DNA of 37,315 bases. Source: a virus. Taxonomy: Duplodnaviria > Caudoviricetes. The position numbers and the translations under genes are program-made. The notes beneath the pieces were generated by a model. The model saw nothing but the letters and a program-made list of their open reading frames with translations. It did no database searches and was not told the DNA's origin. The stretch is from positions 1 to 37,315 of the IMG/VR virus record IMGVR_UViG_3300025352_000001; one strand, written 5' to 3'. This document shows, one piece after another, positions 1 to 37,315 of this stretch. Every line of letters starts with the position of its first letter. Position 1 is the first letter of the stretch.

Positions 1-135
1 CAACCAGACAAGACGGGCGGCCATTCCGAGGCAGCGGACGCCCTCAGACAGCTCGCCCAAGCATACGCGGGAGGCTTGATAAACGTTGGTAAACAGACGA
101 AGCCGAAGCGGAGAGGGTCATGGAGGACAGTGTAA
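1..135 (+). CDS. Terminase large subunit, C-terminal fragment (5' truncated by the window)
   Basis: Frame 1 reads QPDKTGGHSEAADALRQLAQAYAGG...RRGSWRTV-stop. The HxxxxDAxR-type motif is typical of the TerL nuclease C-terminus, and the gene lies shortly upstream of the portal. Not in the ORF track. Confidence 0.7.
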   Translation, partial: QPDKTGGHSEAADALRQLAQAYAGGLINVGKQTKPKRRGSWRTV

Positions 136-172
136 ACCTGACCACCGACATACATCGACGTGGAGCTTGATC

Positions 173-622
173 GTGACGAATAAGCCAACAGAAGTGTTCA
201 TCGACTGCGAGTGGAACGGGTACGGGGGACAGTTGATCAGCATGGCCCTGGTCGATATTGAAGGCCGATCGCTCTACCTCTGCACCCCGCTGCAGGAAGA
301 GGCTGTCCCATGGGTAGATGAGAACGTGATCCCCGTGCTGGGCAGCCCTACCTTCGTGCCTGACATGCTGGAGTTCTCCATGGCGATACAGGAGTTCCTC
401 AAGCCATACGACGAGATCGAGATCATTTCAGACTGGCCCGAGGATATTGAGCGGTTCTGCCACGCGCTGATTGTGGGCCCGGGCGAGAGGATCAGGACGC
501 CGACGCTGAGCATGAGGATCATCCGGTACCTGGACAGCGATGAGTCTGCCATCCCCCACAATGCCCTCGAGGACGCCAGGGCGATCAAGGGGCTCTGGCT
601 GTCATTGGTATCAGACGTATAA
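173..622 (+). CDS. DEDDh 3'-5' exonuclease (RNase AS/DUF5051-like)
   Basis: Motifs FIDCEW (ExoI) and HNALEDAR (ExoIII). I prefer the GTG start at 173, after GGAG at 162-165, to the track's start at 86, which overlaps terL. Confidence 0.75.
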   Translation: MTNKPTEVFIDCEWNGYGGQLISMALVDIEGRSLYLCTPLQEEAVPWVDENVIPVLGSPTFVPDMLEFSMAIQEFLKPYDEIEIISDWPEDIERFCHALIVGPGERIRTPTLSMRIIRYLDSDESAIPHNALEDARAIKGLWLSLVSDV

Positions 623-656
623 AGTTTGCCTTACACTTGGCATGATGGAGCGCAAC

Positions 657-1079
657 ATGAGCGGACATACGCTGGACCTGACCCGGTACGCTTGGGTGAA
701 GCAGAAGGGTGACATCACCATTTATGGCACCTGGTTCGGCCCCAGTATCAGTGAGAGCGAGCCGTGCCTGGTCCTGGTGCCGACCTACCGACGAACCAAC
801 CATGAGACGGTGCTTCCATGTGTGGTGGCTCTCTCGGCGGCCTACAAGTACGATGACCCCAGGTATCTGCTCAGTGCAGCCATGCGATTTGCCAAGTACC
901 TCGGCCTTACGGACTCGATGCAGAGCACGATGAAGGTCGCGGATGCGATATTTGACCACCTGGACGACCTTGTTCATCTACCCGAGCGACCGTCCTATGG
1001 CCAAGCCGTTGGTGCCGATGCTGTGATTACCGACGACCAGGGACGCTCTTTCGAGTTCGAGATCCTGGAACACCACTAA
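657..1079 (+). CDS. Hypothetical phage protein upstream of the portal
   Basis: ATG at 657 is preceded by GGAG. Codon usage matches neighbours and the ORF fills the gap up to the portal gene. Confidence 0.7.
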   Translation: MSGHTLDLTRYAWVKQKGDITIYGTWFGPSISESEPCLVLVPTYRRTNHETVLPCVVALSAAYKYDDPRYLLSAAMRFAKYLGLTDSMQSTMKVADAIFDHLDDLVHLPERPSYGQAVGADAVITDDQGRSFEFEILEHH

Positions 1080-1089
1080 GGGGCTCCCG

Positions 1090-3339
1090 ATGTTCGAGAA
1101 TGAAAGGCATATTCGCCGCCCAGATCCCATGACAAACACGGGTGACCTGATTGGCGACGAGTATCTTCTGGACGACGATGATCCGGAGAACGAGCTCGAC
1201 TCGGCGGAGAATGAAGAACTCCACCGGAAACTGTTGAGCTACTACCGCCAGGAGATCGATCGGCAGGAAGAGAACCGCATCGAGATGGCGACCGATGCCG
1301 ACTTCTACGATCACATCCAATACACCGAGGAAGACGCCACCACCATGCGCGAGCGTGGCCAGGCGCCCCTGGTCTACAACGTCATATCCCAGTCGCTGAA
1401 CTGGATCATCGGGACCGAGAAGCGCGGACGCATCGACTTCAAGGTTCTACCCAGAGGCAAGGAAGACGCCAAGCCTGCCGAAAGCAAGACCTCCCTGCTC
1501 AAGTACCTGTCCGACGTGAACCGCACACCCTTCCACCGGTCGAGAGCCTTCGAGGATGCCGCCAAGGTAGGCGTCGGCTGGCTAGAGGACGGGGTGCAGG
1601 ACGATGACGACGGAGAGCCGATCTACAGTCGCTACGAGTCGTGGCGCAACATCTTGTGGGACAGCGCCTCCACCGAGGTAGACCTGGCAGATGCCCGCTA
1701 TGTGACACGCAGCAAGTGGGTTGACCTGGACGTGGCCATCGCCCTGTTCCCTGACCGCGAAGAGCTACTGAAACGCAGCGCGGCCGAGGAAAGCGCCTAT
1801 GGTACTGACGGCATTGGTCGCGACGCCGATATGCCGATGGACGAGCTCGAGATGCAGTTGGACATGCGCACCGACGGCATGACCGACGCCAGCTATCACC
1901 GCCGCCGCGTTCGCCTCATTGAGGTCTGGTTCCGCCGGCCAAAGCGCCGCAACAAGATCGTCTCCGGAGAATTCGTTGGTGAGGTATACGACGACAAGAA
2001 CCCTGAAATGAAAGCCAGCATTGAGGCCGGACAGTCTGTTGCCGCCGAGAAGCTGACCATGCGCGTGCATGCCGCGGTCATGACGACCAAGGGCTTCTGC
2101 TTCATGGACGAGACGCCCTACAAGCACAACCGATTCCCCTTCACGCCGATCTGGGGATACCGCCGAGATCGCGACAACATGCCCTATGGCGTCATCAGGG
2201 GTATGCGTGACATCCAGGAGGACATCAACAAACGAGCCTCCAAAGCGCTGTTCATCCTGTCCAGCAACAAGGTCGTAATGGACAAGGGCGCTGTCGACGA
2301 CATCAACGAGCTCGCTGAGGAAGTGGCGCGGCCGGACGGCATCATCGTCAAGAACCCCAACAAGATCCTTGAGCTCAACATCGATCGCGATCTGGCCCCG
2401 GCCCACCTGGACATGATGTCTCGGAACATCAGCATGATCCAGCAGGTCTCAGGCGTCACAGATGAGCTGATGGGCCGACAGACCAACGCGCAATCAGGGA
2501 AGGCAGTGGAGGCCCGCCAGGAGCAGGGCATGATGTCCACGGCCAAGCTGTTCGACAACATGCGCCTGGCCACGCAGATCCAGGGTGAGACGCAGCTATC
2601 CCTGGTCGAGCAGTATTTCACCGAGAACAAGGTATTCCGGATCACCAACCAGCGGGGCAGTGCAGACTTCGTCGAGATCAACGATGGGCTCCCTGAGCAC
2701 GACATCACGAAGACCAAGGCCGACTTCATCATTTCCGAGGACGAGTGGCGTGCCACACTGCGCCAGAACCAGGCCGAGCAGTTAATGGAGATGGTCACCC
2801 GCCTGCCGCCTGAGGTATCGATCGTCATGATGGACCTGATTGTCGAGGCCATGGATATTCCGAACCGCGACGAGATCGTGAAGCGTATTCGCCAGGTCAC
2901 TGGTCAGCGCGACCCGGACGCCACCGAGCTCTCACCGGAAGAGCAGCAAGCGCAAGAGGACGCGGCATACCAGAAGCGGATGCAGAAGCAGATGCTCGAG
3001 GCGGAACTGCGCAAGTCCCTCGCCGAAGCCGGCAAGTCAGAAGCCGAGGCCAGCAAGACCGCCGCCGAGATCGCGGACTCCAACATGGACGCCCACGAGA
3101 CCGCTCTCATGGCCGCTCAGGAGGCCCTCAAGGCACCCGAGATCGCCCGCATGGCCGACCGCCTTCTCAGGGAGGCCGGGTACTTGTCACGCACCGAGCA
3201 GGAGGCCGCGGCTCAGGCTCAGGCTCAGCAGCAAGCCGAGCAGCAAGCCGAGCAGCAAGCCATGGCTGAGCAGCAGCAAGAACAGCAGGGCGCACCCCAG
3301 CAGGGTATGCCTCCTGGCGGACAGCAGCCGCCGATGTAA
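1090..3339 (+). CDS. Portal protein (P22/933W/Bcep22-type)
   Basis: 749 aa with motifs DFYDHIQY, RGQAPLVYNVI, GVGW, RFPFTPIWGY, YGVIRGMRDIQEDINKRASKAL and SGKAVEARQEQG, a Q-rich C-terminal coil, and a position after the terminase. Confidence 0.9.
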   Translation: MFENERHIRRPDPMTNTGDLIGDEYLLDDDDPENELDSAENEELHRKLLSYYRQEIDRQEENRIEMATDADFYDHIQYTEEDATTMRERGQAPLVYNVISQSLNWIIGTEKRGRIDFKVLPRGKEDAKPAESKTSLLKYLSDVNRTPFHRSRAFEDAAKVGVGWLEDGVQDDDDGEPIYSRYESWRNILWDSASTEVDLADARYVTRSKWVDLDVAIALFPDREELLKRSAAEESAYGTDGIGRDADMPMDELEMQLDMRTDGMTDASYHRRRVRLIEVWFRRPKRRNKIVSGEFVGEVYDDKNPEMKASIEAGQSVAAEKLTMRVHAAVMTTKGFCFMDETPYKHNRFPFTPIWGYRRDRDNMPYGVIRGMRDIQEDINKRASKALFILSSNKVVMDKGAVDDINELAEEVARPDGIIVKNPNKILELNIDRDLAPAHLDMMSRNISMIQQVSGVTDELMGRQTNAQSGKAVEARQEQGMMSTAKLFDNMRLATQIQGETQLSLVEQYFTENKVFRITNQRGSADFVEINDGLPEHDITKTKADFIISEDEWRATLRQNQAEQLMEMVTRLPPEVSIVMMDLIVEAMDIPNRDEIVKRIRQVTGQRDPDATELSPEEQQAQEDAAYQKRMQKQMLEAELRKSLAEAGKSEAEASKTAAEIADSNMDAHETALMAAQEALKAPEIARMADRLLREAGYLSRTEQEAAAQAQAQQQAEQQAEQQAMAEQQQEQQGAPQQGMPPGGQQPPM

Positions 3340-3357
3340 CCGAAGAGGACAGTAACG

Positions 3358-3639
3358 ATGGAAAATCAACATAGAGAAATATCAGGCTACCGGGATCTGA
3401 CCCATGATGAGATCGACCTGATGAACGAGGTCAAGGACATCGAGGCCAAAGTCCTGTCCATCCAGAAAAGGATCATGCGCCAGCTCTCCGCCCAGGAAGA
3501 GAGCGGCACACCGGAAGACAAGCACCGTCTACAGGAAGCCCTCGCTCACCGATGGGCTCAGATTGCTCGGACGGACCTTGAGAAAGGTTTCATGGCGCTG
3601 GTGAGAGCCGTCGCCCAACCCCAGCCGAGAGAGGAATAA
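3358..3639 (+). CDS. acb2: Acb2-like anti-CBASS cyclic oligonucleotide sponge protein
   Basis: MENQHREISGYRDLTHDEIDLMNEVK...RWAQIARTDLEKGFMALVRAVAQP matches the Acb2 pattern as I recall it (NQHxxIxGYRDLxxxEIDxMN; RWxxIxxTD..GxMAxxRAxAQP). A GAGGA RBS is present. Confidence 0.88.
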   Translation: MENQHREISGYRDLTHDEIDLMNEVKDIEAKVLSIQKRIMRQLSAQEESGTPEDKHRLQEALAHRWAQIARTDLEKGFMALVRAVAQPQPREE

Positions 3640-3641
3640 CC

Positions 3642-4637
3642 ATGGCTAAGCTGAGTGAAGAAGAGCTCGCCCTCCTGACCGCCGATGAGCGCCGCATCCT
3701 CGAGGAGCTCGGAGACGAGTACGACGAGGACAACGAAGACCCCCCCATGGAGGCGGACGATGATCCGAACGAGTTCGAGGGTGCTAAAGAGTTTGAGGAC
3801 GAGCCTGACAAACCTGCTCAGGGAGACGGCGATGATGATGCTCCCTCCGCCAAAGATGATGGAGAGGAGACTGACAAGGCCGCAGATGGTGAGACGGACA
3901 AAGCCGCAGAGGGTGAGGCCGCCCCAGCCAAGGAGGAGCCCCAGAAGGAAGAGCAACATCGCCCCGATGAACAGTCGACCCCGCGCCTAGAATACGACCT
4001 CCCTGACGACTACGAGGACCAACTCAAGGCGTTCAATGACCAGCGTACCAAGCTGGACGTGGATTTCGATGATGGCGAACTGACCAGCATCGAGTATCGT
4101 CAGCAGTTGCGCGAGATCGATGCCCAGGACAGGGAGCTCCGGGACAAAGTCACAAAGTCCGAGCTGGCCAATGACTGGAACCAGAAGAGGGATCAACAGG
4201 AATGGTTCAACCGCTGCGAAGCCTTCCTGGATGCCAACCCGCTTTATCATGCAAGCGAGGCGCTGAGAGAGGGGCTCAACTCTGCCGTCAAAAAGATCGC
4301 CAACAGCGATGAAGTTGTCGGCATGTCGGGCCAGGACATTCTCGAGAAGGCCCACGAGAGTGTCACCAGCAGCCCGGAGGTTGCGGCCCTGTTCGATGGG
4401 TACAAGGCAGGGCAAAAGCAGGACCCGGTCAAGGGGGAAGAGGCGGCCGTGAAGCAGGCGGCTCGCCGCGATGTCCCGCCGACGCTTAACAGGGTTCCAG
4501 CCTCCGACCTGACCGATACAAACGAAGGGTCGCGATTCGGCAAACTGGATAAGCTAGAAGGTCTCGAGTTTGAGCATGAGCTTCAAAAACTCAGCGCGAC
4601 AAACCCAACGGCCTATGAAGAGTATTTGAACTCGTAA
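3642..4637 (+). CDS. Putative capsid scaffolding protein
   Basis: Very acidic, disordered N-terminus plus coiled coil and a PPTL motif near the C-terminus. It lies between portal and capsid genes. Confidence 0.7.
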   Translation: MAKLSEEELALLTADERRILEELGDEYDEDNEDPPMEADDDPNEFEGAKEFEDEPDKPAQGDGDDDAPSAKDDGEETDKAADGETDKAAEGEAAPAKEEPQKEEQHRPDEQSTPRLEYDLPDDYEDQLKAFNDQRTKLDVDFDDGELTSIEYRQQLREIDAQDRELRDKVTKSELANDWNQKRDQQEWFNRCEAFLDANPLYHASEALREGLNSAVKKIANSDEVVGMSGQDILEKAHESVTSSPEVAALFDGYKAGQKQDPVKGEEAAVKQAARRDVPPTLNRVPASDLTDTNEGSRFGKLDKLEGLEFEHELQKLSATNPTAYEEYLNS

Positions 4638-4652
4638 CCGACAAGGTGCTGG

Positions 4653-4856
4653 ATGAGCACATTGAAACTCGAGGTTCGACCAGGGGAAACGATCGCGATA
4701 GGTGACAGCGTGACCGTTACTCTGGAAGAGAAGTCTGGCCAGGTCGCCAGGCTCAGCTTCGAGGCTGATCGCAGCATCCCGATACGCAAAGAGAGGGGTA
4801 ATACGGAGTCAATCGCCGCCAGAGACGGCTTGGGCGTCAGACAGTCAGTTCCTTGA
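4653..4856 (+). CDS. CsrA/RsmA-like small RNA-binding protein
   Basis: LEVRPGETIAIGDSVTVTL...QVARLSFEADRSIPIRKE aligns by eye with the CsrA pattern (RRxGETLxIGDxVTVTV...VRIGxxAP). Confidence 0.7.
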   Translation: MSTLKLEVRPGETIAIGDSVTVTLEEKSGQVARLSFEADRSIPIRKERGNTESIAARDGLGVRQSVP

Positions 4857-4905
4857 CAAAATGCTGAAATTGCTATATTACCTACTACTGAACGATAGTA
4901 TAACA
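4853..4905 (+). promoter_or_regulatory. Candidate sigma70-like promoter for the capsid operon
   Basis: TTGACA at 4853-4858 and an extended -10 TGCTATATT at 4871-4879 (spacer only 15 bp), plus TATAAC at 4899-4904. These lie in a conspicuously AT-rich intergenic tract. Confidence 0.45.
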
Positions 4906-4972
4906 GTCCAATGGAGCATGAGTTCCTGAGCGGATGGTGAAACTTCATACATACTCAGCGAGGCCAGCTCCA

Positions 4973-6073
4973 ATGGCACAGACTATTTTCGGGAAGAACG
5001 ATCCCAAAACGCAGAAGAAGTGGTCCGCGGCGCTCGCCGTCGACCAGGCCAAAAAGTCCTACTTCGAGAAGAAGTTTATCGGCGAGGGTGATAATGCGGT
5101 CATCCAGCGGAAAACCGAGCTCGAAACTGCGCCTGGTGACCGGATCTCATTCGACCTCTCCGTTCAGCTTCGCGGTCAGGCCACAGAGGGCGATGCACGC
5201 CTCGAAGGCAAGGAAGAGCAACTGCGCTTCTACACCGACGAAGTGATGATCGACCAGACTCGTCACGCGGTATCCGCTGGCGGCCAGATGACCCGCAAGC
5301 GTACCAGCATCAACCTCCGCCAAACCGCCAAGAACCGGCTGTCCGACTACTGGTCCATGTTCATGGACGAGCTGACGTTCATCTACTTGTCCGGCGCTCG
5401 CGGCATCAACCCTGACTTCAACTTCCCGTTGGCCTGGAATGGTCGCGCAGGCAATGCCCTACAGGCGCCTGACGCTGCCCATACCCTGTATGGCGGTGAT
5501 GCCACGCAGAAGTCTGATCTGGTCGCGGCCGACAAGATGAGTCGTGAGCTCATTGAGCGTGCCGAGGTCAAGGCCACCATGCTGCAGGCGCAGGACCCTG
5601 AGTCGGCCAACATGGTCCCCGTGTCGATCGAAGGTGAGGATCGTTACATTTGCATCATGTCGCCGTTCCAGGCCCACGACCTTCGCATGGGGTCGACTGG
5701 AGGCGAGTGGCTCGACATCCAGAAGGCCGCCGCCGCCGCCGAGGGCAGCAGCAACAGGCTGTTCAAGGGGGGTCTGGGCATGATTGGTGGTGTCGTGCTG
5801 CACAAGCACCGCAACGCGATCCGCTTCAACGACTTCGGCTCTGGTAACGACGTGTCCGCGGGACGTGCGCTGTTCATGGGTCGTCAGGCCGGCGTCATCG
5901 CCTACGGCACCAGTGGCGGGATGCGCTGGTCCTGGAAGGAGAAGATGAAGGATTACGACAACGAACCCACCGTTGCCGCGGGGTCGATCTTCGGTTGCAA
6001 GAAGACTCGTTTCAACAACCAGGATTTCGGCGTTCTGTCTCTCGACACTGCCGCCACCGATCCGAACGCATAA
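4973..6073 (+). CDS. Major capsid protein, N4-gp56/DUF4043 family
   Basis: Motifs KKWSAAL, GDRISFDLSVQL, IDQTRHAVSAGG, LFKGGLGMIGGVVL, RALFMGRQAG and KKTRFNNQDFGV. ATG at 4973 follows GAGG; the track starts at 4934. Confidence 0.92.
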   Translation: MAQTIFGKNDPKTQKKWSAALAVDQAKKSYFEKKFIGEGDNAVIQRKTELETAPGDRISFDLSVQLRGQATEGDARLEGKEEQLRFYTDEVMIDQTRHAVSAGGQMTRKRTSINLRQTAKNRLSDYWSMFMDELTFIYLSGARGINPDFNFPLAWNGRAGNALQAPDAAHTLYGGDATQKSDLVAADKMSRELIERAEVKATMLQAQDPESANMVPVSIEGEDRYICIMSPFQAHDLRMGSTGGEWLDIQKAAAAAEGSSNRLFKGGLGMIGGVVLHKHRNAIRFNDFGSGNDVSAGRALFMGRQAGVIAYGTSGGMRWSWKEKMKDYDNEPTVAAGSIFGCKKTRFNNQDFGVLSLDTAATDPNA

Positions 6074-6124
6074 GACGGAGCCGGCCTAGAGCCGGCCCTC
6101 TTCTGAGACTTATGGAGAACGAAG

Positions 6125-6559
6125 ATGCCCTTGATTCAATCTGAACACGCAAAAGGCCGGAAGCAGGCGCCCTACGCTGCCGAAGCCGGCAATGTCGTCG
6201 CTGCTCGCTACGAGATCGACCTGGCCGCCGCCACCGATGTCATCGAGCTCGGCATCCTGCCCGCGTACTGCCGCATCGTTGACGCCACGCTGGTCACCGA
6301 TGGTCTAGGCGGCGCCGTGACTGCCGATGTTGGCGTCATGTCCGACGTGCCGGGCGAAACGACCGCTTCAACTACCGTGGGTGTCGAGATCTTCGATGCC
6401 GCTGACACGGCTGCCGCCGGTATTGACCGACTCACGAACCAGGCCGCCCTGCTTCTGGAGGGAGTGGATACAGATCGCGCGATCGGCATGACCGTCAGCG
6501 CATCGGCTACCGGGACAGTGATCCTGATCCTGCAATATGCCGCAACCGGCGACTACTAA
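6125..6559 (+). CDS. Putative capsid decoration/cement protein
   Basis: 144-aa beta-rich A/T/V/D protein directly after the MCP, with DVIELGILPA and a GGAG RBS. Confidence 0.6.
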   Translation: MPLIQSEHAKGRKQAPYAAEAGNVVAARYEIDLAAATDVIELGILPAYCRIVDATLVTDGLGGAVTADVGVMSDVPGETTASTTVGVEIFDAADTAAAGIDRLTNQAALLLEGVDTDRAIGMTVSASATGTVILILQYAATGDY

Positions 6560-6581
6560 ACCGGAGATGACGTAGACTGAA

Positions 6582-6606
6582 AGGGCGGCCATGTGCCGCC
6601 CTATTC
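6582..6606 (+). terminator. Stem-loop, probable (partial) intrinsic terminator
   Basis: AGGGCGGC-CATGT-GCCGCCCT forms a perfect 8-bp stem after the high-copy capsid genes. The U-tract is weak (ATTC). Confidence 0.55.
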
Positions 6607-6624
6607 AGATGAGAGGACATAACG

Positions 6625-6987
6625 ATGAAGATCCAGTGCAAGATCAAGCGAAAAGCGGGTAGTCAAGTAACGATGGGGGAGGAGACCTACGACTTCCAGC
6701 CGGACGAGACGGGCCGCCACGTCGCCGAGGTCGATGACCAGGAGCATATTGACCGCCTGCTCTCTATCAACACTTTCACCGCCCTTGAGGGCGACGAGCC
6801 GGCCGCTCATGTCACGCCGGGTCAAGATTACGGCTACTACCAGCCCAAGCCCGCGATCAAGGCGGAGACCGGCACAGAGATCGACCAGGCGCGAGAGGCG
6901 TATCAGGACGCCTTCGGCCGGAAAGCGCATCACCTGGCCAAGTCGTCGACCTTGTGGCGCCAGATCAATGAGCGGGATGAATCATGA
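6625..6987 (+). CDS. Hypothetical virion-associated protein
   Basis: GAGAGGA RBS, and the stop overlaps the next start (ATGA). Confidence 0.7.
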   Translation: MKIQCKIKRKAGSQVTMGEETYDFQPDETGRHVAEVDDQEHIDRLLSINTFTALEGDEPAAHVTPGQDYGYYQPKPAIKAETGTEIDQAREAYQDAFGRKAHHLAKSSTLWRQINERDES

Positions 6988-7601
6988 TTGATGTGGATGA
7001 CATCCTCCGTCGAACGAGCACGCTTCTGCTCGACCAGACTTTCATACGCTGGACGAAGCCCGAGCAACTGGACTGGATCTACGACGCGATGACCGCAATC
7101 ATCGTTCGTAATCCTGGCTCGATCGCCGCCCTCGAGACGGTAGTTCTGTCGGAAGGGGTGAAGCACACCCTGGAAGCCGACGGGATCATGGATGTTATCC
7201 GCGTGCTCCCAAGTGGTAGACCCCTGAGCCTCGCCAGCCGGTATCACCTGGATACGGCCGACCCGGACTGGTATGGGAAAAAGCCGACATCGAAGCTCAT
7301 CCACTACACCTACGATGAGCGTGCAGAAAACATCATCTACACCTACCCGCCGGCCGCCGACGGTACAGAGGTTGAGGTCCTATCCTGGCGGATACCGACC
7401 GCCAAGCCGACCGAGGGTGGGACGATCGATATTGGCCTCGAATACATCAATGCTGTCGTCAACTTCGTGGTCTTCCGGGCGCTCTCGAAGGACAGCGAAT
7501 ACGGCAACGGCCAGATCGCCGCAGGCTACTACAATCTCTTCAATTCCGAACTGGGGGCAGAGAGCTCCGCAGCGACGACCCCGCCCAAAGGTGAGCCATG
7601 A
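6984..7601 (+). CDS. Putative head-tail adaptor protein
   Basis: LLLDQTFIRWTKPEQLDW, YTYPPA and FRALSKDSEY resemble podovirus adaptor proteins. Translationally coupled at both ends. Confidence 0.6.
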   Translation: MIDVDDILRRTSTLLLDQTFIRWTKPEQLDWIYDAMTAIIVRNPGSIAALETVVLSEGVKHTLEADGIMDVIRVLPSGRPLSLASRYHLDTADPDWYGKKPTSKLIHYTYDERAENIIYTYPPAADGTEVEVLSWRIPTAKPTEGGTIDIGLEYINAVVNFVVFRALSKDSEYGNGQIAAGYYNLFNSELGAESSAATTPPKGEP

Positions 7602-8212
7602 AAGACCTGGACGCAATCATGCGCCGAGTGATGCCCCGCGTTGTCGGCGCCGCCCATCCGGTCGTGGTGCAGGCCGTCAGGGATGCCGCGAGCGAGTTCT
7701 GCCGCCGGACCCGGCTATGGCGTGAAGAAGACGAATTCCAGATCAGCAACGAGGGATTTGAGTACATTGCAGTCCCGCCTGAAGCCAATGTCTTCGAGAT
7801 CGAATCAGCCAGCTTTGAAGGCCAGTTGATCGAGCCGGCATCGATTGCCTGGCTGGACGACAACATCGCTGGATGGCGGACCCTGACCGATGCCGCTTCC
7901 AAGTGGTTCACGCAGTCATCCCCCGGACAGATCCACCTGGTTCCGGCGATGGCTGGAAAGGTCGAGTTGAAGCTGATCCTCGAGCCAGCAGATGACGCTG
8001 ACCGGCTTCCTGACTTCATCGTGGACCTACATGCCCCTATCATCGCTGACGGCGCTCTCGCAGACCTGTACGCGATGCCTGCCGACTACGGGAATCCTGG
8101 CCTGGCCCAATACCACGCCTCTCGATTCCAGAGCCGACTCGACACCCTGACCGGCGCCGAGCTGAGAGGCCAGCAAGGTGCTGTCATCCGCACCAGGCCA
8201 CAATTCCTTTAA
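7598..8212 (+). CDS. Putative head-tail adaptor/tail tubular protein
   Basis: EFCRRTRLWR, IADGALADLYAMP and NPGLAQY motifs, plus synteny. Confidence 0.6.
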   Translation: MKDLDAIMRRVMPRVVGAAHPVVVQAVRDAASEFCRRTRLWREEDEFQISNEGFEYIAVPPEANVFEIESASFEGQLIEPASIAWLDDNIAGWRTLTDAASKWFTQSSPGQIHLVPAMAGKVELKLILEPADDADRLPDFIVDLHAPIIADGALADLYAMPADYGNPGLAQYHASRFQSRLDTLTGAELRGQQGAVIRTRPQFL

Positions 8213-8225
8213 GTGAGAGACCGCC

Positions 8226-8645
8226 ATGAGCGCATCGCAGTACACCATCGACAACATTCTCGACGCGCTGATGCGTAACGGGACATTCGTCGCACCCGCA
8301 CAGCTATGGGTCTCGCTGCATACTGGCGACCCTGGCGATGCTGGCGCAAACGAGGTCACCGGGACCGAGTGGTCGTCATACGTCCGCCGCGACTCCCTGC
8401 AGAGCGATACCAAGGCAAATGCATGGGCCGCCCCTGACCCGAATGACATCGTGTGGAACCAGAAGCAGCTTATCTACCCGGTCTTCGATGGGCCATCTGC
8501 CATCACAATCACCTACTTTGGGATCTGGGACGCAGAAACCGTGGGGAACTTCCTCACCTATGGCGTCCTGACTACGCCCAGGACTATCGACTCGAGCCAG
8601 GTTTTTGTCGCGGACAGGGACAAACTCGGCGTCAAGGTTCAGTAA
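8226..8645 (+). CDS. Tail-fibre-associated structural protein
   Basis: VSLHTGDPG...NEV and ITYFGIWDA.T.GNFL motifs, common in small phage tail proteins. Confidence 0.6.
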   Translation: MSASQYTIDNILDALMRNGTFVAPAQLWVSLHTGDPGDAGANEVTGTEWSSYVRRDSLQSDTKANAWAAPDPNDIVWNQKQLIYPVFDGPSAITITYFGIWDAETVGNFLTYGVLTTPRTIDSSQVFVADRDKLGVKVQ

Positions 8646-8646
8646 C

Positions 8647-9366
8647 GTGAAGTCAGGTCTCAACAGTCAGCGTCTGAACCAGATCGCGGTAAATGAGACC
8701 CGTCGTGGGCTCTCTCTCTTCGAGGGCGTGATCGACATCGAGATGGTAGCCAGCGGCAGCGGCCTCGTGAGCCCCGGCAGCGATGGCCTGTCTCTCATCG
8801 AGATGGTAGTCAGCGGCAGCGGAAATGTCAGTGTTGGCAGCCAGGGGACGGCTGTCATCGAGATCCCAGCGACGGGCGAAGCCCTGATCTTTGAAACAGT
8901 CGGTGCCGAAAGTGTATCGACCATCGAGATGGCGTTGCAGGGTGACCTGGACCTGAGCCCTGGAAGCGACGGCCTGTCTCTCATCGACATGGTGGCCACC
9001 GGCAGAGGAACGGTGAGCCCGGCGAGCGACGGTCTAGCGGTTATCAGCCTGGACGCCATGTTTGAAGCCACCATGGTCACGGCTATTTCAGCAGACCCGG
9101 TCGTCGCGGTAATTTCCCTCGTTGACCATGGGGACTTGGTTCTAAGCCCCGGCAGTGATGGCGTGGCAGTGATAGACTTCGAGACACAGGTGAGCCCCCT
9201 GGCGATACCGGAAAAGCCGGATTTCTACGCAGTGGTCCCGCCGGCAAGAGATCTTGGAGTTGGTCACCGGGAGACCTTCACTGTCGACGCTGGACACCGA
9301 ACGATCGAGATTGCAGATGGGCGACGAGAAGTAGAGGTTCGTCGTAACAGGAGGCTAAGGCCGTGA
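8647..9366 (+). CDS. Repetitive beta-rich tail structural protein
   Basis: Repeated ~20-aa units (VSPGSDGLSLIEM/DM). A GTG start at 8647, just after the previous stop, is more plausible than 8605. Confidence 0.6.
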   Translation: MKSGLNSQRLNQIAVNETRRGLSLFEGVIDIEMVASGSGLVSPGSDGLSLIEMVVSGSGNVSVGSQGTAVIEIPATGEALIFETVGAESVSTIEMALQGDLDLSPGSDGLSLIDMVATGRGTVSPASDGLAVISLDAMFEATMVTAISADPVVAVISLVDHGDLVLSPGSDGVAVIDFETQVSPLAIPEKPDFYAVVPPARDLGVGHRETFTVDAGHRTIEIADGRREVEVRRNRRLRP

Positions 9367-9662
9367 GGATTGGATCAGTACGAAAAGGCGAGGACGACAT
9401 CCTCGACTACGACCTCAGTTACGTCGAATGGCTGACCGATGGGGACACCATCATAGAGGCCGAAGCCGTTGTTGAGGCGCCCAATGGCGGTGCTGTTCCG
9501 CTGGCCATCGATAGTGTCTCTGCCTTCAGTGATGACAAGAAGGTGAAGGTGTGGCTGTCAGGTGGCACCTACGGGACTCCCTACACCGTTGAGACAACCA
9601 TCACGACCTCGCTTGGGCGCGTCAAGACGACATGCTTTCAGGTTAGGATCATGACCTGCTAA
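9363..9662 (+). CDS. Putative fibre-tail adaptor protein
   Basis: DILDYDLSYVEWL, VKVWLSGG and ITTSLGR motifs. It precedes the fibre gene. Confidence 0.6.
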   Translation: MRIGSVRKGEDDILDYDLSYVEWLTDGDTIIEAEAVVEAPNGGAVPLAIDSVSAFSDDKKVKVWLSGGTYGTPYTVETTITTSLGRVKTTCFQVRIMTC

Positions 9663-9673
9663 GGAGGTAGGAA

Positions 9674-10915
9674 ATGGCAGCACTTCTCTCCAACAATGCC
9701 GAGGCGCAGATTGCTTCTCCGATTTCGGCTGGTGCGATCACGATCACTCTCAAGGCCGGCCAGGGTGCCGTGTTCCCTTCGCCGACTGGTTCCGAGTGGT
9801 TCCCCGTCACCCTCTACAACCTGTCAGACGATATTGAGATCACCCACTGCACGGGTCGATCCGGCGATACGCTGACAGTATTGAGGGGAATGGAGGGGAC
9901 GACCGCGAGATCCTGGCTTGCTGATGATGGTGCCGATCTGCGCTTCACGGAAGCGGTATTCGATACGCTGGTGAGCTCCGTCGCCACCGCCACGACTTTC
10001 GTAAAAGCCGACGGCTCACAGCCTGCCTGGACGGCGCCCACCACTACAACGCTTGAAACCTCCAGCGATTTCGTGGCGGTAGTCGGCTCAACGGTAATCG
10101 AGATCGCCTCCGGCACCGCAGTCACGCTGCCCACGCTCTCGGCCGGCACCGACTACACCATCTATGCCGCCACTGATGGCAGCCTGCAAGCCGTGGATGC
10201 TGATAGCGCCGCCCCGGCAGGTGAGCGCAAGCTCGGCGGTTTCCACGCCTCAGCGGGGGCGAGTGAGATAGTCGAGCTGTCTATGTGGGATCTCACCTGG
10301 CGGCCTGCTGCGCCCAGCCCAAGGGGCATGACGCTCGACCCTGGCGGCGGTGTATGGGGGGACATTTATCTGATCGACGTGGGGTACACAAATTTCGGCT
10401 ACAGCCGCAACGGACAACAGATCGCCGATGGCAACAGCAGGCCGATTCTGCCTGCCACAGTTGGCGGCGACGGCACAACGCTCTGCCCCTCGGCGAGCTG
10501 GTGGCAATTCCTAGATATCATCTACGCTGCTGGCAAGCGCTATGGCATCTATGAGGAGCTGGTGTCGCTTGCCTATGGCGTCGTCGAGCGTCAGGCGGTA
10601 GGCACCGACCCTGTTACGACTCAACACCAAGCCGGGCACCGCGGCGCCAGTGGCATGGAGCAAGCCACGGGGGTAATGTGGCAATGGTTCAGCGGGGTCT
10701 CGGCGACAGCCGGTAGCGCATACCTCGACATCGCTGAGGGACGTGGCGAGGTATACGCCAGCAACATGAAGGCCCCGCTATTTGGCGCGAACTGGAGCAA
10801 CGTCTCGAACGCAGGTTCTCGGGCCTCGATCTGGAGCGGCGCGCCGGACCTCTCCAGCAGCTACCTTGGAGCAAGGGCGCTCAGTGATCACTTGAACTTG
10901 CAAGCGGAGCGGTAG
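9674..10915 (+). CDS. mtd: Mtd-like major tropism determinant (C-type lectin fold receptor-binding protein, DGR target)
   Basis: Colinear with Bordetella phage BPP-1 Mtd as I recall it: AGTDYTIY, GGFH, MWDLTWRP, PRGMTL, WGDIYL, IADG, GGDG, QATGVMWQW, GRGEVYA, LFGANW, GSRAS, GARALSDHL. Strong AAGGAGG RBS. Confidence 0.88.
   Translation: MAALLSNNAEAQIASPISAGAITITLKAGQGAVFPSPTGSEWFPVTLYNLSDDIEITHCTGRSGDTLTVLRGMEGTTARSWLADDGADLRFTEAVFDTLVSSVATATTFVKADGSQPAWTAPTTTTLETSSDFVAVVGSTVIEIASGTAVTLPTLSAGTDYTIYAATDGSLQAVDADSAAPAGERKLGGFHASAGASEIVELSMWDLTWRPAAPSPRGMTLDPGGGVWGDIYLIDVGYTNFGYSRNGQQIADGNSRPILPATVGGDGTTLCPSASWWQFLDIIYAAGKRYGIYEELVSLAYGVVERQAVGTDPVTTQHQAGHRGASGMEQATGVMWQWFSGVSATAGSAYLDIAEGRGEVYASNMKAPLFGANWSNVSNAGSRASIWSGAPDLSSSYLGARALSDHLNLQAER
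10772..10900 (+). other. DGR variable region (VR), boundaries approximate
   Basis: Fixed scaffold codons are interleaved with NNC codons (AAC TGG AGC AAC GTC TCG AAC ... ATC TGG AGC GGC ... GAC CTC TCC AGC AGC TAC). This is what adenine mutagenesis of AAC codons produces. Confidence 0.75.
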
Positions 10916-10924
10916 CGACGCGAT

Positions 10925-10992
10925 ATGAGCACTAAATCAGAACGCTCAATTGACTCCCGGCAGTCACTGGCAATCATTGACCGCTACGACGG
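10925..10992 (+). pseudogene. avd: avd (accessory variability determinant) 5' stub
   Basis: MSTKSERSIDSRQSLAIIDRYD resembles the Avd N-terminus (..QMLIVERYE in BPP-1, from memory) and sits at the canonical position right after mtd. Confidence 0.6.
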
Positions 10993-11178
10993 GACAGCGT
11001 GCGTCGCGCCAAATGCAAGATTCGCCAGTACACCCTGGCTTGCGACAAGGAAGCGTTGCGCTTATTTCTCGCCGCCTGGCTTGGCCATGCCCGTTGGGCC
11101 GATTCCCACAACCTGCTGCGCTCACTCGCCGAACAGCACCACCAGATCAAGGAGAGCCAACCCCATGTTTTCACATGA
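10981..11178 (+). pseudogene. brt: DGR reverse transcriptase 3' remnant
   Basis: A frame absent from the track reads PLRRDSVRRAKCKIRQYTLACDKEALRLFLAAWLGHARWADSHNLLRSLAEQHHQIKESQPHVFT-stop. This matches the bRT C-terminus (LRxxSVxRAKxK...FLAxWxGHAxWADxHNL). The catalytic core is missing. Confidence 0.82.
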
Positions 11179-11602
11179 CAAGCAACCCGGCCGCGCCGTC
11201 TGCCTAGCCGGCTACGGAAGACTGAAAGCTGGGGCGATCGTCCCCGTCACCAATGAGTTATATGCTGATGTAGAACAGTGGATCGCCGAGGGCAACACCC
11301 TTCCCGAGTTTGCAGGATACCCCGAGATTCCGATGACAGCGGAACAACGCCAGGACTGGCGCGACACTGCCACCATCAGCGCCTTTCAGGCCCGCGCGGC
11401 GTTAAAGCGTGCGGGCTACATGGTTCGAGTGCGCAGCCTAATGTCCCAACTCGACAAGGATGATGAAGCTCGTCTAGCATGGGAGACCGCGCAGGAGTTC
11501 CGGCGCATGAGCCCAACTATGCTGGCAATGGCTGCAAAGATAGGCATTGACGACCAGGCGCTGGATAACTTGTTCGAGGCAGGCAGCCAGATCGAGGCGT
11601 GA
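11165..11602 (+). CDS. Tail fibre assembly/accessory-like protein
   Basis: ATG at 11165 follows AAGGAGAG. The C-terminal ISAFQARAAL...WETAQEFRR...LDNLF pattern is often seen next to fibre genes. Confidence 0.7.
   Translation: MFSHDKQPGRAVCLAGYGRLKAGAIVPVTNELYADVEQWIAEGNTLPEFAGYPEIPMTAEQRQDWRDTATISAFQARAALKRAGYMVRVRSLMSQLDKDDEARLAWETAQEFRRMSPTMLAMAAKIGIDDQALDNLFEAGSQIEA
11584..11602 (+). repeat. 19-bp direct repeat, copy 1 (CAGCCAGATCGAGGCGTGA)
   Basis: Identical to 13594-13612. It comprises the last codons and stop of the upstream gene. Confidence 0.9.
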
Positions 11603-11665
11603 CTCGATGTCCTGTTGACCGATGCTCCGAATATCGGCGTAGCCGCACCATAAGGAGAAAACCAC

Positions 11666-13588
11666 ATGTCAGTTTTGCTGGCTAACAACGCGACAGGCCG
11701 CCTGGCCGGCTCGATCACCACGTCGCAGACTTCCGTCAGTCTGCGGGCTGGCGAAGGCTCTCTATTCCCCACACCGTCGAACTCGAACGAGTGGTTTCCG
11801 ATCACCTTCCTGAAGTCTACTGGTGAGATGGAGATCATGCACTGCACGAGCCGCACCAACGACCTGCTGACGGTACTGAGGGGTATGGAGGGGACGGCCG
11901 CGAGATCCTGGGATACTGGTGATCGTGCCGGTCTACGCTTCACGGAAGCGGCATTCGATACGCTGGTTAGGGATTCGGCTGTTACCGAAGCGCAGCTTGC
12001 AGGCGACCCGGCTAATGGGCTTGGGGTGGCGATGGTTAATGGGGCCGTTTCCCTTGAGCAGCTTGCAGGCGACCCGGCTAATGGTCTGGGGGTGGCTTTG
12101 GTCAATGGAGCCCTTACCCAAGAAGATCTTCCAGCTACGTCTGGTGGGGGTGTTACCGAAACACAGCTTGCAGGCGACCCGGCTAATGGTCTGGGGGCGG
12201 CTTTGGTCAATGGGACTATTATCACTGCACAGAGCATTGCAGAGATTGAATCCTACTCAGTTCCCATAGGCTCCGTTTTAAGCCTTAACGCTGGCAATAG
12301 GTCGGGGACGTTTGATATTATTTCCGGCAACTATTCTTCTAATCTGTCGGGTGACACTTTCAACGGTATTTACATTGGTACTGCAGATGACCCTACAGGA
12401 CTATATAAAGTTGCAAAGCGTAGGCATAACGGTTCTGTAGATGCTAAATGGTTTGGTGCAACTGGTAATGGTTCTACAAACGATTCACCGTACTTCCAAG
12501 CTGCTTTAGACTCACTAGGAGACGGAGATAGCCTACATGTATCTGCACCTAATGTTTCTTATAAACTTAGTGCAGCTCTTAACATAAACAAAAGAGTTGG
12601 AATCGTAGGTTATGGTTCATTGTTTACTGTAAGCACTTCTATACCATGTTTCAATATGGATGCTATTGGTTCGTCTATATCAGGCATCCATATCACAGGC
12701 AACCGTACACCCAACCAGATCGGCATACGCATCAGCAGAGATTATGTGAAAGTGCGGGACGTGGACATAAATTTAGTAGATGTTGGTATTGAAGTTTGGG
12801 GTGGTGTATGGCACCGCATAGAACACATACGCATGGCAAATATCCGTAGCAAAGTTATTATAATCGGAAACGTAGTTGGCACTGTGGTAGAAGACTTGCG
12901 GTACGATACAAACGTAGCATCCTATGCCGAGCCAGCCGTAGGTGTAGCGCTTTTCGGTGAGGGCTGCAACTTCTCCGATTTAGATCTTATCCACGCTGGA
13001 ACCGGTGTTGACATCTCTACAGAATTTGGCACTCGATCTAGCACATGGAACTTTTTCAACTCGTGCTCATTTGATACGTCAATGTATGGGCTTCGAGTTC
13101 GTAACACTGACTCTACGGGTGATTCTGTGCGTGGTGCTATGTTTGACCATTGCTGGTTCTCTTCTCACAGGGAAGTAGGCGCTAGACTTGATGGTAACTA
13201 TGACACCGATGGCATTACATTCAATGGATGCACCTTCATTAACAATAAAAAAGGTGGGCTTTCTGTTGAGGAGGCAACTACAAACGTACAAGTTGTTGGA
13301 TGCACCTTTGGCTCTAATAGCATGGTCTCGTATGGAGTTTACCCCCATATAGTTTTTAGTAGCGTTGGAAGAATGCGTGTAACAGGAACTAACTTTACAT
13401 CATGGGGCGGGCAGAATGCAGCTTCAGCCGCAGCTATTGAGCGCACAGTAAGTGGTGGCGAGATAATTATTGACGGTTGCTATTCATTTGCAGAGGTTAC
13501 TAGTGAGGGGTTCGCCGATTTCAGTACCAACGGCAAGTCGCTGGGTATTAACTTCGGCAACTTACCATCCTATGATCCTGGCCCGTAA
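11666..13588 (+). CDS. Tailspike/depolymerase with pectin-lyase-like beta-helix
   Basis: The N-terminal ~100 aa are paralogous to the 9674 gene. VDAKWFGATGNGSTND..FQAALD marks a pectate_lyase_3-type start, followed by N/G/I/V-rich coils. The DNA is visibly AT-richer from ~12220. Confidence 0.8.
   Translation: MSVLLANNATGRLAGSITTSQTSVSLRAGEGSLFPTPSNSNEWFPITFLKSTGEMEIMHCTSRTNDLLTVLRGMEGTAARSWDTGDRAGLRFTEAAFDTLVRDSAVTEAQLAGDPANGLGVAMVNGAVSLEQLAGDPANGLGVALVNGALTQEDLPATSGGGVTETQLAGDPANGLGAALVNGTIITAQSIAEIESYSVPIGSVLSLNAGNRSGTFDIISGNYSSNLSGDTFNGIYIGTADDPTGLYKVAKRRHNGSVDAKWFGATGNGSTNDSPYFQAALDSLGDGDSLHVSAPNVSYKLSAALNINKRVGIVGYGSLFTVSTSIPCFNMDAIGSSISGIHITGNRTPNQIGIRISRDYVKVRDVDINLVDVGIEVWGGVWHRIEHIRMANIRSKVIIIGNVVGTVVEDLRYDTNVASYAEPAVGVALFGEGCNFSDLDLIHAGTGVDISTEFGTRSSTWNFFNSCSFDTSMYGLRVRNTDSTGDSVRGAMFDHCWFSSHREVGARLDGNYDTDGITFNGCTFINNKKGGLSVEEATTNVQVVGCTFGSNSMVSYGVYPHIVFSSVGRMRVTGTNFTSWGGQNAASAAAIERTVSGGEIIIDGCYSFAEVTSEGFADFSTNGKSLGINFGNLPSYDPGP
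11993..12213 (+). repeat. Three ~51-bp coding repeats (QLAGDPANGLGxAxVNG)
   Basis: CAGCTTGCAGGCGACCCGGCTAATGG occurs at 11993, 12059 and 12164. Confidence 0.9.
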
Positions 13589-13593
13589 GTATT

Positions 13594-13612
13594 CAGCCAG
13601 ATCGAGGCGTGA
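13594..13612 (+). repeat. 19-bp direct repeat, copy 2
   Basis: Identical to 11584-11602 and located 5 nt after the tailspike stop. Confidence 0.9.
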
Positions 13613-13663
13613 TGCGACGCCCTCTTTCGGACTGTCGGCGCAGATGAACCACAAGGAGACTCC

Positions 13664-15430
13664 ATGGCAACGCTCAAATTCATCGGGTTCATCGGCGAGC
13701 TTCCTCGGCTCATGCCTCGTGTGCTCCCTGACATGGCGGCGCAAGAGGCGATCAATACCCGGCTGACCACTGGTGGACTTGAGCCGATTCGTCAGCCGAA
13801 AAGAATTGTCGCGGCGCCCAACCCTCCGGCGGGGGACGTTGGGACCATCTTCCGGTTCAACAATTCCTGGCTGTCGTGGAACGGCCTGGTCCACATGGCG
13901 CCTGGTCCGGTCGCTGATAACCGGCTCTATTACACAGGAGACGGCGCCCCCAAGCTCCGAAACGCCAATACCTCTGTCGTGCATCCGCTCAAGGTCGGAA
14001 GCCCATCAGGGGCGCTCGTTGGCTCCGTCAATGGGACAGGTAACGGTGATGTCGAGACGAGGCTCTACGTCTATACGCATGTCACCGATTTTGGCGAGGA
14101 ATCCCAGCCGTCTCCGATAAGCGAAGAGATCCTCTGGGAGCCAGGGCAGACCGTCACGCTCTCCGGGTTCCAGATTGGCGATACCTCGAGGCTTGTGTCG
14201 AAGCAGCGTATCTATCGCAGCCAGACCAGCGCCAGCGGAGACACCCGGCTTTTTTTCATCGCCGAGCGGTCCAGCAGCACAGCGGATTTCACTGATAACG
14301 CTCCCCTGGAAGGCATTGTTGAGCCACTACCGACGACCGCATGGACGCCGCCCCCTGACAGCCTCGAGGGACTTACTGCAATGCCCAACGGGATGATGGC
14401 CGCGTTCGTTGGGAAGACGCTCTATTTCAGCGAGCCGTATCGGCCTCACGCCTGGCCGAGCATCTACACACTGGTCGTCGACTACGACATCGTTGGGCTT
14501 GGCGCCTTCGGGACAAGTCTCGCTGTACTCACGCTTGGGAATCCGTATGTGGTCACCGGGTCTCACCCTGAGTCCATGGTGATGGAGAAGCTCGAGCTCA
14601 ACCTGCCGTGTGTCACCCCATGGGGAATCGTTGATCTTGGGTATGCCATAGCGTACCCCTCTCACGACGGCCTGGTGGTGGTGTCAAGCAGCGGCGCACA
14701 GGTAGCGACAGAGCAGCTTTTCAGTCGTGATGACTGGCAGTCGTACAACCCTGGTGGCTTCTCCTCCGGCAACTATGATGGCCGATACTACGCCTCCTAC
14801 GCCTATACCGACGTGAATAATGAGGAAAGGAAAGCAACGATTATCATCGATCTTTCCGGGGAGCAAGCCTTCGTTATTCGTGCCGGAATCATCACGCGGT
14901 CCTTCTATTACGAGATCGAAACGGGATACCTCTACTACCTGTTCGAGGGCATCATTTATCAGTGGGATGCTCCGTATCAGCCGAACGAAATACAGACATG
15001 GCGCAGCAAAGAGATCGTCATGCCTCGCCCGACGAACTTCGGCGCCATCATGATCGAGGCTATCCAGGGGCTAAGTGGCGCAGAAATTGAGGCATTGCTC
15101 ATAGAAGCCGCGGAAGCACAGTCGATTGTGGACGACATCTACGACAGCGACGATTCTCTCGGCGGGGCGATCAGCGCGTCGGATATAAATGGGATAGAGG
15201 TCAACGGCGACACACTACCGTTCGTTCCTGAGATAGATCAGACAGCAGGCACCCTCAGCGTCAACGTCTATGCTGACGGAGTGCTGCGCGCAACAGTAAG
15301 CAGGGTCAACCAGACGTCCAGGCTCCCTGGTGGGTTCAAAGCGAGAAAGTGGGAGGTCGAGGTGACGGGTAACCTTAACGTCGAGCAGGTAGCCCTGGCG
15401 ACCACCGGCGTCGAGCTGGCTGGGATATGA
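13664..15430 (+). CDS. Tail nozzle/stabilisation protein (tail tubular B-like)
   Basis: 588 aa, beta-propeller-like, with RLYVYT.VTDFGEES.PS, LYFSEPYRPHAWP and YPSHDGLV motifs. AAGGAG RBS and consistent synteny. Confidence 0.65.
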   Translation: MATLKFIGFIGELPRLMPRVLPDMAAQEAINTRLTTGGLEPIRQPKRIVAAPNPPAGDVGTIFRFNNSWLSWNGLVHMAPGPVADNRLYYTGDGAPKLRNANTSVVHPLKVGSPSGALVGSVNGTGNGDVETRLYVYTHVTDFGEESQPSPISEEILWEPGQTVTLSGFQIGDTSRLVSKQRIYRSQTSASGDTRLFFIAERSSSTADFTDNAPLEGIVEPLPTTAWTPPPDSLEGLTAMPNGMMAAFVGKTLYFSEPYRPHAWPSIYTLVVDYDIVGLGAFGTSLAVLTLGNPYVVTGSHPESMVMEKLELNLPCVTPWGIVDLGYAIAYPSHDGLVVVSSSGAQVATEQLFSRDDWQSYNPGGFSSGNYDGRYYASYAYTDVNNEERKATIIIDLSGEQAFVIRAGIITRSFYYEIETGYLYYLFEGIIYQWDAPYQPNEIQTWRSKEIVMPRPTNFGAIMIEAIQGLSGAEIEALLIEAAEAQSIVDDIYDSDDSLGGAISASDINGIEVNGDTLPFVPEIDQTAGTLSVNVYADGVLRATVSRVNQTSRLPGGFKARKWEVEVTGNLNVEQVALATTGVELAGI

Positions 15431-16149
15431 AAAAAGACCAGGAATTCCTCGCCCTCAAGGAGCGGCTCGAGGTCCTCTTCGGGATACGCGGCAACTCCCT
15501 GGATCGCGCCGTTCGTCTTCGTGAGCTCAACGCCTTGATTGGTCGGTTTCCGAGACTTCTCTCCGAAAGCGACTCACTGGACTCTCGGGTGACGACGCTT
15601 CGCTCCGATTACGACCTCTTGGATGGTCGGGTTACCACGCTTCGCTCCGATTACGACCTCTTGGATGGTCGGGTTACCACGCTTCGCTCCGATTACGACC
15701 TCTTGGATGGTCGGGTTACCACGCTTCGCTCCGATTACGACCTCTTGGATGGTCGGGTTACCACGCTTCGCTCCGATTACGACCTCTTGGATGGTCGGGT
15801 TACCACGCTTCGCTCCGAAACTGTCGATCGTGACAGCGGATGGCAGACGCCGACCCTGCTCAATGGCTGGGTCAATTTCTTAGCAGGAAACCAAAGCGCC
15901 AGGTATCGACGGCTTTCCTCTGGACTGGTTGTTATCGAGGGAGTGATAAAGAGCGGGAACCAGTTGGATGGGACCCCATTGTTCACCCTGCCGGCCGGGT
16001 TCCGTCCCAGTGGTGATATCCTGTTCGCGGCATCGAGCGGTAGCCAGCCCGCCGGTCTAACTGTGAGGCCATTCGGGGATGTTGTGACCGGATACAACGT
16101 AAGTCCGAGCTGGCTTTCAATCACAATTTCCTTCTACGCGAGCCAGTGA
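15427..16149 (+). CDS. Coiled-coil tail needle/fibre with C-terminal knob
   Basis: 14-aa (double heptad) repeats followed by GWQTPTLLNGW...LFTLPAGFRP, a beta-sandwich typical of phage fibre tips. Confidence 0.65.
   Translation: MKKDQEFLALKERLEVLFGIRGNSLDRAVRLRELNALIGRFPRLLSESDSLDSRVTTLRSDYDLLDGRVTTLRSDYDLLDGRVTTLRSDYDLLDGRVTTLRSDYDLLDGRVTTLRSDYDLLDGRVTTLRSETVDRDSGWQTPTLLNGWVNFLAGNQSARYRRLSSGLVVIEGVIKSGNQLDGTPLFTLPAGFRPSGDILFAASSGSQPAGLTVRPFGDVVTGYNVSPSWLSITISFYASQ
15595..15818 (+). repeat. Perfect 42-bp tandem repeat, 5 copies plus a partial copy
   Basis: ACGCTTCGCTCCGATTACGACCTCTTGGATGGTCGGGTTACC occurs at 15595, 15637, 15679, 15721 and 15763, with a partial copy at 15805. Confidence 0.95.
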
Positions 16150-16580
16150 CCATGCCAGCCGAGATCGTTTCAGAGCCACAACTCATCCTCTGGGCCAACC
16201 ATGTTATCGGCGATGCGAACTTCCGGGAGGACGCGAAGTGCCTCGGGCTGGTGAGAGGTGATGAAGTGCTTGGGGTGGTGGTCTACGAGTCGTTCAGCCG
16301 GTTCAACGTCAACATGCACGTCGCCAGCGATGGAAGCCGGCGCTGGCTTAACAGGGCCTTCATGATGGCGGCCTTCAACTACCCCTTCATTCAGTGTGGA
16401 TTGCAGCGGGTGACGGGGCTGGTTCCCTCTCACAATCGGGCGGCGCTTGAGTTCGATCTTAGGCTTGGCTTCCAAATTGAGGGTAGAATGAGGGCGGCGC
16501 TGCGTGACGAAGATATGATAATTCTCGGGATGCTCCGTCAGGAGTGCCCATTCGTACCAAAGGAGGTCTCTCATGGGTAA
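16146..16580 (+). CDS. GNAT-family acetyltransferase
   Basis: AFNYPFIQCGLQRVTGLV...NRAALEFDLRLGFQIEGRMR is a RimJ/RimL-like signature. The start may be the ATG at 16152. Confidence 0.85.
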   Translation: MTMPAEIVSEPQLILWANHVIGDANFREDAKCLGLVRGDEVLGVVVYESFSRFNVNMHVASDGSRRWLNRAFMMAAFNYPFIQCGLQRVTGLVPSHNRAALEFDLRLGFQIEGRMRAALRDEDMIILGMLRQECPFVPKEVSHG

Positions 16581-17730
16581 AGGCGGCGGCGGTAGCGCAC
16601 CATCCCCAGATCCCCGTATCGGTGAGGCCGCTCTCGAGCAGGCCGAGCTTGGCAAGCAGTGGCTCGATTTCGCAAAGGTCGAGGCCGGCAATGCCAAGGA
16701 GCGCCAGAAAGTCCTCGATGACCTGACGGCCCGGATTGGCGAACAGCAGATCAACACTCAGGACCAGGCGAACGAGTGGTCCAAAGAAGACAGGTCGCGC
16801 TGGGAGAACGTGTTCCGGCCCATCGAAGACCGCATTGTCAAAGATGCGAATGAGTGGGACTCGCCGGAGAGACAGTCGGATCGGGCGGCCGAGGCCAAAG
16901 CCGATGTCATGACCAACGCCAGCCAGCAGAAGGGCGCCACCGAGCGCAACCTGGCCAGCATGGGCGTGAACCCCAACTCCGGCCGATATGCCGGTGCCAC
17001 CAAGGCCGTGGAACAGAATACGGCCCTGGCCGGTGCGGGCGCTCAGAACAAGGCTCGCAACCAGGTCCGCACAGAGGGCATGGCGCTTCGATCAGATGCC
17101 GCGAACATGGGCCGGGGCCTACCCTCGCAAGCCGCTCAGGGAGCCGCTCTGGGCCTAAAGGCCGGAAACTCTGCCCTTGCTGGGCAGACCGGCGCGAACA
17201 GGGAGGCACGGGGGTCTGTCGACATCATGGGCCAGGGCTACCAGGGAGCGATGGCCGGTAACGCGGGAATGATGGATGGCCTCAACACCCAGTACAACAA
17301 CCAGCTTAATGCCTGGTCAACGAACCGACAGGCAGCCGCTCAAGAGTCGGCTGGTTTTTGGGGCGGCCTCGGACAAGCGGCCGGTACTGCGGGAGCGCTT
17401 ATGGTGTCATCCAAGGACTACAAGACCGACAAGGCGCCTGTCGAGGGCAGCGCCATGGAAGCCATCAAGGGCCTGCCGGTCGAGCAGTGGCGGTACAAGG
17501 ACGGTGTCCAGGACGGAGGTCAGCAGGAGCATATCGGCCCCTACGCTGAGGATTTCCAGAAACAGACCGGCGCAGGCGACGGGAAGATGATCCCCATGCA
17601 GGACATGATGGGTCTCCAACTGAAAGCCATCCAGGAACTTGGTATGAAGGTCGAAGCAATGTCCGGCAAGAAGAAAACCGGGCGCCGACCGAGCGATATC
17701 AAGGCCGGATATGAGGAGAAAGTCGCATGA
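16573..17730 (+). CDS. Putative ejection/internal virion protein with C-terminal peptidase S74-like chaperone domain
   Basis: MGKGGGGSAPSPDP start and G/A/Q/N-rich helical body. The C-terminus is SSKDYKTD...IKGLPVEQWRYK...HIGPYAEDF...LKAIQEL. Confidence 0.7.
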   Translation: MGKGGGGSAPSPDPRIGEAALEQAELGKQWLDFAKVEAGNAKERQKVLDDLTARIGEQQINTQDQANEWSKEDRSRWENVFRPIEDRIVKDANEWDSPERQSDRAAEAKADVMTNASQQKGATERNLASMGVNPNSGRYAGATKAVEQNTALAGAGAQNKARNQVRTEGMALRSDAANMGRGLPSQAAQGAALGLKAGNSALAGQTGANREARGSVDIMGQGYQGAMAGNAGMMDGLNTQYNNQLNAWSTNRQAAAQESAGFWGGLGQAAGTAGALMVSSKDYKTDKAPVEGSAMEAIKGLPVEQWRYKDGVQDGGQQEHIGPYAEDFQKQTGAGDGKMIPMQDMMGLQLKAIQELGMKVEAMSGKKKTGRRPSDIKAGYEEKVA

Positions 17731-18899
17731 GCTTTGCAAACTTCGGCATCGGCCTCGGTGCGTTCACGCAGGGGCTCAGCAGCGGCATAGACACCGGCGC
17801 AAAACTCCGCGGGATGATGGATAAGGGCGAGATACGCAAACAGGCCAAGAGCGGCATCAAGACGGCACGGGCCGACCGTGAGGCTGACATCCAGGGGAAG
17901 ATCAGCCGCACCGGAATGGACAACCGCCAGGACTTCATGGGTGATGTCACCACCGGCTACAAGGTTGGTGACAAGAGCTATGGTAGCGAGGAAGAGGCTC
18001 GAGGCCAGGCATCCAAGGGTGTCGACTCGATCATGGACCGGTTCATGTCGGACGCGGCCCCTGTCATCGCCAACACCTATGCCAAGCAGGGCAACATGGA
18101 AATGGCTCAAGGGTGGGAGACCTTCATCCAGGACAAGCAGACCCAGCAGGGCATGAAGCATTGGGCGACTGCGCTCCGCTCCGCTCAGATGGGCGATACA
18201 GAAGGCTTTGCCACCGCTCTCACGGAAGCCTACAACAGTCCCGGATACATGGAGGACGGCGCCAGCGTTGCTGGCCACAAGGTCAACAAGGATGGGACCA
18301 TCGAGATCAATTTCGAGCGTGACGGTAAGCAATTCACTCAGACGTTCGAGGATACTGACGACCTGGTCCAGGCTGGCGTCGGACTCTTGTCGCCGAAAGC
18401 GGCCTTCGAGACGACCATGGCACAGAGCCAGGCCGCCACAGAGGCTCGCAACGAGGCCGCTCAAACGGGTGCCGAGTTCCAGCAGGACCTCACACGCGAT
18501 GCGTGGAAGCAGCAGCTCAAAGACGAGTCCGCTGCCAGCACGCAAGGTCAAGAATCTCAGCAGACGATTCAGCTTCTCAAGGACTGGAACTACACCGACG
18601 ACGAGATCCGCGAGATGATTCCCGACATCCTCAACGTCTCCAATACCAGGGATTCAATCAGTCTGCCCGATCTCCGTTTGCGTGTGCTGGAGAGCCTGTC
18701 GATGGGGTTGGGATTCGATCGACTCAGCGATGAAGAAAAGGACAATCGAGTCAACCAAATGACCGAGATGATAATGCAGGAGTCCGGCGCCTCTCAGAAG
18801 CCCGGCAACCCGAACCCGGCGGTCGATGGATTGGGTGCGGTTCCGGGTGGAGGCGTTCCAATGTACGATACGCAGACAGGAAAGATCGTAGTACGTTAA
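17727..18899 (+). CDS. Putative ejection/internal virion protein
   Basis: The N-terminal FGIGLGAFTQGLSSG amphipathic segment, helical composition and position between ejection genes support this call. Confidence 0.55.
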   Translation: MSFANFGIGLGAFTQGLSSGIDTGAKLRGMMDKGEIRKQAKSGIKTARADREADIQGKISRTGMDNRQDFMGDVTTGYKVGDKSYGSEEEARGQASKGVDSIMDRFMSDAAPVIANTYAKQGNMEMAQGWETFIQDKQTQQGMKHWATALRSAQMGDTEGFATALTEAYNSPGYMEDGASVAGHKVNKDGTIEINFERDGKQFTQTFEDTDDLVQAGVGLLSPKAAFETTMAQSQAATEARNEAAQTGAEFQQDLTRDAWKQQLKDESAASTQGQESQQTIQLLKDWNYTDDEIREMIPDILNVSNTRDSISLPDLRLRVLESLSMGLGFDRLSDEEKDNRVNQMTEMIMQESGASQKPGNPNPAVDGLGAVPGGGVPMYDTQTGKIVVR

Positions 18900-18912
18900 A
18901 AGAGGGTATCCC

Positions 18913-21900
18913 GTGGCGCAAAACAACCCGTTCTTTCAGAACCCCCTGGACAAAGTCACCGACGATATCCTCGCGAAGAAGTACGAGCTCCCGGCGTTAA
19001 GCGGTATTCGGGCTCAGTCTGACGGGCGAATTGAGGCATCCAGGGACGTGGACGGGATTCTCCCTCCTGAGCAATATCAGCCGCTATTCATCAACGCCTC
19101 CCAGAAGTACGGGGTCCCGGCGAACATCCTCATGTCCCTGGCTCAGCAAGAGTCGTCGTACAACCCTGAAGCTATCGGCCCGGAGACGAAGTGGGGCAAA
19201 GCCAAAGGGATGATGCAGTACATTGACGACACCGCCAAGGGCATGGGAATCGACCCGATGGACCCGGCGCAGTCAGTGGATGCCGCCGCGAAGCAGTTCA
19301 AGCAAAGAATCGACGCCGGATACAGCGTTGAAGAGGCCGTCATGGCCCATCACGCCGGCGACAACCGTGAACAGTGGGGTCCGAAGACCCGCAAGTATGT
19401 GCGCGAGGTTCTGGGTCGCGCTGGGGGCATCGCTGCACGGTATCAGCCAAAAGACCCCACGGACGGTGGTCGCTACCGAGATCTGACCCCCGAGGAACTG
19501 GCCGTCTATCAGGCCAAGCAGTCCGGCATTGGCCCAAAAACTACCGATTCTGAGCCCCCGGGACTGATAGAGCGTGCAGGTAGCGCGCTCAGCGGGCTTG
19601 TGAGAGAGCCGGGCACGCGCGAGCAGATGGAGCCCACCGCCGAGCTTGGCCAGGCCGCCCGTAAGATTGCCGACGCTGGCCGACGTGGTCCGTCTCCCTC
19701 GGGCGGACGTGCTGGAGAGCCACAGGTAGATCAAGAGGTCGACGCCTTCACCGGCGCTGCCCCGAAGAACCCCGGAGCAGACCAGAAGCTCCCCCCTACC
19801 GAAGAGCCAGCCGACGAAGAGCTCGACAACAGCGGCCGTTCCCGCCTGGAAGAGCTCGAGGCCCTTGCCGCAGAGCAGCCAGAAGAAGTCGACGCCTTCA
19901 CCGGCGCAGGACCCGTCAAAACCACGACTCCGCTGGACCTCTATCGCAAAGGCATCGCGCTGCTCCAGCGTCCAGCAAGCGAGTTCGACTTCCTCACAGC
20001 CAAGATGGACGGCCCCGACAAAGACGAGAAAGACGAGAGGAGAGGACAGTTCGCTGATGCAGAGGTCGACGCCTTCACTGGCGCTGACACGAAGGCTCAG
20101 TACACGACGATCGATGGCTGGATCAAGAACCTGGTGGGTTCAGCAACGTCCGGCGTAGGCACCGCGGCGGGGTCGACTGTCGAGGGTTCTGGACTCATTG
20201 CCCAGCAGATATCGAACGACCGGAGCAACAGGAAGCTCCAGGCAGCGGCGACTCGGCTCGATAACTCTCGGACGAACTTGGGCCTCAGGCTGGAAGATGT
20301 CGAAGGTGAGGACGACGCTACGCGACTGCGTGTCGCAGAGGCGTATGCTGACGATATTTTCAAGCGCGAGAAAGAGTTTCACGCCGCTGCCGTGGAGTGG
20401 GCCAACAAGGAACCAAGCGCCGCCGCCGACTGGATTCGTGGACTTGGCGTCGACATCAAAAAACTCTCGGAGCAGTTACAGGCCGACCCCGAGTACGATG
20501 GCAAATTGACAGATGTTTCAGCAGGCATTGGCTCGATGCTGATCTACCTCGGCCCTGGCTTCCTCACGACGCTAATGACTCGCGGCGCACCGATGGCCAT
20601 CAGGCAGATCGCCGGCCTTGCTGGGGGCGCTTCCTTGGCTGGCCCCGCAGGTGCAGCAGAGGCATACAACCGGGCGATCCAGTATGGCCTACCGGAAGAA
20701 CTGGCCATCAAAACGTCCATGAAGGGTATTCCGGCCGGCATCATCCAGGTCGCCCCGCTCGCTGTCATCCTCAAGGGTGTCGCCCCCGGGGTGCGCGGCA
20801 AGGTTCTGTCCCAGTTCCGCCACATACTTGAAGTATTCGGCGCTGAGTTCGTAGCGGAGGGTGCCGGCGCTGTCATGCAAAACCTCGTCGAGAAATCCTA
20901 CAATCCTGAGAAAGGGGTTTGGGACGACTCCCTGTACCAGGCGGCGATAGGCGGAAGCTCCGCTGCCCTCATCTCTTTGGGCATCCAGATCGCCACCCGC
21001 GGCAAGGGTATCCGGCCCATGGACAAGGGTGAGATCGCAGGCCGGGAACTGGACCGCCAGGTCAAGGGCTCAGCGTGGCTAGAGAGCGCCGAAATGGAGG
21101 CGTTACGCAGGCTGGACCCCCATTCATACGTCCAGACCGTGCGCGATCAAGCAGAGAGCATCGACCCGGAAGCCGTCCTGTCTGGTGACCTCAGCGTTGC
21201 GCAGAAAACCCCGGACGGCCCGATAGAAGCCGCCGCCGCGGAGACCTCTGGTGAAGAGCGTGTCGCCAATGTCCCTGGTGAGCGCGTCACCGTGGCCACC
21301 CTAACCGGCAATATCAACGGCATCGTCAATCTCTATGAAGAGGACGGACCTGGCGAGTTCCAGGTTCAGATCCTGGCCGAAAATGGCGAAATGTACGTTT
21401 TCGACCAGAACAGCGATGTGACCATTGTTCGCACCGGCGTACTCGATGGCGAGACCACTGCCAGGCAGGGTGATGACACCACGCCCCCCTCCACCGTGAC
21501 GCCGATGGCGAACATGGACCCGATCGACACGGCAGCAGCAGAGAAAGAGCGCGAGGAAAACCCTGAGGGTCTTGATCCGGGATACAGAGGCCGTGTCGAA
21601 ACTCGTACCGGCTGGCTTGAGGATGTTGCGGAGTCCCCCGGTGACGTACAAGACCTGATCGACGCCGAAATGCAGGACGGATCGGCACCCGACCAGAGCG
21701 AAGCCAGGACGGCCTTCCTCGATGCCGCACGGTCGAAATACGACGAGCTCACCGAGAAGACTCAGAAGGACCGAGCCGAGAAGTCATCGAAAGAGAAGTC
21801 AGCTCAGGACCGGTTCCCGCAGGACCCGATGGACCGACACAAGTTCGGCACGCCAAACCCTGATGTTCGTCTCCAGGAAGGCCGCAAGGAGCGCCGTGAC

Positions 21901-24900
21901 ACGGGCCGCGGGACCTTCGTCGCTAGCCAGCCAAGCACAGGCCGAGAGCTCGCCCGCGGAACGACCCAGGAAGAGGCTTTCAGCAATGCTGAGGCCAAGC
22001 TCAAGGCCGCTTCCGAAAAGGCAGAGCCAGCCCCTGAAACCACCGAATCCGGGGAAGCTATCGTTGGCCACACCACCAAGAAGGGAAAGGACCTTCGCGG
22101 CGTGTTGCGTGACATTCCGCTGTCGAAAGCCAAGGAGATCGACCCGTCCGCCTTCCGCAAGAGCGGAAAGTCGTTTATCCGCCTCGACAGTCTCGAGAAG
22201 GCGCGCGAGAAATTGAACGCCGAGTGGGAAGCCGAGTGGGAAGAGCAGGGCGTCGAGAACCCAGAGCAGGGCGACTTTGATACCGTTGAGGTTACAGGAG
22301 GAACGCGCCAAGAGGGCCAGGTCGACAAGCCGCTGACCTATACCGGCTACAACGGTGAAGAGCGCACCGCGCTCAGCTACCAGTTGGTGGGCGACTATCG
22401 TATCGCCATGGTGGGCAATAACGTTTATGAGGTGGTCGACCCCGATGGCCGGGCCGTCAGCCAAAAAGCCACACTAGACTTCGCCGTCAAGGACGCCAAC
22501 CGCCTACAGGGGCGACGGGCCCAGCCCGAGGCCGGTGACCGGAAAGCACAAGGCGGAGTAGCCTACTCAGAAGACATGCCTCGCAGGGTACCCGACGATG
22601 TTCGTCGCCAGGGCGATGCTGAGACGAAGGCATGGTATCAGGGGTATGATAGCGCACTTGAAAGAGATCGCGCCGCCATCCCTCCCCCGGCCAACCTCAA
22701 CCCGAGTTCGGAGGCAGGAAGCCCCGAGTACCAGGAGCGGGCGAAGGACCGCCTCGAGAGGATCGCTACCGCGGATTCTGTCGGCGCGCTCAACGACATC
22801 GTAGGGGAGTCGTGGGCCGACCAGGGGCGCACGAAGTCGAGCTTCTTTGAATTGCAGACGGCCGCCACTACTCGCTGGCAGGAGCTCTACAACCAGACTG
22901 AGGGCGGCGTTGCTCCTCGTCGGCCGTACCATGATGAAGATGTCAAAAAGCCCAAGGAGGCGGAAAAGGCCCGGACGAAAACACCCGAGGTCGCGCCCGC
23001 GGCCCCGCCAGCCGCCGACGACTTCAAGGAAGGCCCCGAGCAGGCCACTCAGACGTTCCGCGACGAGGAATCTGGCGTCACCGCCCACGTCATACCGAGC
23101 AAGCAGCGTCCGAACAAGCCGTTCAAGGTGCTCGTGCTGGACGACAGCGGGAAGTCCATTGGGACCACGCTCACCCCAACCGAGGAAATGGCGACAGCCA
23201 AGGCCCGGGAGGCTGTGGGGCTGCCGGAACAGGAAGCGACCGACGACTACGACGCCAAAGCCCACAAGAAAACAGCACCAGACGATCCCGTTCCTTCCGA
23301 CTTCCCTGAAGGATTCGAGCCCTACCGGGCCAATATTCGCGGCAAGGGCGAAACATGGGCCGTACCGGCAGTGCGCGGTCAGCGTGGCGTGGGCGGCGAC
23401 ACTCTGCATGACTCCTTGGACGAAGCACTGACCCAGGCGCAGAGCAACGTGCGCCAGGAGGATCTCCAGGCGCAGAACCAACGCGACACGGACGCCCAGG
23501 TTGCCCAGGAGGGCGACAGCGAGGCAGCCCGCCAGTCCGAGCTGGCCGAGATTGGCGAGATCCTCGGAATCCCCAAGATGCGAGCAGGCCGCGCGCGCGA
23601 TACGCTGAATAAGCGGGCCAACTTCAACGGCCGAGAAATGACCCACAAGGCGCGCATCGAGCAGGTGGTCGAGCAGGGCGCGGTGATCGAAGGCGAGGGC
23701 CCCGCCCGTGAACTAGTGTTCGGCGATAACAAGGGGTATGACCAGAAAACGCTGACCAAGACCGGCATGGACTATGCTGAGGCGCTGATCGGGCGTCGGG
23801 GCCTTGCAGTGACAGCACCAGAAGACGCGGCCAAAGTGGAGCAGCTAAATCGCCTGAAAGCTGACATGAACGCCCTGGCCGACAGAGCCGAAAAAGCCGG
23901 TTATACAGAGCTGGCTTCAGATCTGCGCATGCAGTATTCAACGGTAAAACCTGTTCGTGGCGACATAGTGTTCAGAGATATTAACGCGGCCAAAGTTGAC
24001 GACATTCTTCGCGCCCGTGAGCCAGCGGTGGTTAAGGCTGAGAGAAAAGCTGCAATAGCCGCAGGAGGTGCAGCACCCAGTACCCAGGCCACCAGCGAGA
24101 CCCAAGCAACAGTTACAACGCCGGGAGGAGAGACGTTTAGGGATACACGAGGGCAGGGCGAACGGTTCCACGGCACCAACCAAGCAATCGAAGGACTTAA
24201 CTCGTATAGCTACTCAGCTCAGAACTTTTACGGCCAAGGTTTTTACACTACTGACGCAGTAGATATTGCCAAAGGGTATGGACGCAAAGGTCGTGGTGGT
24301 GAGGCACAGCTGTATACTGTGACGGTTACTGGGAGCCCCTTGCTATACGACTTAAATGCTGAGATGGATGCGCAAACACGCGCCAAGGTGGCTGCGCTGC
24401 TCGGTGACACGCTTGATTTGACAGATGGAAGCATTACTACCCTTGGCGAGGCTATGGACGCTGCGAGGGAATCTGCTGGGGACATTACACCGGCAGATGA
24501 GGTACAGGAAAGTTTTGACGCGGTAGTCGCTAGCCTTGAGGCCAGAGGGTACCAAGGCTTCCGCCATGTTGGTGGCCAGCGCACTGGCAGCCCAGCGCAT
24601 GACGTGCGTATCTACTGGACCCCGGCCGACACCCTTGAGGTGATGCCCACCGAGTTTGATGCCTACAGAGCAGACGCAGGAGGTGCAGCACCCAGTACCC
24701 AGGCCACCGACAGCCCAACTGGACAGGCAGAAGCGAGTGTCGAGGAAAAGATCAAGGCAGATAGCTGGGGTGCCAACAACACCCTGGTCACCCAAGATCG
24801 TGCCGAAATCCTACGCGCCAAGCTCCGAGCAAAGTTCGGAACCCTAAACAGCGGGTTCGACCCGGAAATGCTGGCCGCGGGTGCCGAGCTGGCAGCTTTC

Positions 24901-27900
24901 AACATGGAAGCAGGCGTTCGCAAGTTCGGCGAGTTTGCCCGCGCCATGGCGGCCGACATCGGTGTCGGTATCAACGATCTTCGACCCTACCTGAGAGGCT
25001 GGTACAACGGCGGCCGCGACATGATGGAGGACAACGGTCTCGACGTGTCCGACATGGATGGGCCGGATCAAGTCCGCGACCAAATGAAGGGCCTCTTCAA
25101 CGCCGAGGAAACGTCCGTCACGGAAGCCATGGAGGAAGCCACAGAGCGCCGTCAGGAGGCTGCAGACGACGCCGCTGGAGCAACCAGCCCGAGTGCCAAG
25201 GCCAGCGCAAACGAACGCCTCAGGGACCAGGAAGAGCGCGTCACGAAGCTCAAGGAGGAAACTCGGGAGCGCGCTATTGTCGATAGCCCTGAGGGAGAGG
25301 GCCGCACAACCCCTACTGAGAGGACTCAAGATGACACCCGAGCAGATTCAACAGATCGTGATCAATCACTGGATGACGTACTTCCGGAAGGAGACACTGC
25401 GTTTGACCCCGCAGGAGATCCAGCGCCAATCGAAGGCATCCGCCCGGCTGTCGATGAGGGAGATGGAGGCGCTCCAGGGGATCGGACTCGACCCGAAGAC
25501 GGCATGGAGCGAGGCGAGCAGACTCTTCCTGACAGCCCCGCCGTCGCCGGAGGAAATAGCGGACGAGCAGGCGGAGTTGAAGGAGGTGGACGAGCAGGCG
25601 GTGCCCGCTCTCCCTCCGCTGGCCCGGTAAACCGCACCGAGAACCGGCCCAACACCCTGAAAGGCGAGAGCCCAGGAAACTTCCGCATCACGCCGGAAAT
25701 GGGCATCGGGACAGGCACCGCCGGCCAGAAGCTCAAGGACAACATGGCGGCCATTCGCCTGGCGAAGAAGATCAAGGCGGAAGGCCGGTTCGCGACCCGA
25801 GAAGAGCAGGCCGCACTGGCCAGGTTCGTCGGTTGGGGCGGCCTGAAAACCGTATTCGACCCCAAAAAGGCCGGTAAGACTGACCAGTTCGGTCGTGCCC
25901 AGGACGAGCTCAAGGGGCTGCTCACAGCCGAAGAATACGCCGACGCCAATAGCTCAATCCAGAACGCGCATTTCACGTCAGAATCTGTCGTCGGAATGAT
26001 GTGGCGCGCTGCCCGTCATTTCGGCTTCACAGGCGGACGTGCGCTCGAGCCCACCGTGGGGTCCGGTAACTTCATCGGCATGGCCCCGGATGATTTCGCC
26101 GCGGCTACCGAGTGGTTCGCCTCCGAGCTTGATCCGGTGAGCAGCAGTATTGCCGGCCTCCTGTATCCGGACTCGACGATCCTCGAGGCCACCGGCTTCC
26201 AGGAAGCGCACTTCGCCAGCAACGTCATGGACATTTCCATCGGCAACCCGCCGTTTGGTCAGATAACCATTCGCTCCCGCTCGAAGAAGTGGAAGCACCT
26301 GGACGGGATGAAGATCCACAACTACATCATCGCAAAAGCCGGCGAGCACCTTCGCCCGGGTGGGATCATGCCGATGGTGGTTACTCACCGCTTCCTGGAT
26401 ACCGCCAACCCAGAGGCCCGCAGTGAGCTCGCCAAGAACTTTCGGTTCCTCGGCGCCGTTCGGCTGCCAAACAACGCTTTCGCTGCGAACGCCGGTACTG
26501 ACGTGACCACCGACCTCGTGTTCCTCCAGAAGCTCCGTGCCGATGAGAGCCCTGACCTTTCAGCGTCCTGGCTGAACACCAATGGCGAGATCGATGTCGA
26601 TGGCGTGAAGATCCGTGTCAATGGCTACTACCAGGAGAACCCGACCAACATCCTCGGCAAGAGCACGTTGGGCGGCTCCATGTATGCGGCGGAAGGCGAG
26701 TACACCGTAGAGAGTGATGGCCGCGATCTGGACGCCTCCTTCAACAAGATATTGGCGGAAGACTGGGCTTCTCTTGCCGGCGCGATGAAGCCGACCCAGG
26801 GCGACCTGGATGCGGCCCCGGTCTTTCTGGAGAAGAGCGACCTGGCCATCGGCAGCATGATGCTGAACGCGGACGGCCAGATCATCTATCGCGACTTGGA
26901 TGACTCCGTGGGCAACGCGGTCATCAGGCAGGTCACCCCCGAGAGCTACTGGAAGGAGAAGGCTGCCCAGTGGGGTGATGCCATCGAAGCCGTTGCAGCC
27001 ATCAAGACAGCGCGTGAGGTCGGAGATCCGGTCGCCAAGGACCAAGTGCAGGCTCTCGTCGATGCAGCTGGCGTCGCTACCACTGCCAGCGGCGGCAAGA
27101 AGCCGAAGCCGACGAAGGCCGAGCAGGCCATTTACGACGTGCTCGATGCGACCGCGAACCCAAGGTTTACCTGGAGGCACGACGACGGACTGGCCGCGAT
27201 GGAGGCCACTCTTGAGCGCCGCCGTCTTGGCCGCCAGGGCTTCGACACCCTCCGTAAGCTCCTGGACATCAGGAACCGTGCCCTTGCACTGCTCCAGGCC
27301 GAGAAGACCAACGACCCGGCCATGGACAGCCTACGCGCCGATCTCAACGTCGCCTACGACCAGTTCGTGAGCAACTACGGACTGATCTCAGAGCCCAAGA
27401 ACATTTCCCTGTTGACCAGGGACATCGGCATCGAGTCCGGACTTGAGGCCAACTACCAGCCAGAGGTCAAGGCCGCCGAGGCGAAGAGGAAAAACTCCAA
27501 GCCCAGAAAGGCCACTGCTGAAAAGCACGCCATGTTCAGCGAGCGTGTCACTTGGCCAAAGGAAGAGATCACCTCCGCCGATAACGCTCTGGATGGCATG
27601 AATATCTCGCTCTCCGAGCGCGGTCGCCTGGATGTCGCGTATATCTCGGCGCTCACCGGGCGAACAGGTTCGCAGGTCATTGAAGATCTGACCACCGGGA
27701 AGGACCCGGCGGCCTTCTACGATCCCGAGCAGCTCGATTACATTCCCTATGATGAATACCTGTCGGGTAACGTGAATCGAAAGCTCGAGGTGGCCAGGGC
27801 AGACAACCTTGAGGCGAACATTACGGCCCTCGAGAAGGCTCTTCCTGCCCCGCTGACGAAAGAGAGGATCACTCCCAATATCCGCGGCACCTGGATTCCA

Positions 27901-30900
27901 GACACCATCTTCGAGGACTTTCTCACGGCCCTTGGCGTCGTGAAGCCCAGCGTCCTGGTGCAGCCGACTATTGGCCGGATAAGCGCCAAGGATTCAGTTG
28001 CACAACTGACCGACCTTGGCACCCAGTTCGATGACGCTGATAGATCGGTCATCGACCTGTTCAACGCCGCCGTGTCCGGCAAGCCTATCCGTGTGATGCG
28101 ATCTGTCCCAGATAGCAGTCCCCGCGAGGACAAGCCGGCATCGCAGCGGGCCACGGCCAAGGCCGAACGAATGTCCAGCGTCTTCCGGGAGTGGGTCTAC
28201 AGTGAGCCTGACCGTGCAGCGGTAGTGGTCGACGCCTACAACCGCGTCATGAACACCAACCGAGAGCGTGACTGGAACGGCGAGAAGTTCCTCAAGCCGG
28301 TCGGGCAGAGCCCGTCAGTGAAGCTCCGCCGCACGCAGAAGAACGCCGCGTGGAGGATGATCCAGCGTCGCAACATGCTGATGGATCATCTCGTCGGAAG
28401 CGGGAAAACAATATCCGTCATCACCGGTGTCATGGAGCGCAAGAGACTCGGCCTGTCCCGCAAGCCAGCGATCGTGGTCCCGAACCACCTTGTCGTCCAG
28501 TGGGCCAGCGAGTTCTACCAGCTATATCCGGGCGCCAAGATACTGGCGGCCACCCCCGACGATTTCTCGAAGAACAACCGTCGCCGGATGTTCGCAAGGA
28601 TCGCCTCGGGCAACTATGACGCCATCATCATGGGTCACTCATCTTTCGGCTTCATCAGTCCGCCGGATGCCGACACCAAGATGATCATCACTGAGAACAA
28701 GGCTCAGTTGAAGGAAGCTCTCGACGCAGCCAAGGAATCCGGAGAAAGCGGTCGGTCCCTGAACCAGATTCAGGCGAAGCTCGACGCCTACGACGAGCAG
28801 CTCAAGAACCTATCTGAGCGTCCCCGCGACGAAATTGGAATCGACATCGAGTCCATGGGCATCGACTATTTGGCGGTCGATGAGTGCTTCTCTTACGACA
28901 CGGAAGTTGAGACAGATCAAGGCATGATGAAGATTGGCGACATCGTGGAAGGGAAGCTGCCTGTCAGAGTCAAAAGTGTTGATTCTTCAACTCATGCGGT
29001 ACAGTGGAAGCCAGTCACCAACTGGTACGCTCACCAGCGTCGCCTTCCATTGATCGAGGTATTCCATGAGTCAGGATCGTTCCTCTGCACCCCAAACCAC
29101 AACATCTGGGTCGAAGGCTACGGCTACAAGCGAGCCGGAGACATCGGTCCTCAAGACCGACTCATCACCACCACCGGCGCCTACTCCGAAGTCCACCAGG
29201 CGAACCCGCGTTACAGCGCCGTGTCGATGGTGCGGGACGGACATTACGTTCGCGGACAACATGCCGAGGAAATACTGCAGCGTGTCCTGCAAGATGTACG
29301 CCCAGCACCAGAACCCGGAATCGCACGCGAAATGGAAGGCCGCGATGCGTCCTACCTGGGAGAACTCTCCGCTCAAGGGCAGGAAGTACCCGGAAGCATC
29401 GGAGAGAATGACCGCCAACAACCCCATGCGCTCGCTGGAGACGCGCAAGAAAGTGTCCAGGACGCTGATAACGATGGGACACCGTCCGGTGATACGCGGG
29501 AGCAATGGGTTCCTGACAGAACCTCAAATCTTGCTGGCGGATCTCACCGGTCTGCCGACGGAAGTAGTGGTGAACACGAAATCAATCCGCCATCTGATGG
29601 ACAAGCTGCCCAACCACTACAAGATCGACCTGGCGTGCCGGGACCGGAAGCTGGCAGTGGAGATCGACGGGAATTCGCACAGAACGACGAAAGCCAAAGA
29701 ACGGGACGCGAAGAAGGACCGGGCATTGTCACTTCTCGGGTGGTCGGTATTGCGATTCTCGAACCAGACAGTGATGGAGAATACCGATTCGGTGGTCGAG
29801 ACCATTCGGTCATTTACGACATCGAGGTAGCTGACAACCACAACTACTTCGCGAATGGGGCGTTGGTCTCCAATTCCCACATGTTCAAAAACTTGGAGTA
29901 CGCCACCAGCGGCGAGCGCGTCGTCGGCATGACCAACCCGAAGGGGTCTGCAAGGGCCTTCGACCTCTACACCAAGGTCCGAGGCATCCAGGAGCGCGGC
30001 GGCGGCGCCGTGTTTGCCACCGGGACCCCGGTATCCAACTCGCTGGTCGAGCTCTACACGATGATGCGCTACCTGGCGCATGACCAGCTCAAGGAACGCG
30101 GCCAGGATCACTTCGACGCTTGGTCTGGGGCCTATGCCGTCACCGAGACGCGCATGGAGTACACCGCGACACAGAAGCTCAAGCCGCGTCGCGTCCTGTC
30201 AGGGCTTGCAAACCTGGATGGCCTTGGCCAGCTTTATCGTGACTTCGCCGACATCCTAACCATGTCCGACCTAAAGCGGGTCTACACCGAGGAAAAGGTC
30301 GACGAGAACAAGCGCACCGGAGGAAAAGAGCGCACCGACTTCCCAATTCCCAAGGTAAAGGGTGGCGGTCGCCAGCTAGACTCGGCCGGCATTACGGAGC
30401 AGCAGTCCGAGTACATGGACTACCTGGTTGCCCGCATGAAGGGTATCGAGGCGAATACCTCCAACCCGGATTACAAGAAGGTCGACAACGCTCTATGGGT
30501 GATGACCGATGCGCGGAAGATGTCTTTGGACATCCGTATCATCGATCCGCTTGCCGAGCGCGACGAGACTGGCAAGGTCATGAGGTCCGCTCGCCGGATC
30601 AAGGATATTTACGACCGCTGGGATGCCGACAAGGGCGCTCAGTTGGTATTCAGTGACCTCTCCACCCCGTCAAAGACCTCGGCGAAGGAAGCCAAGGGAA
30701 TCGTGAAGTCCGCAGCCACTCTCATCTTCGGTGAGAATCCGGGCAAGGCGGCGCTGAAACGAATCAAGGGCATGAGCTACCGGGACCAGTGGAAGTGGAT
30801 GGAATCCGCCGCGGAAAAGGCGCTCGAAGATCCGGCTATCTCCACCGAGAAGCAGGACAAGATCGAAGAGTTCATGGGCGAGAACGCCCTGGCCGACGCG

Positions 30901-33900
30901 ACAATGCTGGTGGCCGACAAGGGCTTCTCTGTTTACGACGACCTCCGGACCGTACTTGAGGAAATGGGCATCCCATCACATGAGATCGCCTTCATCCACG
31001 ATTACAACTCGCCAGAAGCGAAGGACCGCCTCTTCTCACAGGTCAACTCCGGGGCTGTCCGCGTGCTCATTGGGTCAACCGACAAGATGGGCACCGGCAC
31101 TAACGCGCAGGAGAGGCTCGTTGCGCTTCACCACCTGGACGCGCCGTGGCGCCCCTCTGATGTGGAGCAACGCGAAGGCCGTATCATTCGTCAGGGAAAC
31201 CTCCTGCACATGCGTGACCCGGATGGCTTCGAGGTCGAGATCACCAACTACTCCACCAACGGCACTTTCGATACGGTGATGTGGCAGATTCTCGAGCGCA
31301 AGGCGGCGTCCATCGAGCAATTCCGTAGCACCGGCATCGACAATATCACCGAGGACGAGGGTGATTCCGACCAGTACGCCGAATTCATGGCGACCTCGAC
31401 GGGTAACCCGATATTCAAGCTCAAGCTCGAGGCTGAGCGTGATCTGCTCAACATCCAGGCAGAGATCGGCGGCAACCTGATCGCTTCACGAAACGCGAAA
31501 GAGTTCGTCGCAAGCTACGACAGCAAGCGGGAAGAGCTCGCCGACCGCAGCGAGTACCTGAGCAGAGCCGAGGGCGGGAACATCAGCTATAACGGCGCCA
31601 CCGGTGACCCGGCTGACCTGAAGACCGCCATGGATGCCGAAAAGGCCAGGTTCCACGAGGACTTTGCCGCGTGGGAGGCCGCGATACCGGCCGCCAAGGA
31701 AGCGCGTGAAGCGGCCCGAGCCGAGGGCAAGAAGAAGCTCCCGGCTCTGCCGCCGCGCCCGACTCCAAGCGGCATTCTTTCTGACGCAGTCCAGAAGAAG
31801 AGCGCCTACGCCCGAGTGGTGAAGGCCGCCCTGGTGGAAGTTGGAATTGGTGGCGGGATGAACACCTCGAGCAAGGAAGTTGATCTCAAGGTCGGCAGCA
31901 TCGGAGTCACGGTTAGGCGGCGGGCAAACCCTTTCAATGACAACTCTAGCTACGAAGTCCTCGTAAAAACAGGCGACTCCAAAGAGGTTTCCATTGCGAG
32001 CTCACAGGTCCTTAACCCTGAAAACTCCGAGGCCCTGGCCAAGGGCTTCATGCCGGACCGGATGCAGCGAGCCATCGCCGACAGCAAGGAATCCATCGAT
32101 GGTCGAATCGAGAAGATGGACTCAAGGCTCGAGCGTGAAAAAGAGCTCGCCGCCAAGGAGATCGACAGGACCCCCATAGATGAGGCCAACCAACTCGTCT
32201 CCTGGTACACCTCCCAAGTGAGCCTGGCAGAGGAAGCCTCCGACCTGCAGCGCGGCGAGAGATCGAATCGCTTCATCGCGAAGGATCAGACCAGGGACGT
32301 GGCTCAGTTTGGGGCGAAGGAGGTCGCCGAGTCCCAGTCCTTAGAGATCGAAGGCGAGGTTTACGAGACGACCGGACTCTCAGTCGGCACAGACCGCGCC
32401 AGGATGATTGACGCCACCCGTCAGTCGGATGGTCGGCGTGCCGTTGTTTCCGAAGAAAAGGGTGAAGATGGCGAGTCCAGCTACAGCGTCAGGGTCGAGC
32501 CGGACGCAGCCATAGAGCAGATGCGGAGAGCAACGGCTCAGTCCAATGCCCGGCGCCGCAACCGCAAGCCGTCGCAGAGCCCCGCAGAGGCTGAGCAGCG
32601 CATCCGCCAGGGAAGTCTTGGCGAAGTCAGCGGTCGCCTCCTGGATAGCGGCAAGATCAAGATCGACAGCGTGCTGCCATCCGGGCTGCCCACCGGCACT
32701 GCCGCCTATGTTGACGAGCAGGGTGTCATCCACCTGGTCGCCCGCAACCTGGAGCCGCAGTATGCAGAGGCAACCTTGCTCCACGAGGCGTTCCATGCCG
32801 GAGCACGGCCTCTCATTGGGAGTCGTCGCTGGAACGAACTACAGGACCGCCTTGGCAAGCTATACAGCCAGGCAGAGCGCAGTACCGGGTTCAATCGCCA
32901 GTTTTGGGACGCCGCCCGGGAAAGGATTTCCGCCGCGGAGGCTGCCGGAGACGTGATGACCGACGCCCGCCGGATCGAGGAGTTCGGGGCCTACGCTCTG
33001 GAAGAGTTCGCGAGTGCGCCGCGTACCTTGAAGGTATGGGCGAACGACATGGTCGGACGGGTCCAGGCATGGCTCCAACGGACCTTCGGCATCCAAGTAG
33101 GCCAGGTATCGCCGGCACAGCTTCGCGCCCTGGCTGCCGCCGCTCTACGCAACGGTGATATGGCCCCTAGCCCGTCGCTTTCCGTCGAAGCGCCTATCAG
33201 TCTTGTCGATGAGAACGGCAACCCCGTGCCAGAGCGGGAGCGCAAGGCCGAGGTCGCCAGGGCGGTTCGTGCTGCCCGCAAGGCGCTCTCCGTGGTCCGC
33301 AGCGAGGCAGGGGTCACCGACTTCGATGGTGGCTTCACCAGGGACATCACCAAGATTGGTACCTGGCTACATCAGCCCTACAACATTGCGAGCCTTGAGC
33401 CGCAGTTCACGCCTGTCTTCAAAACCGCGATGCGCCAGCAGCGGTTCCGGGACACGCTCATTTCGGAAATGTACCCGAAGTTCCAGAAGTACAAGGAGCT
33501 TCGCGGAAAGGGCCGAGCCAACGTCAACAAGGTCCTCGAGCTTGGTCGCTTGGCGAACCGCTCTTTCACTGACGCGCGTCTTCGCAGCGGCCTGACCAAC
33601 CCCGGCGAGAAGAGAACTACCGTCTTCGACGCGAACGGGGAGATACAGTACCGCAACCAGACCATCCACACCGCCCTTTCTGCGAAAGGCGATGTCATCA
33701 AGTTGACCGCCGAAGAGCGGGTAGCATACTTCGAGCTCCGAGAAATGTTCGATGAAGCCCTGGACCGGTTCCGCGACCAGACGCTTATCGACATGGGCAT
33801 GGGTGAGTTTTCCGGGTCACTGAATCCGCTCAAAGACATCATGGATTCGATCACTGACGACATGAGTGACGTGGTCAAGGACCGCCTGATCAACATGGCC

Positions 33901-36309
33901 AAGATGGTCGAGGAGATCGATCAGGCCAAGCGCACCGGGTACGTCCCGCTGTCCCGCTTCGGTCGATACTCGATCACGGTCAAGGAGAAGCAGGCCGACA
34001 TCAAATACGCCAGCAACCCGGAGGGCGGGTGGATCGCCAGGGATGTCCCGGACGAGTACACCGAGCTCCTGGCCTCTGTCGGCGCCACATACGACAACCT
34101 CGAAGGGGGATGGCAGGTATCTGACGGACAGAAGAGGCAACTCAACCTCGAGAACAATCGCACCATCTACAGCGAGAAGATCGACCCTGAGAGCTATCGA
34201 GGTAGATATGACGCCTACCAGGCCGCCAGGGGCAACAAGAAGATAACGGACGTGGCCTTCATCAGGGATGCCAAGGCCAGGGTCGAGCGGGAGTGGGGTG
34301 GCGAAGGCCGGCAAATCATCACGCTGGATACCAAGCGTGCGCGTCTCGATGGGACACTCAAGCTGTCAGACATCGACAGCCTGGCAGACCTGTCTCAGAT
34401 CGACACCGAGACATGGGACCGTGTCCGCGATGAGTTCGCGAAGGCCATGCGTGGCCGCGGCTTCCGAAAGCATTTCTTCCGCTCGGATAACGTCCCTGGC
34501 TACGACCTCGACTTCGAGCGGTCTATTGCCGACTACATCGCTGGAATGTCCGGTTATCTGTCTCGCCGGCACCACGAGAACCAGTGGGAAAGCGCCGTGG
34601 CCGGCGTCAAGGGTCCGGTCCTGAACAAGTATTCAAAGGAATATCGGCAGTACGTTAACGAACCGACGGAGGAATACGCCATCCTTCGCCAGGCGGGCTT
34701 CCTCTTCTACATCGCCGGCAACGTGTCGACCGCACTGCTCAACTGGACGCAGGTGCCGATCATGACCATGCCGGCGCTGTCTCAGGTGATGGGTCACACC
34801 AGGGCCGCGAGCGAGGTCACCAGGGCATACAAGGACGCCCTGGCCATGACAAGCTTCTACGACCAGGCCCGCGAGGGGTGGGTGCGTGGCGGCCCCAAGG
34901 GGATGGGTGACTCCATGCTCCAGATGTTCGATCCGAACGACGCGCCGGCAGACGTTCGCACCGAGGTCTTTGAGGCGTGGGAGGACGGGATGTTTTCTCC
35001 GCAGTTCACCCATGAAGTGATGGGGTTCACAGGCAAGAAAGACGGGTCCCCATCGGCCGCGCTCGAGAAGGGTATCGACTATATCGCGTCGGCATACACT
35101 TACATCGAGCGCTTAAACCGCCTGGTAACCTTCATCGCCGCCGTGCGGGCAGCCAAGGATCCCAAGATTGAGGCCAAGGCTCGAGAGAACCTGAAAGGCA
35201 ATGCGCTCGCCAGGCTCAACCTCCTGGATGAAACTTGGAGCCCGAAGGCTTTCGGTGAGTTCATCGTCGACGAATCGCAGTTCATGATGGGCAAGGTGAA
35301 CCGGGCCAAAATACTTCGAGGGCCAGGGGCTCCGATCTTCCAGTTCATGTCGTTCGTGATGAACTCGCTGCAAGCATGGTATCGCTGGTCTCGAGTGAAC
35401 GGTGGGTCCGGGAAGATGGCCACCGCCTACTCCATCGGCGCCGTCGCTGCCCTGTCAGGGGTATGGGGCGTTCCTCTCCTCGACCCGCTCCGCGCCGCCT
35501 TCGAGGCACTCTGGAGGGAGATCACCGGCGAGGACGAGGACATCAAGTACAACCTCCGCGAGTGGATCTCCCGGGAGACGGGTCAGAACTGGCTCGGTGA
35601 AATCGCCGACAAGGGGGCGCTCTATCCGCTTGGCGCGGACATGAGCGGCCGTATCGGCTTTATGAATATGCTCCCTGGCACGTCATCAGTGGTCGACGCC
35701 TTGGGCATCCCGGGTGACCTCCTGCTCGGCCGTCCGTATCGCGCCACGAAAGAGATCCAAAGCGAAGACTACTGGGGGGCCGCTGCAGAGCTTTCGCCGA
35801 CCTTCGTTCGCAACATTATCACCGCTCAGAAGTGGCGGAGCGAGGGCGTAAGGAGCCGCACCGGAAGGCAGTACCTGACGCCGAAGCAGATCCCTCAGAA
35901 GGCGCTCTGGTTGAAGTCATTCGGCATCCAGCCGTCGATCGTCAGCGACGCCTATCAGTACAAATACTCCGTTTACCGCGAGCAGACCAAGATGGACGAC
36001 GCTACCGCACGTTGGGTCAACAAGATCGCCTCGGCCTACGCCGCCGAAGCCCGCAATACTGACCCGGATCGGGCGCCGGAGCTCGCCTCACGCATCGATC
36101 GACTTATCGACGGGGTTTTGGAGTACAACGCCGCCAACCCTGATTCGCCGGTGAACGTGACGAACGACAAGATCCGCAACAGGGCGAATGAGTACCTCTA
36201 TGGTCTCGGGGCGACAGCCGGGGGAGAACGCAAGTCAGCGCGGGCAGCCGCCGAGCGGGCCAGGGAGGTCTTCAACCTCAACCCTATCCTGTTCCCCGAG
36301 GAAGAGTGA
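18913..36309 (+). CDS. Giant DarB-like polyvalent virion protein (lytic transglycosylase, ART-like, N6-adenine methylase, SNF2 helicase with intein, zincin-like peptidase, PLxRFG)
   Basis: SLT: QQESSYNP..AKGMMQY. ART-like: FHGT..YGQGFYTT. MTase: LEPTVGSGNF and IGNPPF. Helicase: HLVGSGKT, VDE/SHMFKN, FATGTPVSNS and QREGRIIRQGN. Peptidase: LLHEAFH. PLxRFG: YVPLSRFGRY. Confidence 0.9.
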   Translation: MAQNNPFFQNPLDKVTDDILAKKYELPALSGIRAQSDGRIEASRDVDGILPPEQYQPLFINASQKYGVPANILMSLAQQESSYNPEAIGPETKWGKAKGMMQYIDDTAKGMGIDPMDPAQSVDAAAKQFKQRIDAGYSVEEAVMAHHAGDNREQWGPKTRKYVREVLGRAGGIAARYQPKDPTDGGRYRDLTPEELAVYQAKQSGIGPKTTDSEPPGLIERAGSALSGLVREPGTREQMEPTAELGQAARKIADAGRRGPSPSGGRAGEPQVDQEVDAFTGAAPKNPGADQKLPPTEEPADEELDNSGRSRLEELEALAAEQPEEVDAFTGAGPVKTTTPLDLYRKGIALLQRPASEFDFLTAKMDGPDKDEKDERRGQFADAEVDAFTGADTKAQYTTIDGWIKNLVGSATSGVGTAAGSTVEGSGLIAQQISNDRSNRKLQAAATRLDNSRTNLGLRLEDVEGEDDATRLRVAEAYADDIFKREKEFHAAAVEWANKEPSAAADWIRGLGVDIKKLSEQLQADPEYDGKLTDVSAGIGSMLIYLGPGFLTTLMTRGAPMAIRQIAGLAGGASLAGPAGAAEAYNRAIQYGLPEELAIKTSMKGIPAGIIQVAPLAVILKGVAPGVRGKVLSQFRHILEVFGAEFVAEGAGAVMQNLVEKSYNPEKGVWDDSLYQAAIGGSSAALISLGIQIATRGKGIRPMDKGEIAGRELDRQVKGSAWLESAEMEALRRLDPHSYVQTVRDQAESIDPEAVLSGDLSVAQKTPDGPIEAAAAETSGEERVANVPGERVTVATLTGNINGIVNLYEEDGPGEFQVQILAENGEMYVFDQNSDVTIVRTGVLDGETTARQGDDTTPPSTVTPMANMDPIDTAAAEKEREENPEGLDPGYRGRVETRTGWLEDVAESPGDVQDLIDAEMQDGSAPDQSEARTAFLDAARSKYDELTEKTQKDRAEKSSKEKSAQDRFPQDPMDRHKFGTPNPDVRLQEGRKERRDTGRGTFVASQPSTGRELARGTTQEEAFSNAEAKLKAASEKAEPAPETTESGEAIVGHTTKKGKDLRGVLRDIPLSKAKEIDPSAFRKSGKSFIRLDSLEKAREKLNAEWEAEWEEQGVENPEQGDFDTVEVTGGTRQEGQVDKPLTYTGYNGEERTALSYQLVGDYRIAMVGNNVYEVVDPDGRAVSQKATLDFAVKDANRLQGRRAQPEAGDRKAQGGVAYSEDMPRRVPDDVRRQGDAETKAWYQGYDSALERDRAAIPPPANLNPSSEAGSPEYQERAKDRLERIATADSVGALNDIVGESWADQGRTKSSFFELQTAATTRWQELYNQTEGGVAPRRPYHDEDVKKPKEAEKARTKTPEVAPAAPPAADDFKEGPEQATQTFRDEESGVTAHVIPSKQRPNKPFKVLVLDDSGKSIGTTLTPTEEMATAKAREAVGLPEQEATDDYDAKAHKKTAPDDPVPSDFPEGFEPYRANIRGKGETWAVPAVRGQRGVGGDTLHDSLDEALTQAQSNVRQEDLQAQNQRDTDAQVAQEGDSEAARQSELAEIGEILGIPKMRAGRARDTLNKRANFNGREMTHKARIEQVVEQGAVIEGEGPARELVFGDNKGYDQKTLTKTGMDYAEALIGRRGLAVTAPEDAAKVEQLNRLKADMNALADRAEKAGYTELASDLRMQYSTVKPVRGDIVFRDINAAKVDDILRAREPAVVKAERKAAIAAGGAAPSTQATSETQATVTTPGGETFRDTRGQGERFHGTNQAIEGLNSYSYSAQNFYGQGFYTTDAVDIAKGYGRKGRGGEAQLYTVTVTGSPLLYDLNAEMDAQTRAKVAALLGDTLDLTDGSITTLGEAMDAARESAGDITPADEVQESFDAVVASLEARGYQGFRHVGGQRTGSPAHDVRIYWTPADTLEVMPTEFDAYRADAGGAAPSTQATDSPTGQAEASVEEKIKADSWGANNTLVTQDRAEILRAKLRAKFGTLNSGFDPEMLAAGAELAAFNMEAGVRKFGEFARAMAADIGVGINDLRPYLRGWYNGGRDMMEDNGLDVSDMDGPDQVRDQMKGLFNAEETSVTEAMEEATERRQEAADDAAGATSPSAKASANERLRDQEERVTKLKEETRERAIVDSPEGEGRTTPTERTQDDTRADSTDRDQSLDDVLPEGDTAFDPAGDPAPIEGIRPAVDEGDGGAPGDRTRPEDGMERGEQTLPDSPAVAGGNSGRAGGVEGGGRAGGARSPSAGPVNRTENRPNTLKGESPGNFRITPEMGIGTGTAGQKLKDNMAAIRLAKKIKAEGRFATREEQAALARFVGWGGLKTVFDPKKAGKTDQFGRAQDELKGLLTAEEYADANSSIQNAHFTSESVVGMMWRAARHFGFTGGRALEPTVGSGNFIGMAPDDFAAATEWFASELDPVSSSIAGLLYPDSTILEATGFQEAHFASNVMDISIGNPPFGQITIRSRSKKWKHLDGMKIHNYIIAKAGEHLRPGGIMPMVVTHRFLDTANPEARSELAKNFRFLGAVRLPNNAFAANAGTDVTTDLVFLQKLRADESPDLSASWLNTNGEIDVDGVKIRVNGYYQENPTNILGKSTLGGSMYAAEGEYTVESDGRDLDASFNKILAEDWASLAGAMKPTQGDLDAAPVFLEKSDLAIGSMMLNADGQIIYRDLDDSVGNAVIRQVTPESYWKEKAAQWGDAIEAVAAIKTAREVGDPVAKDQVQALVDAAGVATTASGGKKPKPTKAEQAIYDVLDATANPRFTWRHDDGLAAMEATLERRRLGRQGFDTLRKLLDIRNRALALLQAEKTNDPAMDSLRADLNVAYDQFVSNYGLISEPKNISLLTRDIGIESGLEANYQPEVKAAEAKRKNSKPRKATAEKHAMFSERVTWPKEEITSADNALDGMNISLSERGRLDVAYISALTGRTGSQVIEDLTTGKDPAAFYDPEQLDYIPYDEYLSGNVNRKLEVARADNLEANITALEKALPAPLTKERITPNIRGTWIPDTIFEDFLTALGVVKPSVLVQPTIGRISAKDSVAQLTDLGTQFDDADRSVIDLFNAAVSGKPIRVMRSVPDSSPREDKPASQRATAKAERMSSVFREWVYSEPDRAAVVVDAYNRVMNTNRERDWNGEKFLKPVGQSPSVKLRRTQKNAAWRMIQRRNMLMDHLVGSGKTISVITGVMERKRLGLSRKPAIVVPNHLVVQWASEFYQLYPGAKILAATPDDFSKNNRRRMFARIASGNYDAIIMGHSSFGFISPPDADTKMIITENKAQLKEALDAAKESGESGRSLNQIQAKLDAYDEQLKNLSERPRDEIGIDIESMGIDYLAVDECFSYDTEVETDQGMMKIGDIVEGKLPVRVKSVDSSTHAVQWKPVTNWYAHQRRLPLIEVFHESGSFLCTPNHNIWVEGYGYKRAGDIGPQDRLITTTGAYSEVHQANPRYSAVSMVRDGHYVRGQHAEEILQRVLQDVRPAPEPGIAREMEGRDASYLGELSAQGQEVPGSIGENDRQQPHALAGDAQESVQDADNDGTPSGDTREQWVPDRTSNLAGGSHRSADGSSGEHEINPPSDGQAAQPLQDRPGVPGPEAGSGDRREFAQNDESQRTGREEGPGIVTSRVVGIAILEPDSDGEYRFGGRDHSVIYDIEVADNHNYFANGALVSNSHMFKNLEYATSGERVVGMTNPKGSARAFDLYTKVRGIQERGGGAVFATGTPVSNSLVELYTMMRYLAHDQLKERGQDHFDAWSGAYAVTETRMEYTATQKLKPRRVLSGLANLDGLGQLYRDFADILTMSDLKRVYTEEKVDENKRTGGKERTDFPIPKVKGGGRQLDSAGITEQQSEYMDYLVARMKGIEANTSNPDYKKVDNALWVMTDARKMSLDIRIIDPLAERDETGKVMRSARRIKDIYDRWDADKGAQLVFSDLSTPSKTSAKEAKGIVKSAATLIFGENPGKAALKRIKGMSYRDQWKWMESAAEKALEDPAISTEKQDKIEEFMGENALADATMLVADKGFSVYDDLRTVLEEMGIPSHEIAFIHDYNSPEAKDRLFSQVNSGAVRVLIGSTDKMGTGTNAQERLVALHHLDAPWRPSDVEQREGRIIRQGNLLHMRDPDGFEVEITNYSTNGTFDTVMWQILERKAASIEQFRSTGIDNITEDEGDSDQYAEFMATSTGNPIFKLKLEAERDLLNIQAEIGGNLIASRNAKEFVASYDSKREELADRSEYLSRAEGGNISYNGATGDPADLKTAMDAEKARFHEDFAAWEAAIPAAKEAREAARAEGKKKLPALPPRPTPSGILSDAVQKKSAYARVVKAALVEVGIGGGMNTSSKEVDLKVGSIGVTVRRRANPFNDNSSYEVLVKTGDSKEVSIASSQVLNPENSEALAKGFMPDRMQRAIADSKESIDGRIEKMDSRLEREKELAAKEIDRTPIDEANQLVSWYTSQVSLAEEASDLQRGERSNRFIAKDQTRDVAQFGAKEVAESQSLEIEGEVYETTGLSVGTDRARMIDATRQSDGRRAVVSEEKGEDGESSYSVRVEPDAAIEQMRRATAQSNARRRNRKPSQSPAEAEQRIRQGSLGEVSGRLLDSGKIKIDSVLPSGLPTGTAAYVDEQGVIHLVARNLEPQYAEATLLHEAFHAGARPLIGSRRWNELQDRLGKLYSQAERSTGFNRQFWDAARERISAAEAAGDVMTDARRIEEFGAYALEEFASAPRTLKVWANDMVGRVQAWLQRTFGIQVGQVSPAQLRALAAAALRNGDMAPSPSLSVEAPISLVDENGNPVPERERKAEVARAVRAARKALSVVRSEAGVTDFDGGFTRDITKIGTWLHQPYNIASLEPQFTPVFKTAMRQQRFRDTLISEMYPKFQKYKELRGKGRANVNKVLELGRLANRSFTDARLRSGLTNPGEKRTTVFDANGEIQYRNQTIHTALSAKGDVIKLTAEERVAYFELREMFDEALDRFRDQTLIDMGMGEFSGSLNPLKDIMDSITDDMSDVVKDRLINMAKMVEEIDQAKRTGYVPLSRFGRYSITVKEKQADIKYASNPEGGWIARDVPDEYTELLASVGATYDNLEGGWQVSDGQKRQLNLENNRTIYSEKIDPESYRGRYDAYQAARGNKKITDVAFIRDAKARVEREWGGEGRQIITLDTKRARLDGTLKLSDIDSLADLSQIDTETWDRVRDEFAKAMRGRGFRKHFFRSDNVPGYDLDFERSIADYIAGMSGYLSRRHHENQWESAVAGVKGPVLNKYSKEYRQYVNEPTEEYAILRQAGFLFYIAGNVSTALLNWTQVPIMTMPALSQVMGHTRAASEVTRAYKDALAMTSFYDQAREGWVRGGPKGMGDSMLQMFDPNDAPADVRTEVFEAWEDGMFSPQFTHEVMGFTGKKDGSPSAALEKGIDYIASAYTYIERLNRLVTFIAAVRAAKDPKIEAKARENLKGNALARLNLLDETWSPKAFGEFIVDESQFMMGKVNRAKILRGPGAPIFQFMSFVMNSLQAWYRWSRVNGGSGKMATAYSIGAVAALSGVWGVPLLDPLRAAFEALWREITGEDEDIKYNLREWISRETGQNWLGEIADKGALYPLGADMSGRIGFMNMLPGTSSVVDALGIPGDLLLGRPYRATKEIQSEDYWGAAAELSPTFVRNIITAQKWRSEGVRSRTGRQYLTPKQIPQKALWLKSFGIQPSIVSDAYQYKYSVYREQTKMDDATARWVNKIASAYAAEARNTDPDRAPELASRIDRLIDGVLEYNAANPDSPVNVTNDKIRNRANEYLYGLGATAGGERKSARAAAERAREVFNLNPILFPEEE
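24060..24708 (+). repeat. 34-bp perfect direct repeats (24060-24093 and 24675-24708) flanking the ART-like domain
   Basis: CGCAGGAGGTGCAGCACCCAGTACCCAGGCCACC occurs twice, 615 bp (205 codons) apart. Both copies encode AGGAAPSTQAT. Confidence 0.92.
25331..25630 (+). CDS. Nested +1-frame gene inside the giant ORF; 99-aa helical protein of unknown function
   Basis: GAGAGGA RBS precedes ATG 25331. The G/C third-position bias switches to this frame. The sequence is protein-like (MTPEQIQQIVINHWMTYF...AWSEASRLFLTAPP), while the host frame turns low-complexity. Confidence 0.72.
   Translation: MTPEQIQQIVINHWMTYFRKETLRLTPQEIQRQSKASARLSMREMEALQGIGLDPKTAWSEASRLFLTAPPSPEEIADEQAELKEVDEQAVPALPPLAR
28885..29874 (+). 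mobile_element. Intein (330 aa) in helicase motif II
   Basis: Begins CFSYDTEV (block A), has CTPNH (block B), and ends VIYDIEVADNHNYFANGALVSN followed by Ser+1. Removal restores AVDE-SHMFKN. Confidence 0.95.
29066..29830 (+). CDS. Overprinted Zn-finger + DUF559/Vsr-like endonuclease in the +1 frame of the intein (putative homing endonuclease)
   Basis: GAGGT lies 5 nt before the ATG. Motifs are CRWC..YCSVSC, NNPMRSLETRKKVS (NUMOD3-like) and YKIDLA...LAVEIDGNSH...DAKKDRAL..LGWSVLRF. Confidence 0.88.
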   Translation: MSQDRSSAPQTTTSGSKATATSEPETSVLKTDSSPPPAPTPKSTRRTRVTAPCRWCGTDITFADNMPRKYCSVSCKMYAQHQNPESHAKWKAAMRPTWENSPLKGRKYPEASERMTANNPMRSLETRKKVSRTLITMGHRPVIRGSNGFLTEPQILLADLTGLPTEVVVNTKSIRHLMDKLPNHYKIDLACRDRKLAVEIDGNSHRTTKAKERDAKKDRALSLLGWSVLRFSNQTVMENTDSVVETIRSFTTSR

Positions 36310-36454
36310 TACCATGGGGCTTGCCAAGGTGTCTGGAACCTCATCTGGCTACTTGGTACGCTTCCTCTCGGCGCGGAGGCCGGCGCGTAAATATGAGGCC
36401 GATCCGGCCACCTCTACTACTACTTCCTCGACCAGATGATTCGAGATAGCGCCT

Positions 36455-36793
36455 ATGACCACTGAACAGGTAAACCCTCACGGACACGAATGGCGACGGA
36501 ACACTGATCAGCAGTTCGCGCGGCTTGAAGTAAAGATGTGTGAGAAGCTCGACCGCGTTCTTGAAGGACAGATACGCATCGAGGAGCGATCTGCTGCCTT
36601 GGCAACAAAAGTCTTCGCCCACAATGAGCGCTTGGACAGCCACTCGAGGGAAATCAGGAATCTCCAGATCTCGACGGCGGTGGCCGGTGAAGGTTCAATG
36701 ACACTGAACAGGCGCTGGGGGGCTGTCGGAGCGGTCATGCTGGTAGCCGCCGGGGCATTCATTGGTAATGTAGTGGAGCGAATTTTCTTATGA
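36455..36793 (+). CDS. Holin-like/membrane protein of the lysis cassette
   Basis: Coiled coil plus a single C-terminal hydrophobic helix (WGAVGAVMLVAAGAFIG). The stop overlaps the endolysin start. Confidence 0.5.
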   Translation: MTTEQVNPHGHEWRRNTDQQFARLEVKMCEKLDRVLEGQIRIEERSAALATKVFAHNERLDSHSREIRNLQISTAVAGEGSMTLNRRWGAVGAVMLVAAGAFIGNVVERIFL

Positions 36794-37315
36794 TCCGAAT
36801 CCGCTCGACAGGCGAGGAAGTCACCCGGCTACAGGCCCTGCTGGCCAATGCCGGCTTCAACATCGCCATTGACGGACAGTTTGGGCCGCAGACAGACAGC
36901 GCGCTGAGACAGTTCCAGAAACGCTCCGGCCTGGTCTCCGACGGGATATATGGCCAAAAGACGGCGAACGCACTGCTTGGAAAGAGCACGTCAAAAATCT
37001 TGGGTCATGATGACATCGAGGAGGCCGCCAACGCTCTGGGCGTTGATACGGCGGCGATACTGGCCGTCAACGAGGTTGAGTCCCGCGGCCAAGGGTTCCT
37101 GGAGGATGGTCGTCCGGTAATCCTCTTCGAGCGCCACTGGATGGTCAGGCGGCTCCGGCACAACAAAGCCTGGAGGCCTGAGTGGGCCGAAAAGTACCCC
37201 AACGTGGTGAACACCCGGTCAGGCGGGTATACGGGCGGCCCTGGTGAATGGGAACGCCTGGGCCTGGCCTGGTCCGTTCACCCTGCCTCGGCCCTCGAGA
37301 GCGCTTCCTGGGGCC
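36790..37315 (+). CDS. Modular endolysin: peptidoglycan-binding domain + DUF3380-type N-acetylmuramidase (3' truncated by the window)
   Basis: My translation is MIRIRSTGEEVTRLQALL...DGQFGPQTDSALRQFQKRSGLVSDGIYGQKT...AVNEVESRGQGF...ILFERH...ALESASWG. Not in the ORF track. Confidence 0.9.
   Translation, partial: MIRIRSTGEEVTRLQALLANAGFNIAIDGQFGPQTDSALRQFQKRSGLVSDGIYGQKTANALLGKSTSKILGHDDIEEAANALGVDTAAILAVNEVESRGQGFLEDGRPVILFERHWMVRRLRHNKAWRPEWAEKYPNVVNTRSGGYTGGPGEWERLGLAWSVHPASALESASWG

Follow-up and report, generated by a model that had tools for sequence, protein, structure and literature searches.

A conserved TnpV-like gene nested in the +1 frame of DarB-like methylase-SNF2 genes and its candidate role as a partner of the motor

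A small gene inside a giant gene

The window, that is, the whole stretch of 37,315 nucleotides analysed here, is a virus record with a podophage head-tail module, of which portal, capsid, adaptors and fibres were recognised by profile matches. A giant gene on its + strand (18913-36309), on which all the features described below also lie, codes for a DarB-like polyvalent protein of 5,798 aa matching phrog_10089 (DarB-like antirestriction), whose parts run from a transglycosylase through a methylase and an intein-bearing SNF2-type motor to a C-terminal part. Upstream of the methylase there are an ART-like segment (24133-24642; weak DUF3990 match, E=0.0012) and an unnamed helical region that we call domain X (24778-25107, giant aa ~1956-2065). 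The methylase part (25675-26772, giant aa ~2255-2620) comprises an N-terminal helical region, at the LPD36 position and with a GWGG motif, and an adenine methylase with the motif NPPF. The motor is split by the intein, located in its Walker B region (28885-29874, giant aa 3325-3654), into a first lobe (28213-28884, with the Walker A at aa 3161-3167) and a remainder that includes the second lobe (29875-31482; profile matches). A single frame of the host gene thus combines a GxG[GAS] helical region, an NPP(Y/F) methylase and an SNF2-type motor, which by sequence makes it a methylase-SNF2 dyad of the usual DarB-like kind.

Just 3' of domain X, an ORF of 99 aa, shifted to +1 relative to ORF 18913-36309, starts with an ATG at 25331 and finishes with a TAA ending at 25630, 47 nt before the start of the methylase-associated region (NFRITPE); it is preceded by the Shine-Dalgarno-like sequence GAGAGGA (25318-25324), 6 nt 5' of the ATG. 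In the giant frame, the same stretch (25330-25629, giant aa 2140-2239) is read as a linker that has few hydrophobic residues and is kept stop-free. The first-pass annotation had placed the ORF at exactly these coordinates, behind the same ribosome binding site and with the stop about 50 nt from the methylase-associated region, and had described the +1 codons as phage-typical and the main frame as turning to A/T-ending codons and D/G/R-rich filler, all of which agrees with our measurements. On a codon score trained on nine further genes from the window, the +1 frame reaches +19 over the nested ORF and the giant frame -4; GC3 is 0.83 and 0.43, respectively, compared with 0.69 and 0.81 in the giant-frame flanks. 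A/T-ending codons make up 57% of the giant frame at this point versus 27.6% giant-wide, while D, G and R together account for 44% of its residues and hydrophobic ones for 12%. The difference in codon score between the frames has a median of -69.5 (114 windows), from which only the nested region and the intein stand apart. A 390-base contig of run X2 spans the nested gene without any letter change.

An open frame is in itself of little weight here: given the outer protein, a 99-codon +1 frame would lack stops with P=0.72, and the +1 frame is likewise open in 9 of 58 blocks of the giant. Since such open lengths are common by chance, the case for a nested gene rests on conservation. The protein from the window, used alone, did not match any Pfam, PHROG or NCBIfam family; a word search retrieved only the protein itself, and tblastn in phages only chance terminase rows. 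A family profile built without the window matches it with E=8.5e-11. Its model is all-helical (pLDDT 84.3), with a confident core of approximately residues 1-70, and the fold from the single sequence is mediocre (pLDDT 68). The best sigma-70-like site for the nested gene in the window has 6 mismatches, and we claim no promoter.

Conservation and distribution of the nested gene

Phage loci were gathered through the methylase and their other frames were then translated, a check that the first-pass annotation had recommended for DarB-like homologues; P1 (L006) was left out of the resulting 84. All 84 phage loci contain a +1-frame gene nested 5' of the methylase, assigned to type A (66 loci) or type B (17 loci) by profile and, for L015, by eye, and in most of them the nested gene ends right at the methylase-associated helices. 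The ORF was found at the same place in 4/4 cultured phages; cultured phages with this layout are, among others, PEp14 (31778-32095), 8P, Atu_ph08 and Bcep22 (52337-52660), and the +1 ORFs at this spot are divergent in Bcep22 (Pfam TnpV E=0.045) and in Cimandef (identified by eye). Including the window (n=85; 79 distinct genes), the nested genes start with ATG in 82 cases and with GTG in three, and a Shine-Dalgarno match of at least 4 nt precedes 81 of the 85 versus 774 of 3,890 control +1-frame ATGs, the former figure being affected by our picking the starts partly by their Shine-Dalgarno score. Sigma-70-like promoters with up to two mismatches were found at 5/78 loci versus 1/1,560 controls. 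The small proteins are mildly acidic, with a median net charge of -4. The motif HW...AW.E...FL..PP, as first put forward, needs amending: among 63 type-A proteins, HW occurs in 57, EA[WFY] in 56 and PP in 40, but 'AW.E' in just 7. The profile match between types A and B is weak (probability 14.5%, E=0.002), so that motif, frame and position are what links the two types.

In the reverse direction, a scan starting from the small proteins, with many contigs shared with the methylase-derived set, found the outer frame open in 94/94 viral loci and the methylase within this open frame in 92/92 of those with downstream DNA; this is in line with the early proposal of a small partner tied to the DarB-like MTase-helicase. 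The family profile retrieves 1,329 clusters at E<=0.001, and in 21 phage records the match is always covered by a giant CDS, without a separate gene entry for the small protein. These comparisons make it practically certain that 25331-25630 is a genuine gene, read in +1 relative to the DarB-like giant, and identify the nested gene as a real, conserved and unannotated gene within a gene.

As indicated by the pattern of divergence and by the lack of outer stops, both frames are kept by selection. Codon positions 1, 2 and 3 of the nested gene differ by 0.117, 0.084 and 0.246, respectively (pairs 80-90% alike; 79 distinct genes), and nested identity is higher than outer identity in 2,045 of 2,073 pairs; the alignment for this comparison was built on the nested protein, to its advantage, and the pairs are not independent of one another. 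Synonymous resampling predicts 311.8 stops in the outer frame, where none was seen, and would leave only 3.7 of 79 outer frames open; when the window's ordinary genes are divided into 32 blocks, the corresponding frame lacks stops in 2. One Faecalibacterium genome contains nine tnpV copies, of which the four nested ones show no outer stop and the five free ones show three to five stops each. An outer-frame start with a Shine-Dalgarno sequence near the nested stop exists in only 3/78 loci, on which ground we reject an internal restart of the methylase after that stop; the methylase-motor is therefore probably produced by read-through alone. Because the small protein is constrained and the outer frame need only stay open, we suggest that the nested gene is older than the linker over it. 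Partner types cluster on the methylase tree (60 rows chosen by hand), with 9 changes versus 31.5 when shuffled; given that kin share labels, this is not evidence of co-evolution. A search for covariation between the two proteins (102 pairs, effective number 66) yielded only noise.

The nested arrangement extends to other mobile DNA. Of 80 loci in genome contigs, 66 were nested by loose profiles, ten ended within the open frame, two (L152 and L166) had +1 ORFs recognised by eye and one (L132) was un-nested; in the remaining one (L137) no small gene was detected despite an intact upstream frame. Among 80 loci in metagenome contigs, 62 were nested, 9 truncated and 3 had a tnpV outside the open frame, and in 6 no small gene was detected with an intact upstream frame. 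In elements of Firmicutes, canonical TnpV genes (E ~1e-36 to 1e-43) are nested in +1 in methylase-SNF2 genes, 1.2-3.4 kb 5' of the methylase. Plasmids, too, have nested copies, identified as TnpV in Enterococcus and as type B in Salmonella (E=4e-7), and recognised solely by position in Campylobacter and Rhodococcus; the annotation of one plasmid record retains tnpV and shortens the helicase instead. Short forms from plasmids and Bacteroidota retain just the methylase, the motor and the partner. By gene content, what is common to all settings is the methylase-motor and not the capsid, the transglycosylase or the ART domain. A capsid-specific packaging role, one of the functions first suggested, is unlikely, with the same gene in plasmids and conjugative elements. 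No partner of the family was found for P1 or for the Ti-plasmid helicase, and a partner may thus be dispensable for some enzymes of the DarB type. Free tnpV copies adjoin a large serine recombinase in four of five cases and, according to the available part of PMC9815147, cargo elements of S. suis that are inserted into snf2 bring their own tnpV.

Relationship to known families and systems

By strict criteria, the small protein belongs neither to TnpV nor to DUF1896, but its position is common to both, and its fold probably is too. TnpV (PF14198; Tn4451-type elements) is matched at E<=0.1 by 25 of 50 family members (best 3.6e-5), with a profile-profile probability of 40% (E=3e-4 over 53 columns), and type-A profiles retrieve canonical TnpV with E down to 3e-6. 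Both are found in the +1 frame, inside a gene and 5' of the methylase, although the protein of the window has no match to the Pfam model, whose cut-off of 27 bits is not reached. The TnpV-like helical fold, tentatively suggested in the first-pass annotation, finds some support in the Pfam matches and in canonical TnpV nested in the same frame. TnpV has been termed a putative excisionase (PMC3158075) and a transposase (PMC9815147), and the accessible parts of these two sources do not describe it as a nested gene or a motor partner.

DUF1896, represented by PG0816 of Porphyromonas gingivalis (PDB 2apl, PF08989), was the top structural match of the nested model among 48,161 chains (Z 7.5, a weak value for a helical bundle, as is any below 8; rmsd 1.8 A over 65 residues of the N-terminal half; next row 6.4). 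Foldseek aligned the two with rmsd 2.5 over 64 columns (E 4.7) and retrieved nothing at E<=0.001 for the nested model in PDB or BFVD, while a language model also pointed to DUF1896 (0.79). In 7/7 Bacteroidota genomes with a match, out of 251 searched, the DUF1896 gene lies directly 5' of a DarB-like methylase and overlaps or abuts the start of the methylase-associated helices; unlike the nested gene, it is free-standing and its product has some 70 extra C-terminal residues. At the sequence level, none of 50 family members matched DUF1896 in Pfam, the profile-profile probability was 0.1% (from a five-sequence alignment), and a PDB sequence search with the nested protein gave no real match.

The host gene belongs with the methylase-SNF2 dyad typified by P1 DarB, a virion-packaged protein that shields DNA against restriction, as stated in the available text of PMC5512222; the main text of that paper does not mention TnpV, DUF1896 or overlapping genes. 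A DarB-like protein is also reported from JC1 virions (available text of PMC9144972). P1 Ulx, listed as 'Aids DarB localization' in the portion of PMC9024508 that was accessible, is encoded by a separate gene 3' of darB and does not match the nested-family profiles, so its position and the lack of a profile match rule it out as the nested protein. An 'endolysin' PHROG matched by 44 of 50 members was also rejected: the match falls at the very end of a profile of 2,185 positions, and orf33 of PBC5, which has the length of this profile and ends in the nested ORF, runs into it through a base missing from PBC5 approximately 45 nt upstream.

Bacteria and phages rarely have long, conserved genes nested within another gene on the same strand. 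One example of a complete gene embedded out of frame in a second one is given by the Rz1-in-Rz spanins, whose two products act together. These occur in Bcep22-like phages (accessible part of PMC9144972), and a hidden HNH gene is reported in a phage methylase insertion (accessible part of PMC11855218). The present case differs in that the embedded product is a predicted regulator of the host-frame enzyme, that the host frame over the embedded gene would be a tether only, and that the layout spans phages, plasmids, conjugative elements and several phyla. Gene embedding as such and this type of host gene were already known; the nested gene, as recognised by sequence comparison, was not found in the literature searched, and subscription papers and the supplements of PMC5512222 could mention it.

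Predicted binding to the motor and a proposed safety catch

Co-folding with the helicase, also recommended in the first-pass annotation, was carried out with the pair from the relative L094 (methylase 60% identical), because the motor of the window holds an intein. With 918 motor-side residues and a 78-residue core of the partner, the score was 0.72 (runs 0.72, 0.00 and 0.74) and that of the best of three controls 0.00, with a rough calibration because the alignments (63 rows, 63/65; L106 and L334 left out of A6 and A7) were self-made. The mark reached by the L094 pair is also attained by 116/157 solved pairs and 2/215 mismatched pairs; runs agree on at least 90% of the contacts, and the pLDDT of the partner is at least 74. 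In the model, contacts span both lobes, with the partner's long helix packing on a helix of the second lobe and reaching the Walker A and the RQG of what is presumably motif VI. When mapped by alignment to the window, they correspond to patches at aa 3135-3139, 3161-3167 and 3192-3203 of the first lobe and at aa 3787-3811, 4032-4041, 4061-4064 and 4093-4095 of the second part. Interface residues of the partner are no more conserved than the rest (0.49 vs 0.53). The motor profile matched only 3 of 177,635 PDB sequences, all from distant remodelers, which makes recall of a like complex unlikely. From this model, we consider it likely that the small protein binds the motor; the model does not distinguish an inhibitor from an activator or a chaperone.

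We propose that the small protein may be a dedicated partner of the motor that acts as a safety catch on its ATPase, a reading, based on the predicted complex, to which we give an even chance. The small gene, a member of the TnpV-like family that lies in +1 within the linker ahead of the methylase, would be translated from its own ribosome binding site, here probably from the transcript of the giant because no sigma-70 promoter was found. Its helical product would bind at the ATP cleft of the SNF2-type motor, in contact with both of its lobes; the simplest role for a protein in such a place is that of a brake, so that binding would inhibit ATP turnover rather than stimulate it and would keep the motor off in the producing cell, in agreement with the inhibitor option of the first-pass annotation. 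The catch would come off as the giant enters a new cell along with the DNA, and the enzyme would from then on protect this incoming DNA from restriction. Such shedding would fit both phage and conjugative settings, given that DarB-like proteins, produced in one cell, are believed to have their target DNA in the following one (available text of PMC5512222). The small gene would be the older tenant, and the linker what its -1 frame happens to read as. A working analogy, for which we claim no homology, is found in SNF2 remodelers, where ISWI AutoN and the Chd1 chromodomains are built-in brakes: in both cases a helical element touches both ATPase lobes and restrains, or here would restrain, the motor, but here the element is a separate protein.

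The same predicted binding, together with a small, mildly acidic product encoded inside the gene of its client, could also be expected of a folding or loading chaperone that keeps the giant soluble and competent for packaging into the head or conjugative export, much as Ulx helps DarB to localise in P1. We hold this to be unlikely, even with the role listed for Ulx (PMC9024508, available portion) and the presence of the DarB-like protein in JC1 virions (PMC9144972, available portion), because the predicted site takes in catalytic motifs of a motor already folded into its two lobes, tnpV is still present in satellites that disrupt snf2 (PMC9815147, available portion), and Ulx, 3' of darB, lacks matches to the family profiles. 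In addition, the free tnpV genes beside recombinases and the tnpV cargo inserted into snf2 fit a trans-acting inhibitor better than a chaperone.

Some helicase activators likewise bridge both lobes, so the small protein might instead be a positive subunit, a clamp that closes the lobes, stimulates translocation and is delivered with the giant, with satellites recruiting the helper's enzyme through tnpV. Its near-universal retention would suit an obligatory subunit, but for contacts with the Walker A and motif VI, a block of the nucleotide site would be the simpler consequence, and searches of the P1 and Ti forms detected no partner; this alternative appears quite unlikely.

That the gene is real and has its main target elsewhere, on the methylase side or in domain X, seems improbable. 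The nested gene does end at the methylase-associated helices in most phage loci, DUF1896 overlaps or abuts their start, and a search of 242 small proteins revealed 6 with an in-frame fusion to domain X, which may come first or second (one with E=0.006). Against this, domain X is present in only 59 of 120 giants, the gene lies as far as 1.2-3.4 kb 5' of the methylase in Firmicutes, and the co-fold with the motor reached the mark.

An antidote to the ART-like domain, as once suggested for this locus, is very improbable, and so is a function that has nothing to do with the giant, for instance that of the excisionase formerly postulated for TnpV: the ART-like segment was found in 0/119 other giants and in 0/94 loci, and not being common to relatives it is not the conserved target of a near-universal gene; PF18760, which we take to be ART-PolyVal, is on 19 of the 120 giants listed, the nested model is all-helical, and 92/92 viral loci tie the gene to the methylase-motor. 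A chance open frame, for which the frequent openness of this frame and the fruitless searches with the protein of the window might speak, has a negligible probability and is refuted by conservation data, namely the motif, start, ribosome binding site and frame conserved in 84/84 loci, the third-position pattern of divergence and the 1,329 clusters.

Extending the safety catch beyond this locus, we tentatively consider that TnpV, DUF1896 and the hidden phage genes might be one old family of trans-acting brakes for DarB-like motors, written inside the motor gene so as to be inseparable from it and shed on delivery, and that satellites might carry a free tnpV to switch off the motor of their helper. 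The layout is common to cultured phages, plasmids and conjugative elements of the gut, and the nested gene would be an overlooked component of DarB-type anti-restriction. Two orphan families, TnpV and DUF1896, would thereby gain a testable function, and deletions or transposon insertions in the linker would also remove, unnoticed, a second gene.

Nested gene in phage and plasmid annotations

In the record of phage PBC5, orf33 (L004:1292-7849) is one base short just upstream of the ATG of the nested gene, and this shortfall splits the giant and joins its N-terminal half in frame to the nested TnpV-like protein. The resulting fusion is the likely source of the tail of PHROG 938, which is labelled as an endolysin. 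In an Enterococcus plasmid (L184:3462-9761) and a Rhodococcus plasmid (L183:3495-10523) the nested gene is annotated, and the start of the helicase is placed after it; nonetheless, the helicase frame is open across the nested gene in both plasmids, spanning 2,099 and 2,342 codons, respectively.

The unstructured N-terminal arm of the helicase repeatedly shows short motifs of the type Q(L/R)(S/D)(L/F)(F/D) in these two plasmids and in four other loci (L108, L124, L152 and L181); these motifs resemble sliding-clamp-binding peptides.

Other features of the window and of related giants

An unnamed helical domain, here called domain X, lies at 24778-25107 of the window, and is present in 59 of 120 giants, mostly around 100-140 residues ahead of the methylase. 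Six small proteins (P0245, P0248, P0271, P0298, P0343 and P0353) contain domain X fused in frame to the TnpV-like domain, and both orders occur. Contigs from several sequencing runs break and differ at 24600-24710, the end of the ART-like segment; this may reflect a repeat, or the boundary of a variable cassette within the giant.

A second gene nested in the +1 frame is found inside the intein that splits the motor (29066-29830, plus strand; 254 aa). Its product retrieved a DUF559/very-short-patch-type endonuclease domain in a domain search (E=2e-16), and the +1 frame is also preferred over this stretch by codon score. The giant in L197 has a tandem pair of TnpV-like genes nested within it; one lies 312 nt and the other 648 nt upstream of the methylase match. 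An additional +1-frame ORF with an RBS occurs within the open frame of the giant in L166 (1287-1778); by eye it resembles an HNH-type endonuclease, and Pfam yielded only weak HTH matches.

Outside the giant, a 93-aa gene located between the portal and scaffold genes (3358-3639) contains an Acb2/Tad1 hairpin domain (E=5e-15), and its product is likely an anti-defence nucleotide sponge.

Possible separate transcription and possible loss of the small partner

The methylase of the Ti plasmid (L182), for which no partner was found, clusters in the tree with the Bcep22-type enzymes (100/99), on a long branch. These neighbours do have the nested gene, and this grouping hints at a loss of the partner in the Ti-plasmid lineage.

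Near-consensus sigma-70 promoters were found upstream of the nested ATG, within the outer coding frame, in 5 of 78 loci (L008, with a perfect match, L009, L011, L019 and L084), versus 1 of 1,560 controls. Judging from these sequences, the small gene may thus have its own transcript in some lineages.

Follow-up and report, generated by a model that had tools for sequence, protein, structure and literature searches.

The DNA analysed here (37,315 nucleotides, hereafter the window) belongs to a phage record, 63% complete, that carries portal, major head, internal virion, tail and endolysin genes. On its plus strand, a gene open throughout positions 18913-36309 (5798 codons) encodes a DarB-like polyvalent phage protein of 5798 aa (phrog_10089, E<1e-200) with SLT, methylase-like, SNF2 helicase and PLxRFG regions; from its neighbour genes, and by analogy with P1 DarB, this protein is presumably packaged in the virion. 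The Walker B motif (motif II) of the helicase is split by an insert at 28885-29874 (plus strand), which lies directly after its Asp-Glu codons, placed at 28879-28884 by reading the sequence. The insert starts with Cys and ends with LVSN, followed by Ser, and both ends score above the NCBIfam intein cut-offs (TIGR01445, 29.2 against 24.5 bits; TIGR01443, 25.1 against 15.6 bits).

Class 1 inteins have Cys or Ser at position 1, TxxH in block B, Asp in block F, a terminal Asn and Cys, Ser or Thr at +1, while a penultimate His is usual but not obligatory. The contiguous insert of 330 aa possesses C1, T69/H72, D312, H319, N330 and Ser+1, is in frame with its host and is absent from homologous alleles, and it is assigned to class 1 with Ser329 instead of His as its penultimate residue. 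Among the 72 listed members of the family described below with a located end, the last two residues are SN in 27 and HN in 43. The N-terminal Hint part, with blocks A and B and the TIGR01445 match, occupies 28885-29184 and is followed by an open middle at 29185-29725. In a canonical intein the nuclease lies in the intein frame, but in that frame Pfam found no nuclease domain over 28885-29874. A single-sequence fold of the intein frame gave a mean pLDDT of 37 and was uninformative even over the Hint parts, so the low value is no evidence of disorder.

The nuclease is encoded in the +1 frame. An ORF of 254 aa at 29066-29830 (plus strand; Pfam DUF559, E=2.1e-16), a putative Vsr/DUF559-fold homing endonuclease, has its ATG within the intein codons for His61-Glu62 and its TAG within those for Val315-Ala316, and therefore overlaps block B (T69, H72) and block F through V315, D312 included. 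Over 29185-29784 the third-position G+C of the host frame drops from 0.58-0.84 to 0.34-0.58, and that of host position 1, which is position 3 of the nuclease, goes up to 0.72-0.82. The length of the ORF was discarded as evidence, since elsewhere in this GC-rich host gene the +1 frame runs without a stop for 208 and for 185 codons, compared with 258 here; the case is built on homology and selection. The first-pass annotation had described Hint motifs lacking an in-frame nuclease, a +1 ORF with GAGGT, ATG, Cys4 finger and DUF559/Vsr nuclease, two frames open together, a third-position bias moving to the +1 frame and an overlap with blocks B and F, and all of this was reproduced.

At the start of the nested ORF, ~40 codons (29066-29185) are modelled at pLDDT 44-64. 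They are followed by a Cys4 zinc-finger-like segment at 29222-29290 (C53, C56, C71, C75), with a weak likeness to YacG, L24e and zf-FCS, and by a helical segment, conserved in the alignment and present in the model, on the N-terminal side of the nuclease domain; no Pfam NUMOD match was found in 25 family members at E<=0.01, and the likeness to NUMOD3 was seen by eye only. The catalytic domain (29498-29827) was delimited by structure match and conservation, with E166, D188, E199, D201, H205 and D214. An AlphaFold model based on an alignment of 25 sequences has a mean pLDDT of 83, and its residues 146-254, searched with VIA against 48,161 chains, matched 3hrl (Z 12.4), I-Bth0305I (3r3p, Z 10.7; rmsd 2.4 over 88 aligned residues) and Vsr (1cw0, Z 10.0); Foldseek with the same model gave nothing at E<=0.001, the best weak match having E 0.02. 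The predicted fold is that of the EDxHD nucleases, which have a C-terminal Vsr domain, and the catalytic Glu, Asp, His, Asp set is present, its correspondence with I-Bth0305I being based on His-Asp spacing and not on residue-level superposition. By sequence the protein is closer to DUF559 (3hrl, E=2e-11) than to 3r3p (E=0.003).

A family of two-frame loci

A protein search returned 27 homologues (24 aligned), several of which end in the +1 reading of block F. DNA was fetched for viral relatives (the best 80 of 307 confirmed), for four phage records out of 40, and for five metagenome loci and 24 genome loci. After leaving out one metagenome locus identical with the window's own contig and one duplicate (L001, of L034), the sets comprised 94 loci with a high score and, apart from these, 18 distant DUF559 loci, the viral part always being the best 80 of 307. 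The nuclease lies in the +1 frame inside an open host frame in 91 of the 94 listed loci, and in none of the 94 is it in-frame or +2. The intein N-block is present in 90 of these 91, the remaining locus (L018) being cut by the contig start, and intein blocks are found in none of the 18 distant loci. The three exceptions are a contig that ends inside the element (L043), a split intein with the nuclease still in +1 (L078) and a free-standing nuclease (L042). It should be noted that the intein profiles were built from the same loci, so their matches are no outside test; a regular-expression check and the flanking sequence agree with them.

Dereplication left at least 76 elements, window included, with the viral part again from the best 80 of 307. 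The first residue is Cys in all 76 listed elements; the insertion lies directly after Asp-Glu in 68 and 2 or 3 residues further in 8, so that all insert at Walker B or at most three residues after it. Where the end was located (72 listed), 66 elements have Cys and 6 have Ser as the +1 residue, and in 72/72 the nuclease frame stops inside the last 23 intein codons. Conservation in the 76 listed members reaches 93% for E166 and 100% for D188, H205 and D214; H205 was included in the search pattern, whereas D188 and D214 lay outside the viral search patterns. Of 71 listed N-exteins, 44 were scanned, and they belong to SF2/SNF2 helicase families (31) or to AAA+/clamp-loader-like proteins (6), with no match for 7. 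The nested gene is unannotated in all four phage records that we checked (phi673, CP-T1, Vibrio phage 1.194.O and MR14); in phi673, a phage of Corynebacterium glutamicum, the family member sits in the helicase gp43. That standard annotation would miss the nuclease, as had been anticipated, is therefore correct for these records but not for every pipeline, as one family nuclease (P0005) is named by NCBI.

We evaluated selection in each frame from pN/pS among ten close relatives; the values are uncorrected, with synonymous sites near saturation, and should be read as contrasts and not as rates. In the host frame pN/pS is 0.54 in the N-extein, 0.38 in the Hint part before the ATG and 0.40 in the block B overlap (the latter two covering 28885-29154), then 0.97-1.25 in the middle and 0.96 in the C-terminal overlap, and finally 0.09 in blocks F/G and 0.51 in the C-extein. 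The +1 frame gives 0.93-1.26 up to block B, with 1.26 at 29065-29154, but values of 0.45-0.56 over the body of the nuclease and 0.31 at its end. Selection switches frame across the element: in the middle, the intein frame is an unconstrained passenger of the nuclease, and over its first ~40 codons it is the nuclease that is the passenger, its sequence being shaped by intein block B. At 29726-29830, where the last strand and helix of the nuclease coincide with intein strands leading into block F, synonymous change drops from ~0.72-0.78 to 0.37 (+1 frame) and 0.19 (host frame), and change is suppressed at all three positions. This fits dual coding, and the stretch is apparently dual-coded, although a recent exchange of the same stretch may also account for the low change.

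The unconstrained middle is nevertheless kept open. When the codons of the window nuclease were shuffled synonymously 500 times, the host frame remained open in ~1% of cases, with 4.3 stops expected and 0 seen; across the family ~10 host-frame stops per element were expected from such shuffles and 0 were seen, in elements that had been chosen for an open host frame. The open host frame is actively kept. The +1 frame is preferred because a host-frame stop needs a T at the wobble position of the nuclease, and that T can always be replaced silently; in a +2 layout, stops at Met-[IMTNK] would be unavoidable in 72/76 listed proteins. Common descent also contributes to the preference.

These data bear on the possibility that an ordinary in-frame nuclease was displaced by compensating frameshifts or by an assembly error. 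No listed relative among the 94 is in-frame, the eight lake metagenome runs described below contain no indels relative to the window, and a search through candidates of 490-2000 aa, of which 7995 were scored, gave no in-frame fused form at E<=1e-10, although this is weak evidence. Moreover the last helix of the nuclease overlaps block F, which makes an in-frame fusion impossible without loss. Nothing in favour of this explanation came to light, and we consider it refuted by the first two observations, its probability being practically nil. The first-pass annotation had itself named in-frame homologues, with compensating frameshifts or an assembly error, and an unconserved +1 frame as what would overturn its two-frame element; the conserved layout (91/94 listed loci) and the purifying selection (+1 pN/pS of 0.31-0.56 in the nuclease) bear that element out.

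How the nuclease frame is reached can also be approached from the sequence. A Shine-Dalgarno-like GAGGT at 29056-29060, formed by the Glu-Val codons of the intein, lies 5 nt before the ATG at 29066, which in the window is the sole ATG, GTG or TTG upstream of the zinc finger. In 10/10 close relatives the ATG derives from a CAT His codon (in nine at the same column), a codon used at 18-55% in their exteins, and GAGGT lies 5 nt upstream of the ATG in 7/10; since these relatives share ancestry, the codon counts are not independent. Across the family, a Shine-Dalgarno match of at least 5 bases precedes the first ATG in 22/76 listed members, against 96/1516 control +1 ATGs (p=5e-9). Together these features make a separate start likely, as had been supposed. 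A scan for sigma-70 promoters over 28600-29900 found 0 against 0.5 expected, and the window GAGGT may pair within a predicted hairpin.

Shine-Dalgarno-like sequences can also promote frameshifting, and a programmed +1 frameshift between 29054 and ~29220 would yield the nuclease fused to the N-extein and to the N-terminal half of Hint. With this would agree the same-strand +1 layout, the presence of such a sequence, the unconstrained first ~40 codons and the 54/76 listed members whose first ATG lacks a strong Shine-Dalgarno match. It is hard to reconcile, however, with the ATG-forming CAT, the start-type spacing of GAGGT and its enrichment over control ATGs; a simple scan of 29041-29260 gave just CTTC and CCCC as short runs, with no conserved shift site seen, and the fusion here would carry 3300 host residues. 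We regard a frameshift as quite improbable, and an independent start at 29066 as the better description.

Empty alleles and the moving flank

Of 14 listed related lake metagenome runs, eight were compared with the window, and six of the eight cover parts of the intein; gaps in low-depth runs (such as X7 over the intein) were not scored as absence. An empty allele was found in two of the eight, X1 and X6, of which X1 may be the source of the window. In X1 the flank contigs end at 28883 and start at 29884, with depths of 23.6 and 24.2, and are joined by two paths, the intein (depth 15.4) and a 70-base contig (depth 11); contig depth does not equal allele frequency. The 70-base contig holds 10 other letters at the joint, AGCGCACCTT; the same joint with the same 10 letters occurs in X6, which has a separate study code. 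The anchors of the empty-allele contigs, 30/30 and 24/160 letters, are short and fall below a 31-letter bridging rule. Runs X2, X4, X5 and X11 show one or both junctions of the full form. Five silent variants lie further downstream, at 30043-30126. Full and empty alleles therefore coexist around this site.

The empty allele reads DEAHLFKN, where the exteins of the window read DE|SHMFKN. The two alleles differ at base 28884, the end of the Asp-Glu codons, and over 29875-29883 (plus strand), which encodes Ser-His-Met, with the nucleophile Ser+1, in the window and Ala-His-Leu in the empty allele. A second pair, L087 (full) and L115 (empty), has exteins 95-97% identical over thousands of bases, Ser (TCC) against Ala (GCG) at +1 and two further changes just upstream, and Ala stands at +1 in 10/10 intein-free homologues. 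The empty-allele letters, this second pair and the intein-free homologues together indicate that what moves is the intein along with a short flank, which supplies the nucleophile. The joined exteins, which had been put forward as the substrate of cleavage, are thus not the natural target sequence, since the natural empty allele differs from them over 10 bases and has Ala at +1. By eye, nothing convincing resembling the palindromic target of I-Bth0305I was seen in either empty allele.

These comparisons could also be explained if the family were as described and the window copy were inactive and vertically inherited, the empty allele representing loss by recombination with an intein-free relative. 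The G+C content of the intein (56%) is near that of the host (61%), and the divergence between the window and L087 is similar in intein (56-76% identity) and exteins (63-67%), which is consistent with long residence. On the other hand the catalytic residues conserved in the family, the start, the Shine-Dalgarno sequence and the stop are all intact here, decayed members (L132, L169) look different, and an empty target coexists with the full allele. An inactive window copy seems to us very unlikely; the element is real and conserved, and is probably an active homing element. As for direction, we infer gain of the intein over loss.

Proposed mechanism and origin

Taking these observations together, we consider it likely that the phage helicase gene carries a mobile intein, and that the predicted homing endonuclease of this intein is a distinct +1 gene with its own start. 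The host gene would be translated through the intein, the Hint halves folding around a junk linker of ~190 residues, and splicing with the imported Ser+1 would restore the DExH motif. Ribosomes would also initiate at GAGGT/ATG 29066 and produce the 254-aa Vsr-fold nuclease, with its zinc finger and helical arm presumably binding DNA. During a mixed infection, the nuclease would cleave the empty allele at the Walker B codons or immediately next to them, and repair off the full allele would copy the intein with its flanking codons, changing Ala to Ser, a replacement that would permit splicing and likely block re-cutting.

The states of related elements were surveyed by an intein-first search (78 loci, 59 distinct; 30 of 49 candidate ORFs scanned), whose query came from +1 Vsr inteins, so that the counts are biased towards them. 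The 59 loci comprise 28 with a +1 Vsr nuclease, one with a +1 HNH (L144, just under the Pfam cut-off), three with an antisense NUMOD4-HNH and 12 with an in-frame LAGLIDADG (one weak). In seven the host frame closes after ~100-120 codons (three with a +1 HNH, one with a TnsA-like nuclease), the C-half being Pfam-confirmed only for L164; four are mini-inteins, in three no nuclease was found and one is cut off. The mini-intein L169 equals the full L167 (96-99% identical) minus 184 codons and looks like a later in-frame deletion. Similar inteins also occur in distant hosts: the window and L093 share 59% identity in Hint and 58% in the nuclease but 27% in the exteins. Hint and nuclease distances are weakly correlated (rho 0.19; Hint-extein 0.47, from short alignments), so over long times the parts of the unit are not strictly inherited together.

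Such data would also suit a nuclease that parasitises the intein, cutting mini-inteins or a distant site, the full/empty polymorphism then arising by ordinary recombination. Different nucleases in the same linker of related inteins (+1 HNH, antisense HNH, TnsA-like, LAGLIDADG) amount to repeated invasion, mini-inteins do exist, and the weak Hint-nuclease correlation points the same way. Yet SF2, SNF2 and AAA+ hosts alike have the insertion at Walker B only, the free-standing relative L042 adjoins a helicase-like ORF (read by eye), the mini-intein L169 resembles a later deletion, and no mini allele was seen in the eight runs. We therefore judge a parasite of the intein to be unlikely, and retain a nuclease that serves homing of the intein.

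Regarding origin, the nested gene had been called overprinted, and the evidence reverses this: free-standing relatives exist beside the helicase-like ORF (L042) and on a Deinococcus plasmid (L204), which supports insertion of an existing gene over overprinting, and it is the intein-frame middle that is the unconstrained passenger. A free-standing nuclease gene would likely have landed in a small intein and taken its start and stop from intein codons. It had also been suggested that the layout uncouples the nuclease from a 5800-aa virion protein; this cannot explain it, as most relatives reside in ordinary helicases or clamp-loader-like ATPases.

More tentatively, and with somewhat less than even confidence, we suggest that same-strand +1 Vsr inteins form a large unannotated family targeting Walker B, which jumps between unrelated ATPase families and rewrites DEAH to DE[S/C]H for its own splice site. 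This may perhaps be the commonest state in one phage intein lineage, and the free-standing, contiguous +1, split and mini forms would record the whole path of nuclease gain and gene fracture. Many long-linker phage inteins scored as nuclease-free may be fully mobile, and the imported nucleophile suggests that inteins can colonise sites lacking a native one.

Relation to known systems

Intein homing endonucleases are normally in-frame, as the first-pass annotation noted, but the layout is not unprecedented: the general kind has already been described in preprints of 2025-26, and Gorbalenya 1998 is cited for out-of-frame intein nucleases. The element possesses the features of alternative-frame inteins that we tested, namely a contiguous intein frame with an intact nuclease ORF in another frame, purifying selection on that frame and patchy presence among close alleles. 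A literature search returned no same-strand +1 Vsr intein family at Walker B and no description of an imported +1 residue, although supplements or subscription papers could hold either.

The nuclease itself is best compared with I-Bth0305I (PMC3239194). That enzyme shares with ours a C-terminal Vsr-fold domain (Z 10.7), an N-terminal DNA-binding region and the same spacing, H205-D214 here and H213-D222 there; it belongs to a group I intron, targets recA and has NUMOD2 repeats, where our protein has a Cys4 finger and a helical arm. The ShiLan element (PMC11855218) likewise hides a nuclease, out of frame, within an open insertion in a phage gene, but this is an HNH in the third frame, with neither splicing domain nor ribosome-binding site.

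Phillips, DeSimone and Gogarten (bioRxiv 10.64898/2026.09.14.751524) reported an overlapping-frame LAGLIDADG in a cyanobacterial dnaX intein, the in-frame middle of which is disordered. As here, that intein is contiguous, its nuclease (there a '+2 ORF') lies in an overlapping frame with putative Shine-Dalgarno motifs, dN/dS depends on the frame, and empty, mini and full alleles coexist; the dnaX site also lies directly after Walker B, according to PMC4760082. The differences are a Vsr/DUF559 nuclease in place of LAGLIDADG, many phage helicases and ATPases in place of one cellular gene, and an imported +1 residue, none being reported in the preprint (Phillips 2026). While the preprint treats the layout as a rarity, at least 76 non-redundant cases are present here, and our locus brings a natural empty allele with matching flanks, usually missing from such reports.

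Gosselin, Arsenault and Gogarten (bioRxiv 10.1101/2025.01.02.630785) described contiguous actinobacteriophage inteins with the nuclease in another frame: LAGLIDADG and VSR-like genes in antisense, and endonuclease VII genes in frame 3. Both studies have VSR-like/EDxHD nucleases, and both propose that a free-standing nuclease invaded the intein. In their inteins, however, the VSR-like genes are antisense and it is endonuclease VII, in frame 3, that shares the strand of the host, against a same-strand +1 Vsr here; the host genes encode polymerase, minor capsid, terminase and thymidylate synthase, against helicases and ATPases; and the ORFs 'typically lie outside' the splicing domain, against a stop in the last 23 intein codons (72/72 listed).

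Finally, Dassa et al. 2009 (PMC2677866) described fractured genes with split inteins around Vsr-like nuclease genes. The arrangement is the same, with a same-strand Vsr-like nuclease between the intein halves and its 3' end overlapping the C-intein, and our relative L078 has this layout. A fractured gene consists of two ORFs carrying split intein halves, which is the case for L078 and not for the window: the host frame is broken there and open here. The open state is undrawn in their Figure 5 model of split-intein origin, and the present family supplies this contiguous state.

Altered forms and a different catalytic domain in the +1 frame

In L127 (2721-3800), where the intein lies at a Walker B site, its frame is broken and the +1 frame holds an ORF. 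The N-terminal arm of this ORF is common with the family of +1 Vsr/DUF559 intein nucleases (hhalign 95.6%), while its catalytic domain is TnsA-like, and this combination is likely to represent a domain swap. The Vsr element itself was also found in altered forms. L078 (2700-3800) carries a split version, in which the N-half, terminated by three TAA stops, is followed by the nuclease in +1 and then by the C-half, back in the host frame. In L039 (2821-3891) the usual block F stop is gone from the nuclease frame, which reads about 90 codons further into the C-extein. Concerning other nucleases, an HNH-like ORF occupies the +1 frame of a contiguous intein in L144 (2784-3557), whose host gene, judging from the flank motif, is likely a terminase.

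The window: host gene, tail fibres and minor haplotype

The DarB-like polyvalent protein (18913-36309) has an SLT domain at its N-terminus, a methylase-like region, SNF2 and a PLxRFG region; matches to ART-PolyVal/DUF3990 near residues 1752-1812 are weak and below the cut-off. At 9674-13588, a similar N-terminal anchor domain is common to two tail-fibre-type genes. Downstream of the intein (30043-30126), sequencing run X1, possibly the source of the window, contains a minor haplotype with five silent substitutions within 84 bases (depth 5.7 versus 18.9), one of which is shared by a second run, X7. Either gene conversion, which would make it a conversion tract, or the presence of a second strain could account for this haplotype.

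Host sites and comparison with known inteins

Second or third intein-like blocks were observed in the host genes of L008, L012, L020, L029, L038, L044, L048, L054 and L077. The same +1 Vsr element lies at Walker B in AAA+/clamp-loader-like phage genes (L031, L054, L059, L062, L068, L081), a site type also reported for the cyanobacterial dnaX intein (PMC4760082). An antisense NUMOD4-HNH nuclease ORF was found within the inteins of L126 (2747-3502), L162 (2660-3646) and L168 (2759-3415), on the minus strand, and this arrangement falls outside the four types given in the available portion of Gosselin et al. 2025 (bioRxiv 10.1101/2025.01.02.630785).
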